Translations under genes and position numbers: made by a program
Shown here: piece by piece, positions 1 through 64,000 of the stretch
How positions within the stretch are numbered: position 1 is the stretch's first letter
Layout: the number at the start of each line of letters is the position of its first letter
The notes under the pieces: model-generated
What the model was told of the DNA's origin: nothing
What the model saw: only the letters and a program-made list of their open reading frames with translations
Database searches by the model: none
From: Candidatus Omnitrophota bacterium
GTDB taxonomy: Bacteria > Omnitrophota > Gorgyraeia > Gygaellales > Profunditerraquicolaceae
Reading direction: 5' to 3'
DNA: 64,000 nucleotides
Assembly (NCBI GenBank): GCA_028717245.1
Contig: JAQUOD010000003.1
Span: 85,636 to 149,635, forward strand

Positions 1-372
1 TTCCTGCTGTGGGCAATATGTTTTTTGTGGGGGGCCTTTGCCAGGGATAAACACCTTTATTGGGTCATCGGCGCTTTAGCCGGTGTAGCCTTGGGTTCTA
101 CTTGGACAGTGACGCGCGCTATGGCGATTAATATTGTACCGGTAGAAAAAGTAGGCGAGATTTTTGGCCTTTTTAATCTAGTCGGGTATCTTTCTGCTAT
201 GGTGGGGGTCATTTTCTGGGGAGTCCTGATTTGGTTTCTCTCTCCTTTGGGAGAAGCAGGATACCGCATCACGCTTTTGAGTTTAATTTTATTTATTGCC
301 CTGGGTTTTATTTTTCTGTTACGCTTGCCAAATAATAAATCAACCTACGGCTACTCCGGTCTAAAGACTTAG
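1..372 (+). CDS. C-terminal fragment of a polytopic membrane transporter (MFS-like), truncated by window start
   Basis: ORF open from base 1 in frame 1; hydrophobic helices typical of MFS C-terminus. Confidence 0.45.
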   Translation, partial: FLLWAICFLWGAFARDKHLYWVIGALAGVALGSTWTVTRAMAINIVPVEKVGEIFGLFNLVGYLSAMVGVIFWGVLIWFLSPLGEAGYRITLLSLILFIALGFIFLLRLPNNKSTYGYSGLKT

Positions 373-453
373 AGTCCGTCACGGTTGATACTGAGCGGCC
401 AAGCTCCATCTGTGTCCTAAAGGGACGTGAGTTTTGTGGCCGCGAACGTATAA

Positions 454-3114
454 ATGCCTGAAGAAAACTTAACTATACCACAGATATTCAATCAGGTTGC
501 CTCCCGATTTCCGGATAAGGTAGCCTTAAAGATTAAAAGGGGCAACCAGTGGCAGAATTTTACCTACCGGGATGTGCAGGAACGCTCTTTGCAGGTAGCT
601 ACTTTTTTGATCCAGGCCGGATTCCATAAGGGGGATGCCGCCATATTAATAGCGGAGAACCGTCCGGAATGGGTAATGATTTACCTGGGCATTGTCCGTG
701 CGGGATTAATCTGCGTTCCGCTAGACCCGCAGTTAAACGCGCAGGAAATAAAAAATCTGGTTAGTGATAGCGCGGCCAAAATTATATTTTGCTCTTTGGC
801 CATATTTAAGGAAAAGATTAAGGAGTATATCCAAAATGGCGCTATAAAAACCGTTGTCTTAGATGCCCCAGGCCTTGGCCATGAGAACCTGATAGATTTT
901 TCCCGCTTTAAGGATGTGCCTTCGGATAAAAATATGATGCCGGATATCACCCGGCAGGATATCGCCTCGCTTATCTACACCTCAGGCACAACCGCTACCC
1001 CCAAGGGGGTATTATTAAGCCACGCCAACATCTGCTCTAATTTTCAGAGCATAGCAAAACTGAATATTTGTCTGCCTTCGGATAATTTCCTGGCTATTTT
1101 GCCTTTGCATCATACCTATGCCTTTATGATTACTTTAATCGTGCCTTTATTTTTAGGCACTACCATTACTTATTGCCTGAGTTTTAGCCCTTCTGAAATA
1201 AGCCGGGCCCTGAAAGAAGCAGATATCAGTATCTTGGTAGGCGTGCCGCAACTTTTTTCAATGTTATATAAAACCATATTTGAACGGATTAAGAAAATCC
1301 CCGGCTCATTCTTGCCTCTTGCCTTATGGCCGCTAAGAATTAAAATACGCCGGGAATGGAGGGGTTTGAGGTTATTAGTGAGCGGCGGAGCAAGGCTTGA
1401 GCCAAAGATCGCCCGGGGTTTAACAAAATTATTAGGGATTAAGTTAGTTGAAGGATATGGCCTGACTGAGACTTCTCCTGTAGTCACCTTGAATCCCCCG
1501 CAGAAGATAAAGTTAGGTTCAGTGGGTAAACCCATACCGGATGTCCAGATTAAGATTTTTAATCCCGATAAATCAGGCATAGGTCAGGTTTTAATCAAGG
1601 GGCCGAATGTAATGCAGGGGTACTTTAAGCATCCGGAGTGGACTGAAAGTGCGATAAAAGAGGGTTGGTTTTATTCCGGGGATTTAGGCTATATAGATAA
1701 GGAGGGTTATCTATATCTGGTGGGCAGGGAGAAAGAAGTGATTGTTTTAAGTTCAGGTAAGAATATCTATCCCGAGGAATTAGAGGAATACTACGGCAGG
1801 AGCCCTTATATAAAAGAAATATGTATCCTGGGGTCTGCGGAAGAAAAATTCGGCCAGCCGATAATATCCTTGTACACCGTAGTGATACCTAACTTAGAAT
1901 ATTTCCGCAGGATGAAAGAAGCGAATATCCGCGCAAAAATCCGTTGGGAACTGGAGAACCTGGGCAAAGGCGCGCCTTCCTATCAACATATCATGGGTTT
2001 TACCGTGGCCAAAGAAGAATTACCGCGCACGGCCTTGAAGAAGATTAAGAGGTATCAGGTTAAAGAGAAATACCTTAAGGAGATAGAGACGCCTTCTGTT
2101 TCCCCGGCAGTTCCCGTAAAAGATAATTTAGAGGGTTTAAATAAAGATATCGCCGGAAGAGTCATCCGTTACATATCTCAACAGACACGTAAGAGCGTAT
2201 ATTCAGAGAGTCATTTAGAGCTGGATTTGGGCATTGATTCTTTAACTAGGGTAGAATTGGGTTTAGGGCTAGAAGAGATCTTCAAAGTGAAAATACCCGA
2301 TGAGCTGCTTTATGGCGCGGATACCGTAAAAGAAATTATCCTGAATCTCTCAAAACTCATCGAGGCGCCTCTTGCTGTAACGCAGAAAGCAGGCGCAACC
2401 GCTGCGGGAAATTGGAGTTATATTTTAAGCCAAACCCCTGAAGATAAAATTCTGCGGAAAATCAGAATAGAGCCGCGTTTTCTGGATAAGCTGTTTACCC
2501 GGATACTCCAGGGTATTCTCTTATCCGTCTTTCGGGTATTCTGGTTTTTAAGGATAGAAGGCAGTAGTAACCTTCCCTTAAGCGGGCCGTATATCATTTG
2601 TTCTAATCACGCCAGTTATCTAGATGGATTCCTACTTTTTAGCAGCATTAAACCCGTCCGGGCAATAAATTTATTCTTCTTAGGTTACAGCGCTATCCTG
2701 GAGAAACCTTTTATAAGCTGGGCAGCCAAGTCAACGCGCCTCATCTCTATTGACCCCAATATGCACTTAATTCAAGCCTTGCAGGCTGCTTCTTTTGTGC
2801 TGGCGCAGAAAAAGATAGTCTGTATATTCCCGGAGGGGAGGCGTTCTATAGACGAGAATATGGGCGAATTCAAAAAAGGCATAGGCATTCTGGTTAAGGA
2901 ACTGGATGTAGCAGTAGTGCCGGCTTATATTAAAGGTTCGCACTATTCCTGGCCGAGGACCAGCCGCCTGCCGCGCATATATCCTTTAAAAATTATCTTT
3001 GGCCGGCCCTTATCTAAAGAAGAATTATTAAAAAATAAAGAAGGCCCCGCAATTGATGATTATGGGTTGATTGCGCAGAGATTAAGGGAGGAGATCGCAA
3101 AGTTGGCATGTTAA
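454..3114 (+). CDS. Tri-domain fusion: AMP-dependent acyl-CoA/ACP synthetase + phosphopantetheine-binding carrier domain + 1-acyl-sn-glycerol-3-phosphate acyltransferase (PlsC-like); Aas-like
   Basis: AMP-binding motifs (YTSGTTATPKGV, GYGLTE); carrier-protein DLGIDSL serine motif; PlsC NHASYLD (HX4D) and FPEGRRS motifs. Confidence 0.8.
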   Translation: MPEENLTIPQIFNQVASRFPDKVALKIKRGNQWQNFTYRDVQERSLQVATFLIQAGFHKGDAAILIAENRPEWVMIYLGIVRAGLICVPLDPQLNAQEIKNLVSDSAAKIIFCSLAIFKEKIKEYIQNGAIKTVVLDAPGLGHENLIDFSRFKDVPSDKNMMPDITRQDIASLIYTSGTTATPKGVLLSHANICSNFQSIAKLNICLPSDNFLAILPLHHTYAFMITLIVPLFLGTTITYCLSFSPSEISRALKEADISILVGVPQLFSMLYKTIFERIKKIPGSFLPLALWPLRIKIRREWRGLRLLVSGGARLEPKIARGLTKLLGIKLVEGYGLTETSPVVTLNPPQKIKLGSVGKPIPDVQIKIFNPDKSGIGQVLIKGPNVMQGYFKHPEWTESAIKEGWFYSGDLGYIDKEGYLYLVGREKEVIVLSSGKNIYPEELEEYYGRSPYIKEICILGSAEEKFGQPIISLYTVVIPNLEYFRRMKEANIRAKIRWELENLGKGAPSYQHIMGFTVAKEELPRTALKKIKRYQVKEKYLKEIETPSVSPAVPVKDNLEGLNKDIAGRVIRYISQQTRKSVYSESHLELDLGIDSLTRVELGLGLEEIFKVKIPDELLYGADTVKEIILNLSKLIEAPLAVTQKAGATAAGNWSYILSQTPEDKILRKIRIEPRFLDKLFTRILQGILLSVFRVFWFLRIEGSSNLPLSGPYIICSNHASYLDGFLLFSSIKPVRAINLFFLGYSAILEKPFISWAAKSTRLISIDPNMHLIQALQAASFVLAQKKIVCIFPEGRRSIDENMGEFKKGIGILVKELDVAVVPAYIKGSHYSWPRTSRLPRIYPLKIIFGRPLSKEELLKNKEGPAIDDYGLIAQRLREEIAKLAC

Positions 3115-3851
3115 GTTATATAATATTGGGGATAATCCAGGGCATCACTGAATTTTTTCCGGTGAGCAGCTCTGCTCACCTGGTTATCGCCCAAAAACTC
3201 CTTGGCGTAAATGAACAGGCGCTGGTTGTGTCGGTAGTGTTGCATTTGGGCACATGTGTAGCTTTAATCATCTTCTTTTTTAAGGATATATTAAATTTAT
3301 TGCGCAATTTTAAGCTACTCTCGTATATAATAATCGTTACCTTAATCACGGGCATCATTGGTATTTCAGGGAAGGATTTTTTTGAGAAGCTCTTCGGTTC
3401 TCCGGTGCTGGTTGCCCTGGCATTAATTGTTACCGGAGCAATCCTTATTTTTACTAAGAAGTTCATCCGGGCAAAGAGGAATAGCCCGAATATAAAAGAT
3501 GCCCTTACTTTAGGCCTTACGCAGGGTATTGCGATTATACCGGGCATTTCGCGCTCCGGGATAACTATCTCCACGCTTTTGTTCAGGGGGGTAGACAGAG
3601 AAACGAGTTTTCGTTTTTCCTTCCTTGCCTCTATCCCCGCGGTCTTTGGCGCGGCAATATTAGAATTGAAGGATATCAGCCTCTGCGGTAATTTAGGAGC
3701 GGGGAATCTGGCTATTGGTTTTGTCTTCAGCCTGTTAACCGGGATCCTCTCCCTTAAAATATTAAAGATGATCTTAGGTAAAGCCAAACTTTACTATTTC
3801 GGATATTATTGTATAATTATTGCTGTGGTTACCTTATTGTTTATAAAATGA
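3108..3851 (+). CDS. uppP: Undecaprenyl-diphosphatase (BacA/UppP)
   Basis: N-terminal ...GIIQGITEFFPVSSSAHLVI... signature, 8 TM helices, ~247 aa. Confidence 0.9.
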   Translation: MLSYIILGIIQGITEFFPVSSSAHLVIAQKLLGVNEQALVVSVVLHLGTCVALIIFFFKDILNLLRNFKLLSYIIIVTLITGIIGISGKDFFEKLFGSPVLVALALIVTGAILIFTKKFIRAKRNSPNIKDALTLGLTQGIAIIPGISRSGITISTLLFRGVDRETSFRFSFLASIPAVFGAAILELKDISLCGNLGAGNLAIGFVFSLLTGILSLKILKMILGKAKLYYFGYYCIIIAVVTLLFIK

Positions 3852-4747
3852 GTATTATTGTTTTAGGGACAGTAGCCTTAGACACGGTCAAGACGCCTTT
3901 TGGCAGGAAGGAACATCTGCTGGGCGGTTCAGCCGCGCATTTTTCCATGGCGGCGCGGCTCTTTACCGAAGTGCACCTGGTAGCGATTATCGGTGAAGAT
4001 TTCCCCGATAAACATATTGATTTTCTGCGCAAGAAAGGCGTAGTCTTAACTTCCCTTATTAAAGAAAAAGGCAGGACCTTTAAATGGGAGGGAGAATATA
4101 AGGGCGATTTAAATACTGCCCTTACCCTGAATACGGAATTAGGCGTACTCTCCGCTTTTCGTCCGGTTATCTCCGAAGAGCAGAAGAGGATTAAACACAT
4201 ATTCCTGGCTAATGTCGACCCTGATATCCAAAGGCACCTTCTGGATAATATGCGTTCTCCTGCCCTTGTGGGTTTAGACAGCATGAATTATTGGATACGC
4301 CATAAGCGTAGTGCGCTCCTGCGTTTATTAAAGCGGATAAATATATATGTAGCCAATGACCAGGAAGCCAGGGCATTATCGGGCGAGAATAATTTATTGA
4401 AGGCGGCCAGGCATTTATCTTCCCATGGGCCGAAGATGGTCCTGATTAAAAAGGGCGAACACGGAGTAATTTTTTACAGCGATAAATTTATTTTTTGTAT
4501 CCCGGCGTATCCCACGGATAAAGTAGTTGACCCTACAGGTGCAGGGGATACCTTTGCTGGAGGGTTTATGGGTTATTTAGCGAAGGTAAGAAAAATAAAT
4601 GCTGTCAGTATTAAGAAGGCAATTGCCTACGGCACCATAGCCGCTTCCTTTAACGTAGAGGATTTCGGGCTAAACAGGACTAGCTGTCTTACGCCAGGCG
4701 ATTTAGAACGCAGGTTATCCAGGTTCAGGGGCCATATTTTGTTTTAA
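3848..4747 (+). CDS. PfkB/ribokinase-family carbohydrate kinase
   Basis: DPTGAGDTFAGGF anion-hole motif, GG dipeptide near N-term; ATG at 3848 overlaps uppP stop (ATGA); ORF-track start 3809 less likely. Confidence 0.75.
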   Translation: MSIIVLGTVALDTVKTPFGRKEHLLGGSAAHFSMAARLFTEVHLVAIIGEDFPDKHIDFLRKKGVVLTSLIKEKGRTFKWEGEYKGDLNTALTLNTELGVLSAFRPVISEEQKRIKHIFLANVDPDIQRHLLDNMRSPALVGLDSMNYWIRHKRSALLRLLKRINIYVANDQEARALSGENNLLKAARHLSSHGPKMVLIKKGEHGVIFYSDKFIFCIPAYPTDKVVDPTGAGDTFAGGFMGYLAKVRKINAVSIKKAIAYGTIAASFNVEDFGLNRTSCLTPGDLERRLSRFRGHILF

Positions 4748-4757
4748 CCAGGGGGTA

Positions 4758-5216
4758 TTGATGTTAGAAGAAAAAATTTTTAATGACTATAAAGAAGCGA
4801 TGAAGAACAGGGACAGTTTGAAGAGCTCGGTATTGAGTTTTTTACGCGCCAGCTTCATGAATACGGCGATTGAGAAGAAAAAGAAGAATCTTGATGACAA
4901 CGATTGTATCGCGGTGATAAAAAAACAGATAAAACAGCGGCAGGATTCCATAGAGCAGTTTCAGAAAGGTAACCGTCAGGACCTGGCGGATAAAGAAAAC
5001 AAAGAATTGGATATCCTCAAATCATATGTCCCCGCGGAAATGAGCGTTGATGAGATCCAGAAGATAATTGAAGAGGTTATTTTGTCTGTCGCCGCATCAG
5101 GCATGAAGGATATGGGTAAGGTCATGAAAGAGGTAAACGCTAAAATCGCCGGCAGGGCAGACGGCAAGTTAGTCAGCGACCTGGTAAAGACGAAGCTTTC
5201 CCCGCCCGCGCCTTAA
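4758..5216 (+). CDS. GatB/YqeY domain protein
   Basis: ~150 aa, YqeY-like helical pattern (KEAMKNRD...LSFLRA). Confidence 0.7.
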   Translation: MMLEEKIFNDYKEAMKNRDSLKSSVLSFLRASFMNTAIEKKKKNLDDNDCIAVIKKQIKQRQDSIEQFQKGNRQDLADKENKELDILKSYVPAEMSVDEIQKIIEEVILSVAASGMKDMGKVMKEVNAKIAGRADGKLVSDLVKTKLSPPAP

Positions 5217-5225
5217 GTTTTTGCC

Positions 5226-5254
5226 TTGACAAGAGCGATTAAATATAGTATTTT
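5226..5254 (+). promoter_or_regulatory. Candidate sigma70-type promoter for hydrogenase-associated operon (TTGACA-17-TATTTT)
   Basis: TTGACA at 5226-5231, 17-bp spacer, TATTTT at 5249-5254. Confidence 0.3.
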
Positions 5255-5329
5255 AGAGTCACATTTTATTTTTTGAGAGGGTTATCTTGTGATAGTTTTC
5301 ACAATATCCCGCCCAACAAATTCTCCGTT

Positions 5330-6391
5330 ATGCACCAGATATATTATATTGAATCCAATCAGTTAGAGACTCTTTTCCAGAAATTAAAAAAGAGCTATAA
5401 GGTATTCTCTCCGGTAGCTAAAGGGCCGAATTACACCGCAAAGGCGGATTATTCCTATAAAGGCCTCGCCGAAGGCGAAAGCCCCGTGTTTAATCCTTAC
5501 CGGGCAGTTGAACCCCTTAAGTCCTTCTTTACCTATGCCCAGGATCAGGCCGCAGAATATTTTAACCGCGACGAACCGGTTTTGGATTCAATGCAGGTTA
5601 TAGTATTCGGCGTTAAAAGTTGTGATATAGCAGGCCATAAGGTGCAGGATTTTGTATTCTTAGAAGGCGTAGAGGTAGATTCTCTATACCGTTTAAGGCG
5701 GGACAACACAATACTTATTTCCGGTGACTGCACTGATTTCAAGGATGTCTGTCATTGTCTTGCCTGGGATATACTGCCGCACCCCACAGAGGGTTTTGAC
5801 CTTAATTTCTCGCCTCTGAATGATGGGTATTTAGTAGAGGTGGGTTCAAAAAAAGGCGAAGGCCTTATCCAACAATACCAGGAATATTTCACTCCGGCAA
5901 AGGAAACCCAGATAGCAGGCCGGCGGGTAAAAAGGGAGAATCTTATCGAGCGCCTTAAAAGGCATCTTTTACCGCAAAAATTGGTTTCCAAGGATAGTGT
6001 GCAAAGATTAATGAGAGAGGGCTATAACCTGGATACCTGGCAGCAGTTTATGCTTACATGCGTCGAATGCGGCGGATGTAATCTTATCTGTAATACCTGT
6101 CATTGTTTTCTCCTGGCGGATAAGAAAGAAGGTAATATTAACAAGAAAGTCAAAGTCTGGGATTCCTGTCAATACGCAAATTTCACCAGGGTCGCCGGAG
6201 GGGCCAACCCTTTAAAGACCAGGACGCAGAGGTTAAGAAACAGGTTCCTGAAAAAATTCGATTTTTTCGTGGATAATTTAGGCATGCCTGCCTGCTGCGG
6301 ATGCGGCAGGTGTATTGAGGTCTGCCCCGGTAAGATTGATATCCGGGAAGTTTTAAAAGACGTAGCCAAAAAGCTTAGTGCCTCCAAATGA
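5330..6391 (+). CDS. Sulfhydrogenase beta subunit / anaerobic sulfite reductase subunit A (HydB/AsrA)-like Fe-S protein
   Basis: Cys clusters CVECGGCNLICNTCHC and CCGCGRCIEVCP; size and position before PyrK-like gamma subunit; start uncertain (ATG 5330 preferred over TTG 5273). Confidence 0.55.
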   Translation: MHQIYYIESNQLETLFQKLKKSYKVFSPVAKGPNYTAKADYSYKGLAEGESPVFNPYRAVEPLKSFFTYAQDQAAEYFNRDEPVLDSMQVIVFGVKSCDIAGHKVQDFVFLEGVEVDSLYRLRRDNTILISGDCTDFKDVCHCLAWDILPHPTEGFDLNFSPLNDGYLVEVGSKKGEGLIQQYQEYFTPAKETQIAGRRVKRENLIERLKRHLLPQKLVSKDSVQRLMREGYNLDTWQQFMLTCVECGGCNLICNTCHCFLLADKKEGNINKKVKVWDSCQYANFTRVAGGANPLKTRTQRLRNRFLKKFDFFVDNLGMPACCGCGRCIEVCPGKIDIREVLKDVAKKLSASK

Positions 6392-7203
6392 AGAATATTT
6401 ATCGGCCCATAGAAGCTGTGCTTGAAGATATCATTACCGAGAGCCCTACAATAAAGACATTTGTTTTAAGGCCCAAAGAGCCCTTTGAATTCAGGACCGG
6501 GCAATTTATCGAGTTGACTTTACCCGGGGTGGGCGAAGCGCCTTTTACGCCTTCATCTGACCCTAACCTGAAAGACAAGATAGATGTGACCATAATGAAT
6601 GTGGGTGAGGTCACCGCGCTTTTACATTCCAGCGCCAAAAATATATCCTTAGGCATACGCGGCCCCTACGGCAAGGGGTATCCCCTGGATAAATTTGAGG
6701 GTAAAGATATTTTAATCGTCGGCGGAGGAGTGGGGCTGGCGCCTTTACGTTCTTTATTATTCAGCCTATTTGCCGATATTGATAAATACAATAAAGTAGT
6801 ATTGCGTTACGGCGCGCGTACTGCCAATGACATCATATATAAGGAAGCCATTCCGCATTGGGCAAAAAAGAAGAAGGTTGACCTGGTTACGACAGTGGAT
6901 ATGGGTAGCCCCGAATGGAAAGGAAACGTCGGCTTAGTAACCACGATATTAAAGGACCTGCCCCTGGATTTGAAGAAAGCAATTTGCGTTGTCTGCGGCC
7001 CGCCCATCATGATGAAATTCGTCACTTTGAAATTACTGGACTTAGGGTTTAATCCTAAAGACATATACCTGTCTATGGAAAAGAATATGTCCTGTGGCCT
7101 GGGTAAATGCGGGCATTGCCGTATCGGCAGTTATTACATTTGTAAGGACGGCCCGGTGTTTACTTATGAGCAGTTAAAGGATTTGTACGATATATGGGAT
7201 TAG
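6388..7203 (+). CDS. Sulfhydrogenase gamma subunit / AsrB / PyrK-like FAD-NAD(P)-binding oxidoreductase with C-terminal 2Fe-2S
   Basis: RTGQF flavin motif, GGGVGLAP NAD(P) motif, C-terminal CGLGKCGHC...C cluster. Confidence 0.75.
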   Translation: MKNIYRPIEAVLEDIITESPTIKTFVLRPKEPFEFRTGQFIELTLPGVGEAPFTPSSDPNLKDKIDVTIMNVGEVTALLHSSAKNISLGIRGPYGKGYPLDKFEGKDILIVGGGVGLAPLRSLLFSLFADIDKYNKVVLRYGARTANDIIYKEAIPHWAKKKKVDLVTTVDMGSPEWKGNVGLVTTILKDLPLDLKKAICVVCGPPIMMKFVTLKLLDLGFNPKDIYLSMEKNMSCGLGKCGHCRIGSYYICKDGPVFTYEQLKDLYDIWD

Positions 7204-7207
7204 ATAG

Positions 7208-7699
7208 ATGAAACGTTTATTTGTCGACTTAGACATCTGTAACCAGTGCAAAGATTGCAGCGCATTCTGCGATTATTTTTATCATCCGCAGAATAACGGG
7301 ATCACTTCTTTGCGCGAATATGCCACCTTTGCTACTATCTGCCGGCATTGCGAAGAGGCGCCCTGCGTAAATTCCTGTTATCATAATGCCTTGGAACGCT
7401 CAAGCGACGGTCACATTAAACGTTATAAGATGCGCTGCACCAGCTGTAAATCCTGTTCTGTAGCTTGTCCCTTCGGGATAATCTTTCAGGATTTCATCCT
7501 ATATCTAGACTCCAGGTGTGATTACTGCGTAGGCAAGAGCGCTAAGTTGCCTAAGTGCGTAACCAGCTGCCCCCATAAGGCCATAGAGATTAAAGAAATA
7601 GAAGAGGATTTGGAGAAAAATATTTATTTTGTAGGCGAACATCTGGCTGTGCATACGCGTAAGTGGTCGAAAGAAGACTTGCAGCCAAAAAAGAGATGA
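7208..7699 (+). CDS. Polyferredoxin-like 4Fe-4S cluster protein
   Basis: Four Cys-rich motifs (CNQCKDCSAFC, CRHCEEAPCVNSC, CTSCKSCSVACP, CDYCVGK...C...CP). Confidence 0.6.
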   Translation: MKRLFVDLDICNQCKDCSAFCDYFYHPQNNGITSLREYATFATICRHCEEAPCVNSCYHNALERSSDGHIKRYKMRCTSCKSCSVACPFGIIFQDFILYLDSRCDYCVGKSAKLPKCVTSCPHKAIEIKEIEEDLEKNIYFVGEHLAVHTRKWSKEDLQPKKR

Positions 7700-7705
7700 C
7701 AAGTT

Positions 7706-7782
7706 CGTTATAGCGTTATAGGGTTATAGCGTTATAGCGTTTGTCAACACAGGTAGCCCGATAACGCAATAACGAAATAACG
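7706..7782. repeat. Intercistronic period-8 inverted-repeat array: (CGTTATAG)x4 then (ATAACG)x3
   Basis: cgttatagcgttatagggttatagcgttatagcgtt ... gataacgcaataacgaaataacg; second half is reverse complement of first. Confidence 0.7.
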
Positions 7783-7787
7783 AAAAT

Positions 7788-8702
7788 ATGCTAAAATTAT
7801 TTTTTCAGTATTTAATATTTCCCGGTTTTCTTTTTAGTGCCTGCGTAGGCTTAATCGCCGGATGGATAGATAGAAAAGTCAGCGCCCGCATCCAGTGGCG
7901 GGTAGGCCCGCCCTGGTATCAGAATTTTGTGGATATCGTGAAATTATTAGGTAAGGAGACCATTGTGCCTGAAGGGGCAAAACTAACCTTTTTATTCTCG
8001 CCCTTTTTAGGCCTATTAAGTTTGATTTTAGTAGCAACAATCTTGGGATTGAATATGTATTCTGCTCCGGCAGGCTTTAGCGGAGATATCATTGTAATCT
8101 TATATCTTTTGACTGTCCCTGCGCTGGCAGTAATCATGGGCGCTTCTTCTTCCAGGAACCCCTTGGCCTCCATTGGTGCCTCACGAGAGATGAAACTGGT
8201 TTTAGGATACGAATTGCCGTTTATATTAGCCGTGATTGCGGTAATAATCAGGTCCGAAGGCGCGATAAAAATCGGCTCGGTCTTAGGGCATCAGATAAAT
8301 GCCGGCTCAAATCTGGCATCCTGGTCAGGGGCCCTGGCGTTTCTGGTAGCCATAATTTGTATGCAGGCAAAGTTGGGCCTGGTGCCGTTTGATATGTCCG
8401 AAGCGGAGCAGGAGATTATGGGCGGGGCCTTTATTGAATATTCGGGCCTGCCTCTGGCTATCTTTAAATTGACAAAGGCGATTTTACTTTATACAATGCC
8501 CCTGTTCTTGATCAGTTTATTCTGGGGTGAGGGCTTAAGCATTTTAGCTTTAACAGGTAAATACATCGCCATATTAGTCATCATCATCCTGATTAAAAAT
8601 ACCAACCCGCGTTTACGCATTGATCAGGCATTAAGATTCTTTTGGGGGCCGGTGACTATTTTAGCGGTGATTGCGGTTGTATTAGCGTTGTTTGGTATAT
8701 AA
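7788..8702 (+). CDS. Membrane-bound hydrogenase subunit MbhM / NuoH-HycD-like
   Basis: DRKVSARIQWRVGP NuoH signature; 8 TM helices. Confidence 0.85.
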   Translation: MLKLFFQYLIFPGFLFSACVGLIAGWIDRKVSARIQWRVGPPWYQNFVDIVKLLGKETIVPEGAKLTFLFSPFLGLLSLILVATILGLNMYSAPAGFSGDIIVILYLLTVPALAVIMGASSSRNPLASIGASREMKLVLGYELPFILAVIAVIIRSEGAIKIGSVLGHQINAGSNLASWSGALAFLVAIICMQAKLGLVPFDMSEAEQEIMGGAFIEYSGLPLAIFKLTKAILLYTMPLFLISLFWGEGLSILALTGKYIAILVIIILIKNTNPRLRIDQALRFFWGPVTILAVIAVVLALFGI

Positions 8703-8822
8703 ATGTTAGAATGTTCAAATGTTGTAAAGTTTGAATGTTGTATATGTTTGTATAAATCTTAGAAAACATTTTAACATTAAAACTTAACATTAAAACATTA
8801 TAACTTTATAACATTCTAACAG
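8702..8822. repeat. Intercistronic period-8 inverted-repeat array: (AATGTT)x5 then (AACATT)x5, outer 12 nt perfectly inverted
   Basis: aatgttagaatgttcaaatgttg...ttgaatgttg ... aacattttaacattaaaacttaacattaaaacatta...ataacattctaaca. Confidence 0.7.
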
Positions 8823-8829
8823 TAAAAGC

Positions 8830-9255
8830 ATGGACCTTAAATTAAAAGCATTAACAAAATCAATCTGGGTTTTTCATGCAGCGACGTCTCCCTGCAACAA
8901 TTGCGATATTGAAATCCTGGACTTACTTACTCCCAGGCACGATGTCGAACGCTTGGGGATAGTTTTAGTAGGAAGCGTGCGGCAGGCTGATGCCCTTTTA
9001 GTAACGGGGGTGCCTAATTATAAAACCAAAGAAAGGCTAAAAAAACTCTATGCTCAAGCGCCTAAACCTTGTTTGGTTGCGGCAATCGGCGGCTGTGCCT
9101 GCGGAAGGATAATTTTTCAGGAATCCTATAATAGCCCCTGCGCAGTGGATGAAATAATTCCTGTAGATGTCTATATCCCCGGCTGCCCGCCTAAGCCGGA
9201 GGCAATGATCGCGGGAATCGCAAAGTTGATAAAGAAAGTTAGAGGCGAAAAATAA
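8830..9255 (+). CDS. [NiFe] hydrogenase small subunit MbhJ / NuoB-like
   Basis: Cys ligands SPCNNCD, GGCACG, PGCPP; ~140 aa NuoB fold. Confidence 0.85.
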   Translation: MDLKLKALTKSIWVFHAATSPCNNCDIEILDLLTPRHDVERLGIVLVGSVRQADALLVTGVPNYKTKERLKKLYAQAPKPCLVAAIGGCACGRIIFQESYNSPCAVDEIIPVDVYIPGCPPKPEAMIAGIAKLIKKVRGEK

Positions 9256-9683
9256 TGTCTATAGCGGATGAGATTAAAGATAAATTGGCCGGTAAAATAG
9301 CTCATTGGCATGAGCACTCGGCAAAGAGGATATATTTTTCCATCAATCCTCAGGATATCAGGGGCGCAGTGAGTTTCTTATTCAAAGATTTGGGTTTAAG
9401 GTTTGCTACTGCTTCGGCCCAGGATACGCCGCAGGGCTTAGAGATATTATACCATTTTAGTTTTGATGAGACCGGAGAAATGGTTTCGGTGCGGGTTTTG
9501 ATAGAAGATAAAAAGAATCCCCAGATAGATTCTATCGCCCCGCTTTTTAAGGGCGCAGAGTGGATTGAGCGTGAAGTATGGGAGCTATTGGGAATTAATT
9601 TTATCGGGCATCCGGATTTAAAGAGGTTACTCCTGGCTGATGAATGGCCGGAAAATAAGTATCCATTAAGAAAAGAAAAATAG
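9255..9683 (+). CDS. Hydrogenase subunit MbhK / NuoC-like
   Basis: NuoC-like ~140 aa protein between NuoB-like and NuoD-like genes. Confidence 0.75.
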   Translation: MSIADEIKDKLAGKIAHWHEHSAKRIYFSINPQDIRGAVSFLFKDLGLRFATASAQDTPQGLEILYHFSFDETGEMVSVRVLIEDKKNPQIDSIAPLFKGAEWIEREVWELLGINFIGHPDLKRLLLADEWPENKYPLRKEK

Positions 9684-9759
9684 TTCGTTGAGTTTTTAGA
9701 GTTCATTGGGTTCGTAGAGTTTTAACTCAATAACTCAAGAAACTCAAATAACTCAATAA
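9684..9759. repeat. Intercistronic period-8 inverted-repeat array: (GAGTT)x4 then (AACTC)x4
   Basis: agttcgttgagtttttagagttcattgggttcgtagagtt ... aactcaataactcaagaaactcaaataactca; begins with same AGTTCGTT 8-mer as array at 7701. Confidence 0.7.
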
Positions 9760-9765
9760 ACAAAT

Positions 9766-10962
9766 ATGTCGCACAAAGTTATAATACCAATTGGCCCCTA
9801 TCATCCTCTGCAGGAAGAGCCGGAACTCTTCAGGCTTTATGTAGAGGGGGAGAAGGTAGTGGATATCGATATCGTCTTAGGCTATGTGCACCGGGGAATC
9901 GAAGAACTCTCTGAGCACAAGCATTTTGACCAGGTCCCGTTTCTGGTCGAGCGTATCTGCGGTATCTGTTCCTCTAGCCACCCCTATGCCTATGTGTTGG
10001 CAGTAGAGGATATATTAGGCGGCGAAGCAAAGGTGGTGCCCGAGAGGGCGCTCTATATACGCACGATTGTAGATGAACTGCAGCGTATTCACAGCCATTT
10101 ATTATGGCTGGGCTTAGCCGGCCACTTTATCGGATACAATACCGTCTGGATGTGGGCCTGGAAATACCGCGAGCCGGTATTGGATTGTTTTGAAATGATT
10201 TGTGGTAACCGCAATCATTACGGTATGAGCAAGGTCGGGGGCGTGCGCCGCGATATAAAAGATGAGGATATACCTATATTAAAGAAGGTTATAGATGAGT
10301 TAGCCCCGGCCGTGGACATGTTTAAGGGCGCAGTAATGGATGACCCAGTGATACAGGCAAGGCTTAAGGGAGTAGGTATTTTAACCAGGCAGCAGGCTGT
10401 TGACTGGTGCGTTGTCGGCCCGACGGGGAGGGCCTCGGGAGTAAATATAGATGTGCGCAGGGACGACCCCTACGGCGTATTTGATAGGGTAGACTGGAAT
10501 GTAATTATAGAAAAAGACGGGGATGTATTCGCCAAGACAAGAGTCCGGATCTTAGAGCTTTATGAATCAATAAGCATTATCCGTCAATGCCTGAATAAAA
10601 TGCCTAAGGGTGAAATCGACGCCGATATAAAGGATATACCTGCCGGAGAAGGCATAGGCCGCGTTGAGGCGCCCAGGGGAGAGTGTTTTCATTACGTAAG
10701 AAGCGACGGCACGAACAGGCCGATCAGGCATAAAATCCGCGCCCCCAGTTTTATGAACGTAGCTTCTAATAAGGTCGCTGTAATCGGAGGCACCATATCA
10801 GATGCGGCCATTACCCTGGCAGCGGTTGACCCTTGTTACTGTTGTACGGAGAGGCTGGCGGTTTTAGACAGGGGTAGCGATAAAAAGGTGATGAACGGCT
10901 GGGACCTGATAAAATTATCCCAGGAAAAGACGGAGAAGTTGAAAAAAAGCCGTAAGTTGTAA
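9766..10962 (+). CDS. Group 4 [NiFe] hydrogenase large (catalytic) subunit MbhL / NuoD-HycE-like
   Basis: N-terminal RICGICSSSH (L1 Ni-Fe ligand motif) and C-terminal DPCYCCTER (L2 DPCxxC motif). Confidence 0.85.
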   Translation: MSHKVIIPIGPYHPLQEEPELFRLYVEGEKVVDIDIVLGYVHRGIEELSEHKHFDQVPFLVERICGICSSSHPYAYVLAVEDILGGEAKVVPERALYIRTIVDELQRIHSHLLWLGLAGHFIGYNTVWMWAWKYREPVLDCFEMICGNRNHYGMSKVGGVRRDIKDEDIPILKKVIDELAPAVDMFKGAVMDDPVIQARLKGVGILTRQQAVDWCVVGPTGRASGVNIDVRRDDPYGVFDRVDWNVIIEKDGDVFAKTRVRILELYESISIIRQCLNKMPKGEIDADIKDIPAGEGIGRVEAPRGECFHYVRSDGTNRPIRHKIRAPSFMNVASNKVAVIGGTISDAAITLAAVDPCYCCTERLAVLDRGSDKKVMNGWDLIKLSQEKTEKLKKSRKL

Positions 10963-10980
10963 GTTTATATTATAGCTAAA

Positions 10981-12651
10981 ATGATAAACTTTTTTTACCC
11001 TTTATTTAAATGGGATAGTTTAAATAGTTTTGTGGTCCTGGCAATAGGTTTATTCTCCGTCCTGACCATAATCTATTCTTTTGGCTTCATGAAAGGAAAA
11101 CAGCGGCTTTTTCAATATTATACCTATATTATCTTAACGGCAGCCGCCTCTGTGTTAGCCGTACTTTCTAACCATCTGGCTTTACTTTTATTGTTCTGGG
11201 GTTTTTTGGGCCTGACGCTTTATCTTCTTGTGAATATGGGCGATAATGCCAGCGCTATAGCCAAAAAGACCTTTATTATCGTAGGCGGTTCGGACGCATT
11301 AATGTTATTGGGCATAGGCATTATTTATTATCTTGCGGGCAGCATGCAGATGGATATGATTAAAATCAGGCCGGATAGCGGCCTAGCAATATCGGCCTAT
11401 CTTTGTATTGCCGTTGCCTGTTTTGCCAAGGCCGGTGCCATGCCGTTTCATTCCTGGATTCCGGATACAGCCAAAGATGCCCCGCTTCCGGTGGTAGCGT
11501 ATCTTCCCGCTGCGCTGGATAAATTATTAGGGATTTATCTTTTGGCGCGGCTCTCCCTGAATTTATTTGTAATGAACAACGGCTTAAATATATTCCTTAT
11601 GGTTATCGGCGCCTTTACTATCGTGGCTGCGGTGATGATGGCTTTAGTCCAGCACAATATGAAGAAACTCCTGGGTTACCATGTGGTTTCACAGGTAGGG
11701 TACATGATTTTAGGTATAGGCACGGGTAATCCTATTGGTATTGCCGGCGGCCTCTTCCATATGCTAAACAACGCAATATATAAATCCTGTTTATTTTTCA
11801 CCAGCGGCAATGTTGAGTATCGCACTAAAACCAGCGAATTAGATGAATTAGGCGGCCTTGCCAGGGCAATGCCCCTTACCTATATATCCGCGCTTGTGGC
11901 CAGCCTTTCGATATCCGGGATTCCGCCTTTTAACGGATTTTTTTCCAAATGGATGATCTATCAAGGAATTGTTGAAATGTTTAAAAGTTCAAATATTTAC
12001 GTGTTTAAAAATCTTTTATGCATGTTATGTTTAATTGCAGCGATGCTTGGAAGTACTTTGACTTTAGCATCATTTATGAAAATAATTCATGCTGTTTTTT
12101 TAGGACAATCGCCTAACATTAAAACATTCCAGCATTCCAACATTTTAACAGAAGTCCGTTGGGCAATGTGGCTTCCCTGCATTATTTTGGCAGGCCTTTG
12201 TATTATCTTCGGCGTATTTGCTGTGCAGCTGCCCATGAAATATTTTATTTTACCCGTCGTGGGCCCGGTTGTTTTTATCGGGGCATGGTATGCGGGCTTA
12301 TCGATGCTACTGATAGTTGTTGCTTTAGCCATAGGTATTTTTATAGTGGGTTTTGGTTTATTAAAGACTTCTCTGCGCCAGGATGTGGCATTCACGGGTA
12401 CAGAATCCCTCGATTTAGAAGAGCACAGGGTCACGGGAACGGAATTTTATAACACTATCAGGGAATTCGGCATTTTTAAAGCGCTTTATAAAAAAGCAGA
12501 GGCAGGATTATTCGATATTTACGAAGGGCTTAAGAAGCTGGTATTTGCCGTATCCGGGGCAATGCAGTATTTACATAACGGCATATTGCCGACATACCTG
12601 GTCTGGTGTTTATTAGGGATGGCGGTTTTATTTTTCTGGTTTTTTAGATAG
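10981..12651 (+). CDS. Mrp antiporter subunit A / NuoL-like membrane subunit (MbhH-like)
   Basis: 556 aa, ~16 TM, NuoL/MrpA family motifs (WIPDTAKDAPLPV, VSQVGYM). Confidence 0.8.
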   Translation: MINFFYPLFKWDSLNSFVVLAIGLFSVLTIIYSFGFMKGKQRLFQYYTYIILTAAASVLAVLSNHLALLLLFWGFLGLTLYLLVNMGDNASAIAKKTFIIVGGSDALMLLGIGIIYYLAGSMQMDMIKIRPDSGLAISAYLCIAVACFAKAGAMPFHSWIPDTAKDAPLPVVAYLPAALDKLLGIYLLARLSLNLFVMNNGLNIFLMVIGAFTIVAAVMMALVQHNMKKLLGYHVVSQVGYMILGIGTGNPIGIAGGLFHMLNNAIYKSCLFFTSGNVEYRTKTSELDELGGLARAMPLTYISALVASLSISGIPPFNGFFSKWMIYQGIVEMFKSSNIYVFKNLLCMLCLIAAMLGSTLTLASFMKIIHAVFLGQSPNIKTFQHSNILTEVRWAMWLPCIILAGLCIIFGVFAVQLPMKYFILPVVGPVVFIGAWYAGLSMLLIVVALAIGIFIVGFGLLKTSLRQDVAFTGTESLDLEEHRVTGTEFYNTIREFGIFKALYKKAEAGLFDIYEGLKKLVFAVSGAMQYLHNGILPTYLVWCLLGMAVLFFWFFR

Positions 12652-12657
12652 GAGAAT

Positions 12658-13179
12658 ATGGAGATTTATCTGCTTTTATTATTTATGATTGTGGCTGCCA
12701 TAGCTGCGATTGAAATCAAGGATATGCTCTCTAGCGTCATTGCCTTGAGCACGGTAGGCCTGGGCCTATGCCTGGCGTTTTTGATTTTAAAGGCGCCTAA
12801 CCTGGCTATTATGCAATTGGTTATTGAGCTCTTATGCCTGATCCTGCTTATCCGCGCCACCATCAACAAGGACCTGCCTCTGGTCAGGGATGGGCGCTGG
12901 CTCTTTAATACTATAGCTAGCGTATTATTTATTGCCGTATTTTTAATTTTTGCTTATTTTGCGCTCCTTGAGCTGCCTCGTTTCGGTGAGCCGATTATGC
13001 GCGTTTCGCAGGAATATATTGCCCGGGGGTTAGAAAAAACCGGTTCGGCTAATATTGTGACGGCAGTCGCCCTTAACTTCCGCAGTTACGATACGTTAGG
13101 CGAGATTGCCGTGCTGGCGACTGCAGTAATAGGCATACTTGCAGTGATGAGGAAGACAGGAAGGATACATGGAAAATAA
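12658..13179 (+). CDS. MrpB-like (DUF4040) membrane subunit
   Basis: small polytopic protein in Mrp module position. Confidence 0.55.
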   Translation: MEIYLLLLFMIVAAIAAIEIKDMLSSVIALSTVGLGLCLAFLILKAPNLAIMQLVIELLCLILLIRATINKDLPLVRDGRWLFNTIASVLFIAVFLIFAYFALLELPRFGEPIMRVSQEYIARGLEKTGSANIVTAVALNFRSYDTLGEIAVLATAVIGILAVMRKTGRIHGK

Positions 13180-13555
13180 GGAAGCAGGGATGGGTATAAT
13201 CGTTAAGACCATTACCCGTTTGACTATCGGCCTGATATTTATCTATGGCATATATGTCAGCCTGCACGGCCATATGCGGCCGGGCGGCGGATTCGCCGGG
13301 GGGCTAATCATTGCGCTTTCTTTTATCCATGTCCTGCTTGCCTTCGGCAAGGATGTTGCCTTGAAGAAATTGAATCAAACATTCCTGTTATCCCTGATGG
13401 CCTTGGCAGCAGCGGTTGTTTTGCTGATTTTAATATCCAGGCCAGCGAATTTAATTATTCTTTCTTTATGCGATATAGCCATATGTTTTACCGTGGGGGC
13501 GGGGTTGTTCATAATTTTTTTGGCTTTAGCTTTGATAAAAAAAGACGGGGCGTAG
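13169..13555 (+). CDS. MnhB/MrpB-like membrane subunit
   Basis: 128 aa hydrophobic, Mrp module context. Confidence 0.5.
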   Translation: MENKEAGMGIIVKTITRLTIGLIFIYGIYVSLHGHMRPGGGFAGGLIIALSFIHVLLAFGKDVALKKLNQTFLLSLMALAAAVVLLILISRPANLIILSLCDIAICFTVGAGLFIIFLALALIKKDGA

Positions 13556-13558
13556 ATT

Positions 13559-13897
13559 ATGATGATATATATATTGTGTTTTATACTTTTTTCTATCGGC
13601 CTTTACGGCGTATTGCGTAAGAGAAACGTCATCAAGATTATCATCGGCCTGGTAGTTATGGATTACGCCGTCAATCTATTCCTGATCCTGGTAGGTTATC
13701 GTTTAAAGGGCCGCGCGCCCATATTTGCCAAGGACCAGGTAATTTTAAATATGGTCGACCCCTTACCCCAGAATTTAGTTTTGACTGCCATGGTCATCGG
13801 CCTGGTTATTACTGCTTTATTGGCGGCTATTGCCATAAGGATATACGAAAAGTACGGTACATTCGATATCACTAAAATAAATAAACTGAAAGGTTAG
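13559..13897 (+). CDS. MrpC / NuoK-like subunit
   Basis: ~110 aa, 3 TM, NuoK-like pattern. Confidence 0.65.
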   Translation: MMIYILCFILFSIGLYGVLRKRNVIKIIIGLVVMDYAVNLFLILVGYRLKGRAPIFAKDQVILNMVDPLPQNLVLTAMVIGLVITALLAAIAIRIYEKYGTFDITKINKLKG

Positions 13898-13901
13898 GTT
13901 T

Positions 13902-15404
13902 ATGCATCAGGTATCGCCGGTATTATTTGTCGCTATTCCTTTAACAGCAGCATTCTTTATTATCCTTTTAGCGAGGGCATTAAAGCAGCTGGAGTATATT
14001 TTTTCTATACTGGCCAGTTCCGTACTTTTTTTGTTATCCTTAAGCGTCTTATTCTTTATACCCAAGGCAACAAATAATATATTTGTTTATAAACTGGGCG
14101 CCTGGCTTCCGGCGCTGGGCGTATCTTTGGCCCTTGACGGTTTGAGCGCTTTAATGCTGGTTACGGTCAATCTGATTAGTTTCTTAGTTACAATATATTC
14201 TTTAGGTTATATGCAACGCTATAGCGACAAATGGAAATTCTCTGCCTTATTTATGCTGATGTTGGCAGGGATGAACGGGATAATTATAAGTGCGGATTTA
14301 TTCAGTATCTATGTATTTTTGGAAGTCGCCTCTATAGCCGGTTATGCCTTGGTTGCTTTTGGCACTGAGTCAGAAGACCTGGAGGCCTCTTTTAAATATG
14401 CGGTGATGGGTTCTGTGGCTTCTATCTTTATTCTCCTGGGCATAGCCATGCTCTATAGTTATACTTCTACCTTGAATATGGCGGATATGGCCGCGGTATT
14501 ATCCGCGAAACCCCAAGGTATGATCATTCGATTTGTAACGGTTTTATTCTTAGCCGGTTTTGGCCTGAAGGCCGCAATAGTCCCTTTTCATGCCTGGCTG
14601 GCGGATGCGCATCCGTCTGCCCCGGCGCCGGTATCCGCAATTCTATCAGGGGTATTTATTAAAACCTCAGGCATATATGCCTTAAGCAGGGTTATTTTTA
14701 ATATCCTGGGAGTTTACGGTAAAGTGCTCTGGGTTTTTATAATCCTGGGGGTATTGTCAATGGTAGCAGGGGCATTTCTGGCAATAGCGCAGAAGGATAT
14801 TAAAAGGATGTTTGCCTATTCTAGCGTCAGCCAGATAGGTTATATTATCTTTGCCCTCGGGATTAACACGCCCTTAGCTATTTTTGCTGCCTTATTCCAT
14901 CTGGTCAATCATGCCTTATTTAAGTCGCTCCTCTTTTTGGATGCCGGCGCAATAGAGTATTCTACCGGCACGCGCCGGCTCGATAAATTAGGAGGGTTAA
15001 GCAGCCGCCTGCCTGTTACGTGCTCCACAAGTTTAATCGGTTCCTTGGCTATTTCGGGCATTCCGCCTTTGGGCGGTTTCTGGAGTAAGTTACTTATTGT
15101 TATAGCAGCAGTCCAGGCGCGCTACTTTGGACTGGCCCTGACGGCAGTGCTGGTGAGTATAATCACCCTCGCTTATTATTTAAAATTCCAGAATTTTACA
15201 TTTTTCGGCAAATCCGAAACCAGCCGGAAGGATATAAAAGAGGTACCCCTGAGCATGAAGATGCCTATGATTATTTTGGCAGTTATCTGCGTATTGAGCG
15301 GGTTATTATTGGCCCCTGCATTCAGGCCTTTTCTTCAGAGGGCAGCCGAGGTTTTATCGTCAGGCAATAATTATCAGAATATCTCCGCGGGTGCAATAAA
15401 ATGA
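13902..15404 (+). CDS. MrpD / NuoM-N-like antiporter subunit
   Basis: 500 aa, ~14 TM, NuoN/MrpD motifs (VPFHAWLADAHPSAPAPVSA, SSVSQIGY). Confidence 0.8.
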   Translation: MHQVSPVLFVAIPLTAAFFIILLARALKQLEYIFSILASSVLFLLSLSVLFFIPKATNNIFVYKLGAWLPALGVSLALDGLSALMLVTVNLISFLVTIYSLGYMQRYSDKWKFSALFMLMLAGMNGIIISADLFSIYVFLEVASIAGYALVAFGTESEDLEASFKYAVMGSVASIFILLGIAMLYSYTSTLNMADMAAVLSAKPQGMIIRFVTVLFLAGFGLKAAIVPFHAWLADAHPSAPAPVSAILSGVFIKTSGIYALSRVIFNILGVYGKVLWVFIILGVLSMVAGAFLAIAQKDIKRMFAYSSVSQIGYIIFALGINTPLAIFAALFHLVNHALFKSLLFLDAGAIEYSTGTRRLDKLGGLSSRLPVTCSTSLIGSLAISGIPPLGGFWSKLLIVIAAVQARYFGLALTAVLVSIITLAYYLKFQNFTFFGKSETSRKDIKEVPLSMKMPMIILAVICVLSGLLLAPAFRPFLQRAAEVLSSGNNYQNISAGAIK

Positions 15405-15898
15405 TAAAGACGCGTATAATCCTGTTTATATTGGCATGGCTAGTTTACCTATTATTAAGCTGGTCCTTGTCTCTGGGGGATTTAATTGCGGGGGTGCTCT
15501 TGGCTTTGACGGTTTCCTGGTTAACCCACGATTTATTTATACAGGATCCCCATATTTTTAAGGATCTTAAGCGCTACCTCTGGTTTATTTATTATATTCC
15601 TTTATTTATCTGGGAATGTATCAAGGCAAATGTTGACAGCGCCTACCGTATAGTGCATCCTGCCTTACCTATACGGCCGGGGATCGTCAAAGTAAAGACT
15701 ACCCTGAAGTCGGATATTGGGTTAGTATTCCTAGCCAATACCCTCACCCTTAAGCCGGGCACTATGACTGTGGATATCGATAAAGAAAATGGTTTTTTAT
15801 ATGTGCACTGGGTTGAGGTTGGGAGTGAAGATATGCGGCAGGCAACAGACATGGTTATCGGCAAGTTCGAACGCATACTGAAGAGGATATTTGAATGA
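15401..15898 (+). CDS. MrpE-like subunit
   Basis: position and size in Mrp order A-B-C-D-E-F-G. Confidence 0.55.
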   Translation: MIKTRIILFILAWLVYLLLSWSLSLGDLIAGVLLALTVSWLTHDLFIQDPHIFKDLKRYLWFIYYIPLFIWECIKANVDSAYRIVHPALPIRPGIVKVKTTLKSDIGLVFLANTLTLKPGTMTVDIDKENGFLYVHWVEVGSEDMRQATDMVIGKFERILKRIFE

Positions 15899-16254
15899 AG
15901 AGGCTGCGCTGGTTTTTGGGGCTAATAATTATTTTATTTATTTTTTCCGCGATTCTGTTTTACCCTTTACCGTCTTTACTGGAATGGCAGTCCGTATTTT
16001 TAAAAAAGGCATTTTTTATCCTGCTTTTCTGCGGCGTATTCTGTTTGTGGCGCGTATTAAAAGGCCCGACCGCCGTGGATAGGGTGGTAGCTATAGATAT
16101 CCTGGGGATTATCATTGTGGGCTTCTGCGCTATTTTAGGCATTCCTACGGGCCGCGACTGGTACATTGATATCGGTATTGCCTGGGCGCTGCAGAGTTTT
16201 ATTTCCATTTTGGCTTTGGCTAAATACCTGGAAGGAAAAAATTTTGAGGAATAA
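15895..16254 (+). CDS. MrpF-like subunit
   Basis: ~119 aa, 3 TM, Mrp module order. Confidence 0.55.
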   Translation: MKRLRWFLGLIIILFIFSAILFYPLPSLLEWQSVFLKKAFFILLFCGVFCLWRVLKGPTAVDRVVAIDILGIIIVGFCAILGIPTGRDWYIDIGIAWALQSFISILALAKYLEGKNFEE

Positions 16255-16260
16255 ATAAAA

Positions 16261-16587
16261 ATGAATGAGATTTTCGGCATGGTTATGATTATGGTCGGTT
16301 TGGGGTTTAATTTTTTAGGTTGCCTGGGGCTGATAAGGCTGCCCGACGTCTATAACCGCTTGCATGCCTCTATCAAATGCGTGACCTTAGGGACCAGCAG
16401 CATACTTTTCGGCTTATTCCTCTATAAAGGTTTTACTGCCTGCGGGGCGAAGGCCCTTTTATGCATATTATTTCTGGCATTAACCGCTCCTGTGTCAGCT
16501 CACGTCTTATCCAGGAGCGCGCATAAATCAGGCGTGAAGCTTTGGGAAAAGTCAGTCTGCGATAAGTACGCAGAAGATAAAAAATGA
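16261..16587 (+). CDS. MrpG-like subunit
   Basis: ~108 aa, MnhG-like hydrophobic pattern. Confidence 0.65.
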   Translation: MNEIFGMVMIMVGLGFNFLGCLGLIRLPDVYNRLHASIKCVTLGTSSILFGLFLYKGFTACGAKALLCILFLALTAPVSAHVLSRSAHKSGVKLWEKSVCDKYAEDKK

Positions 16588-17183
16588 AATATCCCAAACT
16601 AAGAGAATTAAAAGAAGCAATAAGGGCACTCATCAAGGGTCCTTACACTTCTAAGTTTCCTTACCAGCCGCATAAGCCTTTTGAGAGATTCCGGGGAAAG
16701 CCGGAATTCCACGAGAAAGATTGCGTGGGTTGCGGCGCCTGTTTTCAGGTCTGCCCGTCAGGGGCAATCAAGATGGAAGATACCAGAGGCAAGAGGGTCC
16801 TGACGCTGAATTGGGATATGTGCATATTCTGCGGGCAATGCCAGGCCAATTGCATAACCGGTAAAGGCATTATGCTTTCCAATGAATTCGATTTAGCGAC
16901 AACGGGAAAAAGAGGGGAGCTAAAACAGACGATAGAAAAGGAATTTATTGTTTGCTGCTGTTGCGGTGAAAACATTATACCTTACGCGCAGATGCTCTGG
17001 GTAGCCAATAAACTCGGCCCGCTTTGTTTCTCCAATGCTTCGTTGATGCTTTTTTATCTAAAAGACTTAGGACTCGCCCCTGAAACAGAATGCCCTCCTA
17101 AGGAAGGATTCGGATTCCGGCGCGCTGACCGTATAGAAGTCCTCTGCCCCCGCTGCCGGCGCCTAGCTGTGCTCAAATCCTAA
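16584..17183 (+). CDS. 2x[4Fe-4S] ferredoxin subunit MbhN / NuoI-like
   Basis: CVGCGACFQVCP and CIFCGQCQANC motifs. Confidence 0.8.
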   Translation: MKYPKLRELKEAIRALIKGPYTSKFPYQPHKPFERFRGKPEFHEKDCVGCGACFQVCPSGAIKMEDTRGKRVLTLNWDMCIFCGQCQANCITGKGIMLSNEFDLATTGKRGELKQTIEKEFIVCCCCGENIIPYAQMLWVANKLGPLCFSNASLMLFYLKDLGLAPETECPPKEGFGFRRADRIEVLCPRCRRLAVLKS

Positions 17184-17184
17184 G

Positions 17185-18384
17185 ATGCTCTCTTCATTAA
17201 AAGTAAGAAATTACCGGCTCTATTGGCTGGGGATGTTTATTTCGCTTATCGGCACCTGGGTCCAGGCAGTAGCCCAGAGCTGGCTGGTATTCCAAATCAC
17301 GGATTCGGCATTTTTGCTGGGGTTTGTGGGCTTCTTAGGTTCCATACCGGTCTTTCTTTTATCTTTATTCGGCGGGGTAGTAGCAGACCGGGTGAATAAA
17401 AAGATTATCCTTCTTTTTACCCAGAGCGCTTTTATGATTCTGGCATTTTTTTTGGCAGCCTTGACGCAGATGAAGGTGATTACACCCGGCCAGATAATGT
17501 TTATCGCGGTATTAAACGGTATGGTTATGGCCTTTGATGCCCCCAGCCGCCAGGCAGTGGTGGTAGAGTTAGTCGGCCGGGAGCATTTATTTAATGCCAT
17601 TGCCCTTAATTCCATAGCTTTTAATTCCAGCCGGATAATCGGCCCGGCTTTAGCCGGCGTGCTCATCGCAGGTATTAGTATGAGCGGATGCTTTTATATA
17701 AACGCCATAAGTTTCCTGCCGCTGATAATTATTCTTTTGTCTATTAAGATCCATAATAACCCCAGGGCCCCGGGGAATAATACAGTGGCGAGAGACCTGG
17801 CCGAGGGCCTGAGGTTTATAAAAAATAGCCGTTTGATATTGGTATTGATTACCATGGTCGGTATCTCCAGCTTATTCGGCATTTCTTATGTTATACTCAT
17901 GCCTGTTTTTGCCGAACGTATATTAAAGGTAGGTGCCGGGGGTTTAGGCATACTGATGTCTTCCAGCGGATTCGGCGCTTTGATTGCGGCATTGGTCCTG
18001 GCGGCCCTGGGGGATTTTAAATATAAAGGCAGGCTCCTCGTTTTTTCTTCCCTAGTATTCTCCCTTGCTTTAATATTATTTTCTTTATCAAAAATATTTT
18101 TGTTATCAGTTATTGCCCTGATGTTGATCGGCTGGGGTTCTGTTATGGCCATAGCGGTAATAAATACCCTCTTACAGGTTAGTGTCAAAGATGAATTCAG
18201 AGGCAGGGTGATGAGCGTATTTATGTTTACCTTTGCCGGCTTTATGCCTTTTGGTAACCTGCTGGCGGGAATCTTATCGCAGGCATGGGGGGTCTCTCTT
18301 ACAGTAATGGTAAGCGGTATTATCTGCGCCATATTTTTTACGGTTATCAACATAGCATATCCGGATATAAGAAGGCAACATTAA
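17185..18384 (+). CDS. MFS transporter
   Basis: 12 TM, MFS loop motif GGVVADRVNKK. Confidence 0.75.
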   Translation: MLSSLKVRNYRLYWLGMFISLIGTWVQAVAQSWLVFQITDSAFLLGFVGFLGSIPVFLLSLFGGVVADRVNKKIILLFTQSAFMILAFFLAALTQMKVITPGQIMFIAVLNGMVMAFDAPSRQAVVVELVGREHLFNAIALNSIAFNSSRIIGPALAGVLIAGISMSGCFYINAISFLPLIIILLSIKIHNNPRAPGNNTVARDLAEGLRFIKNSRLILVLITMVGISSLFGISYVILMPVFAERILKVGAGGLGILMSSSGFGALIAALVLAALGDFKYKGRLLVFSSLVFSLALILFSLSKIFLLSVIALMLIGWGSVMAIAVINTLLQVSVKDEFRGRVMSVFMFTFAGFMPFGNLLAGILSQAWGVSLTVMVSGIICAIFFTVINIAYPDIRRQH

Positions 18385-18397
18385 AGTTTTATTTGAT

Positions 18398-18459
18398 ACA
18401 TTCGGCGACCCTGCAAAAGGCGGGGTCGCAATTAGGCATACGAATGTGTTGATTTTTTT
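18398..18459 (+). terminator. Rho-independent terminator (nested stems acattcg/cgaatgt and gcgaccc/gggtcgc, then T-tract)
   Basis: inverted repeats followed by ttgattttttt. Confidence 0.6.
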
Positions 18460-18578
18460 GAAAAAAGTATTAGAATAAATAAAGACATCCGCCTTTGGCG
18501 GATTAAATTCGCACTTATAACTTACTTATACTGCGTATCCGTAAGTTATGTGCTCATTTAAGAAAGGGGGAGTGGGGT

Positions 18579-19031
18579 ATGAAGAAGTTCGTATTTATCG
18601 TTTTAGCCTTAGTAGTGAGCATTTCTCTGTTTAGCTGCGCTAAAAAAGAGCAGTCCCTTACAGAAATGCAAGAACCGCTTTCCATAGAGGAATTAGGTAA
18701 CCAGGGTTATGTTTCAACGCCCGAAACAACTTCTAAAACCGCTACACCCGCAGTAACAATAGTTCCGGTTGAGACAAAAACAGAACTGCCCTTGCCGCCT
18801 ACAACCTTTAAGCCCACGGTTGAAGAGATTCAGACCGCGCTTAAGAATTCCGGTTACTATACGGGATTGGCGGATGGCAAAAAGGGACCCATGACCAAGA
18901 AGGCAATTGAGGATTTCCAGAGGGCAAATAATCTGGAAGTTGACGGTAAAGTCGGGCCTAAGACCTGGGCCTTATTGAGCCAGCATCTTAACCCCGCGTC
19001 CGTTTCGTCTACGTCCAAGAAAAAAAGATAA
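18579..19031 (+). CDS. Lipoprotein with C-terminal peptidoglycan-binding (PG_binding_1-like) domain
   Basis: lipobox LFSC; GKKGPMTKKAIEDFQRANNLEVDGKVGPKTWALL repeat typical of PG-binding domain. Confidence 0.65.
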   Translation: MKKFVFIVLALVVSISLFSCAKKEQSLTEMQEPLSIEELGNQGYVSTPETTSKTATPAVTIVPVETKTELPLPPTTFKPTVEEIQTALKNSGYYTGLADGKKGPMTKKAIEDFQRANNLEVDGKVGPKTWALLSQHLNPASVSSTSKKKR

Positions 19032-19147
19032 CCCTGCTTTTTTAAAAGAGGTGTAGCATCAAACCCACAGGCCATGTTATCTGCACTTTAACTATCAGTG
19101 GGCTGGTTTATCTATTTTTCAGGTCTACTATAGCATTTTTTGCCTCT

Positions 19148-19477
19148 TTGGCTGCCGGCATATTGATAGATTCAGACCATGTTCTGGATTATTATGCCAA
19201 CCAGGGGATAACGCTAAAAATAAAAGATATATATGCCTGGTGTGTAGAGGAGAAATACCGCCTTATAGTCCTCATTTTTCATTCCCTAGAGTTAGCAATC
19301 CTATTATGGATTCTCATCTGGTTCCTAAGATTAGGCATATTCTGGATTGCCCTTGCCATTGGTATAACACAACATATGGTCTTTGACCTCCTTTTTAATC
19401 GAAAGCTAAAGATTTTCGCTTATTTTTTCACATTTAGGATTATCAAAGGGTTTAAAGGCGAAAAGATATTTAGATAA
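19148..19477 (+). CDS. Hypothetical small membrane protein
   Basis: ORF with 2-3 hydrophobic helices; TTG start, weak support. Confidence 0.3.
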   Translation: MAAGILIDSDHVLDYYANQGITLKIKDIYAWCVEEKYRLIVLIFHSLELAILLWILIWFLRLGIFWIALAIGITQHMVFDLLFNRKLKIFAYFFTFRIIKGFKGEKIFR

Positions 19478-19531
19478 TTTAGGCGTATCCTCACCTTGAA
19501 AAACAGGTAATTATAGTGTATACTTATATTA

Positions 19532-19714
19532 GCCGATAAAGGTAAACCCGCCGAAAGGCGGATAACGCAAAGCCACAGGCCTAAGTTGCTTTAGCCGGTC
19601 GTTTCTATCGCGAATTTTTCGGGTAGAATAGTGAGGCGGTGAGTAGCAATATGGTAGCTGGGTTGCCGTAAGTAAAGGTGTTGCAAGCTGCGTAAAGCGG
19701 GCACCTTTATCGGC
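19532..19714 (+). ncRNA. Candidate structured RNA or MITE-like element bounded by perfect 12-bp inverted repeats (gccgataaaggt ... acctttatcggc)
   Basis: 12-bp perfect terminal IR enclosing 159 nt with internal GNRA hairpin (ccgccgaaaggcgg); immediately followed by intrinsic terminator. Confidence 0.3.
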
Positions 19715-19730
19715 ACGTTTATCCTCAAAA

Positions 19731-19761
19731 ATCCCAACAAAAAGTTGGGATTTTTTATTTT
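19731..19761 (+). terminator. Rho-independent terminator (atcccaac / gttgggat stem, T-tract)
   Basis: 8-bp stem, loop aaaaa, followed by ttttttatttt. Confidence 0.65.
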
Positions 19762-19765
19762 AGAG

Positions 19766-19823
19766 TGCTATAATAAGTGAGTGCACAATTTATGGAACGT
19801 TAGTGAACATAAATTGTATGCAC
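19766..19823 (+). promoter_or_regulatory. Extended -10 promoter (TGcTATAAT) with downstream palindromic operator (gtgcacaatttatg N13 cataaattgtatgcac) upstream of beta-glucosidase gene
   Basis: TGn-TATAAT at 19766-19774; 14-bp arms inverted repeat 19781-19823. Confidence 0.45.
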
Positions 19824-19901
19824 GAACTTACCCCGCCCTTTTGGCAAGGCAAGCAATCGTAGCAGAATCTGCCTAAAAGAGCGGGGTTTCGCGGAGACAG
19901 A

Positions 19902-21122
19902 GTGATTCAATTCCCTAAAGATTTCTTCTGGGGTGCAGCCACATCTTCCTATCAGGTAGAAGGCAACAATATAAATAGCGACTGGTGGGAGTGGGAGAAG
20001 AGAGTCGGTTTAAGGGACGCCTCAGGCCAGGCCTGCCGCCACTATGAGTTTTATAAAGAGGATTTTGCCTTAGCAGCTAGCCTTAACCATAACTGCCACC
20101 GTTTATCCATAGAGTGGAGCCGCATTGAACCCCGGGAGGGGGAGTTTTCAGCATCAGAAATACAGCGCTATAAAGAAGTAATCCTTTCCTTAAAGGCCAA
20201 CAGCCTTGAACCTGTAGTTACCCTGCATCATTTTACTAACCCGCTTTGGTTTGCAAAATTAGGGGGTTGGCAGAATAAAAAGTCCGGCTTTTACTTTTTA
20301 CGTTACGTGGATAAGGTGGTGCGGGAGCTGGCTCCAGGAGTGCGCTATTGGGTAACTATAAACGAACCTCTGGTTTATGCCTATCATGCCTATATCCTGG
20401 GTGTCTGGCCGCCCCAGGAGAAATCCATTCTTAAAGCTAACCGCGTCCAGGAAAATTTGATCCGCGCCCACATAGAAACCTATCGTTTGATCCGGCGCAT
20501 TTACGAAGATAAATCCTTAAATTATCCTTTAATAAGTATCGCCAAGAATACGCAGGCGTTTGTTGCCTGCATCCCCACCCTAAGAAATAAGATCGCTGTT
20601 TATTTAAGAAACAGGTATTACAATCTTGATTTTGTAGAGAGGCTGCTACGTGCCAAGACGCTGGACTTTATAGGCATAAATTATTATAGCCGCAGCCTGG
20701 TGGAGACGCAAGGCTGGGGCATCAGGAACCTGACAATGGATGTCTGCCAGGGAGGCCATAGTTGCCTTAAGAAGAACTCTATGGGCTGGGATATTTATCC
20801 TGAAGGTTTATACAGCGTGCTCTTAGAATTTAAAAAATATAACCTGCCGCTGTTTATTTTAGAAAACGGCGTATGTACTGACGACGATAATTTAAGGTGG
20901 GATTTTATCTATGCGCATTTAAAAAATTTACATCTGGCGATACAGGCAGGGGCGCCTCTCTTAGGCTATATTTACTGGTCGCTGATAGACAATTTTGAAT
21001 GGGATAAAGGTTTCGCCCCGCGTTTCGGCCTTATTGAAATAGATTACCATACTTATAGGCGCACTGTCAGAGAAAGCGCAAAGAGACTTTCTTTAGTCTG
21101 TAAGACGGGCAGGTTGGAGTAA
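19902..21122 (+). CDS. Glycoside hydrolase family 1 beta-glucosidase
   Basis: FPKDFFWGAATSSYQVEG N-terminal GH1 signature, TINEP and ENG catalytic Glu motifs; GTG start. Confidence 0.9.
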   Translation: MIQFPKDFFWGAATSSYQVEGNNINSDWWEWEKRVGLRDASGQACRHYEFYKEDFALAASLNHNCHRLSIEWSRIEPREGEFSASEIQRYKEVILSLKANSLEPVVTLHHFTNPLWFAKLGGWQNKKSGFYFLRYVDKVVRELAPGVRYWVTINEPLVYAYHAYILGVWPPQEKSILKANRVQENLIRAHIETYRLIRRIYEDKSLNYPLISIAKNTQAFVACIPTLRNKIAVYLRNRYYNLDFVERLLRAKTLDFIGINYYSRSLVETQGWGIRNLTMDVCQGGHSCLKKNSMGWDIYPEGLYSVLLEFKKYNLPLFILENGVCTDDDNLRWDFIYAHLKNLHLAIQAGAPLLGYIYWSLIDNFEWDKGFAPRFGLIEIDYHTYRRTVRESAKRLSLVCKTGRLE

Positions 21123-21124
21123 AA

Positions 21125-23134
21125 ATGGAGACCGTAAATAAAGACTACATCTTCCAGGAGATTCCTTTATTTTTAGGCTTATCCCGAATAGAATTAGATA
21201 TTATTAAGGAAAAAAGCAGTTTCGTAGAATACAGGAAGGGAGAGCTTATTTATAAAGAGGGTTCGCCTCCGGATGCCTTTTATTGCATTATTCTAGGCAG
21301 GGTAGTCATCTATACCCAGGACACCCAGGGCAACGAAACAGCCCTGGAGTATCTGCACCGCGGAAAATATTTCGGGATTATCTCGCTTTTGACAGGCGAG
21401 CCCCATTCCGTTACTGCCAGGGCCATAAATGACAGCCTGCTTCTGGTGATTAAGAAAGAAGACTTCGATTTTGTTTTGAAGAAGATCCCGCGCCTGGCTA
21501 TTGATTTAAGCCAGACCTTATCCCGCAGGCTCAAACGCAAGGACATCCACCAGAAGACGGTTTTTGAAAGCGCTATTATTGCCGTATTCAGCTCTTATTC
21601 GCAGGCCGGTAAGACTGTATATGCGCTGAATCTGGCTTTAAGCCTTCAAAAGGAAACGCATAAGTCTGCGGCCATATTGGATATATGCCTTAAGGATAAT
21701 ACCCACAGCCTGCCCGCAAAATTAGAAATTAATACCAACTATCCTGTTTTTAGTCTCTCTGGCTCTACGGCAGATGCCCCTGATAAGATAAAAGATTTCG
21801 TTTTACATAATAACTTCGGCATGGATTTAATCTGTTTTTCTTACGAACAGGAAGATGCCTCTTGCGTGAAAAACCTGATCGCTGTTTTAACCCTTTTAGT
21901 GAACGATTATCACTACCTGATTTTAGACTTACCTTCGGCCATGGACCGCGCGGTCTTTGATATGCTGCATCAGTCAGACGTGATTAATATCCTTACCAGC
22001 CCTGAGCCTGTGGATTTAAAGAGGACGCGCCATTTGATAGAAAGGCTTAAAGCAGACTTTCATTTCCCCGAGAAAAAGATAAAAGTCATCATTAATGAAT
22101 ATAAACTCTCCAGGCTTACGCATGAAGGGCAAAGAGAACTTTTGGGTCAGCCGATATTCGCTACCCTGCCTAAGATAGAATTTTCCAGCACTGACAGGCT
22201 GGTATTGACGGGCCCGGATAGCGAATACGCCAAAGCTGTAAAAAGAATCGCGCGCCAGATGGGGGATTGTTTGGTAGGCCTGGCATTAGGCGTGGGCTTT
22301 GCTTATGGTTTTTGCCATATCGGGGTCTTGAAGGTAATTGAGGAGGAGAAGATACCCGTAGATGCGATCGCCGGCTCCAGTATCGGCGCGGTTATCGCTG
22401 CCCTTTGGGCGACAGGTAAGTCATCTGGCGAGATACTCCAGATAACCAAAGAATTCAAAGAGCCCAAATACATCTGGAGTTTTATAGACCTGACCCTGCC
22501 GCTAATGGGCTTTATTAAAGGCAATAAACTCTATAATTTCCTGAAGAAACACTTAGGAAATAAGACTTTTTATGATGTCAAGCTGCCATTGATGATTATC
22601 GCCAGCGATGTAAAAAAGAAAGAATCCCGGATTATAGATAAAGGTTTGCTGATAGACGCGATTATGGCCAGCTGTGCCATGCCCGGCGTATTCAAGCCCT
22701 TTAAATTTAAAGAGGAAATATTGTTTGACGGAGGAGTGATCAATCCTTTGCCTACGGAGGCATTATTTAAAACAGGCATGAAAAAGATTATTGCCGTGAA
22801 TGTCACGCCCTCTAAAGAGGATATACTCAGCCAATACGAAAAAGTAAAGGAAGCCATTGATATAAAGGAGATAAAAAAGAAGAAGTGGTTCGGTTTAGGC
22901 AGCTATATTAGGGATAAGTTCAAAGATAATATAGTCGGCATCATATTCAGCAGTATCGAGATGCTGCAGTCGGAAGTGGCGCAAAAAGAGGCGCAGCTGG
23001 CGGATATCGTGCTTCATCCGGATACCGGCGGCCTGCATTGGCTACAACTGCATAAGTCAGAAGATTTTGCCAAAAGAGGAGAGGATGAAACGCGTAAGAA
23101 CCTAGATAAAATCTGGCAGGTCATTAATGAATAA
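21125..23134 (+). CDS. Tri-domain protein: cyclic-nucleotide-binding domain + degenerate ParA/MinD-like domain + patatin-like phospholipase
   Basis: cNMP-binding pattern (FQEIPLF...GELIYKEG...ITGEPHSVTARA); SQAGKT and YHYLILDLPS ParA-like motifs; patatin GxGxxG (GVGFAYG) and GSSIG serine motif, DGG. Confidence 0.8.
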   Translation: METVNKDYIFQEIPLFLGLSRIELDIIKEKSSFVEYRKGELIYKEGSPPDAFYCIILGRVVIYTQDTQGNETALEYLHRGKYFGIISLLTGEPHSVTARAINDSLLLVIKKEDFDFVLKKIPRLAIDLSQTLSRRLKRKDIHQKTVFESAIIAVFSSYSQAGKTVYALNLALSLQKETHKSAAILDICLKDNTHSLPAKLEINTNYPVFSLSGSTADAPDKIKDFVLHNNFGMDLICFSYEQEDASCVKNLIAVLTLLVNDYHYLILDLPSAMDRAVFDMLHQSDVINILTSPEPVDLKRTRHLIERLKADFHFPEKKIKVIINEYKLSRLTHEGQRELLGQPIFATLPKIEFSSTDRLVLTGPDSEYAKAVKRIARQMGDCLVGLALGVGFAYGFCHIGVLKVIEEEKIPVDAIAGSSIGAVIAALWATGKSSGEILQITKEFKEPKYIWSFIDLTLPLMGFIKGNKLYNFLKKHLGNKTFYDVKLPLMIIASDVKKKESRIIDKGLLIDAIMASCAMPGVFKPFKFKEEILFDGGVINPLPTEALFKTGMKKIIAVNVTPSKEDILSQYEKVKEAIDIKEIKKKKWFGLGSYIRDKFKDNIVGIIFSSIEMLQSEVAQKEAQLADIVLHPDTGGLHWLQLHKSEDFAKRGEDETRKNLDKIWQVINE

Positions 23135-23147
23135 AATGGAGGAAAAA

Positions 23148-23705
23148 ATGTTAAATCCCAAATCCCAATTTACAAATCCCAAACAAATCCCAAATCCCAA
23201 TTTACAAAATTATAAACAAAAAATTTTCAGTCATTGGTTATTATTGGGAATTTGCTACTTGATGTTTGGAATTTTAATGAGCGGTTGCGCTTCGCTGACC
23301 GAGGCGGCTAAAGGGTTCGCCGGCATTTCTACCAAAGTTCTGGAGGACAACCGTAGTTCTGCCATCACTAAGGTCTTTAATTACGATTACTTTAGCTCTT
23401 ATACCAAAACGCTGGATATCCTTAAGCGCATGGAGGCATACATTTATAAACAGGACATTAAAAAGCATATGATTGCTATTTATGTTTCCCGCGAAGATAC
23501 TACTGTGGTGGGTTTATTTTTTAAAGAGATAGACGCTAATAATACCAAAATAGAAGTATCTTCGCCGAGCACCTATGCCAAAGAGTTTATTTCCGCAGGC
23601 GTATTTTCTGTTTTGGATAAAACAATGACTTTGGAAGAACTGGAGGTGCGTACCCGTGTACAAAGACAAAAAGCAAAAGAACAAGCAGGACTGGGAGATA
23701 AATAA
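23148..23705 (+). CDS. Putative lipoprotein (start uncertain)
   Basis: GGAGG RBS 5 nt before ATG 23148; hydrophobic segment then Cys (LMSGC); N-terminal region made of a frame-inconsistent 8-nt periodic DNA repeat. Confidence 0.45.
   Translation: MLNPKSQFTNPKQIPNPNLQNYKQKIFSHWLLLGICYLMFGILMSGCASLTEAAKGFAGISTKVLEDNRSSAITKVFNYDYFSSYTKTLDILKRMEAYIYKQDIKKHMIAIYVSREDTTVVGLFFKEIDANNTKIEVSSPSTYAKEFISAGVFSVLDKTMTLEELEVRTRVQRQKAKEQAGLGDK
23155..23215. repeat. Period-8 ATCCCAA repeat block (23-nt unit aaatcccaaatcccaatttacaa x2)
   Basis: aaatcccaaatcccaatttacaa atcccaaac aaatcccaaatcccaatttacaa; partial inverted copy attgggaatttg at ~23236. Confidence 0.6.
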
Positions 23706-23985
23706 ATTTATCAGGGAATGCCACCGTATCGCTAAAGATAAGGGTTGGTGGGACAGCGAACGTAACGACGGAGAGCTCATCGCCCTGATGCATTCGGAGT
23801 TATCCGAGGCCTTAGAGGCGATGCGTAACCACGGCCACAAAGATAATATTGCGGAAGAATTGGCAGACTGCTGCATCCGTATCTTTGATTACTGCGGGGC
23901 CAGAGATATTGACCTGGAAAAAACCCTCCTGAAGAAAATAGAATATAATAAGACCCGTCCCTACCGGCATGGTAAAAAATTCTAA
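23656..23985 (+). CDS. MazG-like nucleotide pyrophosphohydrolase
   Basis: EINKFIRECHRIAKDKGWW...LIALMHSELSEALEA...EELADCCIRIF helical NTP-PPase pattern; GTG start with GGAGG RBS. Confidence 0.65.
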   Translation: MYKDKKQKNKQDWEINKFIRECHRIAKDKGWWDSERNDGELIALMHSELSEALEAMRNHGHKDNIAEELADCCIRIFDYCGARDIDLEKTLLKKIEYNKTRPYRHGKKF

Positions 23986-24628
23986 ATTGCTCACTGCAAG
24001 GCAATCAAAAGATATCGATATAAAGGCGCGTGAAGTTTTCGGTATTTCTACTCTCGTCTTAATGGAGAATGCCGGGAGAGGGGTTTCTGAGGAAGCAATA
24101 AAACTACTGCGCCGCAAGGAAAAGAAGGTGGCGATATTTTGCGGTAAGGGCAATAATGGCGGCGATGGGTTTGTAACAGCGAGGCATCTTTTAACGCAGG
24201 GGATAAAACCCGATATTTATTTAGCCGGCAGTATCGCTGAAGTAGAAAATGAGGCGAGGCCGAACCTGGAGATTTTGTTAAAATTAAAACAGAGGGTGCT
24301 GGAAATTAGTGAGGAAAATTTGCATTTAGTAAAAAATAAGATTTCCGGATATAATCTGATTATTGATGCGCTTTTGGGAGTGGGTTTAGCGGGCGAAGTA
24401 AGGGGTATTTATCGGGACTTAATCGGCATCATCAATATCTCCAATGCCCATATCTTATCCGTGGATATACCTTCGGGTTTGGATGCTACAACAGGAAGGG
24501 TATTGGGTTGTTGTGTAAAAGCTGATACAACCGTGACCTTTGTGGCTAAGAAGCGCGGTATGCTTGTTGGCGATGGGCCGAAGTATTGCGGTAGAATCGT
24601 AGTCAAGGACTTAGGGATACCGATATAG
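23969..24628 (+). CDS. NAD(P)H-hydrate epimerase (YjeF N-terminal domain, NnrE)
   Basis: CGKGNNGGDGFVTARHL motif. Confidence 0.8.
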   Translation: MVKNSKLLTARQSKDIDIKAREVFGISTLVLMENAGRGVSEEAIKLLRRKEKKVAIFCGKGNNGGDGFVTARHLLTQGIKPDIYLAGSIAEVENEARPNLEILLKLKQRVLEISEENLHLVKNKISGYNLIIDALLGVGLAGEVRGIYRDLIGIINISNAHILSVDIPSGLDATTGRVLGCCVKADTTVTFVAKKRGMLVGDGPKYCGRIVVKDLGIPI

Positions 24629-24639
24629 TATTTTGCTGC

Positions 24640-25020
24640 GGGCTTTGCTCGCGTGCTGAAATTGTTCGCTGACGCACGAAGGCTTACGTCTCGCTTTCGC
24701 TCGCAACTTACGCTGGTAAGAGTAGGTTACTCAGGCTTTGAGCTTGACGTAATTCCTCGTGCACCTTTGCCGAACAATTTCTATTGCACGCTCGCAAACC
24801 CTCCGCAAAATAACATGAAATTCCATTTACCATAAATATTAATAGATTTATTTGAACGGATGACTTGGCTTGCTTTCACACAGCATGTAGTTTGTGCGAG
24901 CGGCCAAGGTTCACCCGCTATTTAAATAATCAGTGAGAGCGAGCACAAACTTCAAGCGAGAAATTCCTCGGTGGGGAATTTGGAGCGGTGCTGCGGGAAA
25001 GTAAGACAAGGCAGCCGTAG
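24640..25020. other. ~380-nt noncoding region dense in nested imperfect inverted repeats and gcgagc/gctcgc words
   Basis: ~35-nt arms gcgtgctgaaattgttcgctgacgcacgaagg / cctcgtgcacctttgccgaacaatttctattgcacgc; ttacgtc/gacgtaa; gtttgtgcgagc/gcgagcacaaac; tgctgcggg at both ends. Confidence 0.35.
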
Positions 25021-25026
25021 AAAGTC

Positions 25027-25497
25027 ATGTTAGACCATCTTAAATCTCACCTAAAAGGTAAAGTGGCCATCGTGGGTATCGGCAATACCATGCGTAGTGA
25101 CGATGGGGTGGGGTCAGTTTTGGCCAGCCGCCTCAAAGATAAGGTAGCGTTTAAAGTTTTTGATGTTGGCGTAAGCCCGGAAAACTACTTAGAAAAGATT
25201 ATCAAAGAAGAGCCCGACACTATAGTGATTATAGACGCGGTGGATTTCGGGGCTAAGCCGGGAGAATTCCGGATTCTGGAGGCGCGGGATTTAAAAACAA
25301 CCAATCTCTTTGCCACGCACAATGCCTCTATTTCCTTGACCATAAATTACTTGCAAAGCAATTTAAAGGCGGATATAATTATTTTAATTATTCAGCCGGA
25401 ATCGATTGCTTTCGGGGAAGGATTGAGCCGGGAAGTGGCCCGGAGACTGGATAGGCTGGAGAGTTGGTTTCATGATACAGGCAAAGAAGAGGGATAG
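25027..25497 (+). CDS. hycI: Hydrogenase maturation protease (HycI-like)
   Basis: VAIVGIGNTMRSDDGVG N-terminal protease motif, ~156 aa. Confidence 0.8.
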   Translation: MLDHLKSHLKGKVAIVGIGNTMRSDDGVGSVLASRLKDKVAFKVFDVGVSPENYLEKIIKEEPDTIVIIDAVDFGAKPGEFRILEARDLKTTNLFATHNASISLTINYLQSNLKADIIILIIQPESIAFGEGLSREVARRLDRLESWFHDTGKEEG

Positions 25498-27043
25498 CTG
25501 GGGTTCGCGCTTAGGCATAATCATGGCAGTAGCAGGTTCTGCCGTAGGTTTAGGGAATTTTTTAAGGTTTCCTGCCAAGGTCGCCTCAAACGGCGGCGGC
25601 GCATTTATGATCCCCTATTTCATCTCTCTTTTTTTATTGGGTATACCACTGATGTGGATTGAATGGACCCTGGGCCGTTACGGAGGCGGCTTTGAGCACG
25701 GTACAGCCCCCGGGATATTCCACAGCATCTGGCAGAAGAACCGTTTTATTAAATATTTCGGCGTTATCGGAATATTCGGCCCCTTAGTTATATTAATATA
25801 TTATACCTATATAGAGTCCTGGACCTTAGCCTACAGTTTCTTCGCCCTTTTGGGTAAATACAGCAAATTGGCCGACCAGGCAGCAATGCAGAGTTTCCTA
25901 AGGGGTTTTCAGGGCCTGGAGAATAACCAGTATTTTCACGGGTTAGGCCCGGCATATTTATTTTTCCTCATCACCTTTATTTTAAATATCTGGGTGATAT
26001 ATTATGGTATAAAAGGGGGCATAGAGCGGCTCTGTAAATGGGCGATGCCTCTTTTATTTATCTTTGGCGTAGTACTCTTAATAAGGGTTGCGACTTTAGG
26101 CACGCCTGACCTAACCAGGCCTTCTTGGAACATAATTAATGGCTTTGGTTTCTTATGGAATCCGGATTTTTCTGCCTTAAAATCCGCCAAGGTGTGGCTT
26201 GAGGCAGCAGGCCAGATATTTTTTACTTTAAGCGTAGGTATCGGAGTAATACTCACCTATGCCAGCTATTTATCTAAAGGGGATGACGTTGTCCTCTCCG
26301 GTTTGACTGCTGCCAGCACCAATGAAATAGCCGAGGTTATTTTAGGCGGCAGCATTATTATACCCGCGGCCTTTGTTTTCTTCGGCCCGCAGGATATACA
26401 ATCTATCGCCCGTTCAGGGGTATTTAATCTGGGGTTTGTGACTATGCCTTTGGTTTTGAATAAATTACCGCTGGCGCAGATTTTAGGATTCTTCTGGTTC
26501 TTTCTGTTGTTTTTAGCAGGGATAACTTCTTCGGTATCGCTTGCCCAGCCGGCAGTAGCATTTTTAGAGGATGAGTTTGATATCAGCAGAAAAAAGGCAG
26601 TAGCGTTATTCGGTATCGTAACTTTTATCCTCTGTCATGCCGTAATATTCTTTTTAGGCAACGGCGTAGTGGACGAATTGGATTTCTGGGGCGGGACATT
26701 CTTTTTGGTTTTATTTGCTACCATTGAAACTATACTCTTTGCCTGGGTTTTCGGCATGGAGAAGGCCTGGGATGAGATACACAGGGGAGCGGATATGCGG
26801 GTGCCTAAGGTTTATAAGTTTATTATCCGTTATATCACTCCTTTATTCTTATTTTTTATATTGGGGATGTGGTTCTGGCAGGAGTGGCTCCCTATTATAT
26901 TCATGAAGAATGTCTCTTCGGTAGACCGGATTTTTATCTTAGGCACAAGGATAGGGCTGCTTTTAATATTCTTGACCCTGGCAGTCCTGGTAAAGATAGC
27001 CTGGCAGCACAGAAGGCCTAAAATGCAAAAAAACATAATATGA
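25472..27043 (+). CDS. Sodium-dependent neurotransmitter:sodium symporter (NSS/SNF) family transporter
   Basis: RLGIIMAVAGSAVGLGNFLRFP and GGGAFMIPY LeuT-like motifs. Confidence 0.85.
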   Translation: MIQAKKRDSWGSRLGIIMAVAGSAVGLGNFLRFPAKVASNGGGAFMIPYFISLFLLGIPLMWIEWTLGRYGGGFEHGTAPGIFHSIWQKNRFIKYFGVIGIFGPLVILIYYTYIESWTLAYSFFALLGKYSKLADQAAMQSFLRGFQGLENNQYFHGLGPAYLFFLITFILNIWVIYYGIKGGIERLCKWAMPLLFIFGVVLLIRVATLGTPDLTRPSWNIINGFGFLWNPDFSALKSAKVWLEAAGQIFFTLSVGIGVILTYASYLSKGDDVVLSGLTAASTNEIAEVILGGSIIIPAAFVFFGPQDIQSIARSGVFNLGFVTMPLVLNKLPLAQILGFFWFFLLFLAGITSSVSLAQPAVAFLEDEFDISRKKAVALFGIVTFILCHAVIFFLGNGVVDELDFWGGTFFLVLFATIETILFAWVFGMEKAWDEIHRGADMRVPKVYKFIIRYITPLFLFFILGMWFWQEWLPIIFMKNVSSVDRIFILGTRIGLLLIFLTLAVLVKIAWQHRRPKMQKNII

Positions 27044-27140
27044 AAATATACGGCTTGATTTTTATTATTCTATCCTGGGGTATAATCTTGGGGCTTACCG
27101 GCCTTTGTTTCGTAAAAGTTTTTTCCAAAAAGGTCTTAAA

Positions 27141-27521
27141 ATGAAAAAGACAGCCTTATTTTTATTGCCCTGTATTCTTTTAGTTATTTCAGGATGTGCG
27201 CCTTTAATCGTGGGAGGCGCAGTAGGCGCTGTAGGAGGTCATGCCTCAAGCAGGGATACCATACAAGGCGAAACGGATAAATCTTATGATAGCCTTTGGG
27301 CTTCTGCTCTTACCATCAGCAAGATCCGCGGCCAGATAAAATACGAGGATATGGCCAAGGGCTATATTGAGTTGGAAGCAGAATCAAGTAAGGTATATAT
27401 TAGGTTAATCCGGCTGACGGCTACGACTACCAGGCTTAAGGTCTCGGCGCGTAAATACCATTTTCCCAATTTAGAATTAGCCCAGGATATATTTGTGAAG
27501 ATTATGGAGCAGGCCAAATGA
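27141..27521 (+). CDS. Lipoprotein, unknown function
   Basis: MKKTALFLLPCILLVISGC lipobox; start at 27141 preferred. Confidence 0.5.
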   Translation: MKKTALFLLPCILLVISGCAPLIVGGAVGAVGGHASSRDTIQGETDKSYDSLWASALTISKIRGQIKYEDMAKGYIELEAESSKVYIRLIRLTATTTRLKVSARKYHFPNLELAQDIFVKIMEQAK

Positions 27522-27525
27522 ACCC

Positions 27526-27597
27526 CGCCCTTCCTAAAATTTATAAAAGTATTATAACAGTGAAAGGTTGGGGTATATATCGGAAAGGAAGGGCGGG
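27526..27597 (+). promoter_or_regulatory. Perfect 12-bp inverted repeat hairpin (ccccgcccttcc ... ggaagggcgggg) abutting the pssA GTG start
   Basis: 3' arm overlaps the purine-rich RBS-like sequence immediately before GTG 27598. Confidence 0.4.
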
Positions 27598-28308
27598 GTG
27601 AACCTTTTGGCGAATTCCCTTACTTTCTTAAGCCTAGCTTGCGGTTTTCTATCTGTTATTTTTTCCTTGGAGGCCCATTTTACTTTTGCTGCCTGGGCGA
27701 TAATCCTCTCGGTTATCTTTGACGGGCTCGATGGCCAGGTTGCGCGCAGGAACTCCATCCCGAGTGCGTTTGGAAAAGAACTGGACTCCCTGGTAGATGT
27801 AGTATCTTTTGGCATTGCGCCGGCTCTGTTGGGGTATATATTTATTTGCCGGCACTTTTATTTCTGGGCGACTGCGGCATTATTTATTTATCTTTGTTCT
27901 AGTGTAATGCGCTTGGCCAAATATAATATTACCGCGAAAGAAAAAATGGTAAATTATTTTTATGGCTTGCCCACTACCGTAAGCGGCGGTATATTAGCCT
28001 CTTTTATTCTTATCTACATAAAAGGAAAGGATATCTCTCCGTTGCCCCAATACGTACCCGTGGTTTTTCTGCTTTTAGTGCTGTTGTTGGCTTTCTTGAT
28101 GGTTTCACGGGTAAGATATTTAAATCTTGATGGCTTAAAACAATTATTAGGTAAGCAGGTAAGATTTACGGTTTTAATTTTATTTATTCTTTTAATCTTG
28201 ATTGCTTTCTCAAAAAAGGCAGGCGTGGGCATATTTACGCTTTTTTTAATCTACTTGCTTTTTTCTCCATTTGTGGTAAAAAGATTAAATAGCACCCAGC
28301 CGAGGTAG
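27598..28308 (+). CDS. pssA: CDP-alcohol phosphatidyltransferase (phosphatidylserine synthase-like)
   Basis: DGLDGQVARR...G...D...D motif, multiple TM helices; GTG start 27598 preferred. Confidence 0.7.
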   Translation: MNLLANSLTFLSLACGFLSVIFSLEAHFTFAAWAIILSVIFDGLDGQVARRNSIPSAFGKELDSLVDVVSFGIAPALLGYIFICRHFYFWATAALFIYLCSSVMRLAKYNITAKEKMVNYFYGLPTTVSGGILASFILIYIKGKDISPLPQYVPVVFLLLVLLLAFLMVSRVRYLNLDGLKQLLGKQVRFTVLILFILLILIAFSKKAGVGIFTLFLIYLLFSPFVVKRLNSTQPR

Positions 28309-28394
28309 CTCTTCTGCTACGCCCTTTGATTAGCAAATGATGGTAGGGCTTCGCAGGATTCCTGCCTGCCGGCAGGCGCCAACAAAAAGATTTA

Positions 28395-28466
28395 GCCGAG
28401 GTAGCTCAGTGGTAGAGCGCGGCCCTGAAAAGGCCGGCGTGGGGGGTCCGATTCCCTCCCTCGGCA
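28395..28466 (+). tRNA. tRNA-Phe (anticodon GAA)
   Basis: Acceptor gccgagg/cctcggc, D-arm tagctcagtggtagagc, anticodon stem cggcc/ggccg with loop ctGAAaa, T-arm ggggg-tccgatt-ccctc; integrase immediately downstream. Confidence 0.75.
28453..28466 (+). repeat. attL core: 14-bp direct repeat TCCCTCCCTCGGCA (3' end of tRNA-Phe)
   Basis: identical 14-mer recurs at 39339-39352. Confidence 0.65.
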
Positions 28467-28499
28467 TTTAAATTTATAAGCATCTCGTAACTATATTAC

Positions 28500-28528
28500 T
28501 TGACAAGTATTTACAAAAATGCTACTAT
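28500..28528 (+). promoter_or_regulatory. Sigma70-type promoter for integrase (TTGACA-17-TACTAT)
   Basis: TTGACA 28500-28505, TACTAT 28523-28528. Confidence 0.5.
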
Positions 28529-28537
28529 TTCCAATAG

Positions 28538-28560
28538 GTGCCAGTGCCCAAATGGTGCCC
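28538..28560 (-). promoter_or_regulatory. GGCAC(A) triple direct-repeat operator-like site in int leader
   Basis: ggtgcc agtgccc aaatggtgccca = revcomp tGGGCACcatttGGGCACtGGCACc, between -10 and int start. Confidence 0.45.
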
Positions 28561-28587
28561 ATAGAAACATGAAAAAGTGAGGAAATT

Positions 28588-29613
28588 GTGGCAACTCTCC
28601 GTCGGAGAAACGAATCATACTTTGTTGACTACCGGATTAACGGTAGGCGCTTCCGTAAAAAAGTAGGTCCTTCCAAAAGAATAGCCGAGCTTGCCCTAAA
28701 AGATATAGAAGTTAAAATAGCTAAGGGTGAATTAGGTTTTTCACCAAAAGACAATTCTCTAGAGAAGCTATTTGAAGAATATCTTAAATACTCCAAGATA
28801 AACCACGCTCCGAATACTTACGAAAGATACAGGGGGATTCTTGATAACTTCAAGTCTTTCCTTGCTACTCGCCCCTATGTAAATAAGATTTCTCATTTAG
28901 ATCCTAAGTTATTTGAAGATTATAAGCATTTCCGTAAAGAGGGGAAAGCTGAAGATAAAACAGTTAATATAGAGCTTCAGATGCTCCGGGGTATGTTTAA
29001 TTTGGCACGGAAGTGGGGTTATTCTCAAAATAATCCCACAGAAGGCGTAACTTTCTTTAGAATTACCAAAACCCAGGAGCCAAGATTTCTCTCAAAAGAA
29101 GAATGCGAGAAGTTGCTAAATAATTGTGGAGAAGAGTTATATCCTATATTCTTTACTTTTCTTAACACTGGCATGAGAAGAGGTGAGTTGCTTAATCTTG
29201 AATGGAAAGATATAGATTTTAGCAGGAAGAGACTACAAATAAGAGCTAAAGAGGATTGGGAGCCTAAAACCTCAGAACGGTATATTCCTATGAACGATAG
29301 CTTGATAAAGGTACTAAAGAAGCATAAGGAAAAGAGTAGAGGCAGTTTAGTATTTACTGATAATAAAGGCGAGAAAATTCATAAAAACGAAATTAGGAAG
29401 GAACTTATTCGGATCACAAAGAAAAGCGCTTTTCCCGATGTAACAAAATTGCATAGTCTCCGGCATACTTTTGCAAGCCATTTGGTTATGAGCGGAGTAG
29501 ATTTGCCCACAGTAAAAAAACTAATGGGGCACTCAGACATAGAGACAACTATGATTTATTCTCACTTAGCGGATGAACACGTAGATAGGGCAGTAGAAAA
29601 ACTGGAGTTTTAG
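28588..29613 (+). CDS. int: Tyrosine-type site-specific recombinase (phage integrase family)
   Basis: C-terminal catalytic HSLRHTFASHLV...GHSDIETTMIYSHL (R..HxxR..Y) motifs; GTG start. Confidence 0.9.
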   Translation: MATLRRRNESYFVDYRINGRRFRKKVGPSKRIAELALKDIEVKIAKGELGFSPKDNSLEKLFEEYLKYSKINHAPNTYERYRGILDNFKSFLATRPYVNKISHLDPKLFEDYKHFRKEGKAEDKTVNIELQMLRGMFNLARKWGYSQNNPTEGVTFFRITKTQEPRFLSKEECEKLLNNCGEELYPIFFTFLNTGMRRGELLNLEWKDIDFSRKRLQIRAKEDWEPKTSERYIPMNDSLIKVLKKHKEKSRGSLVFTDNKGEKIHKNEIRKELIRITKKSAFPDVTKLHSLRHTFASHLVMSGVDLPTVKKLMGHSDIETTMIYSHLADEHVDRAVEKLEF

Positions 29614-29630
29614 TAGAGTGAGCTCTGAGA

Positions 29631-30425
29631 ATGAATAATAACTATATGCAAAAAAGTCAAAAAAAGACAAAACCAAATGTGAGGGATGAGCTCTCGAGGC
29701 GGGACACCTTACCCAGAGACTTTTTTGTTTTGTTTAATTTCTTTTCTGATCCAACCAGAGATATTTTATCGAAAATATTCTATAAGGCAATGAAGGTCGT
29801 TTATTTTAAGTTCAAAAGGAAAAAGGATATTTGGGAAGCAAAATTGATACGCAAAAATAAACCCTTGAGAGATTTTTATCCTCTCAGCAAAACAGATATT
29901 TCAAATTCCATTTATCTAGTAGATCATTATTTATCAAATCTTTATATTATTCCACCAGAGTGCGATCCTTTATCAAAATTTGGTCATTTTCCTTATGATG
30001 ATGCTATCAAGTTTTATGAGGAATATGTAGAAGGTAGTGTTAAAGATATTTATGGTAGAGAGATTGTTCTTGATGAAAACGGCCTAAATTCATTATTTGA
30101 TCATGATCCAGATCTTAATCCGAAGAACTATAGCGAGTCTCGAGGAAAACGACTTCCCTGGATAATACCAACACTTAGAAATTCTAAAGGAATCTATGAA
30201 TTTACCGAGCGATCCTGGACAACTTATTATTATATTAGCGCATTAAATGTGCCATATAAAGACAAAGCAACGGGAGAAGTATCAAAAGTTATGCATTACT
30301 TCTTTATTGTTATTAGAAAAGAGGCAGGGAAGCCACTAACTCTTATTACTGCATATCATTTTGATAAAGAATTAATGTTTTTGAAATTCTTAGAACCAGC
30401 ACACCCATTTATATATATGCCATAA
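29631..30425 (+). CDS. Hypothetical protein, co-transcribed with integrase
   Basis: 264-aa ORF 18 nt after int stop; no recognisable motif. Confidence 0.45.
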   Translation: MNNNYMQKSQKKTKPNVRDELSRRDTLPRDFFVLFNFFSDPTRDILSKIFYKAMKVVYFKFKRKKDIWEAKLIRKNKPLRDFYPLSKTDISNSIYLVDHYLSNLYIIPPECDPLSKFGHFPYDDAIKFYEEYVEGSVKDIYGREIVLDENGLNSLFDHDPDLNPKNYSESRGKRLPWIIPTLRNSKGIYEFTERSWTTYYYISALNVPYKDKATGEVSKVMHYFFIVIRKEAGKPLTLITAYHFDKELMFLKFLEPAHPFIYMP

Positions 30426-30616
30426 ATAAAGCTTGCAAATCTAAGATAAATGTTGTATGCTTATATCAGTTGAAGATTGCGGTGTAGGTTATCTGTTGTT
30501 TCTACTGGCGGGAATGACAGTCAAGCCTTGCCGCATAACACCAGCCTAAAAATACCAACCAAAAGTTGGTATTTTTTGTTTTATAGAGAGAAAAACAGTT
30601 CAGTTATTAAAAATTA

Positions 30617-30633
30617 GGCACATTTTGGGCACA
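30617..30633 (+). promoter_or_regulatory. GGCACA-TTTT-GGGCACA direct-repeat operator-like site
   Basis: aGGCACAttttGGGCACAg upstream of ORF 30708. Confidence 0.45.
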
Positions 30634-30707
30634 GAAAGACAGGTGATATTCATAACTTATTGAAAAGTAATAGATAAGAGTCGATTGATGTAGAACGAGG
30701 TGTTCTA

Positions 30708-31469
30708 ATGGATTGTTGGTTAAATTTAGGGATCACCGGAGGGTGTTGCTGGCCTACTGAGGACAAAAAGATTTTATTTGGCGGGCATGAATTTCTTCTA
30801 AAACCTGCGACTAGGGAAACAGAACAGTCTATTCATATTAACATTAGTAAGGAAAAAATGTCTCGTATTGATGCGATGACTCTTGTTAACAGGTTTTTAA
30901 GTATTATTTCATGGTGTGATGGTGGGAATGGAGGTATGGATATTATATATGATATCGGTGTGTCTAATGTCGCCCCTATTGCTATACCGATGAGAAGGAG
31001 AATGCTAGGTTCCTCAATAGATTTTCCATTTTACCGGGATATAGAAAAGAATCATAAAGCGTCTTTAGCGCTTGCCCTTTACAGAGAAGGCTTAGTAACG
31101 GATTCTGTTCCTTTGTCTTTCTTGAGCTTCTTTAAGATTATAAATATCTTTTATAATGACAAAACTACAAGAGTAAATAAACAGAAGCCTCAGAATGAAT
31201 TGATCGCAAGCCTAGGAAGTTTACTTCAGCATATAAAGTGTGACCTTGCCACGAAAAGAATAGATGAGCTCAAAAAATCAGTAAATGACATCCCGAAGTA
31301 TTTATATGAACGCCGGTGTGCAATCGCTCATGCATTTGTAGATCCAACAATTGATCCGGATAATGTGGCTGAATCAAGGGATTTATCTCAAGATACATGG
31401 ATTATAAGGGCGATAGCAGATTATCTAATAGAGAAAAAACTCAATGTTTCAAAATCAATATTGGGGTAG
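30708..31469 (+). CDS. Hypothetical protein with C-terminal HEPN-like Rx4-6H motif (candidate RNase/Abi-like)
   Basis: ERRCAIAHAF (R-x4-AH) near C-terminus in predicted helical domain. Confidence 0.5.
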   Translation: MDCWLNLGITGGCCWPTEDKKILFGGHEFLLKPATRETEQSIHINISKEKMSRIDAMTLVNRFLSIISWCDGGNGGMDIIYDIGVSNVAPIAIPMRRRMLGSSIDFPFYRDIEKNHKASLALALYREGLVTDSVPLSFLSFFKIINIFYNDKTTRVNKQKPQNELIASLGSLLQHIKCDLATKRIDELKKSVNDIPKYLYERRCAIAHAFVDPTIDPDNVAESRDLSQDTWIIRAIADYLIEKKLNVSKSILG

Positions 31470-31512
31470 TAAGCACATTAAAAGATAGAGGAGCATTTAA
31501 CTTGAACCAATT

Positions 31513-31530
31513 GGGCACAAGTTAGGCACA
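31513..31530 (+). promoter_or_regulatory. GGGCACA-N5-GGCACA operator-like site
   Basis: ttGGGCACAagttaGGCACAaat upstream of ORF 31637. Confidence 0.4.
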
Positions 31531-31636
31531 AATTTAATCATGGTCAATCCTATCTGCTTGGATTATAACAAGTAGTAGTTATTAGTATTAGATCAGTATA
31601 TTCTAAACTAATCTTGATTGTTACAAGGAAAACAAG

Positions 31637-33199
31637 ATGCCGAATGCTATAGAAGGTAAATATTGCATTTTTAATTACTCTGAATTCCCACAGCTTAAAG
31701 ATAGGGCTTTTCAGTTATTCCAGTATTTTGAGAATAAATACCCAAAGATTCTACAGCTCGTTGATCTTCCAATGCGTGAGAGGGTTAATATCGTTATGAA
31801 AACATTACCCTTAGGGCCACCAGCTGGGAAGACTGGCCATAGTGATATCTATTTGGATCCGAACCAGCTTGATCCTAAGGATTTAGGAGTCTTAGTCCAT
31901 GAGGGAACTCATGTGGCACAAGATTTTCAAGATGATAACTTTGAAAATATTGATAATAAATTATGGCTTATAGAAGGAATGGCTAATCATGTGCGATTGT
32001 TGTTGGGATGGGATGGTCCGAATCAACCCAAATTCGAACCAAGCAAAATAAAAATAAATACTAGCTTGAAAGAGCAAAGAGACTATGATGTGTGGGCTGA
32101 ATTTTTTAAATGGTTAGCAACAAAATATTCTAAAGGAAACTTGCTTGTTGATTTTACAAATGCGTTGAAAAATAGCGAAACAGATGAAGCTTTCCTCAAA
32201 AGAGAATTTGGTAAGTCTAGTGGACAACTCTGGGGAGAATTTGAAGGTCGAGTACTTTTTGAACAATTCAAGGTTAAAAGAGAATTATGGATAGAATGCC
32301 TCTCCGGTAAAGACCGTAATTCTATATTCAATCAGATTTTTGACATGGTTTGGAATGCTGCCGTTTTTAGAGTAATTAACGAGGCGCGCAAGATAACTGC
32401 GGAAAATGAAGAAGGTCAGAAGGAAATCAATGGGATGTTACATCACTTTATAGATGAGTGTTTCTTCGATAGTCAATTTCTTGCTATTCGCCGGTTAACA
32501 GATCCAGCTTATGAGCTACGTGATGCCGAGAGAGGGATTTTTTCTCTATTTGCATTATTAAATGATATGAGGAAAAATATAGCGTTATTCACTAGGGAGA
32601 ATTTTTTTGCAGCAGAAGGTCTCGAATATGATTACGAGGCTATTGAGAAACGAGAGCAAGAGTTTATCGCTGAACAAGTAAAAAATGGACAACGGGTTAT
32701 TTGGGGGCCGCGAGACTTAGATAGTTGGCCGATAAAATTACGTCATGAAGCAATTGATGCGTTATCTGGAGTAAGCGCAGAGCAACGCAAGCCTTCTGAT
32801 GTTATCCAAGAAAAAGTCTTAGATTGTTTAATTAAGATACTTAAAGACGTATCGACAGACATTAACCTATACGTGAATAAATACATAGCGCATCTCGCTA
32901 CGCCTCAGAGTCGGGAGCATTATAAGGCTGATGAAGTATCGATTACCTTAGGTCATTTGTGGAATGCATATAAAGTAATATGTCAGGTTGCTAATTTTGT
33001 CGATTCATATATGCTTACGGGAGCGAGTCACAGTTTTTTACCAGTTCCACAATTTAATAATTTTGAATTTATTGAGAAGTCCTTGGTTTCTTATTCAAAT
33101 ATCGAGGTTTTAAGCAAGGCATGGGATGATTTTTCTAAGGAAACAAGTTCTTGGGGTTCTTGGGGTCTGAAAGAGCTCCGTGAACAAAGTGGGCTTTAG
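31637..33199 (+). CDS. Multidomain protein: N-terminal HExxHxxQ zinc-metallopeptidase-like domain (BSP/basic-secretory-protein-like) + ~320-aa C-terminal domain of unknown function
   Basis: HEGTHVAQD motif at ~aa 88-96; rest unmatched. Confidence 0.5.
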   Translation: MPNAIEGKYCIFNYSEFPQLKDRAFQLFQYFENKYPKILQLVDLPMRERVNIVMKTLPLGPPAGKTGHSDIYLDPNQLDPKDLGVLVHEGTHVAQDFQDDNFENIDNKLWLIEGMANHVRLLLGWDGPNQPKFEPSKIKINTSLKEQRDYDVWAEFFKWLATKYSKGNLLVDFTNALKNSETDEAFLKREFGKSSGQLWGEFEGRVLFEQFKVKRELWIECLSGKDRNSIFNQIFDMVWNAAVFRVINEARKITAENEEGQKEINGMLHHFIDECFFDSQFLAIRRLTDPAYELRDAERGIFSLFALLNDMRKNIALFTRENFFAAEGLEYDYEAIEKREQEFIAEQVKNGQRVIWGPRDLDSWPIKLRHEAIDALSGVSAEQRKPSDVIQEKVLDCLIKILKDVSTDINLYVNKYIAHLATPQSREHYKADEVSITLGHLWNAYKVICQVANFVDSYMLTGASHSFLPVPQFNNFEFIEKSLVSYSNIEVLSKAWDDFSKETSSWGSWGLKELREQSGL

Positions 33200-33203
33200 A
33201 ATA

Positions 33204-33220
33204 GGCACATTTTGGGCACA
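33204..33220 (+). promoter_or_regulatory. GGCACA-TTTT-GGGCACA operator-like site
   Basis: taGGCACAttttGGGCACAaat upstream of ORF 33364. Confidence 0.45.
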
Positions 33221-33363
33221 AATAAACGGTAATCTTTATAACTTCTTGTATTTCATGAAACAAAGAAAAGTAGTTTAGAACAGATAGTTCTAACTCGCTC
33301 AAAAAGTGATATAATGATTCTATAATCACAATAGGTTGCAAATAAGATATGAGAAAAAAGTGA

Positions 33364-33678
33364 ATGGATGATAAAATGCAGCCAATAACTTGGGAAGATT
33401 TTGTATTACAAAGATACGAATGGACGAAAGTTTCTAGGTATGCAGTAACATTGGATGGTATCTTAGTGCGAGACGATAGTAAACCCGACAGTCCCTTTTA
33501 CATGTGCCTATGGGAAGGCTGGTGGGAGCCGCAGGGCTTGCCAGCAGTCGGCGTGAGCATAAGAGATGTACTTGAGGCAAAACCGGTCAGCACGGAAGAA
33601 GCGAGAGAGATAATACGCCGGGAAGCAAAACCTAGAGTAATGAGACCAGCGGAAAGAAAAAACTGGAGATTTGATTGA
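33364..33678 (+). CDS. Hypothetical protein (104 aa)
   Basis: ORF with Trp-rich segment WEGWWEPQG; no motif. Confidence 0.4.
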   Translation: MDDKMQPITWEDFVLQRYEWTKVSRYAVTLDGILVRDDSKPDSPFYMCLWEGWWEPQGLPAVGVSIRDVLEAKPVSTEEAREIIRREAKPRVMRPAERKNWRFD

Positions 33679-33772
33679 TACAAATTATTATTGATTGTTT
33701 TCTTTGTTGAGGTAATATTGAGTTAGACAATCTGGTCCAATAGCTTTACCTTAAAGAGGCTTTAAGGCCTCT

Positions 33773-33851
33773 AACAGTGACGTAAGGTAAGCTGCATTAC
33801 TCCCCGAAAGGGGAGGGGGAAATGCAGTCTTATCGGATTTACGTCACTGTT
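33773..33851 (+). other. 79-nt three-tier hairpin: 13-bp perfect stem (aacagtgacgtaa/ttacgtcactgtt), 8-bp inner stem, 6-bp stem with GAAA tetraloop; T-tract 15 nt downstream
   Basis: perfect inverted repeats; ctccccgaaaggggag GNRA hairpin at centre. Confidence 0.55.
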
Positions 33852-33911
33852 GCCGGTAGGAATATGCGCCCCCTTTTTTGTTAAAGTGGGTATATATAAA
33901 GGAGGGATAAG

Positions 33912-34445
33912 ATGAATATTTTAGAGCAAATTATGATAGGATTCATAGGAAGGCCAATCTTAACTCTTATTAAATGGTTAAGATGGTATTTCTTTCTTGG
34001 TGGGATAATGTTCAATACGGTTGAGATATATGATCCAGCTACTAAAAGCATAGTTTCAAGCCAGTTTACTATAATCCCTTTTCTTTTGGGTTTAGTTTTA
34101 TTAGCTATTGGATTGACAGTTAAGAGATATGATGAAAATGTTGCTACGCTTCACGGTATCTCTATGTTGGAAGGATTGCAGGGAAAGATAAGAAAAGCCT
34201 ATCAAAATGGTAAGGAAGCAGATGCACAGGAGAGGGTGGACAAGGATTACCAAGAAACGCTCCAATTGTTAGCGGAGGGGCGGCAAGTACTCAACAAAGC
34301 GAGATCGGAGCGGTTGAGAGACGACAGCAGTCCGTTCAATCCGAGATTAAGCGAGAACGAAGCCTCTGGGGTTATTAAGAAGTCAGTAGAAGCTATTGAG
34401 CAAGAAGAGAAGCAAAATAAATCTAAACAAGATAACAAAAAGTAA
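33912..34445 (+). CDS. Hypothetical membrane protein (2 TM + charged coiled-coil C-terminus)
   Basis: two hydrophobic helices, then E/K/Q-rich tail. Confidence 0.4.
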   Translation: MNILEQIMIGFIGRPILTLIKWLRWYFFLGGIMFNTVEIYDPATKSIVSSQFTIIPFLLGLVLLAIGLTVKRYDENVATLHGISMLEGLQGKIRKAYQNGKEADAQERVDKDYQETLQLLAEGRQVLNKARSERLRDDSSPFNPRLSENEASGVIKKSVEAIEQEEKQNKSKQDNKK

Positions 34446-34623
34446 TATTATATTTTCTTAGTCTTAATCGGTCCCCCCCCCTAAGAGCTTCGCAATCTAT
34501 CCAACCAAATAGTGCTTTTCTTTCGTTCCTTTGCGTCTCTACCTGTTTTGTGCTTAAATTTTGCCATTAAGATGGTTTTTTTTCTTTATACTCTATTTAA
34601 AGTAGTAATTTGGTATATGCGAT

Positions 34624-35640
34624 TTGTGGTATAATTATATAAAAAGCGAGGAAGACGTGGCTTTAAAGACTAAGAAGAAACTATTTGAAAAATTAAACAA
34701 TGTAGAAGAAGCGCTCTGTTTATCAAAAATATCTCAACCCGAGTTTTTTGAGGCATATTTAGAACTTGAAACAAATCTCCACAGTATTTTTAAAAAAATA
34801 GGGGAAGTTTACGAAAAAAATAAAATTAGTCATCAAAATAATCCTGAATACATTAAGCTAAAACAACATAAAAAGAATTTAATAAGTAATTTCTACAAAA
34901 AATGGGGAATATCTCCTTCATCTTTTAAAGTAGTTAATAGTAAAATAGAGATAGACGAATCTATTAAAAACATAGACGGGATTGCGGTGCATATTGATAC
35001 TCCTCTTCCTGAAATAATCGGGAAGATCGTGCCTGCTAAGGAAAAATATTTAACTTTGTTGATAGACACCTTCGAAGAAAAAGAAATAATTTTAGCCGAA
35101 GTTTCCCGGATCTATGATTGGATAAATGAGATGCGAACAGAAACGGGAGTAAAGCTTCCTAAAGACAAATGTCATGTAAAGGTATTGGTTAGGAGATACA
35201 AAGTATTTAATCTAAGAAACCAAAGACCCCCAATGAAATTCAAGGAAATTGTTTTTCATATGATAACGAAAGGATTTTATAAAGATGAAACATTAGAAAA
35301 AGCAGAAAACTTAGCAAAAAAAGATTATGCAGCGGCTTATAGGAAGATTCACGGTATTCCATATAAAGAGCATAATAAATCGCAACTTAAGAAATCAAAT
35401 TTCAAAGGTTGCGCGTCTTGTGAAGCAAGACAAAAATGTAAAGAGCCTTGTTCCCAAGCAGAGTATTATTTATCTTTAGATGAAAAGAAGCAATCAGAAC
35501 TGCTTTTTAATAGGGGCGTAACTGATATTATTCATCCCGAAGATCTTAAAGAGGCGAAACAGAAAAAAAGAGCGATGATGTCAGAAGATGAAGAAGAGTG
35601 GAGACAAGAAGAGATTGAAAGGGGTATATATAAAAAGTAG
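34624..35640 (+). CDS. Hypothetical Lys-rich protein with C-terminal Cys cluster (CASCEARQKCKEPC)
   Basis: 338-aa ORF; start could be in-frame GTG at 34657. Confidence 0.4.
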   Translation: MWYNYIKSEEDVALKTKKKLFEKLNNVEEALCLSKISQPEFFEAYLELETNLHSIFKKIGEVYEKNKISHQNNPEYIKLKQHKKNLISNFYKKWGISPSSFKVVNSKIEIDESIKNIDGIAVHIDTPLPEIIGKIVPAKEKYLTLLIDTFEEKEIILAEVSRIYDWINEMRTETGVKLPKDKCHVKVLVRRYKVFNLRNQRPPMKFKEIVFHMITKGFYKDETLEKAENLAKKDYAAAYRKIHGIPYKEHNKSQLKKSNFKGCASCEARQKCKEPCSQAEYYLSLDEKKQSELLFNRGVTDIIHPEDLKEAKQKKRAMMSEDEEEWRQEEIERGIYKK

Positions 35641-35655
35641 TGTTTAGGGAAAATT

Positions 35656-35693
35656 AAATCAGGGTAACCCGATTTTTCACTTTTACAAGGGTG
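35656..35693 (+). repeat. 38-bp direct repeat copy 1 (aaatcagggtaacccgatttttcacttttacaagggtg)
   Basis: identical to 35738-35775. Confidence 0.8.
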
Positions 35694-35723
35694 AGGGCTT
35701 AAAAACTCTCACCCTTTTTGTTT
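35688..35723 (+). terminator. Rho-independent terminator (agggtgag/ctcaccct, T-tract) overlapping repeat copy 1
   Basis: 8-bp perfect stem + tttttgttt. Confidence 0.65.
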
Positions 35724-35737
35724 ATCCAGGCTTTTAA

Positions 35738-35775
35738 AAATCAGGGTAACCCGATTTTTCACTTTTACAAGGGTG
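35738..35775 (+). repeat. 38-bp direct repeat copy 2, 20 nt upstream of SpoVG-like gene
   Basis: identical to copy 1; contains near-palindrome atcagggtaacccgat. Confidence 0.8.
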
Positions 35776-35795
35776 GAAGGACAAATTTAAAGAAG

Positions 35796-36119
35796 ATGAG
35801 CGAAATAGTGGTCTCCGAAGTTCAAATTATTCCAGTTAAACCCAGAGAGGGCCTCGTTGCTTTTGCTTCTTGTGTTATCAACGGCCATTTTTATCTTGGT
35901 GGATTAGCGATTTATACCTGTCTTTCTTCCTCAGAAGGTTTCCGAGTGACCTATCCTACCAAAGTTTTAAATAACGGCACTAAATTAGATCTAGTTTATC
36001 CAATAACACGCGAAGTTGGGTTAACAGTTCAGAAGAAAATTGTCGAAAAATACGTAAAACTCATAGAAGATTTAACGAAAGGGAATGGTAAAAATGAACA
36101 AGAGCCGAGATTTACTTAA
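35796..36119 (+). CDS. SpoVG-like nucleic-acid-binding protein
   Basis: VSEVQIIPVKPREGLVAFASCVINGHFYLGGLAIY...GFRVTYPTK...VYPITREVGLTVQKKIVEKY matches SpoVG fold pattern; ATG 35796 preferred over ORF-track 35718. Confidence 0.5.
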   Translation: MSEIVVSEVQIIPVKPREGLVAFASCVINGHFYLGGLAIYTCLSSSEGFRVTYPTKVLNNGTKLDLVYPITREVGLTVQKKIVEKYVKLIEDLTKGNGKNEQEPRFT

Positions 36120-36399
36120 ACGTTTCGCCTCTTCAAAATCAAAATATTTTGATTTGCCTGATGGCGAAGAAACCCAAGTAAAATTTCTTTATGCAGAAGA
36201 AGTCCCTAATCATTTTGATGGCGGAGAAACAGTTTGTATTCGCTATCACTTTGACGTTGATGGTAAAGAAATGCTTTGGGATAGAACTTCGAGAGAGTTA
36301 GCTAAACAAATAGCTTCGATTTCTGAAGGAGAAACAATTTTAATAAAAAGAACCGGTGAAAAAAGTAAAACTAAATATTTTATCAGGAAAGTTGAATAA
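36085..36399 (+). CDS. Hypothetical protein (104 aa)
   Basis: ORF only. Confidence 0.35.
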   Translation: MVKMNKSRDLLKRFASSKSKYFDLPDGEETQVKFLYAEEVPNHFDGGETVCIRYHFDVDGKEMLWDRTSRELAKQIASISEGETILIKRTGEKSKTKYFIRKVE

Positions 36400-36616
36400 T
36401 GACATCAACAAGGCCCCTGTCAATTTTTCATCGCTCTGACCTACTTACTCTGTCAACGATGACCTATACAAGCATGCAGGGGCTTTGTTTTAGATTTAGA
36501 TATTGCTTTAGAGATATGCTTGGTAGGAATAAAGAGTAAAGCTTAGGCCAATAGAACGTAATTAAGTTATTTATTTCTATATATAGATAATAGTCATTTA
36601 AGAGGAGGGGAAGGAT

Positions 36617-36868
36617 ATGGGATTAACCGGAGTTAACAAATTATGTGCTCAGTGTATAAATAAATGTAAGCAGTGGAGGGAAATCAAGGTAATCAGCTGT
36701 CCACTTTTTATAAGCACGCAAAGAAAAAAACCTGATCTGAATGGCAGAAATTTTCAAGGCATACCCAACAAGCACAGGGGAATGGCGGAAATGCCATTCT
36801 TTGAGGCGTTTTCTGAAGAAAGGAATAAAGATATGGCTTCTGAGTTTATGGATACCCTGCAAGCGTGA
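36617..36868 (+). CDS. Hypothetical small protein with CxxC..C zinc-ribbon-like N-terminus
   Basis: CAQCINKCKQW; GGAGGGG RBS. Confidence 0.35.
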   Translation: MGLTGVNKLCAQCINKCKQWREIKVISCPLFISTQRKKPDLNGRNFQGIPNKHRGMAEMPFFEAFSEERNKDMASEFMDTLQA

Positions 36869-36912
36869 GATATTAGTACAAACTATACTAAACTATACCA
36901 CATTGAACGGAA

Positions 36913-37299
36913 ATGGATAAAAAGACGAAACTGTCAAACAGGCAATTATTAACAGTCAGTCATATCATTACTTCTCCTACCCTTGAAGAAGCCAGAAGGA
37001 AAGCTAAGGTAAGTAAGGGAACTTTATACGCTTGGTTAAAAGAAGAAGCCTTTAAGGTTGAGTTGAAGCGTCAGAGAGATGAAGTTATTAAAGAAGCGCT
37101 CTCTCGGTTAAAGAGTGCTATATCCCAGGCTGTAGAAAAATTGGTTAAGTTACTTGATAATGAAAAGCCAGATTTGAGGCGCCTAGTTTGTAGGGATATA
37201 CTGAATTATGCTTTAAAGAGCATTGAACTAGAAGATATCGAGACAAGGATAGCCAATCTGGAAGAAAAAACAAAATTAGCACGGAAATTTCACAGATGA
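36913..37299 (+). CDS. HTH DNA-binding protein (terminase-small-subunit-like or regulator)
   Basis: TLEEARRKAKVSKGTLYAWLK helix-turn-helix. Confidence 0.45.
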   Translation: MDKKTKLSNRQLLTVSHIITSPTLEEARRKAKVSKGTLYAWLKEEAFKVELKRQRDEVIKEALSRLKSAISQAVEKLVKLLDNEKPDLRRLVCRDILNYALKSIELEDIETRIANLEEKTKLARKFHR

Positions 37300-37553
37300 G
37301 AATTGAGAAGAGATTAGAACGGCTCGAGAAAGATATAGGGGATAAATTTCAGCCAGACCCCGGAGAAATTATTATCAATGGCAAAAGGTTAGACCAAATG
37401 ACAACGGAGGAGTTGATAGCAGATGTCAATAAGAAGGTTAAGGCCATGGAGGATACAGAGTATGGAAGGAAAATAATGAAACTATCCATAGACGATAAAA
37501 TAAAACGTCTAAACCAATGGGCTATTACCGGCGTTTGTCCACCATTAGATTAG
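37296..37553 (+). CDS. Hypothetical coiled-coil protein (85 aa)
   Basis: ORF overlapping upstream stop (ATGA). Confidence 0.35.
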   Translation: MRIEKRLERLEKDIGDKFQPDPGEIIINGKRLDQMTTEELIADVNKKVKAMEDTEYGRKIMKLSIDDKIKRLNQWAITGVCPPLD

Positions 37554-37581
37554 CCAAATTTATGGGGAGAATATGAAAAAA

Positions 37582-37609
37582 GGCATTTTTTGGGCATTTT
37601 TTGGGCACA
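37582..37609 (+). promoter_or_regulatory. Triple GGCA/GGGCA/GGGCACA direct-repeat operator-like site upstream of xis
   Basis: aGGCAttttttGGGCAttttttGGGCACAaaat. Confidence 0.45.
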
Positions 37610-37688
37610 AAATTAAGGTTATCTTTTGTTATGTATTGCAAACAAAGAAGTTAGTAAAAGTTAGTGCAGAATAAGGAAATCTAACCTT

Positions 37689-37895
37689 GTGGAAAAGTTA
37701 CTTACGATAAGCCAATTAAGTGAGTTATTACAAGTTAGTCCAAAGACAATTTATCAATGGACGCACATAGGTTTTGTTCCTCACTATAAATTCCCTAAAG
37801 GTGTTCGTTTTAGGATAATAGAAATAGAAAATTGGTTAAAAAGCAGGAAAAAAAGAGGGAGAGCTTCGTATGTCTTGGTTGACAAAGGACCATAA
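37689..37895 (+). CDS. xis: AlpA/excisionase-family HTH protein (Xis)
   Basis: LLTISQLSELLQVSPKTIYQW...GVRFRIIEIENWL pattern typical of phage excisionase/AlpA. Confidence 0.7.
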   Translation: MEKLLTISQLSELLQVSPKTIYQWTHIGFVPHYKFPKGVRFRIIEIENWLKSRKKRGRASYVLVDKGP

Positions 37896-38775
37896 TTATG
37901 TTATTTTAAGGCAGCATAAGGAGATAACTTTGAAAGGTACAATTCAAGAAAAAACAAAGATTGCATACCTTGGTCCGGAAGAAACCTTTAGCCATCAGGT
38001 TGTAGATGAGCTCTTTGGAGATTCGGCAATATACCTACCTCAAGATAATTTTCCCTCAGTTATAAAACTTATATGCGACGGCAAGGCAGACAGAGGTGTT
38101 ATTCCATTCTTTAACCCCTATGAAGAACATATACGCGAATGTCAAGAAGAGCTATTCAAAACCGATTTAATAGCAACAAATGTTCATAAGATTGATATTG
38201 ATTTATACTTAGCAACTAACAGATTACGTTTGGATGAGGTAAAATCAATACGATCTAATGAGCATGTGTTTAAACAATGTGATGTTTGGTTAAGTCAACA
38301 TTTACCAGAAATACGTTTTGATGGAAGAGGTAGCACCGCGGGAGCAGCCGAGGATATAAAAAAAATACCTTATGCCGCGGCAATCTGCTCATTTAAAGCT
38401 GCCATAAAAAACGATCTGGATATTTTAGCAAAAAGCATACAAAATACAAAGAATTTCACATTATTTTTTGTTATACAAAAAGCAGATACCATAGAAGAAT
38501 GGGAAGACTATTCATTTCTTTGTTTCAAGATAAAAGATGCTAAAGAACAAAAAGCAATATTGGATATTCTTCAGAAACATCGTTTCAGAAGTTCGCAAAA
38601 GTGGGATTTTCCTCATCCGACGGGGGAATACATACTTTTCTTCTTAGAGTTTTTTGGAGCTTATCTTGATGCAAATGTTGTTTCTTTTATCGCAGAGGTT
38701 AAAAAATACTTTCCAGACTGTAAACTGATAGGGACTTTTAAGGAGAGTATTACGAGAAGAATGGTTGAAATTTAG
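37870..38775 (+). CDS. Divergent prephenate-dehydratase (PDT)-like domain protein
   Basis: IAYLGPEETFSH, SNEHVFKQC, STAGAAE, N-FTLF (cf. PDT IAYLGPEGTFS, SHPQALAQC, STAAAA, N-TRF); Arg of TRF replaced by Leu. Confidence 0.45.
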   Translation: MSWLTKDHNYVILRQHKEITLKGTIQEKTKIAYLGPEETFSHQVVDELFGDSAIYLPQDNFPSVIKLICDGKADRGVIPFFNPYEEHIRECQEELFKTDLIATNVHKIDIDLYLATNRLRLDEVKSIRSNEHVFKQCDVWLSQHLPEIRFDGRGSTAGAAEDIKKIPYAAAICSFKAAIKNDLDILAKSIQNTKNFTLFFVIQKADTIEEWEDYSFLCFKIKDAKEQKAILDILQKHRFRSSQKWDFPHPTGEYILFFLEFFGAYLDANVVSFIAEVKKYFPDCKLIGTFKESITRRMVEI

Positions 38776-38776
38776 T

Positions 38777-38806
38777 TTGACAAAGTGAGAAAAGATACTA
38801 TATAAT
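38777..38806 (+). promoter_or_regulatory. Sigma70-type promoter (TTGACA ... TATATAAT)
   Basis: TTGACA 38777-38782; tactatataat 38797-38806. Confidence 0.45.
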
Positions 38807-38831
38807 AGAGTACATCCTATCCTATCACAAT

Positions 38832-39095
38832 ATGACTAAAAACGAAGAAATGAAACCATTTCTGAACTTGACAACTGTCCAGATTAACGGTTGGGCTATG
38901 GCTTTTTGCCCTGAATTTGAGGTATCTGCTTGTGGTCCTGATCGCGATGCAGTGGTCGAGGATTTATTTGATATGGTCAAAAGGAACGCAAGCATATTCT
39001 TGCAAGAAGAGTCAACTTCTCCGGCTCTAAGAAAATGGTCGAAAGAAGTTGTTGATCATCAGGATCGTATTGCAGATTTATTCAAAACAGCTTAA
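38832..39095 (+). CDS. HicB-like (UPF0150) antitoxin-fold protein, solitary
   Basis: INGWAMAFCPEFEVSACGPDRDAVVEDLFDMVK resembles HicB N-domain; no HicA partner seen. Confidence 0.35.
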   Translation: MTKNEEMKPFLNLTTVQINGWAMAFCPEFEVSACGPDRDAVVEDLFDMVKRNASIFLQEESTSPALRKWSKEVVDHQDRIADLFKTA

Positions 39096-39187
39096 TAGTA
39101 GTAGTCATTTGTCACGGTTTTTATAAAAACAGAAGTGGTTAATTACTTCTGTTTTTTTATTTGTAATTTTATAAAATAAGATACTTC

Positions 39188-39205
39188 TGTGCCCAAAATG
39201 TGCCC
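39188..39205 (-). promoter_or_regulatory. GGGCACA-TTTT-GGGCACA operator-like site (reverse orientation) near island right end
   Basis: tgtgcccaaaatgtgccca. Confidence 0.4.
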
Positions 39206-39338
39206 ATCCAAGTGAAAAACATCGGGAAACAAAGGGTAACATCAGGCAACATCCAGACTCGCTAATCCATTGACAATAAAAGCATTGGATATTTAATACA
39301 TTAAAACACAGAGGGTTAGGGAAATAAGCACGATGGAC

Positions 39339-39352
39339 TCCCTCCCTCGGCA
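39339..39352 (+). repeat. attR core: 14-bp direct repeat TCCCTCCCTCGGCA
   Basis: exact copy of tRNA-Phe 3' end (28453-28466). Confidence 0.65.
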
Positions 39353-39358
39353 CCATAT

Positions 39359-39400
39359 AAAAACGAGAGGTTTCAGTAAGCCTCTCGTTTTGCTTTATTT
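39359..39400. terminator. Bidirectional intrinsic terminator (aaacgagagg/cctctcgttt 10-bp stem)
   Basis: perfect 10-bp stem, A-tract upstream and T-tract downstream. Confidence 0.6.
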
Positions 39401-39496
39401 AGGCGTAATTGGTTAAGTTATGAAGCGGTTTACGTCCCTTTTATTCGTTTAGGGACGCTTGGAAAGATTGCATAGTTTTATATAACATTGATTCTT

Positions 39497-39516
39497 AATG
39501 GCACGCTAATGGCACA
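39497..39516 (+). promoter_or_regulatory. AATGGCAC direct-repeat pair ~150 bp outside attR (same half-site and 11-bp phasing as island motif)
   Basis: aatggcacgctaatggcaca. Confidence 0.3.
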
Positions 39517-39674
39517 ATTCTAATTTTCTTACCTGACACAGAGAGTCTTTCTGTCGCGCCGTATTTCTAGACGTCCTTAGCGGGGATACCTCTCAAATTT
39601 ACAAATAGCTGTTTACAGAGAGTCCGCCCCTTTATCGAATATTACTGCCCGAGCGGGGCCACCTTAAAAAATAC

Positions 39675-39719
39675 TTGACAAAAAATCAGAATAGTGTATA
39701 TTTAATAATGAAAACCATT
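39675..39719 (+). promoter_or_regulatory. fur promoter (TTGACA-16-TGtATATT) with overlapping Fur-box-like palindrome (taataatgaaaaccatt)
   Basis: TTGACA 39675-39680; TATATT 39697-39702; AATGaaaacCATT immediately downstream. Confidence 0.4.
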
Positions 39720-39735
39720 CCCAATAAGGAGCGAT

Positions 39736-40209
39736 ATGCTAAGAAGCGAATGTAGAGGGCAAGGGTGGTGGCACGGTAAATTCAGAGGCTGCGGCTATAG
39801 GCTTACCCTGGGCCGGGAGGCTATCCTTGATGTCTTATCGAAGGCCGAAGGCCACTTAAGCGCCGAAGATATATACTTGAAGATACATCCGAAGCATCCT
39901 AACGTAGGTTTGACTACCGTTTACCGGACATTAGATGTATTATCAGGCCTTGGTATGGTTTATAAACTTGATTTCGGAGACGGTCGTTCACGCTATGAGT
40001 TTGCCGAAGGGCCTAAGGGGGCACACCACCATCACCACTTAGTCTGTACCCAGTGCAATAAGGTGATTGACTACACCGATTTTATAGACGATGAGGTTGA
40101 ATTGCTCAATCAGACCGAAAAAGGCTTAGGGCAAAAGTATAAGTTTAAGATCACAAATCATCTGATACAGTTTTACGGTTTGTGCGAGGATTGTAGCGGT
40201 AAAAAATAG
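39736..40209 (+). CDS. fur: Fur-family metal-responsive transcriptional regulator
   Basis: winged-helix LTTVYRTLDVLSGLGMV, His-rich HHHHH..C..C and C-terminal CxxC; N-terminal start uncertain. Confidence 0.8.
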   Translation: MLRSECRGQGWWHGKFRGCGYRLTLGREAILDVLSKAEGHLSAEDIYLKIHPKHPNVGLTTVYRTLDVLSGLGMVYKLDFGDGRSRYEFAEGPKGAHHHHHLVCTQCNKVIDYTDFIDDEVELLNQTEKGLGQKYKFKITNHLIQFYGLCEDCSGKK

Positions 40210-40272
40210 CCGCTATATTTTTTTACTTCTAAATGAAAATCATTTTCATTAAGTGTAAGGAGGGTAAAGGTT

Positions 40273-40788
40273 ATGCCAAGATTTGACGGTACTGGCCCTT
40301 TAGGTAAAGGGCCGTTTACCGGAAGAGGGATGGGGTATTGTGTGATTAAATTAGATTCTAAAAACGATGATCTTCAAAAAAATGAAGGGAAGGAGGTACT
40401 TAATATGCCAAGAGGAGACGGAACAGGGCCGATGGGATTAGGTCCCATGACCGGAAGAGCGGCAGGTTTCTGCGCTGGATATTCGGTGCCCGGCTATATG
40501 AATTCGATTCCCGGCAGGGGTTATTTTGGCAGAGGAAGAGGATTTTATGGTCGTGGCGGCGGAAGAGGGTGGCGCAATTTGTATTATGCCACGGGTATTC
40601 CTGGCTGGCAAAGAGCCTCAATGGGGATGCCTGCTTTTGGCGGAGCGTATCCTTATGCTCCGGAAATGACTTCGAAGCAGGAAGCGGATATCTTAAAGAA
40701 TGAAGCAGATTTTTTAAAAAAACAGCTTGAAGATGTCCAGGCCCGTATCGAGGCGTTAGAAAAAGTTCAGGCAGAAAAGAATGAATAG
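40273..40788 (+). CDS. DUF5320-like protein with duplicated MPRxDGTGPxGxGPxTGR motif and C-terminal coiled coil
   Basis: MPRFDGTGPLGKGPFTGRGMGYC and MPRGDGTGPMGLGPMTGRAAGFCAGY internal repeats. Confidence 0.55.
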   Translation: MPRFDGTGPLGKGPFTGRGMGYCVIKLDSKNDDLQKNEGKEVLNMPRGDGTGPMGLGPMTGRAAGFCAGYSVPGYMNSIPGRGYFGRGRGFYGRGGGRGWRNLYYATGIPGWQRASMGMPAFGGAYPYAPEMTSKQEADILKNEADFLKKQLEDVQARIEALEKVQAEKNE

Positions 40789-40858
40789 CTGCTATGGGGT
40801 GAGGGGATGAAAATAAGCTTTATCCCTTCACTCTGATTATTTTTTAAAAGGAGGAATT

Positions 40859-41275
40859 ATGCGCGTAGCTATATCTACAGATGGAGAGTTTGTATCTGCC
40901 CATTTTGGCAGGTGCCCTTCCTTTACTCTTATCGATATTGAAAATGGCAAGATAACCAAAAGGACGGAAGTGGCAAATCCCGGGCATCAGCCGGGGGCTA
41001 TCCCGCAGTTTCTGCATCAAAAAGGCGTAAATTGTATTGTTGCCGGAGGTATGGGAGCGCGGGCAACCTCATTTTTTGAGGAATATAGCATCAAGACGAT
41101 TGTAGGGATAAGTGGAAAGATAGATGATGTGGTGGAACAGCTTAAGAAGGGTACTTTGGAAGGCGGAGAAAGCCTTTGCAAGCCCGGTGTGGGAAAAGGG
41201 TATGGTTTAGATAAGTCGATATGCGACCATCCGCACGAAGATAATTGTGATCATTCGGGAGGTGAGAATATATGA
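40859..41275 (+). CDS. NifX/NifB-type (dinitrogenase FeMo-cofactor-binding fold) protein
   Basis: MRVAISTDGEFVSAHFGRCPSFTLIDIENG ... CIVAGGMGARA pattern. Confidence 0.7.
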   Translation: MRVAISTDGEFVSAHFGRCPSFTLIDIENGKITKRTEVANPGHQPGAIPQFLHQKGVNCIVAGGMGARATSFFEEYSIKTIVGISGKIDDVVEQLKKGTLEGGESLCKPGVGKGYGLDKSICDHPHEDNCDHSGGENI

Positions 41276-41649
41276 AAATATGCATTACTTCAGAAAGCGG
41301 CAGTTTAGATTCTAAGGTAGATCCGCGATTCGGTAGGTGTCAATATTTCATTATTGCTGATACCGATACTTTAGAATTTGAGGTTATTGTAAATCCGAAT
41401 ACCGAATCTATGGGAGGAGCGGGGATTCAATCGGCGCAGTTAGTTAGTTCAAAACAGGTAAAGGCCGTGATTACGGGAAATGTAGGTCCTAATGCCTTTC
41501 AGACTTTACAGGCTGCTGGCATAGAAATTTTTACCGGCGCATCAGGTACGGTAAAAGAAGTAATTGAGAAATATAAAAAGGGAGAATTTAAGGCAGTTTC
41601 CGGCCCCAGTGTTGGTTCACATGCCGGAATGCCGGGAAAGAAAAAATAA
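41272..41649 (+). CDS. NifX/NifB-type cofactor-binding fold protein (paralog)
   Basis: MKICITSESGSLDSKVDPRFGRCQYFIIAD ... AVITGNVGPNA. Confidence 0.7.
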   Translation: MKICITSESGSLDSKVDPRFGRCQYFIIADTDTLEFEVIVNPNTESMGGAGIQSAQLVSSKQVKAVITGNVGPNAFQTLQAAGIEIFTGASGTVKEVIEKYKKGEFKAVSGPSVGSHAGMPGKKK

Positions 41650-41753
41650 TAGCACTCAATCCTATTATGCATCCTGCCGTATTGAATCGGCAGGTGCGCC
41701 CGCCGCCTTTGCGGCGATAGATTGGCGTAAAGTAACTGGTTAAGGAGCAGCTT

Positions 41754-41921
41754 ATGGCAGCGAAGGTAGACAAAAAGAAATGTAACGGTTGCGGCACATG
41801 CAAAGATATTTGCCCTGTAAACGCTATAAAGATAGAAAAAGAAAAGGCGGTTATCAGCGATGATTGCGTGGAATGCGGCGCGTGCGTAAATCAGTGCCCG
41901 AATGAGGCAATCTCAATTTAG
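41754..41921 (+). CDS. Small 2x[4Fe-4S] ferredoxin (55 aa; below ORF-track cutoff)
   Basis: [12 protein letters not shown] and [12 protein letters not shown]; AAGGAG RBS. Confidence 0.7.
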
Positions 41922-41929
41922 GAGGTTTG

Positions 41930-43108
41930 ATGGATAGGCATAAGTATTTTTTTAGCTCCGAATCAGTTGGAGAGGGGCATCCGGATAAGTTATGCGATCA
42001 GATATCAGATGGGGTATTAGATGAAGTCTTAAAACTTGACCCTAATAATGAAAAAAGCAGAGTTGCCTGCGAGACTTACGTTACAATGGGGCTTCTGGTT
42101 ATTGGAGGGGAGATTATGACTTCCGCCTATGTTAATATCCAGAAACTTGCCCGTGAGATTATTCGAGAAATAGGTTATACCCACCCGAAATATGGTTTTG
42201 ATCACGAGACCTGTGCTATTGTAAATACCATTAATAGCCAATCTCCTGATATCGCGCAAGGAGTGAATATCGGAGGGGCGGGAGACCAGGGGATTATGTT
42301 TGGTTATGCTTGTAATGAGACCAAGGAGTATATGCCGCTACCGATAACACTGGCGCATAAATTGGTTAAACGCATGGCCGATGTGCGCAGAGCCGGTATT
42401 TTAAAATATCTTGGCCCGGATTGCAAATCGCAGGTAACGGTAGAATATCACGATGGCAAGCCTAAGCGGATAGACGCAGTTGTGCTTGCTTGTCAGCATA
42501 CCGATACTATCTTGGACAAAACAGGAAAAAATATAACTTCAAAGGCGCGTCAAGAGCTTATTGACGTTATCGCTAAGCCTATTTTAGAAGGTTTGGTAGA
42601 TAGGAATACAAAATATTATGTTAATCAAACGGGAAAATTCTTAATCGGCGGGCCGCAATCCGATACCGGGATGACCGGCAGAAAAATAATTGTGGATACT
42701 TATGGCGGAACCGTCGCCCATGGCGGCGGGGCATTCTCAGGAAAAGACCCTACAAAGGTCGATCGTTCCGCAGCCTATATGTGCCGTTATATCGCTAAGA
42801 ATATGGTTACCGCAGGGCTTGCTGAGAAATTTCTTGTTCAGTTGGCTTATGTTATCGGTTATTCAGAGCCGCTTTCTGTCTATGTAGAAACCTATGGCAC
42901 AGGGAAATTACCTAATGAGCAACTGGTTAAGCTTATTCGCGAAAATTTTAAGCTTACGCCAAGGGGTATAATTGATTCACTAAAATTACTCAGGCCGGTT
43001 TATAGGAAAACTGCCTGTTACGGGCATTTTGGCCGTGATGACGCAGGTTTTAACTGGGAATTGACGGATAAGGCAGAGGCGTTAAAAAAACAGGCTTCGA
43101 GATTATAA
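41930..43108 (+). CDS. metK: S-adenosylmethionine synthetase
   Basis: [21 protein letters not shown]-terminal signature, [19 protein letters not shown]. Confidence 0.9.
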
Positions 43109-43129
43109 ACAAAAGAGGAGGTGATTTGT

Positions 43130-43381
43130 ATGCCATTTTTTGAGCCGTTAGAAAAGTTGGATCCTAAGCATGTTGATTTAGAAAGAGCAAGAAAATCCCT
43201 GAGGGAAGAGCTTGAAGCAGTAGATTTTTATCAGGAGCGGGTTGACGCAACCGATGATGAGTCATTGAAAAAGCTTCTTGCGCATAATATGAATGAGGAA
43301 AAAGAGCACGCGGCAATGCTTATGGAATGGATTAGAAAGAATGATTCAACGCAAGACAAGATGTTTAAAGAGCATGATTAG
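43130..43381 (+). CDS. Encapsulated-ferritin-like (EncFtn-like) protein
   Basis: EELEAVDFYQERVDATDDESLKKLLAHNMNEEKEHAAMLMEWIRKND matches EncFtn ExxH di-iron motif; GGAGG RBS. Confidence 0.65.
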   Translation: MPFFEPLEKLDPKHVDLERARKSLREELEAVDFYQERVDATDDESLKKLLAHNMNEEKEHAAMLMEWIRKNDSTQDKMFKEHD

Positions 43382-43393
43382 GAGGTGATTAGT

Positions 43394-43645
43394 ATGCCAA
43401 GAGGCGATGGAACTGGCCCTTTAGGTCAAGGCCCAGGTATGGGAAGGGGCATAGGAAGAGGCCGTGGTAGAATGCCTGCCCGTCCGGCAGGCGGGAGCGG
43501 CGGCCGTTTAGGAGCAGGGCCAGGAGGGAATTGCGTCTGCCCAAGCTGCGGGACTAAAGTTGTGCATCAGGCAGGCACACCCTGTTCTTCGATGAATTGC
43601 CCTAAATGCGGGATAAGAATGGTGCGGGAAGGATGGATTGGATAA
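43394..43645 (+). CDS. DUF5320-like MPRGDGTGP-motif protein with C-terminal zinc ribbon
   Basis: MPRGDGTGPLGQGPGMGRG..., CPSCG...CPKCG. Confidence 0.55.
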   Translation: MPRGDGTGPLGQGPGMGRGIGRGRGRMPARPAGGSGGRLGAGPGGNCVCPSCGTKVVHQAGTPCSSMNCPKCGIRMVREGWIG

Positions 43646-44249
43646 AGAAGTTTTAGAAAACCACAAAAAATATCTCGAGCGAAAAACCCTATATAAAAGT
43701 TTTGGCTGCGATGTTGACCAGGAAAGGGCCTTTATTATCGAGAAGGCCCAGCCTCTTTATGGCGATATATTGGAAGCCGGAACCGGTAAGGGCCATTTTG
43801 CGCTCGCTTTGGCTAAAGAAGGCTACCGATTTACTACCTTTGATATTTCCAAAGAAGAGCAGAAATTCGCGCGGCTAAATCTAAAATATTTTGGGCTTGA
43901 CCAGTTGGTAGATTTTCGTATTGAGAATGGCGAATCCTTAAGTTTTAAAGATAAGAGTTTCGACATAATTTTTTCAATAAACACCTTCCACCACTTGGTA
44001 AATCCCTATAAAGTCCTTGATGAGCTAATCCGCCTACTTTCCTTTGAGGGAAAGCTTATTTTAAGCGATTTTACCAAGGAAGGAATGGCATTAATGGATA
44101 AAATCCATGCCAGCGAAGGGAGAAAACACGAAGTCAGTAAAACCACTCTGGCTGATATAGAGCCATATTTAATAAAGAAGGGTTTTAAAATTAATAAGGC
44201 AAGCAGTAAATTTCAGGGAGTTTTAATAACGTACCATCAATTAATATGA
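43638..44249 (+). CDS. Class I SAM-dependent methyltransferase
   Basis: ILEAGTGKGHFALALA motif I. Confidence 0.7.
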   Translation: MDKEVLENHKKYLERKTLYKSFGCDVDQERAFIIEKAQPLYGDILEAGTGKGHFALALAKEGYRFTTFDISKEEQKFARLNLKYFGLDQLVDFRIENGESLSFKDKSFDIIFSINTFHHLVNPYKVLDELIRLLSFEGKLILSDFTKEGMALMDKIHASEGRKHEVSKTTLADIEPYLIKKGFKINKASSKFQGVLITYHQLI

Positions 44250-45100
44250 TTATTTCAGTTGCCAGCGGAAAAGGCGGGACAGGAAAAACAACAGTTGCGG
44301 TAAATTTGGCTTTATCCATAGATAATGTGCAGTTTATTGATTGTGATGTTGAAGAACCCAATGCGCACATTTTTTTAAAACCAGCCATTAAGGAGCAAAA
44401 GAAAGCTTACATACCTGTTCCAGAAATCGATGAATCGAGATGTAATTATTGTGGTAAATGCGCCACGGTTTGTGTTTATCATGCCATAGCGGTTTTACCT
44501 TCCTCGGATAGTAAAAAAGGAAATACTTTAATTTTTCCACATCTTTGCCACGGCTGTGGCGCTTGCAGCGCATTATGCCCGGAAAAGGCGATAAAAGAAG
44601 TAAATAGAGAGATTGGTGTCGTGGAGTTAGGCAATTGCGGGAAGATAGATTTTGTTCACGGAAAGCTCAATATCGGCGAAGCGATGTCTCCGCCACTTAT
44701 CCGGCAGGTTAAAGAAGAGATAAATCTTGATAAAACCGTTATCATTGACGCTCCTCCGGGTACTTCCTGTCCGGTAGTTGCTTCGGTTAAGGACAGTGAT
44801 TTTTGCGTGTTAGTTACCGAGCCTACGCCGTTTGGTTTAAATGATTTGATTTTAGCTGTAGAAGTTCTAAGGAAATTAAAGATTCCTTTCGGTGTAGTTA
44901 TCAATCGCTCGGATTTAGGAAATAATAAAACCGAAGAGTATTGCCAAAAGGAAAATATTCCGGTATTGATGAGAATACCCTTTAGAAAAGAAATAGCCAT
45001 GGCCTATTCAAAGGGAGAACCCATGGTTAAGGCATTCCCGGAATCTAAAAAAGATTTTCAGAGCTTTTTTAATAAAATCAAACATGGAAAATCTAATTAA
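44246..45100 (+). CDS. MinD/ParA-family P-loop ATPase with inserted 2x[4Fe-4S] ferredoxin domain
   Basis: ASGKGGTGKTT Walker A; CNYCGKCATVC and CHGCGACSALCP. Confidence 0.8.
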   Translation: MIISVASGKGGTGKTTVAVNLALSIDNVQFIDCDVEEPNAHIFLKPAIKEQKKAYIPVPEIDESRCNYCGKCATVCVYHAIAVLPSSDSKKGNTLIFPHLCHGCGACSALCPEKAIKEVNREIGVVELGNCGKIDFVHGKLNIGEAMSPPLIRQVKEEINLDKTVIIDAPPGTSCPVVASVKDSDFCVLVTEPTPFGLNDLILAVEVLRKLKIPFGVVINRSDLGNNKTEEYCQKENIPVLMRIPFRKEIAMAYSKGEPMVKAFPESKKDFQSFFNKIKHGKSN

Positions 45101-45473
45101 AGATTTCTTACAGCAAAAACGGTTCGCTGTAATAGGCTCTTTTAGGAATAAAGAAAAATTTGCTTATAGGATTTTAGCTAACTTGATTGAAAAAGGCTAT
45201 GAGGTTTTTCCCGTTAATCCTCGCTTAAAGGAGATAGAAGGCAGGACCTGCTATAAGACTATAAGCGATATTCCATATAGCGTGGATGCCGCTAATATAG
45301 TTACGCCTCCTTTAGTGACGAAAAACATTTTAAAAGAATGCCTGCAAAAAGGCATAAAAAAAGCATGGCTTCAGCCGGGCGCGGAAAGCCAAGATGCTAT
45401 ACAATTTTGTCATGATAACGATATAAAAGTGATCCACAGCATGTGTATAATGCTGGAATTGTTGAGAAAATAG
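45084..45473 (+). CDS. CoA-binding domain protein
   Basis: FAVIGSFRNKEKFAYRI...GYEVFPVNP pattern. Confidence 0.65.
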   Translation: MENLIKDFLQQKRFAVIGSFRNKEKFAYRILANLIEKGYEVFPVNPRLKEIEGRTCYKTISDIPYSVDAANIVTPPLVTKNILKECLQKGIKKAWLQPGAESQDAIQFCHDNDIKVIHSMCIMLELLRK

Positions 45474-45480
45474 GAGAATC

Positions 45481-46831
45481 TATGAACAAAAAAGCAGATA
45501 TTCTTATTATCGGCGCGGGCCCTGCGGGAGTTGTATGCGCCATAACTGCAAGAAAATACTATCCCGACAAAAGTATCCTGGTGATGAAAGATATCGCAAA
45601 TGGAGTTATCCCCTGCGGAATTCCCTATATGTTCGTTAGCCTCGATAACCCCGAAGAAAATAAGCTAGGGATGGTATCACTTGAAAAAAATAATGTTGAG
45701 GTTGTTGTTGATTCCGCCGTAAGCATAAACCGTAAAGATAAGACTATAGAAACAAGAAATAAAGATACGTATTCCTATGAAAAATTAGTTTTAGCGATAG
45801 GCTCAACTCCGATAATTTTACCTATCAAGGGAGTGGATAAAAAAGGGGTATATCCTATAAATAAAGAAATGGGCTATTTAAAAGGCGTGATAAACCAGAT
45901 TAAGCAGTGCAAAAATGTGTTAGTTATAGGAGGAGGATTTATCGGCGTCGAGTTTGCCGACGAGCTTTCTAAAATCAAAGGGATTAACGTTGTCTTAATA
46001 GAAATGCTTCCGCAAATACTCGCTAACTCTTTTGATCCGGAATTTTCGCAAGTTGCTGAGGCGCGTTTGCGGGAAAAAGGAGTGATTGTTTTGACCAATA
46101 CTAAGGTTGAGGAAATAATCGGACAGGATAAAGTCGAAAAGGTGAAGCTTGGTGACGGAAGAGAGCTTCCGATCGAAGGCGTAATTCTTGGGGTAGGTTC
46201 AAAGCCGAACGTCAAAATAGCCGTAGACTCCGGATTAGAGATCGGATCCTGTAAAGGTATTATGACCGATGAGTACATGCGTTCGTCAGCGGACCCGGAT
46301 ATTTTCGCCATCGGAGACTGTGCCTGTAAGCGTGATTTCTATACCCGTAAAGCAATTCCTGTAATGCTAGCTTCTACCGCGACGGCCGAAGCCAGGATTG
46401 CGGGTGCTAATCTTTACCAGATTAAGGTAATCCGCGAAAATAAGGGGACTATTGCGGTGTATTCGACGTACATCGATGGATTAGTTTTAGGTTCGGCCGG
46501 GCTTACCGAGAAAACCGCCCGAGAAGAAGGTTTTGAAATTGTCGTCGGAAGTATCGACGGCGTGGATAAACATCCCGCTTCTTTGCCGGGTGCCTGTAAG
46601 GGCAAGATAAAACTGATTTTCTCCAAGCAATCGGGGATCATTTTGGGAGGGCAGGTAAGCTGCGGTATGTCCTGCGCGCAGATGATAAATATCATAGGTG
46701 TTGCGATTCAGAAGCGCATGTCGGCCACGGAATTGGAGACTTTGCAAGTAGCGACGCATCCTTATTTGACTAGCGCCCCGACAATGTTCCCCATAGTGTT
46801 AGCAGCTCAGGACGTGTATGGGAAAATATAA
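45481..46831 (+). CDS. Pyridine nucleotide-disulfide oxidoreductase of the CoA-disulfide reductase / NADH oxidase family
   Basis: ILIIGAGPAG FAD motif; single redox Cys in VIPCGIPY; AGGAG RBS before ATG 45481. Confidence 0.7.
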
Positions 46832-46846
46832 CGAGGATAAGATTAT

Positions 46847-47698
46847 ATGAAGCAGATAGTTGTGATAAGCGGGAAAGGTGGCACGGGTAAAACAGTAATT
46901 ACGGGAGCGTTTGCCGCTTTAACGAAAAATAAAGTTATGGCTGACTGCGATGTTGACGCGGCAGATTTACATTTATTATTGCAGCCAAAAATCAAAGAAC
47001 GCCATGACTTTAGAAGCGGTTTAAGCGCGTCAATTGATAAAAAAATCTGCCAGCAATGCGGCAAGTGCATCGCAGCCTGTAGATTTAACGCCATAAGCGA
47101 CAGCTTTGTAGTTGATCATGTGCCTTGTGAGGGGTGCGGTTTTTGCAGCCATATTTGCCCGGTGGGCGCCATAAAGATGGAGGAAAACCTTGCCGGAGAG
47201 TGGTTTATTTCCGAGACGCGCTTTGGCCCTATGGTGCACGCTAAGCTTGGGATAGCTGAAGAGAATTCAGGCAAGCTTGTGTCTCTAGTGAAAAAGCAGG
47301 CAAAAGACCTGGCAGAGAAGGCAAATTTCGATTGGGTAATTATTGACGGCGCTCCTGGTATAGGCTGTCCGGTAATTGCTTCGCTTTCTGGCGTAGATTG
47401 CGCAGTAGTAGTAACTGAACCTACGCTATCCGGTCTTCATGATGCGTTAAGAGTTATAGAAGTAACGAACCACTTTAACGTTCCGTCTAAGATGGTAATT
47501 AATAAATATGATTTAAATATGGAAATGTCAAATAAAATTGAGGAATATTGCGCAAAGAACAGGATTCCATTGATCGGCAAGGTCGGGTTTGATAAAGCAG
47601 TAGTAGAAGCTATGGTAGAGGGTAAGACGATTATGGAATATAAAGACACTCCTGTTAAAGATGAGATTATTAGGATTTGGGAGAAGCTGCAAGTTTAA
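46847..47698 (+). CDS. MinD/ParA-family P-loop ATPase with 2x[4Fe-4S] ferredoxin domain (paralog)
   Basis: SGKGGTGKTV; CQQCGKCIAAC and CEGCGFCSHICP. Confidence 0.8.
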   Translation: MKQIVVISGKGGTGKTVITGAFAALTKNKVMADCDVDAADLHLLLQPKIKERHDFRSGLSASIDKKICQQCGKCIAACRFNAISDSFVVDHVPCEGCGFCSHICPVGAIKMEENLAGEWFISETRFGPMVHAKLGIAEENSGKLVSLVKKQAKDLAEKANFDWVIIDGAPGIGCPVIASLSGVDCAVVVTEPTLSGLHDALRVIEVTNHFNVPSKMVINKYDLNMEMSNKIEEYCAKNRIPLIGKVGFDKAVVEAMVEGKTIMEYKDTPVKDEIIRIWEKLQV

Positions 47699-47710
47699 AA
47701 TAAGGCTCTT

Positions 47711-48700
47711 ATGGATAAGCGGGATATACACGTATTAAAATATTTTTCATCTTTTGTGAGCGTGTCTTACGGAAAGGTTATCAATATTACCGAGCCGACA
47801 CTTACTTTTTGCCCATTGGCAAAGCATTTATACAGGGATTTTAGTGGTATTTCGGGTAATAACAAGAAAGCTCTTAAAAATGCCATAAAAAAAGCGATTG
47901 AGTCAAAAATAAGAGACTACGGTTTTTTCACGTATAAACGAAAGATTTCATCTGATGGTGTTGCAATACCGTATGGCGCCTCAGAGATGATCAGTTTTGC
48001 GTTAAGAAAAAAGGCCGTTGACGCGGCGGTTGTAGTGTGTGAAGGGGCAGGAACAGTGGTTACGAATAAGCCGGAAGTCGTCCAGGGTATTGGCGCCCGA
48101 ATGAATAGTCTATTGTTAACCTCGCCCATTAAAGAGATTATCCATAATCTTAAAAATTCCGGCTGTCGGGTAGTATTTGAAAACGCGCTTATTAATCAGG
48201 TACGGGGAGTTGAGGATGCGATAAAAGCCGGGTATAAGACTATTGCTGTTACTGTATGCGGCCATTCAGCCGAGGACTTAAAAGTATTCCGTTCATTAGA
48301 AAAAGAAGACAGCGTTAAAATAATTTCTTTAGCGGTATGTACGACCGGTATATCTAAAAACAAAATCAATATGATACGTGACTACGCTGATCTGGTGTGG
48401 AGCTGCGCTTCTTTTGATATACGTCGTATGATCGGGCATTTGGCCGTATTACAGCTATCCCGGCAAATACCTGTTTTTGTTTTAACGAAAAAAGGCATAG
48501 ATTTTGTTTCAATGTATTCCCGGGAAGAAGAAATTATAAAGAATTTGGATATCCATAAGCAATACCTTTTTTCAAATGAGCTGAACGGGCAATGTGTTCA
48601 TATGGGGGATTCCAAGGTATTTATCAACGAGTCTAAATTACCGGTTAGCTCCCGGAAGGAGCCCGTACTTGAAAATAAAAGCGAATACGCGGCCATATAG
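47711..48700 (+). CDS. Hypothetical protein (329 aa)
   Basis: ORF; not assignable by eye. Confidence 0.4.
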   Translation: MDKRDIHVLKYFSSFVSVSYGKVINITEPTLTFCPLAKHLYRDFSGISGNNKKALKNAIKKAIESKIRDYGFFTYKRKISSDGVAIPYGASEMISFALRKKAVDAAVVVCEGAGTVVTNKPEVVQGIGARMNSLLLTSPIKEIIHNLKNSGCRVVFENALINQVRGVEDAIKAGYKTIAVTVCGHSAEDLKVFRSLEKEDSVKIISLAVCTTGISKNKINMIRDYADLVWSCASFDIRRMIGHLAVLQLSRQIPVFVLTKKGIDFVSMYSREEEIIKNLDIHKQYLFSNELNGQCVHMGDSKVFINESKLPVSSRKEPVLENKSEYAAI

Positions 48701-48727
48701 AAATATTACATTCGGGAGGGAATTTAT

Positions 48728-49123
48728 ATGAAGAATTCAAGTAGCAAAGAGGGAACCCTCGGCTATCCTACGGAAGTAATAAGTCTTTTAAATAGCCCTA
48801 AGTTTTTTGGCAGGATGAATGACCCCACAGCTTCTTCATATTTAAAAGGGCCTTGCGGAGATTCTATGGAATTCTACCTGGTGATAGAAGATAAAAGGAT
48901 TACCGATATCAGATATTACGCAGATGGATGTGGAGCTACCAGGGCATGCGCTGCAATGGTTGCGTATTTGGCTTACGGCAAGACTGTCAATGAGGCTTTA
49001 AATATCTCGGCGGGAGAGGTGATTAAACGATTAAAGGGGCTACCGGAAGACCACTTGCATTGTTCGATACTTTCTGTAAGCACGCTTTACCGGGCGATAG
49101 CGGATTATTTATTAAAGGCATGA
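48728..49123 (+). CDS. NifU N-terminal / IscU-like Fe-S scaffold domain protein
   Basis: GPCGDSM...GCGATRAC...HCS three-Cys scaffold pattern. Confidence 0.65.
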   Translation: MKNSSSKEGTLGYPTEVISLLNSPKFFGRMNDPTASSYLKGPCGDSMEFYLVIEDKRITDIRYYADGCGATRACAAMVAYLAYGKTVNEALNISAGEVIKRLKGLPEDHLHCSILSVSTLYRAIADYLLKA

Positions 49124-49776
49124 TTATAACTAAACAAAAACCGATAGAGGAGATTCTCGATTATATTAAAAATGATTCGGCTGTTTTTTTAGTTGGCTGC
49201 GCTGTCTGCGCGACTACCTGTAAAACCGGAGGAGAGGTTGAAACAAAACTGTTATCTGAGTTGTTTAGTGCTAAAGGTAAAAAAGTAACCGGTTGGGATA
49301 TTCTTAATCCGGCTTGTTATCTTTTAGAATCAAAAAAGCTTCTCAGGCGTAAAGAAAAAGAAATAGCCGCAGCAGAATCAATTATCAGCCTTGCCTGCGG
49401 CGGAGGCACGCAGGCCATAGCGGAAGTGACAGGAAAGCCCGTATATCCGGCAAATGATACGTTATTTCAGGGAGAGATAATACGGCTTTCCCCACAGGAA
49501 GACCGTTTTGAGAAAAAATGCCTTATGTGCGGAGAGTGTATTCTCGGCAGCACCGGAGGAATATGTCCGGTGACGCGGTGCCCCAAAGGCCTGCGTAACG
49601 GCCCTTGTGGCGGGACTAATAGAGGAAAGTGCGAAGTTGACCCTGAGCGGGATTGCGTTTGGTCGCTTATTTACGATAAACTTAAAGAACTTGGGAAACT
49701 TGAAAATGTAAGACTAATGAGCAAGGCAAGAGATTATAGTGACGAAAGAAATTATGTCTTAATAAATAAACGGTAG
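49120..49776 (+). CDS. Cys-rich protein with MTHFR-C-terminal-like CPKGLRNGPCGG motif
   Basis: CAVCATTC, CLMCGEC, CPVTRCPKGLRNGPCGG; ATG 49120 overlaps IscU-like stop. Confidence 0.45.
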   Translation: MIITKQKPIEEILDYIKNDSAVFLVGCAVCATTCKTGGEVETKLLSELFSAKGKKVTGWDILNPACYLLESKKLLRRKEKEIAAAESIISLACGGGTQAIAEVTGKPVYPANDTLFQGEIIRLSPQEDRFEKKCLMCGECILGSTGGICPVTRCPKGLRNGPCGGTNRGKCEVDPERDCVWSLIYDKLKELGKLENVRLMSKARDYSDERNYVLINKR

Positions 49777-49793
49777 CGGAATGAAAGACAAAT

Positions 49794-50621
49794 ATGGAAT
49801 CTAGAGAAGCGGAATATTCAGTGCAGGAAAAGCGGCTTAAAGAGAGGATATCTAAAATAGGGCATCCTTTAATCGTGATGAGTGGCAAGGGCGGGGTGGG
49901 TAAATCAACGGTGGCGGTAAATCTTGCGTATGCGTTATCGCTTTCCGGTAATATGGTTGGCATTTTAGATATCGATCTTCACGGACCTAATATCGCCAAG
50001 ATGCTCGGGATTGAGAAACAATCAATTTTTGCCCTTGAATCCGGAATAGAGCCGGTTGAGGTCAGCAAAAACCTTAAAGCTGTTAGCATCGCCCTTTCGG
50101 GGTATAGCCCGGATCAGCCGATAATCTGGCGCGGGCCTGCTAAGTCCGCGGTTATCCGGCAATTCTTAAGCGATGTGAATTGGGGAGAATTGGACTATTT
50201 GGTTATTGATTCGCCTCCGGGGACGGGGGATGAACCATTAAGCGCCTGTCAGTTGGTCCCTAATGTAAGCGGCATAATCATTGTGACTACACCTCAAGAC
50301 GTTGCCATACTTGATGCACGAAAGAGCGTTTTATTTGCCAGAGAGATTAAAATACCGGTTGTAGGCGTCATTGAGAATATGAGCGGGTTTATCTGCCCGC
50401 ATTGCCATACTGAAACAGATATTTTTAAGAAAGGTGGAGGCGAAAAGGCGGCGCGAGAGTTGAAAATTCCGTTCTTAGGAAGGGTGCCGTTTGAACCGGA
50501 ATTTGTCGAGTTTGGCGATAAAGGGACGCCGTTTGTTTCCTTTGAACATAAATCAAAGTCTGCCGAAGCGTTTATAGAGATTGTGGCTAGAATAAAAGAA
50601 TTCGTCGGGGATAACCAATGA
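49794..50621 (+). CDS. Mrp/NBP35 (ApbC-like) Fe-S cluster carrier ATPase
   Basis: SGKGGVGKST Walker A; C-terminal CPHC. Confidence 0.85.
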   Translation: MESREAEYSVQEKRLKERISKIGHPLIVMSGKGGVGKSTVAVNLAYALSLSGNMVGILDIDLHGPNIAKMLGIEKQSIFALESGIEPVEVSKNLKAVSIALSGYSPDQPIIWRGPAKSAVIRQFLSDVNWGELDYLVIDSPPGTGDEPLSACQLVPNVSGIIIVTTPQDVAILDARKSVLFAREIKIPVVGVIENMSGFICPHCHTETDIFKKGGGEKAARELKIPFLGRVPFEPEFVEFGDKGTPFVSFEHKSKSAEAFIEIVARIKEFVGDNQ

Positions 50622-51409
50622 AACCTGTGTTTAAATATATTTACGGCCCGGTGCCCTCTTGGAGGCTGGGGAGCTCTTTAGGCATAGATCTGCTTTCGCA
50701 GGAAGAAAAAATCTGTAATTTTGATTGTGTTTATTGCCAACTTGGCCCGGTTAAAAAGCACACAATTGAAAGAAAAATTTATGTTCCAGTTGAAAAGATT
50801 ATAGAAGAATTAGAGATGTTACCTCAGACGCATATAGATTATATTACTTTTTCCGGCAGGGGAGAGCCTACTCTAGCGGCAAATTTAGGCGAGGCAATAA
50901 AAGCGGTAAAACTTGTCCGTAAAGAGCCGATTGCAGTTTTAACTAATAGTTCTTTAATGGGGACAAATAAAGCAAGGGAAGAACTGGCTTTGGCAGATTT
51001 TGTTGTTGCCAAGTTAGATGCCTATTCCCCGGAATCTTTGCAGGAAATTAATAGGCCTGCTAATGAAGTAGAATTCGGCAGCATTTTAGATGGTATAAAA
51101 AAATTCAGGAAAAGCTATGGGGGGAAATTAGCATTACAGGTAATGTTTATGGAAAACAATAAAGTGTATATTAGTAAGTATGTTTATTTAGCAAATTATA
51201 TCAAACCGGATGAAATCCAAGTTAATACGCCGTTAAGGCCATGCGGTATCAAGGCATTAACGAAAGAAGAAATTTTTAAGATAAAGGGTAATTTTATTGC
51301 CTCTTGCCAGGGGATTAATGTAGTTTGTGCGTATGATGAGAGGGCGGAAAAGAGCATTGTTTCTTTAAGCGATGAGGAAACATTAAAAAGAAGGGGGAAG
51401 GTTAAATAA
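50618..51409 (+). CDS. Radical SAM protein
   Basis: CNFDCVYC (Cx3Cx2C) near N-terminus. Confidence 0.65.
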   Translation: MKPVFKYIYGPVPSWRLGSSLGIDLLSQEEKICNFDCVYCQLGPVKKHTIERKIYVPVEKIIEELEMLPQTHIDYITFSGRGEPTLAANLGEAIKAVKLVRKEPIAVLTNSSLMGTNKAREELALADFVVAKLDAYSPESLQEINRPANEVEFGSILDGIKKFRKSYGGKLALQVMFMENNKVYISKYVYLANYIKPDEIQVNTPLRPCGIKALTKEEIFKIKGNFIASCQGINVVCAYDERAEKSIVSLSDEETLKRRGKVK

Positions 51410-51413
51410 TATA

Positions 51414-51764
51414 ATGCTGGTAGAGATTTTAAAATCGAAGATTCACGGGGCAATAATTACTAAAAAGGAGCTCTATTACCAGGGGAGTATTGGTATTGAT
51501 AGGGCGATTTTAGCAAAAAGCGATATTGCGGCTAACCAAAAAGTCCAGGTAGTAAATTTCAATAATGGTTCGCGTTTTGAAACATACGTGATTGAAGAAG
51601 AGGAAAACAGCGGACAAATCGTTCTTTGCGGCCCGGCAGCACGTCAGGCGGAAGTAGGGGATAGAGTTTGTATCATTGCGTACGGAATAGTAGAAGATAG
51701 CCAGGCAGAGTTGATAAAACCCCAGGTAATTATTTTAGACGATAAAAACAAAATAAAATCATGA
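51414..51764 (+). CDS. panD: Aspartate 1-decarboxylase
   Basis: KSKIHGAIITKKELYYQGSIGID with G-S self-cleavage site. Confidence 0.85.
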   Translation: MLVEILKSKIHGAIITKKELYYQGSIGIDRAILAKSDIAANQKVQVVNFNNGSRFETYVIEEEENSGQIVLCGPAARQAEVGDRVCIIAYGIVEDSQAELIKPQVIILDDKNKIKS

Positions 51765-52675
51765 AAACTTATTTAGATTGCATCCCTTGTTTCTTTCGGC
51801 AAGCGCTGGAAGGCAGCCGGATTGTCCGGACAACCCCAAAACAGCAAAAACAGATTATAGATGAATTTGCCCGCAAAATTCCGAAGATATCGCTTGAAGC
51901 TAGCCCTCCTGAAATAGCTAGGTTTGGGTACGCTCTTTTAAGAAAGATAACCCCTAATAGAGATCCGTATAAAAAGATAAAACAAAAAAGCAATCGCATT
52001 GCTTTAAGGTTATTAGGCAAATTAAGGAATAAAGTCAATCATTCCCAGGACAGGCTTTTGACAGCGCTGGAGTTGGCTATCGCCGGTAATATCATAGATT
52101 TTGGCGTAAAGAATAGCTTGAATGTAAAAACGGAGTTAAAAAAGATACTCGCAGAGGAAAATAAGGTTATCTATAGACAATCTATATTTCATTACGCAGA
52201 GTTCAGACGGGCTTTAAAGAAGGCAGGGGATATTTTATATCTGGCTGATAACGCAGGAGAGGTGGTATTTGACCGGGTTTTAGTCGAAGAAATAAAAAAA
52301 GAGTATCTGGATAAAAACATTTACTATGCCGTAAAGGAAAAACCCGTTATAAACGATGCGCTATTTGAAGATGCCAAGGTTTGTGGGATCGATAAGACGG
52401 CTCAGGTGATTTCTAACGGCACAGGCGCTCCGGGAACGATTCTTGCTTTATGCTCAAAAGAATTCAAACGAATTTATAAAAGCGCGGATATGATAATCAG
52501 TAAAGGCCAGGGTAATTTTGAATCTCTATCAAACGAAAAAAGACCTATTTTTTTCTTATTTATGGTGAAATGCCCGGTGGTAGCCAGGGAAACCGGATGT
52601 AAGATGGGAAATATAGTTTTATTTTACAATTTAAAGAAAAATGGAGCCATTAGAAATAAAAAAATATCCGGATAG
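51761..52675 (+). CDS. DUF89/ARMT1-family damage-control phosphatase
   Basis: MKTYLDCIPCFFRQAL N-terminal signature. Confidence 0.65.
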   Translation: MKTYLDCIPCFFRQALEGSRIVRTTPKQQKQIIDEFARKIPKISLEASPPEIARFGYALLRKITPNRDPYKKIKQKSNRIALRLLGKLRNKVNHSQDRLLTALELAIAGNIIDFGVKNSLNVKTELKKILAEENKVIYRQSIFHYAEFRRALKKAGDILYLADNAGEVVFDRVLVEEIKKEYLDKNIYYAVKEKPVINDALFEDAKVCGIDKTAQVISNGTGAPGTILALCSKEFKRIYKSADMIISKGQGNFESLSNEKRPIFFLFMVKCPVVARETGCKMGNIVLFYNLKKNGAIRNKKISG

Positions 52676-53141
52676 CGTTTTAAGAAAGAATGCGCTTGAG
52701 ATAAAAGATATTACAGATACAGAAGCAAGGCTTTTTGAAGAGATGCATTTTACAATGCGGCATTTTGCGGGAATTGGTTTGGCTGCGCCTCAAATTGGAA
52801 TTTCCAAAAATTTGATAGTTGCAGATATTGGCGAAGGCGCAATCAAATTGGCTAATCCTGTAGTTCTGAAAACAAAAGGGTTAGATAAGATGGAAGAGGG
52901 CTGTTTAAGCATCCCGGGCGTAGGCGTGGTTATAGATAGGCCGGACGAAATTATTGTCAGTGGATTAAACGAAAAGGGAAAGGTTATAAAATTAGAGGCA
53001 CAGGGGCTTTTGGCGAGAGTGCTCCAGCATGAGATAGACCATTTAAGCGGCAAATTAATCATAGACTATTTAAGCCTAGTAGAAAAATTTAAATTAAAGC
53101 TGCATGCAAGAAGGGAAAATAGACGATATGCCGATTTATGA
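52641..53141 (+). CDS. def: Peptide deformylase
   Basis: GIGLAAPQIG, EGCLSIPG, HEIDHL motifs. Confidence 0.85.
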   Translation: MEPLEIKKYPDSVLRKNALEIKDITDTEARLFEEMHFTMRHFAGIGLAAPQIGISKNLIVADIGEGAIKLANPVVLKTKGLDKMEEGCLSIPGVGVVIDRPDEIIVSGLNEKGKVIKLEAQGLLARVLQHEIDHLSGKLIIDYLSLVEKFKLKLHARRENRRYADL

Positions 53142-53376
53142 ATATAAGTGCAGGGATTGCGGAAAAATCAGCGAATTCCTTACAGGCGTTGGGCAAGAAA
53201 AGGCAGAAATTAAGTGCAGTTCGTGCGGAAGTAAAAAATTAAAGAAGATTTTCTCTCAGAGTTTTATTTCTAACGGTAGTCATATAATAGGCTCGCAGGG
53301 AGGCAAAACCTGCTGCGGCAGAACAGAGCGATGCGATACTCCGCCTTGCTCGGGAGACGGGGTCTGTAAAGGATGA
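53128..53376 (+). CDS. FmdB-family zinc-ribbon protein
   Basis: MPIYEYKCRDCG...CSSCGS. Confidence 0.6.
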   Translation: MPIYEYKCRDCGKISEFLTGVGQEKAEIKCSSCGSKKLKKIFSQSFISNGSHIIGSQGGKTCCGRTERCDTPPCSGDGVCKG

Positions 53377-53454
53377 GATTATCAGACGGCTGCTTAAGAG
53401 TATCGGCAGGCAAGTTAAAAAGGTTAATTCTATTTTAAAAAGGCGGTTTTTAAA

Positions 53455-54168
53455 ATGCGGATAAAAGTGATTTTTGATAAAGGTGCTTTGGAAAATAGCC
53501 TTCGTACTGGTTGGGGCGTATCATTTTTAGTTGACGAGAAAATATTATTTGATACTGGCGAAAAAGGGGAATGGTTACTTCAAAATATGCGCTCTTTAGG
53601 GGTTGATATAAACAAGATTGAAGCGGTAGTAATTTCTCACGACCATTGGGATCACTGGGGAGGGCTGTGGGATATACTCAAAGAAAGAGAGGGGTTTAAG
53701 GTGTATTCCTGCCCTGGTTTCGGCAAAGAATTTAAAGATAAAGTAAAAGAGTTGGGAGGAGACCTTATTGAAGTTCAAAAAATTATAGAGATTGCGCCGG
53801 ATATTTATATTACGGGAGAAATACCCGGCGCTTTTCGTGGAAGGTACATGCCTGAGCAGGCAATCGTATTAAAAACGAATAATGGGCTTACTATAATTAC
53901 CGGATGCGCACATCCCGGGATTTTAAAAATGGTAGAAAAGGCAAAGGCTAAATTTCCTGTTGAGCCTGTTTATTTTGTATTGGGTGGATTTCACCTGATG
54001 GAATCAGATAAACGGGCAATAGAAATAGTAGCCGAGAATTTCAAAAAGCTGAATATAATAAAAGCCGGGCCTACGCATTGCAGCGGTGAGGTAGCGGAAG
54101 ATATTTTTAAAAAATACTATGCGGAGAATTTTGTATCTATAAAAGCAGGGCAGGAGATAGAGGTCTAA
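53455..54168 (+). CDS. Metallo-beta-lactamase-fold hydrolase
   Basis: HDHWDHWGG metal-binding motif. Confidence 0.7.
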   Translation: MRIKVIFDKGALENSLRTGWGVSFLVDEKILFDTGEKGEWLLQNMRSLGVDINKIEAVVISHDHWDHWGGLWDILKEREGFKVYSCPGFGKEFKDKVKELGGDLIEVQKIIEIAPDIYITGEIPGAFRGRYMPEQAIVLKTNNGLTIITGCAHPGILKMVEKAKAKFPVEPVYFVLGGFHLMESDKRAIEIVAENFKKLNIIKAGPTHCSGEVAEDIFKKYYAENFVSIKAGQEIEV

Positions 54169-54172
54169 TAAA

Positions 54173-54805
54173 ATGGCCTATAACATTTTAAAAGAATTAA
54201 AGACGCACGCTCCTTTTACGATATTCGGCACAATTACTGGAATAATTATCATGGCGTTTACATTGAAGCTGCCTTACGAGGCTTCATATAATATTTTTTA
54301 TGTGCTTCATCCCTTGCATGTGTTTTTAAGCGCACTAGTTACCGCGGCAATGTATAAACTTCATACGTGCCCCAGCATAAGCGCTAATTGCATCAAAGGA
54401 AAATGTAATTTTTGGGCTTTAACTATAATAGGCTATGTTGGATCCGTGGGTATCGCGACTATCAGCGATTCCCTTATTCCTTACGTGGCTGAATCCCTGC
54501 TTGGTATGCCTAATAGGGGAATACACCTTGGTTTCATTGAGAAATGGTGGCTGGTTAACCCTTTGGCCATTTTAGGCATAGTGATTGCTTACTTTAAACC
54601 AAGAACAAAATTTCCCCATGCCGGCCATGTGTTGTTAAGTACCTGGGCGTCTTTGTTCCATATAATTATGGCAAAAATAGTGATTTTAAGCTGGTTTTCA
54701 TATGTTACTATTTTTATATTTTTATTTTTAGCAGTTTGGCTTCCTTGCTGCGTAAGCGATATAGTTTTTCCTTTGTTATTTGTGAAAGGCGATAAGATAA
54801 AGTAA
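54173..54805 (+). CDS. Hypothetical polytopic membrane protein
   Basis: ~6 TM helices. Confidence 0.4.
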   Translation: MAYNILKELKTHAPFTIFGTITGIIIMAFTLKLPYEASYNIFYVLHPLHVFLSALVTAAMYKLHTCPSISANCIKGKCNFWALTIIGYVGSVGIATISDSLIPYVAESLLGMPNRGIHLGFIEKWWLVNPLAILGIVIAYFKPRTKFPHAGHVLLSTWASLFHIIMAKIVILSWFSYVTIFIFLFLAVWLPCCVSDIVFPLLFVKGDKIK

Positions 54806-54873
54806 ATCTTTGAAAGGGTAAAGCCGCATGGTTAATTTAAGAAAGCTTATATTATATTTGCTGCTAAGAGCTT

Positions 54874-55194
54874 ATGAAAAACATTGGGCCTTTTGTTAAG
54901 AAGCTTGATGGCCGAAAGAAGTTTAAGCGTATATTTGGTAAATCCGGCAAGAAAAAAGGCTTATCTTCGGGATTTATGACCATTAAAAAAGGCGATACCG
55001 TAGGAATTCATAATACAGGGGGCAAAGAAGAGGTCTTAGTTGTTTTACATGGCAAAGCGCAGGTCAGTATCGCAAATAAACATTTTATCTTAAAGGATGG
55101 GATAGTGTTATATATTCCGCCTGATACTTTGCATGATGTTAAAAATATAGGTACGCGGTTACTTAAATATTTATATGTTACCGCGGCTGTGTAA
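54874..55194 (+). CDS. Cupin-domain protein
   Basis: G(D)TVGIHN...HGKAQ...PPDTLHDVKN cupin pattern. Confidence 0.5.
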   Translation: MKNIGPFVKKLDGRKKFKRIFGKSGKKKGLSSGFMTIKKGDTVGIHNTGGKEEVLVVLHGKAQVSIANKHFILKDGIVLYIPPDTLHDVKNIGTRLLKYLYVTAAV

Positions 55195-55203
55195 AGGGAT
55201 TCT

Positions 55204-55575
55204 ATGCACGAGACAAGATTCATTAACGAAATATTTGCAGTCTTAAAAGAGAAATTGGCTAAAGAAAAGGTTACTGGGCAGGCCGTAGTCAATGTTCGCT
55301 TAAGCCCTTTTAGCCATGTTGCTGCTGAAACCTTGCAAGGTTCCTTTAATGAGTTGATTAAAGGTGAGAATTTTAAGAATGCGCTGCTTAAAGTTCTGCC
55401 CCTTGAAATCCTGTTAGAGTGCAAAAACTGCAAACGTAGCACCCGCATTACCAAGAGGGTATTCGGTTGTCCTTTTTGCAATAGCGCGGATGTTAATATC
55501 CAGATGGATAAGGAATTTTTTGTTGAGTCCATAGAAATTGAGCGTAAAGAGAAGGGAGTAAAAGATGGGGATTGA
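55204..55575 (+). CDS. hypA: Hydrogenase nickel-incorporation protein HypA-like
   Basis: MHE N-terminus; CKNC...CPFC zinc motif. Confidence 0.7.
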   Translation: MHETRFINEIFAVLKEKLAKEKVTGQAVVNVRLSPFSHVAAETLQGSFNELIKGENFKNALLKVLPLEILLECKNCKRSTRITKRVFGCPFCNSADVNIQMDKEFFVESIEIERKEKGVKDGD

Positions 55576-55882
55576 TATAAATGACGGCAATTTTAAGCAG
55601 GAGGTGTTGGAAGAAACTTTGCCTGTTCTGGTAGATTTTTGGGCAGTATGGTGTGGCCCTTGCCTTAGGCTTGCTCCGGTAATTGAGCAGATTGCCAAAG
55701 AATACAAAGGAAAATTGAAGGTTTGTAAGTTAAATGTGGATGAGGCTCCCAAGACAGCTTCCAGCTATGGTATTATGAGCATACCAACGTTAGCGATTTT
55801 TAGGAATGGGGAAGCAGTGGATAAAATTGTAGGCGCGCTACCTAAGGCAGAGCTGGAAACTACGATTAAGAAATACATCTGA
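55565..55882 (+). CDS. trxA: Thioredoxin
   Basis: WAVWCGPC active site. Confidence 0.85.
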   Translation: MGIDINDGNFKQEVLEETLPVLVDFWAVWCGPCLRLAPVIEQIAKEYKGKLKVCKLNVDEAPKTASSYGIMSIPTLAIFRNGEAVDKIVGALPKAELETTIKKYI

Positions 55883-55903
55883 TTAATAACACAAGAGCGT
55901 TTT

Positions 55904-56221
55904 ATGATGGATTTTAAGCAGATTAATGAAGCAAGGAAGATTTTAGGGCTAGGTGAAGAGGCAAGCATGGAAGAGATTAAAGATGTCTTTAGGGATTTAG
56001 CCCTTAAATACCATCCTGATAGATGCAAGGAGAAGGATAAGAAACACTGCGAAGAGATGTTTAAGAAGATAAACCACGCAAAGGATATTATCACAAGTTA
56101 CTGCGCGAATTACAGGTTTTCTTTTAAAGAAAAAGATGTTAAGAAGAATATTATGTCAAAAGAGGAATATGAGCATCTTAAGCGTTTTTTTGACGGCTGG
56201 TTCGGAGATTTGGATTTATGA
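55904..56221 (+). CDS. J-domain (DnaJ-like) protein
   Basis: KYHPDR HPD motif. Confidence 0.65.
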   Translation: MMDFKQINEARKILGLGEEASMEEIKDVFRDLALKYHPDRCKEKDKKHCEEMFKKINHAKDIITSYCANYRFSFKEKDVKKNIMSKEEYEHLKRFFDGWFGDLDL

Positions 56222-56838
56222 GCGATATTTTCGATAAGTATTATAAAAAATATGACGTATGGTATAATAGGCATAAATTTGCTTATTTATCAGAAATTGG
56301 CGCACTGAAAAAAGTTGTACCTAAGAAAGGTGAGGGATTGGAAATTGGCGTTGGTACAGGCAGATTCGCTTCTAGATTAGGGATAAAGTACGGAGTCGAT
56401 CCTTCTGAAAATATGCTTAAAATTTCCAAAAAAAGAGGTATAGATGCACGCCATGCTCAAGGAGAAAGATTACCGTTTGACAGTTCCATTTTTGATTATG
56501 TTGCTATTATTATTACTTTGTGTTTTGTTAAAGATCCCATTAAGGTATTGATAGAGGCAAAAAGGGTTTTAAAGAATCGTGGTAAGATTATTGTTGGAAT
56601 TATCGATAAGGATAGTTTTTTAGGCAATTTTTATCAAAGGAAAAAGAGTCTATTTTATAGGCAGGCTCATTTTTTCGGCGTGAAAGAAGTTACTGATTTA
56701 CTTAAGATGTCAGGTTTCGGCAGAGTTTCGTATTATCAAACGATATATAAATTCCCGGATGAAATAAATTCAGTTGAAAAGCCTAAGAAAGGCTTTGGCC
56801 GGGGTGGGTTTGTGGTAATCTCAGGAGAAAAGATTTGA
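56218..56838 (+). CDS. Class I SAM-dependent methyltransferase
   Basis: LEIGVGTGRF motif I. Confidence 0.65.
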   Translation: MSDIFDKYYKKYDVWYNRHKFAYLSEIGALKKVVPKKGEGLEIGVGTGRFASRLGIKYGVDPSENMLKISKKRGIDARHAQGERLPFDSSIFDYVAIIITLCFVKDPIKVLIEAKRVLKNRGKIIVGIIDKDSFLGNFYQRKKSLFYRQAHFFGVKEVTDLLKMSGFGRVSYYQTIYKFPDEINSVEKPKKGFGRGGFVVISGEKI

Positions 56839-57317
56839 GAGGAGAGCTTAAACTAAAGCCCATTGGAATCATCCATACGCCCTATAGAGAGACTAAGGGT
56901 ATTCCCATCCAGGGCAAATTTGAGAAAGGCGTCAGGGGCACAATAGAGATTTTCCCTGAATATCGGGCGGGTCTAAAAGATATCAAGGGATTTTCATATC
57001 TTATACTAATTTACTATTTTCACCGCTCAAAAGAAGAGCGGCTTGTGGGCAGGCCATTCCTTGAGGATAAGGAGCATGGGATATTCGCTATACGCAGCCC
57101 GCATCGGCCGAATCATATCGGATTTTCAATTGTGAAGCTGGGAAAGGTTAAAGGCAATAATATTACTTTTTCTGAAGTGGATATACTTGACGGAACGCCG
57201 CTTTTAGATATTAAGCCGTATGTGGCGCATTTCGATTCCAGAAAGCGCGTAAAAAGCGGCTGGATTGATAAGTATTTTAGGAATGGCAAGATACCAAAGA
57301 AAACCAGAATACGATGA
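56835..57317 (+). CDS. tsaA: TsaA/YaeB-like tRNA methyltransferase (swapped-hairpin barrel)
   Basis: KPIGIIHTPYRETKGIPIQG...RPNHIG pattern. Confidence 0.7.
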   Translation: MRGELKLKPIGIIHTPYRETKGIPIQGKFEKGVRGTIEIFPEYRAGLKDIKGFSYLILIYYFHRSKEERLVGRPFLEDKEHGIFAIRSPHRPNHIGFSIVKLGKVKGNNITFSEVDILDGTPLLDIKPYVAHFDSRKRVKSGWIDKYFRNGKIPKKTRIR

Positions 57318-57492
57318 AAATTATTCTAAATAAATGTTTGATAATCCTATCCTTCGTACACAGAATTTGTCCTCTTTGCGTTATATCCCGTAAATTCCCG
57401 AGATCGAAATTCGCAAAAATAGTCTTTCTTTGGGGCGAGATTTGCCCCTGTTGCAATATCTATTTTTTGGCTAAGAGAAGGGATCTTATAAG

Positions 57493-57735
57493 ATGAATAA
57501 AATAAAAATAGATTTAACCCAAATGCAGCCAGGAGAAACTGGTATAGTAAAAGAAATTCAGGGAGGCCAAGGCTTCGTAAGAAAATTACAAAGTATGGGA
57601 GTAAGGCCGGAAAAGAAGATAACTAAGGTAAGCTCTCATTTTTGGCGTGGTCCCCAGACAGTAGAGGTAGATAATATACAGATTGCTGTTGGTTTTGGCA
57701 TGGCCAGAAGAATTTTAGTGGAAGTACAGAGATGA
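57493..57735 (+). CDS. feoA: FeoA
   Basis: 80-aa SH3-like, LTQMQPGETGIVKEI. Confidence 0.65.
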   Translation: MNKIKIDLTQMQPGETGIVKEIQGGQGFVRKLQSMGVRPEKKITKVSSHFWRGPQTVEVDNIQIAVGFGMARRILVEVQR

Positions 57736-59447
57736 AAATAGAGAAGATCTTATTGGTGGGGAATCCTAATGTCGGCAAAAGCGCCATATTCTCCAGGCTT
57801 ACCGGAGCAAAGGTAATAATTTCTAATTATCCCGGAACAACAGTAGAGTTTACCCAGGGTAAAATGAAGCTTGGTGATGAAGCAGTAATGATTATAGATG
57901 TCCCGGGAACATATACTTTAGAGCCGACTTGCAAAGCCGAAGACGTGGCTTGCCGAATGGTAAAAGAAGGCGGTTTGGTGATTAATATTATTGATGCCAC
58001 AAATTTAGAGAGAAATCTTTATCTAACCTTACAACTCTTAGAAAAAGGTATGCCGTTTATGGTGGCTTTGAATATGTGGGATGATACCAAGCACCGGGGA
58101 ATTTATATTGATATTAAAAAATTAGAAGAACAGTTAGGAGTACCGGTAATTCCTACTTGTGGTTTAACCGGAGAGGGCATCAAAGGACTAATCGATCGCT
58201 TGCCAGAAACAAAGGCGAGAGATTCATCTGCTTCTTCTGATAGCCAGAAATGGGAAAAAATAGGCAAAATTGTAGAAGAGGTTCAGAAATTAACTCACCG
58301 TCACCACACGTTGTTAGAAAGACTGGAAGATTTAAGTATTAAGCCACTCACAGGGTTGCCGATTGCCTTAGGTATCATATATTGTGCCTTTTGGGTAGTT
58401 CGTTTTGTTGGGGAGAATCTAATTGGGCATATATTTGAACCCTTGTTTACCAAGTTATGGTTGCCTTTGTTGATGAAATTAAGCGCATTTTTGCTGGAGG
58501 GAAGTTTTTTACACCATATTCTTATTGGTAATCTTATAGAAGGTAAAATAAATTTTGGCCAGTCTTTCGGACTTTTAACCACAGGCCTCTATGTTCCTGT
58601 TGCCATGGTGCTACCTTATATATTTAGTTTTTATCTCATATTAGGGTTACTGGAGGATTTAGGATATCTTCCTCGCTTGGCGGTTTTAGCAGATAATTTT
58701 ATGCATCATTTGGGCCTGCATGGATATGCGATAATTCCTTTTATTCTAGGTTTAGGTTGTAAAGTTCCCGGTCTCTTAGCCACTCGGCTTTTAGAGGAAA
58801 GACGCGAAAAATTTATCGCTGCTACTTTAATGGCAATCGGCGTCCCTTGTATGGCGCAAATTGCCATGATTGTGGGATTAGTGGGGCAAAGAGGAGGAAA
58901 GTATGTAGCAATCATATTTTTTGTTCTTTTTCTCCTCTTAATAATTAAGGGCCTGGTTTTAAATAGAGTTTTAAAAGGAGTAAGCCCTGAGATATTAATT
59001 GAAATTCCTCCTTATCGAACACCTCAGATTCAAGCGGTGATTAAGAAACTTTGGATGCGTTTATCCGGTTTTTTAAAGGAAGCGTTGCCTTTGGTGCTTT
59101 TAGGTGTGTTTTTTGTGAATATACTTTATACCTTAAAGATTATAGATTTCTTTGCTTATATTTTTACTCCGGTTTTAACCGGCTTATGGGGACTTCCCAA
59201 AGAGGCTACCTCTGCTTTAATAGTTGGTTTTTTAAGAAAAGATGTTGCTGTAGGTATGCTTGGGCCGCTTAATCTGACTACTAAGCAATTAGTAGTTGGC
59301 TCTACGATATTAGCGGTTTACTTTCCCTGCATTGCTACTTATATAGTTTTAATCGGGGAATTGGGGATAAAAGATACGCTTAAAAGCACATCTATTATGA
59401 TTGTGGTTGCGTTACTAATCGGAACATTACTTAATTTGATTCTTTAA
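57732..59447 (+). CDS. feoB: Ferrous iron transporter FeoB
   Basis: GNPNVGKS G1 motif, DVPGTYTL, membrane domain with gate motifs. Confidence 0.85.
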   Translation: MKIEKILLVGNPNVGKSAIFSRLTGAKVIISNYPGTTVEFTQGKMKLGDEAVMIIDVPGTYTLEPTCKAEDVACRMVKEGGLVINIIDATNLERNLYLTLQLLEKGMPFMVALNMWDDTKHRGIYIDIKKLEEQLGVPVIPTCGLTGEGIKGLIDRLPETKARDSSASSDSQKWEKIGKIVEEVQKLTHRHHTLLERLEDLSIKPLTGLPIALGIIYCAFWVVRFVGENLIGHIFEPLFTKLWLPLLMKLSAFLLEGSFLHHILIGNLIEGKINFGQSFGLLTTGLYVPVAMVLPYIFSFYLILGLLEDLGYLPRLAVLADNFMHHLGLHGYAIIPFILGLGCKVPGLLATRLLEERREKFIAATLMAIGVPCMAQIAMIVGLVGQRGGKYVAIIFFVLFLLLIIKGLVLNRVLKGVSPEILIEIPPYRTPQIQAVIKKLWMRLSGFLKEALPLVLLGVFFVNILYTLKIIDFFAYIFTPVLTGLWGLPKEATSALIVGFLRKDVAVGMLGPLNLTTKQLVVGSTILAVYFPCIATYIVLIGELGIKDTLKSTSIMIVVALLIGTLLNLIL

Positions 59448-59464
59448 TTATACCAGCAGACAAA

Positions 59465-60334
59465 ATGTTAAATCAGAATTTAAAAGAAAAAGTCTTAAAA
59501 GCCCAGAGGAACGAGATTACCGATCATATTGTGTATAGAAGGCTTTCTTCTATTGTAAAAATCAGAGAACATTCGGAAATCTTGAGAAAGATATCCCAAG
59601 AGGAGCTTGAGCATTACGGGATTTTTAAGGATATAACTAATCAAGAGCCAGCTCCTGACCGCTTGAAAATATTCTTTTACGTGTTTATTTCTAAAGTCTT
59701 TGGTTTAAACTTCGGCTTGAGGCTTATGGAAAAAGGGGAAGACCTCGCTAAAGATACTTACGAAGCAATAAAAGAATTATCTCCTAAAATTGAAGAGATA
59801 ATCCGGGATGAGAGTAGACATGAAAACGAACTCTTAGATTTAATCGATGAGGAGCGTTTAAAATACGTAAGCTCTATGGTGTTGGGTTTAAATGACGCGT
59901 TGGTAGAATTAACCGGCGCCTTGGCAGGGTTTACTCTGGCAATACAAAACACAAGGCTTATCGGCATGGTAGGGTTGATTACTGGGATTGCGGCCTCTAT
60001 GTCTATGGCAGCTTCAGAGTATTTATCCACCAAGCAGGAAGAAACGGAAAAAAGCCCTTTAAAAGCAAGCATATATACCGGTTTTGCCTACGTAGGAACG
60101 GTTATACTTTTAATTTTTCCCTATCTTATATTTAAGAATATATTTATCTGCTTAGGTTTTGTATTATCTAATTCCCTCTTGGTAATCCTCATTTTTACTT
60201 TTTATATATCGGTTGCTAAAGGATTGAATTTTAGAAAAAGATTTTTCGAAATGGCGGGTTTAAGTTTAAGCATAGCTATAATCAATTTCTTTATTGGGTT
60301 AATCATCAAAAATGTTTTTGGAATAGAGGCCTAA
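59465..60334 (+). CDS. Ferritin-like/VIT1 (CCC1-family) membrane iron transporter fusion
   Basis: N-terminal ferritin-like E..H helices (EELEHYG, ESRHENE) then 5 TM VIT1 domain. Confidence 0.65.
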   Translation: MLNQNLKEKVLKAQRNEITDHIVYRRLSSIVKIREHSEILRKISQEELEHYGIFKDITNQEPAPDRLKIFFYVFISKVFGLNFGLRLMEKGEDLAKDTYEAIKELSPKIEEIIRDESRHENELLDLIDEERLKYVSSMVLGLNDALVELTGALAGFTLAIQNTRLIGMVGLITGIAASMSMAASEYLSTKQEETEKSPLKASIYTGFAYVGTVILLIFPYLIFKNIFICLGFVLSNSLLVILIFTFYISVAKGLNFRKRFFEMAGLSLSIAIINFFIGLIIKNVFGIEA

Positions 60335-60362
60335 AAGGAACAGAAAATATTTCAGCTAAAAT

Positions 60363-61109
60363 ATGAATAAAGTTATTTCTTTTTGTCTAATTGTAGGGTT
60401 GGTATTTATTTTAAATTCTTGCGTTACCGCGCCTATTAAACCCCCCATAACTCCTGCAAAAGAAGTATATCCGCACACCGCTATGCCGGTTTTAAGGCAG
60501 GATGCCTCTCATATAGTTGCTCCCGGAGAGACACTCTGGCGAATTAGTAAAATGTACAATGTCCCTATAAAGGACATATCATCCGCAAATAATTTAAAGA
60601 CGCAAACCTTAGGTAAGGGGCAACGCCTTTTGATCCCTAATGCTGCGCCCATTGTTCCTGTTATACCCTTATATCATTCCAAGAAATGGAAATATATCGT
60701 TATTCATCACAGCGCAACTGACGAAGGTAATTCCCTGCAATTTGATAAGTATCATCAAAGCAAAGGATGGGAAGGGATAGGGTATCATTTCGTGATTGAT
60801 AACGGCACAAAAGGAAAACAGGATGGCCAGATTGAGGTTTCTCCCCGCTGGATAAAACAAGAAGGCGGCTCTCATTGTAGGGCAGGCAATATGAATGAAA
60901 AAGCAATCGGGATTTGCCTCGTAGGAAATTTTAATAGAGAATACGTATCTTCAAAACAATTAGACGCCTTAGTGTATTTGGTAAATGTATTAAGAAAATA
61001 TTACAAAATTCCTGTTAAAAGAATAACAGGGCATAATCAGGTTTTAGGCGCCAGAACAGAATGCCCGGGCAAAAATTTCCCTTGGACAAGGTTTAAAAAC
61101 AGTTTATAG
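60363..61109 (+). CDS. N-acetylmuramoyl-L-alanine amidase (Amidase_2) with N-terminal LysM, signal peptide
   Basis: LysM (VAPGETLWRISKMYNV...LLIP); amidase YIVIHHSAT...GYHFVID...CPG. Confidence 0.8.
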   Translation: MNKVISFCLIVGLVFILNSCVTAPIKPPITPAKEVYPHTAMPVLRQDASHIVAPGETLWRISKMYNVPIKDISSANNLKTQTLGKGQRLLIPNAAPIVPVIPLYHSKKWKYIVIHHSATDEGNSLQFDKYHQSKGWEGIGYHFVIDNGTKGKQDGQIEVSPRWIKQEGGSHCRAGNMNEKAIGICLVGNFNREYVSSKQLDALVYLVNVLRKYYKIPVKRITGHNQVLGARTECPGKNFPWTRFKNSL

Positions 61110-61178
61110 CACAAAACACTTGACACTGGTTTATTTTGTGCTATTATTTTTATAAAAGTAATACCAGTAAAACCAATT

Positions 61179-61592
61179 ATGAATAAATTATTTAGATTCG
61201 GTATTTCATTAGATAAGGATTTACTAGATAAGTTTGACCGGCTCATCAGGGAGAAGAATTATACTAACCGTTCCGAGGCCTTCCGAGATTTAATCCGCGA
61301 GAATTTAGTAAAAGCTGAATGGAAGAAGAATAAGGAAATCGTAGGCGCAATAACCCTGATTTATGACCACCACAAAAGAGAACTTGTAAATAAGCTTATG
61401 GATATCCAGCATGATTTCGGAGGCATAATAATTTCTTCTCAGCACATTCATCTTGATCACAATAACTGTTTAGAAATCATAGCGGTTAAGGGCCATTCAG
61501 AGAAAGCCCAAAAATTATCCGATAGCCTGAAGTCAGTAAAGGGGGTGAAGCACGGGACATTAAGCCTATCAACTACAGGGAAGGATATTTAG
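61179..61592 (+). CDS. nikR: Nickel-responsive regulator NikR
   Basis: RFGISLDKDLLDKFD RHH domain; His-rich ACT-like domain (YDHH...HIHLDHNNC). Confidence 0.8.
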   Translation: MNKLFRFGISLDKDLLDKFDRLIREKNYTNRSEAFRDLIRENLVKAEWKKNKEIVGAITLIYDHHKRELVNKLMDIQHDFGGIIISSQHIHLDHNNCLEIIAVKGHSEKAQKLSDSLKSVKGVKHGTLSLSTTGKDI

Positions 61593-61789
61593 CGAACTAA
61601 CCGTTATTATTTTTTTGCCCAATCGTAGCACGAAATTAAAAAACGTAGTATAAAATAAACCCCGCCTTCTTCTCGCAAAAGATTCCGGCGGGGCGGTACC
61701 TGGCGTAACATAACGAAACACCAAGCCCAGCCATAAGTATACCATAACTTTAAGCTGGTGCAAACAACAGATGGGATGGGGGTATAATT

Positions 61790-63151
61790 ATGGCGGTTTT
61801 AAAGAAAGCAGCATTATTTTTGGTAGCTTTTTCTTTTCTTTACGCTACGGTAACCTTTGCTGAAGAATTATCTATCAGAGATGAAATTAATCAGCTTAAA
61901 GAGCGTATTGCTACCTTAGAAAAGAAAGTTTTGAATCAAGACGAATATATCGCTACACAGAATTCAACAGTTAAGGTACAGCAACAAACGATTTCAGAAT
62001 ACGAAACAAAGCTATCGCAGTTTGAGGAGAAGCTTAAGCGTGTGCCCGGTGAACCTATGAAACTGATGGAAGGCCTTGAGCTTGGCGTGGGTGCGACCGT
62101 GATTGTCCAGGGGACTAATAACGTTAACTATGCTCCTGAAGGTGAGACAAAAAAGAAAAACCGCACCGATGGCTCATATTCAGCGGATATAACTTTAGCT
62201 AAAGAGTTAAAAGAAGCCGGAGGAAAAGCATTTCTGCACCTTGAGGCAGGAGAGGGTGCTGGCCTTGAGGATAACCTGACGCTTTACAGCAATGTTAACC
62301 GCGATGCCGATGATGAGGATGACATCCGGGTAACCGAATTATGGTATGAGCAGGGCCTGTTTAAGGATAAGGCAGTTATTACCTTTGGTAAGCTTGACCC
62401 GACTGCCTATTTCGATCAAAGCGAAGTTGCTAATGACGAGACTACCCAGTTCTTGGGCAGGATATTCCGTAATAGCCCGACAATCGAATTTCCGGATAAC
62501 GGATTAGGTGTACGCGCTGCCTATATGCCAAAGGAATGGTTGGAATTAGGTTATGGCTTATTGAACGCAAAGAGTAGTTGGGAGAAGATAGGGGATAACC
62601 TTTTTAATATCGGGCAAGCCCACTTTAAGACTAATTTCTTTGATCTTGCCGGTAACTATCGCTTTTTAGGATGGTATAACAATGCCTATCATACAAAATG
62701 GCTTGATGACAGCAAGCAAAAGGAGGGTACTTATGGTTTTGGATTAAGCTTTGATCAAAAAGTTAATGGTATAACGACCGCATTTTTACGCTATGCTTGG
62801 CAAGATCCTAAGGTTTACAATCCTGATATCAAGGCAACGGGTGACCTTAACTATTCACTGGAACATTCCTGGAGCACGGGTCTTCGGGTAGAAGGTAAAC
62901 CTTGGGGTAGAGAAAATGACGTATTGGCTTTTGCGATCGGCCAGGTATTTCCTTCGGGTGATTACAAGAAATACTATAGCTATTCGGCTAAGCCAGAAGG
63001 GCACCTGGAAACATATTACCGGATACACGTTAATAAATATTTATCTTTAAGCCCTGATTTTCAATACATCTGGAATCCATTTGGCGGGGATGTCGGTGAT
63101 GACCCAAATAATATCTTTGTCGGTGGCATGAGGGCGCAGGTAGATTTTTAA
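61790..63151 (+). CDS. Outer-membrane beta-barrel porin-like protein with N-terminal coiled-coil
   Basis: signal peptide, coiled coil, alternating amphipathic strands, C-terminal ...QVDF. Confidence 0.5.
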   Translation: MAVLKKAALFLVAFSFLYATVTFAEELSIRDEINQLKERIATLEKKVLNQDEYIATQNSTVKVQQQTISEYETKLSQFEEKLKRVPGEPMKLMEGLELGVGATVIVQGTNNVNYAPEGETKKKNRTDGSYSADITLAKELKEAGGKAFLHLEAGEGAGLEDNLTLYSNVNRDADDEDDIRVTELWYEQGLFKDKAVITFGKLDPTAYFDQSEVANDETTQFLGRIFRNSPTIEFPDNGLGVRAAYMPKEWLELGYGLLNAKSSWEKIGDNLFNIGQAHFKTNFFDLAGNYRFLGWYNNAYHTKWLDDSKQKEGTYGFGLSFDQKVNGITTAFLRYAWQDPKVYNPDIKATGDLNYSLEHSWSTGLRVEGKPWGRENDVLAFAIGQVFPSGDYKKYYSYSAKPEGHLETYYRIHVNKYLSLSPDFQYIWNPFGGDVGDDPNNIFVGGMRAQVDF

Positions 63152-63174
63152 TTTAAAAAGAAAGGAGGAAAGGT

Positions 63175-63453
63175 ATGTGGTTAGTAACGACTTCTATCGC
63201 GGCAGCGGGTGCGACTTTAGGTAAGTTTGTTATACCTAAGGATTACAAGTTAGGTTTTCTGGCTTTAATGCTCTGGGGAGCGGCAGCAATGGTTCTGATC
63301 GACCATATATTGGGATATGAAGGCGGAGCGTTTTTGGAAAAGACAACAGACGGGATGGTTAAAAATAGCGCTATATTAGGAATAGTAATGTTGGCGCCTG
63401 TGTTTATAACTTGGGGTGTTTCACTTTTAATCTCAAATTTAAAAAGGAGGTGA
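63175..63453 (+). CDS. Small membrane protein (tandem paralog 1)
   Basis: 2-3 TM, similar to next ORF. Confidence 0.4.
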   Translation: MWLVTTSIAAAGATLGKFVIPKDYKLGFLALMLWGAAAMVLIDHILGYEGGAFLEKTTDGMVKNSAILGIVMLAPVFITWGVSLLISNLKRR

Positions 63454-63456
63454 AGT

Positions 63457-63768
63457 ATGGCTTGTTTCTTGGTTCCTACGGCTGCGGCAATAGTAACAAC
63501 TGCTGTCGGAAAGAAAGTTCCCGAAAAATACCATATGAATTGGTTAAATTCAATGTTATGGGGCGGGGTGGTAATGTTGGCAGTCGAACATATCTCTCAC
63601 GGAGAAATCGTTCCCTATCCGCCTTTTCTCACCGCTGGCCTTCCTGAAGTATTTCCAGAGATGATGAGGGTAGGTATCCCTATGACCCTGTCGATTTTTC
63701 TGATATGGGGGGTGATGGTAGCAGTAGCTGTGAGAGCGAGTAAAAGAGTACCATATATGGAGGCGTAA
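63457..63768 (+). CDS. Small membrane protein (tandem paralog 2)
   Basis: shares MLWGxxxMxxxxHI pattern with 63175 ORF. Confidence 0.4.
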   Translation: MACFLVPTAAAIVTTAVGKKVPEKYHMNWLNSMLWGGVVMLAVEHISHGEIVPYPPFLTAGLPEVFPEMMRVGIPMTLSIFLIWGVMVAVAVRASKRVPYMEA

Positions 63769-64000
63769 TAAGAAACTACACTAGAACTGCTAAGAGAGTA
63801 CTTTTAAAAGGCCTTGCTTTTAAGATTATTAGAAGTAAGGTCTTTTAATAATTGTATCCACCTTGCGAGGGTAGACAATAAATAACACTTTATTATGACA
63901 TAATGTAAAATATATTTCGCACTTTTGATATTGTCTAAGGAATAAAAAAGGCATATCCTCTTAGGTTGATAACGCAAATTATTAACCTAACCGGGCTGTT

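Follow-up and report, generated by a model that had tools for sequence, protein, structure and literature searches.

A Hun-type operon in a Candidatus Omnitrophota genome predicted to encode an Mrp-linked group 4 [NiFe] hydrogenase with a plausible NAD(P)H module

Positions 5273–17183 on the plus strand of a 64,000-nt stretch of a Candidatus Omnitrophota genome (hereafter, the window) hold 16 closely packed genes running in one direction. Judged by its sequence, this block is a hun operon, whose products would make up an Mrp-linked group 4 [NiFe] hydrogenase of 16 subunits: all 16 genes, their order and the RICGIC and DPCYCC signature agree. Glass et al. (2021, bioRxiv 10.1101/536078) described this operon (hunA–P, with Asr-like HunAB and the HunG motifs CGIC and CYCC) as Hun and named carriers among Atribacteria, Omnitrophica, Elusimicrobia, Bacteroidetes, Firmicutes and Kosmotoga, so that it is of a known kind. 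On balance, we lean towards a Hun-type hydrogenase in which HunAB would form an NAD(P)H module feeding HunG, with Mrp-coupled ion movement.

Operon layout and catalytic subunit

The operon begins with hunA (5273..6391), encoding an AsrA/sulfhydrogenase-beta-like Fe-S protein (Pfam Fer4_22, 7e-28), hunB (6388..7203), encoding an AsrB/sulfhydrogenase-gamma-like flavoprotein with FAD, NAD(P) and [2Fe-2S] domains (FAD_binding_6, NAD_binding_1, DHODB_Fe-S_bind), and hunC (7208..7699), encoding a HycB-like ferredoxin (Fer4_11). These are followed by hunD (7788..8702) for a NuoH/MbhM/HycD-like membrane subunit (NADHdh, 1.4e-60), hunE (8830..9255) for a NuoB/MbhJ-like small subunit with the proximal [4Fe-4S] cluster (Oxidored_q6), hunF (9255..9683) for a NuoC/MbhK-like subunit (Complex1_30kDa, 1.4e-28) and hunG (9766..10962) for the [NiFe] large subunit (Complex1_49kDa and NiFeSe_Hases). 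Two genes encode antiporter-like subunits: hunH (10981..12651; NuoL/MrpA/MbsH′-like, Proton_antipo_M) and hunL (13902..15404; MrpD/MbhH-like, Proton_antipo_N/M). Between them lie hunI (12658..13179), an MbhD–MbhE fusion resembling the MrpA C-terminal part and MrpB (MbhD, MbhE), hunJ (13169..13555; MnhB/MbhF-like, MnhB, 2.6e-16) and hunK (13559..13897; MrpC/NuoK/MbhG-like, Oxidored_q2, 2e-26). Last come hunM (15401..15898; MrpE/MbhA-like, MNHE, 3.6e-42), hunN (15895..16254; MrpF/MbhB-like, MrpF_PhaF, 4e-16), hunO (16261..16587; MrpG/MbhC-like, PhaG_MnhG_YufB, 4e-24) and hunP (16584..17183), which encodes a HycF/NuoI/MbhN-like subunit with two [4Fe-4S] clusters (Fer4_7 and others). All 16 genes are on the plus strand.

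Intergenic distances within the block range from −11 to +127 nt, and no terminator-like sites were found in the three larger gaps. Upstream of hunA, a sigma-70-like sequence (TTGACA-17-TATTTT, 5226..5254, plus strand) matches the consensus at 10 of 12 positions; we treat it as a candidate promoter only, because such sites are no commoner in the region (34 found) than in shuffled sequence (33 expected). Since the ~20 residues that follow TTG 5273 are not conserved, hunA may instead start at ATG 5330. An MFS gene lies 3′ of hunP in the window.

Strong Pfam and NCBIfam matches bore out the genes that an earlier note on this DNA had named, each at the position given there. Subunit family matches also confirmed that, as the note had it, the [NiFe] hydrogenase belongs to group 4 and comes with all parts of an Mrp module, and, gene by gene, that the order is M-J-K-L, Mrp, N. 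Its count of seven Mrp-type subunits was wrong, as the Mrp-type part consists of eight genes. The order that it called non-canonical does depart from Pyrococcus mbhA–N; for a Hun operon, however, this arrangement is canonical (Glass et al. 2021).

Both previously noted Ni-Fe ligand motifs are present in the HunG translation, as ERICGICSSSH (L1) and DPCYCCTER (L2), followed by a 35-residue C-terminal tail. Cys 65, 68, 357, 359 and 360 are 100% conserved (n = 83 sequences), and DPCYCC occurs in 120/120 close HunG homologues versus 4/150 diverse cluster representatives. In the literature, HunG is assigned to group 4g by HydDB. Its best solved relative is MbhL of the Pyrococcus furiosus membrane-bound hydrogenase MBH (6cfw_L, 3.5e-85, 289 bits), ahead of HycE (1.3e-75) and MbsL (2e-50), and the best non-Hun cluster representatives reach at most ~48% identity, which places the large subunit outside any characterised Ech/Coo group.

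The HunG tail is presumed to be cleavable and a substrate of HycI. Pfam matches confirmed that the maturation and nickel genes are dispersed: a hycI-type maturation endopeptidase gene (25027..25497; HycI, 2e-19), the nickel metallochaperone gene hypA (55204..55575; HypA, 1.4e-18) and the nickel-responsive regulator gene nikR (61179..61592; NikR_C and RHH_1) all lie on the plus strand, unlinked to the operon. The absence of a hypBCDEF cluster from the window also held: tblastn found no HypF, HypC or HypD homologues there, and Pfam scans of plus-strand ORFs of at least 110 aa revealed no Hyp domain besides HypA.

Relation to solved complexes and conservation across phyla

MBH (group 4d, 6CFW) provides the best solved match not only for HunG but also for HunL (MbhH, 6cfw_H, 9.6e-86); it shares the Mrp-type small subunits, and the principle of redox-to-ion coupling is presumably common to Hun. 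MBH differs in having 14 subunits in the mbhA–N order, a single antiporter-like subunit, no HunABC, ferredoxin as donor at MbhN, and CLSC rather than CYCC in L2. Two antiporter-like subunits are found in P. furiosus MBS/Mbx (6U8Y), and HunH aligns to MbsH′ full length; HunH lacks ~70 N-terminal residues and retains the long C-terminal extension, its PDB alignments beginning at reference residue ~75–110 and reaching the C-terminal ends of NdhF, Nqo12 and MbsH′. MbsL, however, has no Ni-Fe site and reduces sulfane sulfur. The presence of all four Ni-Fe cysteines and the C-terminal tail in HunG, and of hycI, hypA and nikR in the window, supports a true hydrogenase over an MBS-type enzyme.

In its HunC/HunP arm, the predicted complex is similar to formate hydrogenlyase. 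HunC is what the earlier note called a polyferredoxin: the ferredoxin gene stands, but its product is more exactly a HycB-like protein of 163 aa with 16 cysteines, each at least 97% conserved, and up to four [4Fe-4S] clusters. Its best PDB match is HycB of Escherichia coli FHL-1 (group 4a; 7z0s_B, 5.7e-14), and that of HunP is HycF (7z0s_F, 6.6e-19), with MbsN and MbhN behind. The C-terminal part of HunP carries an additional conserved CxxC...CxxC pair (Cys 124, 127, 188 and 191, 100% conserved), and Cys 22, 25, 89 and 119 of HunE are likewise 100% conserved. FHL-1 thus shares a long soluble arm with a dedicated substrate-oxidising module, but its arm ends in FdhF, whereas the Hun terminus is an FNR-type flavoprotein; it also has a large subunit–NuoC fusion and no Mrp small subunits.

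Among Omnitrophota loci with enough upstream DNA, hunABC-DEFG is kept in 52/52, and many Omnitrophota relatives have an extra PhoU-domain gene or a third antiporter-like gene, or have dropped the small Mrp subunits. In a different phylum, Kosmotoga olearia (CP001634, Kole_0561–0574) has the identical gene order with overlapping genes and unrelated flanks, and every Hun subunit has an orthologue there (33–64% identity). The Kosmotoga operon shares the 16 genes, the 5′ Asr/SHI-like HunAB with HunC, and CGIC/CYCC, and shows no essential difference from ours; hycI-hypFCD follows hunP there, whereas the maturation genes are dispersed here, and the window HycI shares 31% identity with its Kosmotoga counterpart, whose gene comes immediately 3′ of hunP. 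Transcripts of Kole_0560–0574, including Kole_0574 (HunA) and Kole_0573 (HunB), co-vary over four temperatures. During pyruvate fermentation by K. olearia, the hun operon is weakly expressed and an [FeFe] hydrogenase dominates.

The beta/gamma-like and ferredoxin block is also retained in two distant relatives, L083 and L084. In L083, whose large subunit is 56–59% identical to HunG, a molybdopterin-binding protein is encoded between HunB and HunC, and NuoC is fused to the large subunit. This is the layout of group 4b clusters that combine SHI-beta/gamma with a Cys-less Fdh-like protein (PMC13582414, 2026) and so also place an SHI-beta/gamma NADPH module on a group 4 hydrogenase; our operon has neither the Fdh-like protein nor the fusion. 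Together, the Omnitrophota, Kosmotoga, L083 and L084 loci support the earlier view that the beta/gamma-like and ferredoxin genes are part of the operon, and these beta/gamma-like genes were not found adjoining unrelated genes elsewhere.

Electron donor and coupling

The closest solved homologues of HunA and HunB are the beta and gamma subunits of P. furiosus SHI (group 3b, 9NEZ), which have the same Cys patterns and FAD/NAD(P) motifs (9nez_B, 1.3e-36; 9nez_C, 7.9e-53). SHI is cytoplasmic, has no membrane arm and pairs beta/gamma with group 3 large and small subunits. In HunA, 15 cysteines are 100% conserved (n = 57 sequences). HunA scores best with the NCBIfam model ShyB (2e-50), followed by HydB (2e-43) and AsrA (3e-35), and HunB with AsrB (223.6 bits). 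The AsrB score and the historical tie of SHI beta/gamma to S0 reduction could point to HunAB acting in sulfur-compound reduction, AsrAB- or 'sulfhydrogenase'-like, so that reduction of sulfite or polysulfide would be tied to H2 or to the membrane module. We consider this very improbable: every HunA and HunB score falls under the Asr equivalog cut-offs (all HunA scores under their models' cut-offs), the Pfam scans of plus-strand ORFs of at least 110 aa found no AsrC/siroheme subunit in the operon or the window, and the Ni-Fe site of HunG is complete, unlike that of the sulfane reductase MBS.

HunB is predicted to be an FNR-fold flavoprotein of the simple FNR/PyrK type. Its GGGVGLAPLRSLL and VCGPPIMMKF motifs and Cys 236, 241, 244 and 252 are conserved (n = 61 sequences including Kosmotoga). 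GGGVGLAPLR, CGPPIMM, GEAPFTPSS and the four 2Fe-2S cysteines are all kept across phyla, as is the Arg aligned to the 'TAR' of SHI gamma. NAD(P)H coupling of Hun is plausible, and we favour it because these NAD(P), FAD and 2Fe-2S motifs are conserved across phyla; the invariance of the NAD(P) and FAD motifs in Omnitrophota, Kosmotoga and L083 at an overall identity of only ~50% argues for a nucleotide site in use. A role as NADPH module has likewise been assigned to the SHI-beta/gamma homologues of some group 4b clusters (PMC13582414).

A possible but rather doubtful alternative is a ferredoxin-dependent, H2-evolving, Na+/H+-translocating hydrogenase in which HunABC would be an Fe-S wire with a ferredoxin dock and the HunB nucleotide site vestigial or regulatory. 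Glass et al. (2021, bioRxiv 10.1101/536078), in the one publication that names Hun, inferred ferredoxin as donor to HunABC, in line with the HydDB description of group 4g, and the closest solved large and antiporter-like subunits are those of the ferredoxin-dependent MBH. L084 (large subunit 48% identical), which has no antiporter-like genes, keeps the module despite degenerate HunB NAD-binding motifs; an intact nucleotide site is therefore not needed for the module to be retained. Against this stand the invariant HunB motifs elsewhere, the direct entry of ferredoxin at MbhN in MBH without a HunABC-type module, and the role of SHI beta/gamma as the NADPH-oxidising part of SHI.

Energetics bear on the choice. 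NAD(P)H-dependent H2 formation is endergonic at 1 bar H2 (E0′ −320 versus −414 mV), so the enzyme would be expected to work close to equilibrium. Because NAD(P)H-driven H2 evolution is mostly too weak for ion export, a full Mrp pump is energetically awkward unless the enzyme consumes H2 or operates where H2 is very low, whereas electron flow from ferredoxin to H2 releases sufficient energy for it. This problem would be removed if two donors were used in a confurcation-like manner, with ferredoxin entering at HunC/HunP and NAD(P)H at HunB to yield H2 (or with the whole reaction running backwards), and with the ferredoxin branch covering the cost of both the NAD(P)H branch and ion pumping. The four HunC clusters exceed the need of a linear wire, and for related group 4b clusters an Fe-S network that branches and has SHI gamma at one end has been proposed (PMC13582414). 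We nevertheless judge dual-donor use improbable, as none of the subunits looks like a flavin or cluster site known to bifurcate, HunB being of the simple type, and a third terminal module is absent from the window, the molybdopterin-like protein occurring only in L083-type variants.

Under the NAD(P)H-coupled reading that we prefer, the overall plan would be a formate hydrogenlyase in which an SHI-beta/gamma-like NAD(P)H module replaces formate dehydrogenase. HunB would exchange hydride with NAD(P)(H) through its FAD, pyridine-nucleotide site and [2Fe-2S] cluster, and electrons would pass through the HunA [4Fe-4S] clusters, the four clusters of HunC, the two of HunP and the proximal cluster of HunE to the NiFe site of HunG, where 2H+ and H2 would be interconverted; reduced ferredoxin might also enter at exposed HunC or HunP clusters. 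As in MBH, redox turnover at the HunG/HunE/HunD interface would be coupled to the passage of H+ or Na+ through HunH, HunL and the small Mrp subunits. At very low H2, the complex may produce H2 from NAD(P)H while exporting few ions or none, or may draw on the ion gradient to do so, whereas at abundant H2 it may oxidise H2 to form NAD(P)H with ion export.

Operon content and identity with Hun

Sixteen co-oriented open reading frames, separated by intergenic gaps of −11 to +127 nt, occupy positions 5273–17183 of the forward strand, and their identities were assigned from Pfam and NCBIfam profile matches. The first three encode an AsrA/sulfhydrogenase-β-like Fe–S protein with a Fer4_22 domain (hunA), an AsrB/sulfhydrogenase-γ-like protein with FAD, NAD(P) and 2Fe–2S domains (hunB) and a 163-aa Fer4_11 ferredoxin (hunC). 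NuoH-, NuoB- and NuoC-like subunits follow in turn (hunD, hunE and hunF, positions 4–6), then the large subunit, which matches Complex1_49kDa/NiFeSe_Hases (hunG, position 7), an antiporter-like protein (hunH), an MbhD–MbhE fusion (hunI), MnhB (hunJ), a NuoK/MrpC-like protein (hunK) and a second antiporter-like protein of MrpD/MbhH type (hunL, position 12). MrpE, MrpF and MrpG (hunM, hunN and hunO) and a two-cluster, NuoI/HycF-like protein (hunP, position 16) complete the operon. All of the genes named in the earlier note were thus recovered, with small corrections to its subunit count and to the 'polyferredoxin' nature of one product, and possibly to the start codon of hunA (TTG at 5273 or ATG at 5330). 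A promoter and terminator scan of the region returned site counts at the shuffled-sequence expectation.

The translation of HunG (9766–10962) carries ERICGICSSSH towards the N-terminus, DPCYCCTER towards the C-terminus and, beyond that, a tail of 35 residues. HycI-type endopeptidases usually act on a C-terminal tail of this kind during [NiFe] maturation. The dispersed hycI (25027), hypA (55204) and nikR (61179) genes listed in the earlier note were all found by Pfam at those positions. No homologue of HypF, HypC or HypD was found in the 64-kb window, and no Hyp domain besides HypA was found in its forward-strand ORFs of at least 110 aa.

Two other regions of the window were also recorded. At 28395–39000, a tRNA-Phe gene (28395–28466) is followed by a tyrosine integrase (28588–29613) and about 10 kb of low-GC DNA (35–38% versus 42–46% elsewhere), with genes that include an AbiU2-HEPN/peptidase protein (31637–33199), a MauJ-like protein and a SpoVG-like protein; this region looks like an integrated mobile element, possibly with defence genes. 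At 39736–51409, a Fur-family regulator precedes a run of Fe–S and redox maturation-type genes: DUF5320, two NifX/NifB-type 'Nitro_FeMo-Co' domain proteins, MetK, a methyltransferase, two MinD/ParA–ferredoxin fusions, a CoA-binding protein, a pyridine-nucleotide-disulfide oxidoreductase, DUF2099, NifU, an MTHFR-C-terminal-like protein, Mrp/NBP35 and a radical SAM protein.

The gene cluster at 5273–17183 is already known. Glass et al. 2021 (bioRxiv 10.1101/536078) described a putative operon encoding a respiratory complex of 16 subunits, to which they gave the name Hun, and listed as carriers Atribacteria and Firmicutes metagenome-assembled genomes (MAGs), 'Atribacteria, Omnitrophica, Elusimicrobia, Bacteroidetes' MAGs and Kosmotoga isolates. 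In the same preprint, HunA and HunB were likened to the anaerobic sulfite reductase subunits AsrA and AsrB, HunC was called a ferredoxin, HunEFGP was taken as the hydrogenase module, and HunD and HunH–O were described as P-module- or Mrp-like. HydDB placed HunG in group 4g, though distant from other 4g sequences, and its motif pair was given as CGIC–CYCC in place of CGIC–CxxC (bioRxiv 10.1101/536078). The group 4g label that we use for HunG is taken from this literature; the group is polyphyletic and loosely clustered, and independent surveys of Omnitrophota refer to the membrane-bound hydrogenase of the phylum as 'group 4g, Mrp-linked'. The cultured atribacterium A. laminatus is without NiFe hydrogenases. 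Our search of the literature for later work on 'Hun' found nothing beyond the original preprint.

The window operon matches the published one gene for gene in order, and HunG has both characteristic motifs (L1, RICGICSSSH; L2, DPCYCCTER). All 16 proteins are orthologous to those of the Kosmotoga olearia operon (Kole_0561–0574), which they match collinearly at 33–64% identity. DPCYCC occurs in 120 of 120 close HunG homologues but in only 4 of 150 representatives of 50%-identity clusters, Kosmotoga being one of the four, and the five cysteines of L1 and L2 are invariant across 83 aligned homologues. The extra L2 cysteine, C359 (in C357-Y-C359-C360; the DPCYC codons, for residues 355–359, lie at 10831–10845), is invariant in those 83 homologues and nearly confined to the CYCC clade. 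None of the main features is therefore new: the cluster and its unusual gene order, the Asr/SHI-like genes, the CYCC motif and the occurrence in Omnitrophota.

Subunit architecture and comparison with known families

Comparison with solved structures assigned each part of the complex to a known type. The nearest solved homologue of HunB is the γ subunit of Pyrococcus furiosus soluble hydrogenase I (SHI; 7.9e-53), and that of HunA, which has 15 invariant cysteines, is SHI β (1.3e-36). HunC, with 16 conserved cysteines, is closest to HycB of Escherichia coli formate hydrogenlyase (FHL), and HunP matches HycF better than MbhN or MbsN of the P. furiosus membrane complexes MBH and MBS. HunE keeps the four proximal-cluster ligands, and HunG finds its best solved match in MbhL (289 bits), with HycE next and the sulfane reductase subunit MbsL far lower. 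In the membrane arm, HunL matches MbhH (1e-85), and HunH is NuoL/MbsH′-like, missing about 70 N-terminal residues and keeping the long C-terminal extension. At the level of sequence, these matches to SHI, FHL and MBH subunits are decisive for the predicted folds. The complex combines an MBH/MBS-type membrane arm with a genuine Ni–Fe core and an FHL-type extended soluble arm, whose tip is an SHI-β/γ-type flavoprotein where FHL has formate dehydrogenase.

Beyond its two [4Fe–4S] motifs, HunP has an additional conserved CxxC...CxxC pair (C124, C127, C188 and C191; residues 124–191, positions 16953–17156), with which similar cysteines in E. coli HycF align in HMMER. The pair may form one more metal site, or it may serve in the docking of HunC.

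Several established families share parts of this architecture. MBH (group 4d) has 14 subunits in the mbhA–N order, only one of them antiporter-like, and no added module for electron input. In its membrane part and catalytic core, Hun would presumably work as MBH does; it has another gene order, two antiporter-like subunits and the added HunABC, and on these three grounds membership of group 4d was rejected. Four further families were rejected because a defining feature failed in each. The FHL clusters (group 4a–4b) are defined by a molybdopterin formate dehydrogenase (or CO dehydrogenase) subunit; no molybdopterin-family match was found by Pfam in 5273–17183, whereas one is present in the metagenomic relative L083, and Hun is thus without formate dehydrogenase, though it shares the HycB/HycF-like arm. 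The MBS/Mbx sulfane reductases have a large subunit with an incomplete Ni–Fe cysteine set, whereas all four Ni–Fe ligands are present and conserved in HunG. The group 3b sulfhydrogenases (SHI/SHII) are soluble and pair β/γ with a group 3 large subunit and a δ small subunit. HunG is instead of the Complex1_49kDa, group 4 type, matching ShyA only at 1.9e-11 and over the N-terminal motif, and HunA and HunB score far under the ShyB/ShyC/HydB/HydG cut-offs. Last, anaerobic sulfite reductase AsrABC has a siroheme subunit, AsrC, and AsrA and AsrB proteins that exceed the equivalog cut-offs; no AsrC-like gene was found here, and both scores fall short: the AsrA match reaches 122 bits where the cut-off is 323, and the AsrB match 224 bits where it is 289.

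Distribution, module membership and membrane-arm variation

The best 120 database homologues of HunG are 82–90% identical to it, and those with names are Candidatus Omnitrophota. When one genome per GTDB species was scanned with the large subunit as query, 356 stretches were found to encode a relative; the 80 best of them are 78–90% identical and nearly all labelled Omnitrophota. In an automatic test, hunABC-DEFG was intact in 51 of 52 Omnitrophota loci with sufficient upstream DNA; in the sole exception (L057), hunA lies just beyond the search window. This synteny is by itself weak evidence for functional linkage, because the flanks (bacA-pfkB-yqeY upstream, MFS and PG-binding genes downstream) often keep their order too. 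Compared with the HunA of the window, those of other Omnitrophota form two classes, at about 41–48% and 52–77% identity (for example, in L005, L007, L013 and L014), and HunB in those same loci is 66–86% identical.

More distant comparisons, reached through 50%-cluster representatives, brought in Kosmotoga and three metagenomic relatives (L083–L085). The decisive one for module membership is Kosmotoga olearia (Thermotogota), in which the large subunit is 57% identical and the same 16 genes stand in the same order, mostly overlapping. Its flanks are unrelated to those of the window: HTH regulators and a HAD hydrolase lie upstream, and hycI-hypF-hypC-hypD lie downstream. Published K. olearia transcriptomes group Kole_0560–0574 as one hydrogenase, and the RPKM values of these genes co-vary over four temperatures, Kole_0573 (HunB) and Kole_0574 (HunA) included. 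The earlier note had suggested that the β/γ-like genes form an electron module of the hydrogenase, and their membership is borne out: they are kept in Omnitrophota, Kosmotoga, L083 and L084. Because the module is retained in Kosmotoga between unrelated flanks and in the two metagenomic relatives, the β/γ-like genes are not a separately organised unit that merely adjoins unrelated genes.

An MFS_3-family transporter gene (17185–18384) begins 1 nt past the hunP stop codon; it trails hunP in most Omnitrophota loci, is absent there in Kosmotoga, and may be co-transcribed with the operon.

The membrane arm was compared among 49 Omnitrophota loci with a complete downstream part, all close relatives with a large subunit about 80% identical. 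HunABC-DEFG-P is constant across all 49. The remainder of the arm resembles the window in 15 loci, has an added PhoU-domain gene in 14, has both this gene and a third antiporter-like gene in 11, and is shortened in 9, where a single antiporter-like gene (two in one case) stands without small Mrp subunits; loci with arm variation include L003 (11805–13199), L051 (11807–14142), L032, L039, L044, L045, L049, L057, L062 and L067. With the more distant relatives, the forms seen run from a full Mrp set, through arms with an extra PhoU-domain gene, with a third antiporter-like gene or with only one, to no antiporter-like gene at all. The invariant unit is the electron-input module HunABC with the catalytic core, and the membrane arm is freely remodelled.

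The PhoU-domain protein, of about 205 aa, is encoded between hunG and hunH in 34 of the 49 loci (for example, L013, 9166–9783; L003, 11134–11808; L051, 11193–11810) and neither in the window nor in Kosmotoga.

The metagenomic relatives extend this range. L083 (1666–11209) has a large subunit 56–59% identical, a NuoC–large-subunit fusion, CYSC as its L2 motif and a 535-aa molybdopterin-binding-domain protein inserted between HunB and HunC. The same insertion was noted in some MAGs (bioRxiv 10.1101/536078), and it resembles the group 4b clusters with SHI-β/γ and Fdh-like genes of PMC13582414 (2026); L083 appears to bridge Hun and those '4b + SHI-β/γ + Fdh-like' clusters. L084 (5808–12011; large subunit 48% identical, L2 motif CTGC) has HunABC, NuoH/B/C, the large subunit and HunP, and no antiporter-like or Mrp genes were found at the locus. 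The nucleotide motifs GGGVG and CGPP are gone from its HunB, which has kept the FAD motif and the 2Fe–2S cysteines. The L084 contig also carries Rnf and type-9-secretion genes. L085, an archaeal-type relative (47% identical), is without HunAB.

Electron donor and energy coupling

The reading of the electron donor turns on HunB. Its motifs (GEAPFTPSS, GGGVGLAPLRSLL, VCGPPIMMKF and the 2Fe–2S pattern C-x4-C-x2-C...C) are invariant or nearly so across Omnitrophota, Kosmotoga and L083 despite about 50% overall identity, and purifying selection on the nucleotide and flavin motifs is clear. The conserved arginine of a 'YGAR' stretch lies opposite the 'TAR' of the NADPH-using SHI γ in the alignment, which is a weak hint towards NADPH. 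Because HunB is the only subunit besides HunG with a recognisable substrate site, and its motifs are under purifying selection, we favour a path in which electrons would pass between NAD(P)(H) at HunB and the Ni–Fe site by way of FAD, [2Fe–2S], the HunA clusters, HunC, HunP and the HunE cluster.

In the published alternative, the electrons come from reduced ferredoxin and HunABC serves merely as a wire (bioRxiv 10.1101/536078). A ferredoxin donor suits the energetics of a pump better, but this reading passes over a conserved NAD(P)-binding flavoprotein and leaves the FNR-type site of HunB unexplained. By analogy with the related 4b clusters, for which a dual-donor scheme has been proposed (PMC13582414), such a scheme is also conceivable for Hun.

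Established redox potentials make H2 formation from NAD(P)H uphill by about 18 kJ/mol at 1 bar H2 and modestly downhill only at pascal-level H2. For this reason, under NAD(P)H coupling, the pump would best fit a reversible enzyme working near equilibrium. In uptake mode, H2 oxidation to NAD(P)H would export ions; in evolution mode, an ion gradient, or very low H2, would drive H2 formation from NAD(P)H. Motif conservation and the FHL-like architecture make NAD(P)H coupling a reasonable proposal, one that differs from the published ferredoxin interpretation. As judged from sequence comparison, and with rather more doubt than confidence, we suggest that Hun may be a reversible, ion-gradient-coupled NAD(P)H:proton oxidoreductase built of NAD(P)H flavoprotein, hydrogenase and Mrp-type pump modules, and hence an analogue of complex I with H+/H2 for quinone and an independently recruited SHI-β/γ-type input. 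L084, with its decayed HunB NAD motifs and no antiporter-like subunits, cautions against over-reading this model.

If the NAD(P)H reading is true, Hun would be the first example of a hydrogenase that is bound to the membrane, translocates ions and is connected to NAD(P)H directly. In Omnitrophota, Atribacterota, Kosmotoga and others, it would couple the pool of pyridine nucleotides directly to both H2 and the membrane potential, and it would bear on the redox balance of fermenters and syntrophs in H2-controlled sediments and on the origin of the complex I NADH module. Hun chemistry is directly testable in Kosmotoga olearia, a cultured organism that has the operon.

Follow-up and report, generated by a model that had tools for sequence, protein, structure and literature searches.

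Three intercistronic gaps of a co-directional NiFe-hydrogenase operon in the window (the whole 64,000-nt stretch of Omnitrophota DNA that was analysed) are each filled entirely by a cassette of tandem repeat units followed by their complements. Such arrays constitute a phylum-wide class of simple-sequence-repeat palindromes in the stop-to-start gaps of Omnitrophota polycistronic operons, and they are a known kind of repeat hairpin rather than a new kind of element. The account that we favor, with a probability of roughly 0.55, is that the cassettes are slippage-born, copied and dispensable hairpins that the operon tolerates with a mild effect on output.

Anatomy and predicted folding of the window cassettes

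The tandem-repeat (TRF) and inverted-repeat searches located the three arrays where the initial annotation had placed them, and the genes that flank them are the hydrogenase genes (Fd, M, J, K and L) it had described. The coordinates of the genes, cassettes and predicted stem-loops are compiled in Table 1.

Table 1. Features of the hydrogenase operon and its three repeat cassettes in the window.
Feature	Position	Strand	Details
Fd gene	7208–7699	+	host block of all genes listed here, 7208–10962
Cassette 1 (entire Fd–M intercistronic gap)	7700–7787	+	88 nt; CGTT/AACG family; TGA stop at 7697–7699, gap begins 1 nt later; ATG at 7788
Cassette 1, 5' tandem array CGTTATAG	7706–7741	+	TRF: period 8, 4.5 copies, 92% matches
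Cassette 1, 3' complementary array ATAACGAA	7761–7785	+	TRF: period 8, 3.1 copies
Cassette 1, A-rich tail AAAAT		+	between 3' array and ATG
Cassette 1, predicted stem-loop	7704–7776	+	three 7–8 bp helices with 1x1 mismatches between them; -29.4 kcal/mol, z -5.75
NuoH/MbhM-like gene (M)	7788–8702	+	
Cassette 2 (entire M–J gap)	8703–8829	+	127 nt; first unit overlaps TAA stop (8700–8702)
Cassette 2, 5' array AATGTTnn (AATGTTAG)	8702–8739	+	TRF: period 8, 4.8 copies
Cassette 2, 3' complementary array AACATTnn (AACATTAT)	8765–8821	+	TRF: period 8, 7.5 copies
Cassette 2, tail GTAAAAGC		+	followed by ATG at 8830
Cassette 2, predicted stem-loop	8704–8821	+	-29.0 kcal/mol, z -4.45
NuoB/MbhJ-like gene (J)	8830–9255	+	
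NuoC/MbhK-like gene (K)	9255–9683	+	
Cassette 3 (entire K–L gap)	9684–9765	+	82 nt; CGTT/AACG family
Cassette 3, 5' array of TTCGTTGAG-type units	9682–9721	+	period 9 (TRF period 18 = 2 x 9)
Cassette 3, 3' complementary array AACTCAAn(n)	9723–9761	+	TRF: period 8–9, 4.4 copies
Cassette 3, tail AAAT		+	followed by ATG at 9766
Cassette 3, predicted stem-loop	9683–9761	+	about 31 bp, periodic mismatches; -27.8 kcal/mol, z -6.81
Group 4 NiFe large subunit gene (L)	9766–10962	+	both motifs present: RICGICSSSH, DPCYCCTER

Each gap comprises 3–7 tandem units of 8–9 nt followed by complementary units, and all six arms contain at least three copies of a unit in the 5–11 nt range (period 8–9, 3.1–7.5 copies). 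Some details of the earlier description needed adjustment. The two arms of a gap carry similar but not equal numbers of copies (4.5 and 3.1, 4.8 and 7.5, and about 4.4 and 4.4 for gaps 1 to 3), and the reported spacing of about 8 nt holds for five arms (8–9 nt in the 3' arm of gap 3) but is 9 nt in the 5' arm of gap 3. Exact reverse complementarity is found within a 5–7 nt core of the units and not in the 1–2 nt spacers between them, so that the stems contain periodic mismatches. Arrays 1 and 3 do share the head AGTTCGTT (at 7702 and 9682), which occurs four times in the window against 1.44 copies expected, and the 5' units of cassette 3 are in register with the TAG stop codon at 9681–9683. 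The exact cores also occur elsewhere in the window: gap 1 holds 4 of the 10 copies of GTTATAG and 3 of the 19 copies of ATAACG, gap 2 holds 3 of 29 for AATGTT and 5 of 26 for AACATT (a further AATGTT at 8702 overlaps the stop codon, outside the counted range), and gap 3 holds 3 of 64 for GAGTT and 4 of 30 for AACTC.

RNA folding agrees with the earlier proposal that each gap is a single long imperfect hairpin. The predicted structures extend from the stop codon to within 4–11 nt of the next ATG (z -4.5 to -6.8), and for none of the three gaps did any of 200 dinucleotide shuffles match the native folding energy. The inverted-repeat search returned arms of 31, 57 and 30 nt for gaps 1, 2 and 3 with 72–77% complementarity, and both it and the fold place a perfect 12 bp helix at the base of the cassette 2 stem (8704–8715 with 8810–8821). 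All three genes downstream of the cassettes lack GGAG, GAGG or AGGA 5' of the start codon. No intrinsic terminator or promoter was found in the three gaps, and the regional terminator count equals that of shuffled sequences. At the gathering threshold of Rfam 15 the window matches only tRNA and a c-di-GMP-I riboswitch, outside the gaps, and at a permissive threshold the gaps give only a chance miRNA match (E 0.99). A search for the exact window MbhM protein found no database record.

The block at 23155–23247, which had been listed as similar, is a coding heptamer repeat and not a fourth cassette: it has a period of 7, is unfolded (z +0.45) and lies 3' of a strong GGAGG-ATG (23138–23150) within a lipoprotein signal sequence. 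The array reaches into the coding sequence of a candidate phase-variable lipoprotein at 23148. Other strongly folding gaps lie at 18.4 kb, 19.5–19.8 kb, 33.7 kb and 63.8 kb, none of which contains an array of period 6–11 with at least three copies by TRF; on reading the sequence, those at 18.4, 19.5–19.8 and 63.8 kb are ordinary stem-loops, with the c-di-GMP-I riboswitch at 19.5 kb.

Distribution and turnover in Omnitrophota relatives

The census covered 149 non-redundant Omnitrophota sequences with the same operon (148 related loci and the window). It yielded 235 arrays of period 6–11, 141 of them within the approximately 6% of sequence called intergenic. The commonest period is 7 and heptamers dominate. 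The grammar recurs in the lineage: arrays occupy 74 of 618 operon junctions, 41 as inverted pairs and 33 without an inverted partner. They are concentrated in the core of the operon (FNR-Fd-M-J-K-L), where 68 of 614 junctions carry one compared with 13 of 613 in the flanks, for which a crude gene caller was used (odds ratio 5.7, p 1e-10), and they account for 64 of 118 long core gaps (54%) versus 13 of 188 long flank gaps (7%). At the J–K junction there is no array in 117 instances, and 79 of 119 loci contain no array at all. In the 80 genome loci the median junction gap is about 0 nt and 15–25% have a gap of at least 50 nt at a given junction; many of these longer gaps show the same grammar. 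An assembly artefact was rejected on the grounds that the grammar recurs among 149 independent assemblies, one of them a single-cell genome (L050) and another a 1.19-Mb contig (L016), and that the arrays are shorter than one sequencing read.

The 41 paired cassettes have median 5' and 3' flanks of 0 and 5 nt and a median stem of 36 bp and -31.6 kcal/mol, and A makes up 42% of the last 12 nt 5' of the AUG. A Shine-Dalgarno (SD) site is present in 3 of 41 cases after paired arrays compared with 150 of 466 at short gaps; the same comparison for the K–L junction alone gives 7 of 16 versus 69 of 79.

Unit sequences are many, with dozens unrelated across the phylum. Each of the three window cassettes has a unit of its own, two of these units being related through a CGTT core, and by direct reading the cassettes share only AGTTCGTT. 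The stronger claim that they have only a grammar in common was not upheld. Cassettes 1 and 3 belong to one CGTT/AACG family with orthologues at Fd–M in L004, L136 and L096, all ending AACGAA..ATG, and at K–L in L137, L135, L098 and L126; the K–L cassette of L137 is the orthologue of cassette 3, with the TTCGTT head and the TAAACAAAT-ATG tail common to both. In L001, the K–L gap is homologous to the 3' half of gap 2 (89.8% identity over 49 nt, E 5e-10), and the gap 1 unit recurs at FNR–Fd of L004. Whole cassettes are also copied within relatives: L131 and L118 each show one unit at 2–3 junctions, with near-identical cassettes at FNR–Fd and Fd–M in L131 and at Fd–M and M–J in L118. Conservation of some cassette ends extends to genomes whose MbhM protein is 66–78% identical to that of the window; interiors differ even among orthologous cassettes. 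Other relatives have conserved REP-like palindromes at the same junctions.

Comparison of close relatives demonstrates rapid turnover. In the pair L007/L098 (95.6% nucleotide identity) the K–L gap measures -11 versus 67 nt, in L033/L148 (98.9%) a 37-nt direct array stands against 10 nt, and in L012/L090 (91.7%) two gaps of 72 and 69 nt correspond to -4 and 1 nt. These empty and filled pairs show neither target-site duplications nor fixed or conserved termini. A nascent palindrome of 19 nt was seen in situ, as was a direct-only array. An orthologous CAATACG array at M–J varies in copy number among L039, L054 and L056, and the M–J array of L118 contains an inserted non-repeat element. Slippage variants of the window arrays themselves were sought in relatives and no near-identical relative was found, the best genome and metagenome relatives having 81% protein identity. 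The arms of the CGTT family co-evolve, as a duplex of a cassette's own arms has -24.1 kcal/mol versus -15.1 kcal/mol with foreign arms.

Origin, possible role and competing explanations

The origin that we propose is in part directly visible in these comparisons and in part inferred. Ancestral junctions would have overlapped or abutted, as the median gap of about 0 nt suggests, and a short seed at the stop codon would have grown by replication slippage, with units often in register with the stop; presence or absence and copy number would then differ among close relatives, as they do. The arms would remain complementary as the sequence drifts through templated correction within the hairpin, selection, or both, and whole cassettes would now and then be copied onto a nearby stop-start junction. 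Arm co-evolution could follow from the mutational mechanism alone, without selection.

The cassettes may act at the RNA level, in differential mRNA stability or processing as the initial annotation proposed. Transcribed within the operon mRNA, a cassette would fold into a mismatched stem of about 22–45 bp that compacts the spacer and brings the upstream stop and the downstream AUG together at the foot of a single helix. The SD site that orthologues hold inside the upstream gene appears to have been lost from the downstream cistron, which would start from an A-rich tail of 4–11 nt. The stem would hold the terminating ribosome beside the next start, and as a stable intercistronic stem-loop it would most likely serve as a barrier to 3'-exonucleases or as an RNase III site; among the ORFs of the 64-kb window, as distinct from the whole genome, there is no rnc gene. 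An otherwise disruptive insertion may in this way be tolerated, with the relative output of the subunits shifted only mildly. The cassettes are probably dispensable elements with fast turnover and not a conserved regulator, and the 33 unpaired arrays together with the 79 array-free loci indicate that the operon can do without the hairpin and without the cassette.

That the hairpins have no function, and are a mutational by-product of slippage and quasi-palindrome correction persisting where it does little harm, is a rather unlikely explanation that nevertheless fits several of the observations, namely the differences in presence between genomes 95–99% identical, the array-free loci, the many unit sequences and the near parity of unpaired and paired arrays. 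It also fits the outcome of two tests. The sense strand is the more stable by 2.6–3.8 kcal/mol in all three window hairpins, but over 44 paired gaps the sense strand is favored in 19 and the antisense in 25 (p 0.8), so that selection for RNA-specific G-U pairing is not detectable. The cost of opening positions -12 to +12 around the AUG is 6.07 kcal/mol after cassettes and 6.32 kcal/mol at short gaps, and with no added cost neither start-site occlusion nor obligatory coupling is supported. (The orientation of unit families relative to transcription was discarded as an empty test, because the reverse complement of aaa-loop-a'a'a' keeps the order of the arms.) A pure by-product is harder to reconcile with the junction preference and the void at J–K, with the share of long gaps that arrays occupy in the core relative to the flanks, or with the conserved cassette ends. 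Junction preference, long-gap share and conserved ends together point to differential tolerance at a minimum, itself a form of selection.

A translational-coupling bridge, in which the hairpin ties the downstream cistron to upstream termination and the ribosome melts the helix base to free the start, would agree with the overlapping ancestral junctions, with a helix that begins at the stop codon and ends some 5 nt short of the AUG and with downstream genes that lack an SD site, and a coupling role is among the proposals made for STRR hairpins (PMC2670836). We consider it improbable, as the opening energy of the start region is that of the background, the geometry is automatic for any insert into a zero-length gap, and these junctions also accommodate arrays without a partner. 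We attach slightly less credence still to the conjecture that the cassettes are self-propagating stop-to-start elements, carrying their own stops and an SD-less leader, which prefer the core junctions of NiFe-hydrogenase operons and are kept since a long, length-tunable hairpin controls when, or in what proportion, the subunits are made for cofactor insertion and assembly, with the hupS-hupL STRR as a convergent case.

The occurrence of the same cassette at different junctions in different genomes, of near-identical cassettes at two junctions of one genome and of REP-like palindromes at the same junctions would be expected of a non-autonomous mobile element (MITE-, REP- or PATE-like) that a transposase supplied in trans places at stop-start junctions. 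This is very improbable given that target-site duplications and fixed termini are absent from the empty and filled pairs, which does not fit a MITE, that copy number and interior vary continuously, and that the nascent palindrome and the direct-only array appear in situ. A Pfam scan of the approximately 70 window ORFs found no RAYT, IS200 or other transposase, the lone exception being a tRNA-linked integrase 19 kb from the cassettes. An array of binding sites for a sequence-specific protein, acting on RNA or DNA, has next to no likelihood: the repeats stop a few nucleotides 5' of start codons and replace the SD site as TAACTGA does (PMC4679880), and a limited vocabulary of units recurs across genomes, but the window arrays have different units, the phylum has dozens of unrelated ones, and half of each cassette complements the other half, which points to pairing and not to one motif.

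For the slippage-born hairpins that we favor, what is new is the abundance of an STRR-like grammar in an unrelated, uncultured phylum, its concentration at certain junctions within a conserved hydrogenase operon and its replacement of SD-linked gene overlaps. Orthologous junctions provide a natural series (empty, nascent, direct-only, paired and decayed) that can be used to study the birth of simple repeats and palindromes, the co-evolution of arms and the tolerance of operons for spacer insertion. In practice, gene callers and operon predictors will misjudge array gaps, and some arrays enter coding sequence.

Relation to known repeat elements

For 35 years, anecdotal reports from cyanobacteria have mentioned intercistronic hairpins built from repeats. 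Like the cassettes, enterobacterial REP/BIME elements are imperfect palindromes within operons and after stop codons; they reportedly stabilize upstream mRNA and, when less than about 15 nt from the stop, lower upstream translation. Within a genome REPs keep to a single consensus, and they lack tandem units and go with RAYT transposases; these traits were not seen here, the transposase search covering the approximately 70 ORFs of the window. A REP/BIME consensus was rejected since none is common to the three cassettes and their interiors vary.

The initial annotation did not recognize this repeat-built form as described, and yet hairpins of this construction have been published (PMC2670836, PMC3488679, PMC12721329). 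Units of 5–11 nt define the LSSR, according to the summary of Mrazek 2007 in PMC4679880. The direct repeats of the heptamer TAACTGA in marine Beggiatoaceae, some cyanobacteria and Bacteroidetes, for which S1, Csp and CsrA are proposed as binders in Beggiatoaceae, resemble the cassettes in lying directly 5' of starts in gaps without canonical ribosome-binding sites and in a proposed origin by slippage (PMC4679880). Unlike the cassettes, they use a single unit genome-wide, occur as 169 direct sets versus one indirect set and are predicted to be unstructured (PMC4679880). In the P6b stem of the Nostoc tRNA-Leu(UAA) group I intron, as recounted in PMC3488679 citing Costa et al. 2002, the arms are degenerate heptanucleotide repeats that pair together, and strains differ in copy number and in inserted non-repeat elements, as at M–J of L118; by that account the stem lies within a structured intron at a single locus and is not a dispersed class.

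The (ATCTTTC)n hairpin in the hmw 5'UTR of H. influenzae is cut by RNase III and required for expression (PMC12721329). It lends experimental support to the idea that hairpins of this kind are RNase III substrates controlling expression, and that changes in repeat number are subject to feedback from transcription and folding. As in hmw, where the repeat is a heptamer, repeats form an arm of a long mRNA hairpin in the cassettes, in whose predicted fold both arms are repeats. In hmw one arm is repetitive and the other is a G-rich tract, and the element lies in a 5'UTR and serves the phase variation of a pathogen adhesin.

The closest resemblance in setting is to the STRR hairpin that separates hupS from hupL in Anabaena, Nostoc and Lyngbya, with a proposed role in transcript stability or translational coupling (PMC2670836). 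The window gaps and the 41 paired cassettes share with cyanobacterial STRR the short tandem units, the intergenic position and the hairpin fold, and the location between hydrogenase subunit genes; heptamers prevail in the Omnitrophota relatives as well. Membership in the named cyanobacterial unit families was rejected, as the host is an omnitrophote and the units CGTTATAG, AATGTTnn and TTCGTTGAG/AACTCAAn are not known among the cyanobacterial heptamers. The cassettes are set apart from the STRR description by their phylum, their unit sequences, the 8–9 nt units in the window, their filling of the whole stop-to-start gap and their concentration at particular junctions of one operon. The window arrays are an analogue of STRR and not a member of the cyanobacterial unit families.

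The hydrogenase operon and its three array-filled gaps

The window (41% G+C, nearly all genes on the plus strand) encodes a membrane-bound group 4 NiFe hydrogenase with an NAD(P)H module, comprising sulfhydrogenase beta- and gamma-like subunits, a 2x[4Fe-4S] ferredoxin (Fd), NuoH-like (M), NuoB-like (J) and NuoC-like (K) subunits, a large subunit (L) in which the nickel-binding motifs RICGICSSSH and DPCYCCTER are both present, and Mrp-type antiporter subunits. The junctions of this operon are mostly tight, the exceptions being Fd-M, M-J and K-L (gaps 1 to 3), which hold the only intergenic arrays among the 81 junctions of the window. In each gap Tandem Repeats Finder (TRF) places an array of period 8 or 9 immediately past the stop codon, followed by another array, of complementary unit, that stops 4–11 nt short of the next ATG. 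The coordinates, repeat units and common AGTTCGTT head given in the initial annotation were correct on re-checking, whereas its account of the arms held in part: their copy numbers are similar and not equal, the spacing of about 8 nt becomes a period of 9 in the 5' arm of gap 3, and reverse complementarity is confined to a core of 5–7 nt and absent from the 1–2 nt spacers. Folding bore out the proposed long imperfect hairpin, each gap forming a single long stem with periodic mismatches that was matched by 0 of 200 dinucleotide shuffles. The regularity of the mismatches is attributed to separate homogenisation of the spacers in each arm.

Features of the window discussed in the text
Feature	Positions	Strand	Remarks
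Hydrogenase operon	5273-17183
Gap 1, Fd-M	7700-7787	+	88 nt; -29.4 kcal/mol; z -5.75
Gap 2, M-J	8703-8829	+	127 nt; -29.0 kcal/mol; z -4.45
Promoter-like match	8826-8797	-	overlaps gap 2
J-K junction	9252-9257
Gap 3, K-L	9684-9765	+	82 nt; -27.8 kcal/mol; z -6.81
Promoter-like match	9757-9785	+	overlaps gap 3
L-N spacing	10962-10981		18 nt; median 603 in related loci
AACATT repeats	12113-12152		period 8; inside antiporter-like subunit gene
2x[4Fe-4S] gene	16584-17183		operon end
c-di-GMP-I riboswitch	19531-19670		61 bits; upstream of GH1 glycosidase gene
Region of the AAATCCC block	23138-23260		~7 copies (TRF 23153-23200)
Strong GGAGG	23138-23142		ATG at 23148
tRNA-Phe	28395-28466
Probable integrated island	28395-37300
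Tyrosine integrase	28588-29613		after tRNA-Phe
BSP peptidase fused to HEPN AbiU2 domain	31637-33199
Window end	63955-64000		contains GATAACGCAAATT

The AACATT repeats share the unit of gap 2 and fall in a variable loop that exceeds its counterpart in 18 homologues by 3 residues. In most relatives the large subunit and the first antiporter-like subunit lie some 600 nt apart, a distance that probably accommodates a further gene; the window instead has the 2x[4Fe-4S] gene at the operon end. The operon core occurs in three different copies (loci L002, L005 and L026) in one MAG, JAZDFF01 (MEGAHIT-group-0.194), so paralogous operons or mixed strains in the bin are possible.

A block at 23155-23247 that had been likened to the gap arrays is instead a heptamer repeat within a gene, at its 5' end; the start codon of this gene precedes MLNPKSQFTNPKQIPNPNLQNYKQK and a lipoprotein-type signal that ends in GC. 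Since a 7-nt coding unit shifts the frame with each change of copy number, this gene is a candidate phase-variable lipoprotein. The AAATCC unit also makes intercistronic hairpins in two related loci (L036, L050). The poorly annotated genes after the integrase include MauJ-like and SpoVG-like proteins. As GATAACGCAAATT resembles the riboswitch part GGATAACGCAAAGCC, a second c-di-GMP-I copy may be cut off at the window end.

Distribution and families of the arrays in Omnitrophota

For the MbhM-like protein, the nearest relatives come from Omnitrophota MAGs only (identity at most 81%), and no database record of the exact window protein was found. We collected 160 syntenic loci, which with the window gave a non-redundant set of 149 sequences totalling 1.25 Mb. 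Gene order (FNR-Fd-M-J-K-L) is conserved, with a median spacing of about 0 nt at every core junction (overlaps such as ATGA or TAATG; an 11-nt overlap at K-L); gaps of at least 50 nt occur at one or another junction in 15–25% of the first 80 genome loci. The grammar of the window arrays recurs repeatedly at syntenic gaps of the lineage with different units (TCCGTT/AACGGA, TAGTTCA/TGAACTA, ACAGAAG/TCTGnnn, AAATCC/GGATTT, AGCGTAA/CTTTACG and GTCAC/GTGAC) and fold z-scores of about -3 to -10, and so characterises the lineage rather than the window.

A TRF census (merged arrays, period 6–11, at least 2.8 copies) returned 235 arrays, 141 of them within the ~6% of sequence left intergenic by a crude ORF caller; the intergenic periods were 7 in 98 of the 141, 8 in 21 and 9 in 13. 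At least two inverted core copies inside 160 nt were present in 97 arrays. Among 618 homology-defined junctions, paired arrays (tandem units plus inverted complementary units) lay at 41 and other arrays at 33. The stem of the 41 paired cassettes begins a median of 0 nt past the stop codon and stops a median of 5 nt short of the AUG (medians 36 bp, gap 110 nt, -31.6 kcal/mol), and A makes up 42% of the final 12 nt preceding the AUG. The arrays concentrate in the hydrogenase core: for co-directional junctions between ORFs of at least 120 aa, 68/614 carried an array from FNR to L versus 13/613 in the flanking 6 kb on each side (odds ratio 5.7, p 1e-10), and arrays filled 64/118 versus 13/188 of the gaps of at least 45 nt. 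Two or more arrays were seen in 16 loci against 11.2 expected (p 0.025). Four neighbouring junction types have arrays in 10–19% of loci, whereas J-K has none in 117, though seven of these have other long inserts.

The initial proposal that the arrays have nothing but a grammar in common was too strong. The CGTT-type 5' units, AACG-type 3' units and AACGAA..ATG ending of gap 1 are common to the Fd-M gaps of L004, L136 and L096, and its unit GTTATAGG also builds the FNR-Fd cassette of L004. Gap 3 matches the K-L cassette of L137 in its TTCGTT head and is identical in its tail (TAAACAAAT-ATG-TCGCACAAAG), and also resembles cassettes of L135, L098 and L126; both arms of gap 3 have changed their pairing core, from TTCGTT/AACGAA to GAGTT/AACTC. 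Over its 3' 49 nt, gap 2 shows 89.8% identity (E 5e-10) with the K-L gap of the closest relative, L001, and the two gaps share the start TAAATGTTnGAATGTT. Whole cassettes are duplicated at neighbouring junctions of single genomes, with copy number the sole difference between FNR-Fd and Fd-M in L131, and the first 40 nt, TAG included, common to Fd-M and M-J in L118. The window arrays belong to cassette families whose members have diverged and are occasionally copied. Two REP-like palindrome families, both conserved, are found at the same junctions in further relatives (M-J of L021, L024, L116 and L129; K-L of L046; M-J and K-L of L083; also L017, L052, L064 and L128), one reading CCCGTTAGAAAy...GGAGGTTTCTAACGGG-ATG with its own Shine-Dalgarno site immediately before the start codon, the other GTCATTGCGAG...CGAAGCAATC...GATTGCTTCG...CTCGCAATGAC.

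Turnover, origin and possible role in mRNA

Cassettes differ in presence between locus pairs whose M genes are 91.7–98.9% identical in DNA. The pair L007/L098 has -11 versus 67 nt at K-L, and at Fd-M -4 nt versus a nascent-looking 19-nt palindrome, AACGTTCGAACGTTC, that is tandem and inverted repeat at once; L012/L090 has 72 and 69 nt versus -4 and 1 nt. A 37-nt direct-only AGTAGnT array in L033 (FNR-Fd, 5224-5246; four copies), likewise nascent-looking, is missing from the 98.9% identical L148, where a 10-nt gap resembles a single unit. At filled junctions the array provides the stop codon, adding 1–2 new C-terminal residues to the upstream gene, and its units frequently keep in phase with that codon (tAA-ATGTT in gap 2, TAG-TTCGTTGAG in gap 3, TGA-TAGTTAA in L012, TAG-TTCATAG in L082). 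Orthologous arrays vary in copy number and unit variant (CAATACG at M-J of L039, L054 and L056), the pattern expected of replication slippage combined with within-arm homogenisation. In the CGTT family the mean pairing energy is -24.1 kcal/mol between own arms versus -15.1 kcal/mol with the 3' arms of other members, so the arms co-evolve; selection for pairing would have this result, and so would templated quasi-palindrome correction.

The arrays are simple-sequence-repeat palindromes, phylum-wide, turned over rapidly and occasionally copied. We infer that they grew by slippage from stop-codon seeds while the complementarity of the arms was maintained. In mRNA they may fold and compact the spacer into an intercistronic stem-loop, acting as an exonuclease barrier or RNase III site, which would keep the next AUG beside the previous stop and leave the A-rich leader, lacking a Shine-Dalgarno site, as the initiation point of the downstream gene. 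We assign this composite a probability of roughly 0.55, with the weight mostly on the nature and origin of the arrays and little on the RNA role.

That the arrays are a mutational by-product without function has a minor but appreciable chance of being correct. Their concentration in the core speaks against it, the strand comparison for it: sense and antisense strands showed no bias over 44 paired gaps (19 versus 25; p 0.8), and the greater sense stability of the window hairpins (2.6–3.8 kcal/mol) is therefore no general signal of RNA-level selection. No terminator-like site lies within the three window gaps, and the gaps have no match in Rfam. A promoter reading of the two overlapping matches was rejected, the regional count being no higher than in shuffles.

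A dedicated translational-coupling bridge is rather improbable. The arrays do displace Shine-Dalgarno sites: scored as GGAG, GAGG or AGGA within -20 to -4, the motif is present in 69/79 K-L short-gap orthologues, embedded in the end of the K gene, and in 7/16 with arrays, and over all junctions it follows 3/41 paired arrays versus 150/466 short gaps. It is absent upstream of the three window genes after cassettes, whose starts are preceded by the A-rich tails AAAAT, GTAAAAGC and AAACAAAT. Any sequence inserted where there had been no gap would show the tight stop-to-start geometry. Opening -12 to +12 at the AUG is predicted to cost 6.07 kcal/mol for paired cassettes, 6.32 for short gaps and 6.34 for other long gaps, and the helices, A+T-rich at their base, are not predicted to occlude the start beyond the usual.

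Copying between junctions brings to mind a trans-mobilised MITE- or REP-like element, which is very unlikely; no target-site duplication or fixed terminus was visible in the filled-versus-empty pairs, and no RAYT or IS200-type gene was found within the 64-kb window. An RNase III gene was likewise not found there. A protein-binding array is barely credible.

Relation to known repeat hairpins

The initial annotation did not recognise this form as described, yet repeat-built hairpins have been reported (PMC2670836, PMC3488679, PMC12721329). Cyanobacterial STRR, "usually made up of 7 bp repeats", form intergenic hairpins, including at hupS-hupL in four species, for which transcript stability or translational coupling was proposed (PMC2670836). 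In the Nostoc tRNA-Leu intron, degenerate heptanucleotide repeats of varying copy number pair with one another to make up the P6b hairpin stem (PMC3488679). In the H. influenzae hmw 5'UTR, (ATCTTTC)n is one arm of a long RNase III-cleaved hairpin, and expression and repeat-number change both require hairpin, transcription and RNase III (PMC12721329). As summarised in PMC4679880, Mrazek 2007 described tandem repeats of 5–11 nt units as sporadic in bacteria, with heptamers most frequent, and ascribed them to slippage. Our literature search found no report of such repeats in Omnitrophota, and we have seen none of cassette families filling exact stop-to-start gaps, of between-junction copying or of a strong preference for particular junctions within a hydrogenase operon. 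The A-rich leaders of the window, devoid of Shine-Dalgarno sites, parallel MacGregor's report on TAACTGA repeats (PMC4679880). The form having been described already, the Omnitrophota arrays constitute a well-populated new case of a known, poorly understood one.

Follow-up and report, generated by a model that had tools for sequence, protein, structure and literature searches.

Riboswitches of the Vc2 type (Vibrio cholerae; Rfam RF01051) carry a c-di-GMP-I (GEMM-I) aptamer of two hairpins, with a GNRA tetraloop docked in an 11-nt receptor and a short P1 helix closed by a G-C pair; the nucleotides that contact the ligand are G20, A47 and C92, and the closing pair is G14-C93 (PMC5049679). The Bc1 c-di-GMP-I riboswitch of the Bacillus cereus group has a single aptamer followed by two terminators 28 bp apart, of which the first, T1, is unfolded by c-di-GMP while the second, T2, persists and masks the response (PMC11218506). 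The merRNA of Bdellovibrio bacteriovorus, in turn, is a terminated small RNA containing a c-di-GMP riboswitch, and has been proposed to be a store of c-di-GMP (PMC3627812).

The locus described here lies upstream of the gene for a GH1 beta-glucosidase in a 64-kb window, the whole stretch of DNA that was analysed. It shares with Vc2 the two-hairpin aptamer with docked tetraloop, the equivalents of G20, A47 and C92 and the short P1 helix closed by a G-C pair, but differs from it in a 54-nt extension of the receptor hairpin, in a native P1 helix of about two pairs and in a downstream segment complementary to both strands of that helix, as well as in its host phylum, Omnitrophota, and in the associated genes, which encode GH1 and a patatin-like protein. 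In common with Bc1 it has a single aptamer, two intrinsic terminators a few tens of nucleotides apart with the upstream one overlapping the switching region, and a downstream terminator that is ligand-independent, in our case as judged from constrained folds. In Bc1, T2 also affects the exposure of the ribosome-binding site, a link that is not seen here; instead, T2 is merged with a separate extended -10 promoter that serves the downstream gene, and the T2/P2 combination is also found where there is no riboswitch. As in merRNA, which has been proposed to act as RNA itself, the aptamer is predicted to sit in a discrete transcript; however, merRNA is 445 nt long, has no conserved downstream ORF and is confined to Bdellovibrio, whereas the Omnitrophota units always stand shortly before a gene in the same orientation and precede several gene families. 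No report of a c-di-GMP riboswitch in Omnitrophica came up in our literature search.

Two predicted transcription units upstream of the GH1 gene

The results of our analysis indicate, with a probability that we put at roughly 55% for the whole scheme including the ligand control set out below, that positions 19496-19901 comprise two tandem transcription units upstream of the GH1 gene. The first would extend from promoter P1 to terminator T2 (~19531-19761, roughly 230 nt) and produce the predicted c-di-GMP-I riboswitch transcript; the second would begin at P2, an extended -10 promoter with its -35 element inside the 3' arm of T2. Their features are these:

19496-19524, + strand: promoter P1, sigma-70 type (TTGAAA-17-TATACT), 10 of 12 consensus matches
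19531-19670, + strand: predicted c-di-GMP-I (GEMM-I) riboswitch aptamer, full-length match to Rfam RF01051
19532-19543, + strand: segment 1, 5' arm of the inverted repeat (GCCGATAAAGGT), at the RNA 5' end; contains the 5' strand of the P1 helix and the G20 equivalent
19665-19714, + strand: T1 hairpin of the expression platform, predicted at -20.7 kcal/mol
19703-19714, + strand: segment 3, 3' arm of the inverted repeat (ACCTTTATCGGC), shared 3' strand of the expression platform
19715-19726, + strand: linker (ACGTTTATCCTC), a partial tandem copy of segment 3 that matches it at 9 of 12 positions
19727-19761, + strand: T2, predicted strong intrinsic terminator (AAAAAUCCCAAC-AAAAA-GUUGGGAUUUUU plus U-run)
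19745-19774, + strand: P2, extended -10 promoter (TTGGGA-18-TGcTATAAT), putative start at ~19780-19781
19893-21122, + strand: Shine-Dalgarno (SD) sequence GGAG (19893-19896) and GH1 beta-glucosidase gene, with GTG at 19902

This arrangement retains the outline of a sequence-only reading of the same DNA, which had proposed a terminated noncoding transcript of ~230 nt, then an extended -10 promoter and a structured leader; both parts are supported, the former as a structured unit that has a promoter as well as a terminator. All of the features claimed there were confirmed, their limits shifting by no more than 4 nt; they include the inverted repeat, the GNRA hairpin, the terminator, the extended -10 element, the palindrome and the GTG start. 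P1 had been overlooked; it is near consensus, and its position would place the start of transcription at ~19531, the 5' end of the aptamer.

Against dinucleotide shuffles, the fold of RNA 19531-19765 has a z-score of -6.1 and that of the leader 19776-19910 one of -5.1. The chance expectation of a perfect 12-mer inverted repeat in ~500 nt is roughly 0.01 by our own estimate, and the locus is considered non-random mainly because the repeat, the terminator and the promoter recur together in dozens of orthologous loci. Coding capacity between repeat and terminator amounts to a single 49-codon ORF on the minus strand. A small ORF behind the SD-like segment 2 (see below) was considered and rejected, since start codons and spacing differ among loci; likewise, an Rfam match to AgrB at 19725-19792 on the minus strand was discarded, as it scores 26.8 bits, below the gathering score of 40, and covers only the terminator hairpin.

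The gene that follows GH1 (21125-23134) encodes a cNMP-binding, ParA-like and patatin protein, whereas that starting upstream at 18579 encodes a protein with the Pfam domain PG_binding_1. A contig search with the GH1 protein as query returned no match. As regards the window on its own, we see mainly a routine gain in annotation, by which an anonymous repeat acquires a predicted identity as a c-di-GMP sensor; it would also link second-messenger signalling in uncultured, ultra-small Omnitrophota to a conserved neighbourhood of PG-binding lipoprotein, GH1 glycosidase and cNMP-binding patatin-like phospholipase.

The aptamer and its inverted repeat

Matching the RF01051 model from position 1 to 87 of 87 at 61.4 bits (gathering score 35; E = 3e-11), the RNA enclosed at 19531-19670 is identified as a c-di-GMP-I riboswitch aptamer, a new member of a known RNA class. 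Its GNRA hairpin (CCCGCC-GAAA-GGCGG) spans 19547-19561, with the GAAA tetraloop at 19553-19556, and the 11-nt receptor is formed by CCUAAG (19580-19585) and UAUGG (19650-19654) in the hairpin whose tip bears the 54-nt insertion. In the RF01051 alignment the positions of the ligand pocket correspond to G19541 (G20), A19569 (A47) and C19666 (C92), their roles and that of the P1 closing pair, in Vc2 numbering, being taken from the literature (PMC5049679, Table 1). In the short P1 helix, G19535 can pair with C19667 and C19534 with G19668; the P1 helix of the RF03167 consensus in Rfam likewise has only 2-3 pairs, which are formed by the same CG/CG nucleotides. Variants of this class with other specificities are distinguished by pocket residues. 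Thus G20 is replaced by A in the GEMM-Ib riboswitches that sense cGAMP, and c-di-GMP-I-GGC (RF03167) is defined by the change of A47 to G. Neither variant is matched here, position 20 being G and position 47 being A; even orthologues whose best-scoring model is RF03167, such as L015, read CGCAAAG, so that their position 47 is still A.

The same inverted repeat could be taken for the termini of a MITE-like insertion, as the sequence-only reading had suggested, in view of the 183-bp non-coding segment that is bounded by perfect 12-bp arms. Yet the window contains only one copy, in which the two arms are the sole matches at up to 2 mismatches, and the flanks (TATTA and ACGTT) carry no target-site duplication. 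Moreover, the interior is an Rfam riboswitch and the 5' arm is part of the aptamer core, while the same arms flank orthologous riboswitches with large interior insertions in many genomes. We regard this possibility as refuted for practical purposes. Although the window has a single copy, there is an Rfam match and conservation among relatives, so that the structured-RNA interpretation stands.

Segment 3 (CCUUUAUCGGC) is complementary not only to segment 1, from which it is separated by 159 nt, but also to the GCCG tail of the aptamer together with the adjoining purine segment 2 (UAAAGGUG in the window). In T1, GCCG at 19665-19668, which contains the equivalents of C92, C93 and G94, and segment 2 at 19672-19681 pair with segment 3 (19701-19714). 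Constrained folds gave -91.1 kcal/mol with segments 1 and 3 paired, -83.5 kcal/mol with the local T1 hairpin and -77.9 kcal/mol with both GCCG strands kept single. Without ligand, segment 3 would close either locally, as T1, or over a long range with segment 1, and either pairing would break the binding pocket; the pairing of segments 1 and 3 would then be an anti-aptamer helix, and the inverted repeat the alternative pairing of a riboswitch, not the end of a transposon. In most relatives a U-run directly follows segment 3, which would lead to intrinsic termination at T1. When c-di-GMP is bound, the pocket and the short P1 helix would occupy both GCCG strands, so that only the inner helix between segments 2 and 3 could form and T1 would fail. 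On this overlap logic only, we infer a terminator riboswitch of the ON rather than the OFF type. Segment 3 could instead lengthen the P1 helix of the bound state (GCCGA with UCGGC, the pairing of segments 2 and 3 serving as an extra helix); T1 would then be constitutive, forming with and without ligand.

Under the ON-type scheme, polymerases passing T1 would meet the strong T2 ~12 nt further on, which no alternative fold disrupts. Most likely, c-di-GMP would raise the small fraction of P1 transcription that passes both terminators, adding to the expression of GH1 and the patatin-like gene driven by P2, and T2 would damp or mask this response as reported for Bc1. T2 is a strong terminator with perfect conservation, and P1 transcription may seldom extend to GH1, so that its effect in cis could be nil or exerted by another route. 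Furthermore, in most relatives the ATG of GH1 lies 5-11 nt after the -10 element and has no SD sequence, so that read-through mRNA might go untranslated.

The U-run after T1 is weak in the window (ACGUUUAUC, 4 U in 9 nt) and its place is occupied by the linker, suggesting that control at T1 is weak or absent here. One could then regard this riboswitch as a decaying copy that regulates nothing, with an eroded U-run, a duplicate of segment 3 in its place and a GH1 leader that has gained an SD sequence. The count of U residues, to be compared with at least 6 in 9 nt in 38 of 58 related units, and the resemblance of the linker to segment 3 are consistent with this view, as is the loss of the riboswitch in L001, the closest relative by GH1 (76% identity). 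Nevertheless, we hold decay to be very unlikely, because the aptamer scores far above threshold with its pocket residues intact, P1 is near consensus, and segments 1 and 3 match perfectly over 12 pairs, one more than in most relatives; such intact features would be unexpected under neutral decay.

Conservation of the unit and the fused T2/P2 module

The sequence-only reading had considered the noncoding RNA unrelated to the gene downstream, a view that comparison of orthologous loci does not support. In 17 of ~46 GH1-anchored genomes (15 loci recognised from their Rfam match, L002 and L039 from the motif) and in numerous metagenome contigs, the riboswitch immediately precedes GH1 or the adjoining patatin-like gene in the same orientation; ~25 such contigs carry it, and where GH1 is absent it stands directly before the patatin-like gene. 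Altogether we collected 60 related units, one of which could not be anchored. A motif of the P1 type (TTGNNN-17-TANNNT) precedes GCCGA by 4-9 nt in 55 of 59 units, a local T1 hairpin is found in 54 of the 59 folded, and 54 of 58 have a further terminator, T2, only 10-30 nt downstream of T1; in most units the downstream gene then has a promoter of its own. The inner helix of T1 covaries, although the count rests on minimum free energy folds and is biased toward pairing, and segment 3 remains complementary to segment 1, whose invariance among the metagenome units reflects their retrieval with its sequence. Downstream genes belong to various families (GH1, patatin-like, a 101-aa Zn-ribbon protein, YkgJ-like and others), always on the same strand as the unit and with their start ~50-300 nt from it.

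T2 itself, with a 12-bp stem (19727-19738 and 19744-19755) followed by TTTTTTATTTT, has the characters of an intrinsic terminator and stays intact in all three constrained folds. It is kept before GH1 in loci that have the riboswitch as well as in those that lack it, its arms covary and its loop tolerates insertions of 42-103 nt. An antiterminator was sought, by eye and by constrained folding, among upstream segments able to pair with either arm of T2, and was rejected: the best partner (CUGGGUU, in an aptamer strand) offers 4-5 pairs, and T2 persists in all folds. Nor does T2 belong to a common repeat, as TCCCRRC occurs at chance frequency and only the T2 hairpin and one look-alike at 30548 were found.

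P2 has the extended -10 element TGCTATAAT at 19766-19774 with TTGGGA 18 nt upstream, as in sigma-70 promoters of the extended -10 type, and its -35 element is carried by the 3' arm of T2. The TGnTATAAT upstream of GH1 is kept in most orthologous loci, usually 5-11 nt before the ATG, and remains beside GH1 where insertions part P2 from T2 (L011 and L035). In 31 units the U-run of T2 ends 0-25 nt before TGnTATAAT. On these comparisons T2/P2 is a fused module upstream of GH1 across Omnitrophota, whether or not a riboswitch is present, as predicted from the orthologous sequences, and P2 apparently gives a leaderless GH1 mRNA in most relatives. It is the wiring of the riboswitch to the beta-glucosidase gene that is unusual, and the architecture is odd: a promoter, an aptamer, a regulated terminator and a constitutive terminator fused to the next promoter recur in this order before a mostly leaderless gene. 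This layout echoes the unexplained behaviour of Bc1 and provides dozens of natural variants bearing on why the second terminator seems self-defeating.

Such a layout invites two further explanations. According to the first, the unit from P1 to T2 would be a stand-alone small RNA of ~190-230 nt, always terminated and exerting no control on GH1, which acts as a buffer or sponge for c-di-GMP; alternatively, it would be a ligand-dependent regulatory RNA with purine segment 2 exposed without ligand and sequestered with it. The near-consensus promoter and two terminators of its own, the separate promoter of the downstream gene in most units and the integrity of T2 in every constrained fold all fit this picture, for which merRNA offers a precedent (PMC3627812), and GH1 of L011 is parted from the unit by an insertion of 450 nt, T2 having stayed with the riboswitch. 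The same-strand location near the starts of genes of several families argues instead for a cis regulon, not for one sponge gene, and the linker and segment 2 are not conserved in sequence, unlike a trans-acting seed. We consider this explanation unlikely.

The second explanation, which we find more doubtful still, is that c-di-GMP decides whether polymerases from P1 stop at T1 or at T2 and thereby sets the occlusion of P2 or, conversely, the number of polymerases passed on to P2 to re-initiate. The 3' arm of T2 doubles as the -35 element of P2, the release point of T2 falls inside the P2 spacer, T1 is very close upstream, and the fusion of terminator and -10 element persists even where the T2 sequence has been replaced (L167, L178, L191 and L045). 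In addition, the start codons of GH1 and of at least two further downstream genes lie 5-11 nt past the -10 element; their mRNAs would be leaderless, and a classical 5'-UTR riboswitch could not act on them. This gating is, however, entirely inferential, and T2/P2 exists also without the riboswitch and may simply insulate P2 from upstream transcription; in the window, moreover, GH1 has a leader with an SD sequence and T1 is not followed by a good U-run, which would make for a weak gate. A literature search found no precedent for a riboswitch that gates a downstream promoter; if true, this would be a riboswitch mechanism at the level of the transcription unit and a new mode of action.

Hairpins in the GH1 leader

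The preferred reading of two tandem units implies that in this genome the mRNA from P2 would have a leader of ~120 nt, with two hairpins and an SD sequence, in contrast to the leaderless form of most Omnitrophota. No other extended -10 element followed by ATG within 3-14 nt was found before a real gene in the window, and SD-like motifs precede ~17 of its 39 long ORFs by a crude count; neither leaderless genes throughout nor an obligatory SD sequence can thus be assumed. The elements concerned are:

19775-19829, + strand: HP1, predicted conserved RNA hairpin with which the GH1 leader begins (alignment A1)
19830-19887, + strand: HP2, G+C-rich hairpin (ACCCCGCCCUUUU...AAAAGAGCGGGGU)
18498-18559, - strand: second, inverted copy of HP1 (model R1, 50.9 bits, E = 3.5e-8)

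HP1 is the palindrome that had been interpreted as a protein operator. Its main stem (19781-19794 with 19808-19823) has 10 perfect pairs (19785-19794 with 19808-19817) and reaches 14 pairs across 19781-19823 if a 2-nt bulge is allowed. In alignment A1 the hairpin has 18 pairs (99.1% paired), of which 7 have changed on both sides; none of 500 shuffles equalled the observed score on four of five measures, while 463 of 500 did so for further pair types. One U-G pair is present and the asymmetric UA bulge is conserved, whereas the distance between the two sides differs by over 10 nt, with 11 gap columns in A1. Because the loop varies in length and the stem shows compensatory changes, HP1 is best interpreted, on this comparative evidence, as an RNA hairpin that is part of a repeated leader element, rather than as an operator of fixed spacing. 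An Rfam search found no family for it, and further copies were recovered with model R1; G-U pairs are too few in these copies for strand assignment by G-U content.

Stabilising stem-loops are known at the 5' end of bacterial mRNAs, for instance the ompA 5' hairpin. HP1 would likewise stand at the first transcribed nucleotide if P2 starts at ~19781, but unlike such hairpins it is a repeated and sequence-conserved element that is also found directly before the SD sequence of other genes, suggesting a specific regulator or a mobile origin and not a generic stabiliser. The second copy, read on the + strand, forms a hairpin ending in GUGCUCAUUU directly 5' of the SD sequence and ATG (18579) of the PG_binding_1 gene.

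HP2 confirms the leader hairpin of the sequence-only reading, except for its limits: the hairpin had been placed at 19826-19885, whereas its arms are found at 19830-19842 and 19875-19887, an offset of 2-4 nt. Among relatives, HP2 is conserved in position and variable in length. The leader element HP1-HP2-HP1', in which HP1' denotes an inverted HP1, may represent an undescribed family of cis-regulatory RNA, which makes the repeated leader hairpin a candidate for a new RNA motif. A hairpin resembling HP2 also occurs at 18487-18503, where a terminator-like hairpin was noted.

A c-di-GMP-I aptamer in the intergenic region upstream of GH1

Each element that the sequence-only reading had named upstream of the GH1 β-glucosidase gene was checked individually within the sequence 19300-20100, and all were found with coordinates shifted by no more than 4 nt; the observation is real. 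An additional element, absent from that reading, is a near-consensus promoter (P1) from which transcription would begin around 19531. Two RNA stretches had far more stable folds than their shuffled counterparts (z = -6.1 and -5.1).

Elements of the region
19496-19524, promoter P1, TTGAAA-17-TATACT
19532-19543 and 19703-19714, arms of a perfect 12-bp inverted repeat
19547-19561, GAAA-capped hairpin
19727-19738 and 19744-19755, terminator stem (T2), with a T-run up to 19761
19766-19774, extended -10 element of the GH1 promoter (P2), TGCTATAAT, with TTGGGA 18 nt further upstream
19785-19794 and 19808-19817, palindrome of 10 perfect pairs, reaching 19781-19823 with a 2-nt bulge
19830-19842 and 19875-19887, arms of a G+C-rich leader hairpin
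19893-19896, GGAG preceding the GH1 start codon, GTG at 19902

The Rfam model of the c-di-GMP-I riboswitch aptamer, RF01051, matches positions 19531-19670 of the + strand over its whole length (61.4 bits, E = 3e-11; gathering score 35), with a 54-nt insertion at the tip of the second aptamer hairpin in the Rfam alignment. Elsewhere in the window Rfam gives one match, tRNA-Phe at 28395. As a riboswitch class the main object is known; its host and gene context are new.

Aptamer features (+ strand, RF01051 alignment; numbering of the known riboswitch Vc2)
Tertiary contact: GAAA tetraloop and CCUAAG/UAUGG receptor
Pocket: G19541 = G20; A19569 = A47; C19666 = C92
Possible closing pair: G19535-C19667 = G14-C93

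The roles of the pocket residues in Vc2 have been tabulated (PMC5049679, Table 1), and the RF01051 match together with G, A and C at positions 20, 47 and 92 leads us to predict a standard c-di-GMP pocket in the window. Variant pockets with A20 or G47 are ruled out, since the aptamer of the window has G and A at these positions. The RF03167 "GGC" model scores best in some orthologues, in which position 47 is nonetheless A.

The switch region and its putative terminator T1

Comparison of 60 related units (59 or 58 for some counts) shows an invariant order of parts: P1, segment 1, aptamer, tail GCCGAA, segment 2, a variable loop and segment 3.

Parts of the aligned units
Promoter P1: TTGAAA-17-TATACT, in 55/59 units
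Segment 1: RNA 5' end GCCGAUAAAGG, preceding the aptamer
Aptamer: variable insertions, then the 3' tail GCCGAA
Segment 2: purine stretch, then the variable loop
Segment 3: CCUUUAUCGGC, 3' end of the switch region

The complementarity of segment 3 to segment 1, which is the inverted repeat noticed from the sequence, is predicted to be worth -15 to -23 kcal/mol. Segment 3 is complementary also to the tail GCCGA plus segment 2, and of the 59 foldable units 54 form the resulting hairpin locally (19665-19714 in the window, -20.7 kcal/mol). The inner helix of this hairpin covaries, the positions just 5' of CCUUU pairing as GC, CG, UA, AU or UG across units, in counts that were taken from minimum free energy folds and are biased toward pairing; segment 2 varies between A and G facing constant U's of segment 3. 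Segment 3 is itself constant across units, as a further requirement to match segment 1, the invariant strand of the aptamer, would predict, and in the unbiased set anchored on GH1 the changes in segment 1 or 3 are wobble-compatible (loci L004, L030, L031 and L037). In 38/58 units the 9 nt directly 3' of segment 3 contain at least 6 U, a U-run.

Since the equivalents of C92 and C93 lie in the tail GCCG and those of G14 and G20 in segment 1, either pairing of segment 3 destroys the pocket. The hairpin, its overlap with the pocket and the U-run lead us to read the pairing of tail and segment 2 with segment 3, followed by the U-run, as the putative terminator of the riboswitch itself, T1. The ligand would hold both GCCG strands and block T1, a step we infer, giving an ON switch. 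Alternatively, in the bound state segment 3 would give a longer P1 helix (GCCGA/UCGGC) and its pairing with segment 2 a fourth helix, T1 then being present in both states. Constrained folding of the window RNA gave -91.1 kcal/mol unconstrained, with segments 1 and 3 paired, -83.5 kcal/mol with segment 1 held single and the local T1 formed, and -77.9 kcal/mol with segment 1 and tail both held single. The gap of ~13 kcal/mol, similar in size to the c-di-GMP binding energy according to the affinity of Vc2, would imply kinetic control.

In the window the U-run following segment 3 is poor (ACGUUUAUC), and decay of the riboswitch in this genome is the reading that we rank fourth for the route from c-di-GMP to GH1. 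The stretch 19715-19726, ACGTTTATCCTC, equals the preceding ACCTTTATCGGC at 9/12 positions and occupies the place of the T1 U-run of relatives; it looks like a partial tandem duplication of segment 3.

Gene neighbourhood, T2 and the promoter of GH1

The GH1 protein of the window, 100% identical to that of a Candidatus Omnitrophica MAG, was the anchor for fetching 80 genomic loci, considered at GH1 identities of at least 50%. Rfam placed the riboswitch just upstream of GH1 on the same strand in 15 loci, to which motif inspection added L002 and L039, making 17 of the ~46 loci with sufficient upstream sequence. A scan of metagenomes with the 5' motif GCCGATAAAGGYAAACC gave 120 stretches, ~40 of them units of the same kind and the remainder mostly chance matches within genes. 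Where the sequence extends downstream, the next gene is most frequently GH1; in other units it encodes the cNMP-binding/ParA-like/patatin protein whose gene stands behind GH1 in the window (21125-23134). A group of more remote units has genes for other proteins at this place, such as a 101-aa Zn-ribbon protein or a YkgJ-like one. The alternatives of a MITE-like insertion or an unrelated noncoding RNA, offered by the sequence-only reading, are not borne out: the repeat-enclosed element is present once in the window, and the riboswitch recurs upstream of GH1, patatin and other neighbour genes, on the same strand at GH1. The second-ranked reading, a riboswitch RNA standing alone as proposed for the merRNA of Bdellovibrio (PMC3627812), has against it that the units lie constantly on the same strand and just upstream of several gene families, which argues for cis action.

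Several loci depart from this arrangement. The module of riboswitch, T2 and P2 directly adjoins the patatin gene upstream, without GH1, in L108, L116, L199 and L132, which suggests that this gene belongs to the regulated unit. In L086, L111 and L176, related units with the same 5' sequence, a T1 with a strong U-run and a second terminator lie ~100-330 nt ahead of the conserved Zn-ribbon gene; its ATG is 9-10 nt downstream of TGTTATAAT in L086 and L176, suggesting one more leaderless target for this type of riboswitch. A small membrane-protein ORF (19148-19477, no match in Pfam) precedes the riboswitch in the window and lies between module and GH1 in L020 and L087; hence the genes surrounding the module have no fixed order. 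In L005 and L046, where the T2/P2 module is absent, a PG_binding_1 gene ends ~15 nt before GH1 and thus shares an operon with it (with an SD-like GGAAAG in L005). L011 carries at ~2500-2985, between T2 and the GH1 -10, a ~450-nt insertion with long terminal inverted repeats (CCCACAAAATAT.../...ATATTTTGTGGG-like), probably a real MITE. Upstream of a distant GH1 homologue, L049 has a group I intron match (RF00028, 86.6 bits, 680-1016) flanked by tRNA matches at 522-594 and 1574-1644.

T2 consists of AAUCCCAAC-loop-GUUGGGAUU plus a U-run and is fused with TGnTATAAT, its 3' arm being the -35 element TTGGGA. Its arms covary (GUCCCAAC/GUUGGGAC in L009, ACCCCAAC/GUUGGGGU in L100, AUCCCAAU/AUUGGGAU in L016 and L110), and its loop accepts insertions of 42-103 nt (L037, L040, L087, L093, L116, L165); T2 therefore acts as an RNA hairpin and not as a protein site. 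Where its sequence is replaced (L045, L167, L178, L191), the -10 is again joined to a terminator, one of another sequence; where insertions split the two, the -10 remains beside GH1, with a new -35 at 17 bp in L035. The T2/P2 module is also found upstream of GH1 without any riboswitch, after a PG_binding_1 gene (L013, L014, L016, L018, L023, L024, L028, L036, L058). Being kept without riboswitch and fused to the GH1 promoter, T2 is probably an insulating terminator within the promoter of the next gene and not a platform of the riboswitch; no alternative fold of the window RNA touched it in constrained folding. A second terminator follows within 260 nt in 54/58 units, and an extended -10 lies within 25 nt of it in 31. 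This layout of two terminators and a promoter is conserved. A terminator of near-identical design to T2 (AAAAATACCAAC-CAAAA-GTTGGTATTTTT, two bases different per arm) occurs at 30548-30576, with neither an extended -10 nor a gene start close downstream.

Among precedents, Bc1 of Bacillus thuringiensis comes closest. In this c-di-GMP-I riboswitch, whose two terminators are 28 bp apart, SHAPE shows that the ligand unfolds T1 while T2 persists, masking the response in vivo (PMC11218506). The reading ranked first is of this classical kind: the ligand would govern passage through T1, T2 would be a leaky damper and read-through from P1 would supplement expression from P2. With T2 retained perfectly, simple read-through is less likely to be the output under selection. 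The position of the T2 release point within P2 led us to propose, in third rank, that P2 may be gated through occlusion or polymerase hand-off, an attractive option given leaderless targets. In most loci the GH1 ATG lies 5-11 nt past TATAAT without an SD (Omnitrophota GH1 loci L003-L058, e.g. L004 2985-3003, L013 2984-3003), which would imply a leaderless mRNA; SD use in the genome of the window is partial (~17/39 long ORFs by a crude count).

The GH1 leader and its repeated element

The window and L001, L006, L088, L100 and L200 have, instead of the leaderless layout, a structured leader directly after TATAAT; the window leader with its SD is a derived state common to a few relatives. Its first hairpin, HP1 (19775-19829), has 18 pairs, 99.1% paired in the alignment of six sequences (A1), and 7 of them show changes on both sides. 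The observed values lie beyond every shuffle or slid register on four of five measures; on the fifth, further pair types, 463/500 shuffles reach the observed count. Conservation of an asymmetric UA bulge, together with a spread of more than 10 nt in loop length (11 gap columns in A1), favours an RNA hairpin over the palindromic operator of the sequence-only reading. If P2 starts around 19781, the main stem of HP1 extends from the first nucleotide of the mRNA onward. HP2 (19830-19887) is G+C-rich and variable in length.

The covariance model of HP1 found more copies on either strand, including 18498-18559 on the minus strand of the window. The palindrome forms an RNA hairpin that is one part of a repeated, previously undescribed leader element, and no Rfam family matches this element. 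It may have a regulatory role as a leader, or may be a short palindromic repeat landing in 5' UTRs; G-U content shows no preferred strand. Its complete form comprises HP1, HP2 and an inverted HP1, with ends AAGUGAG...CUCAUUU, and adjoins an AAGGAGG Shine-Dalgarno sequence in L001, L011, L015, L037, L048, L116 and L180. On the + strand the copy at 18498-18559 is a hairpin ending GUGCUCAUUU, followed at once by an SD and the ATG (18579) of a PG_binding_1 gene. This inverted HP1/HP2 copy (18487-18559) before the PG_binding_1 lipoprotein gene has the same placement in L001, L035 and L037.
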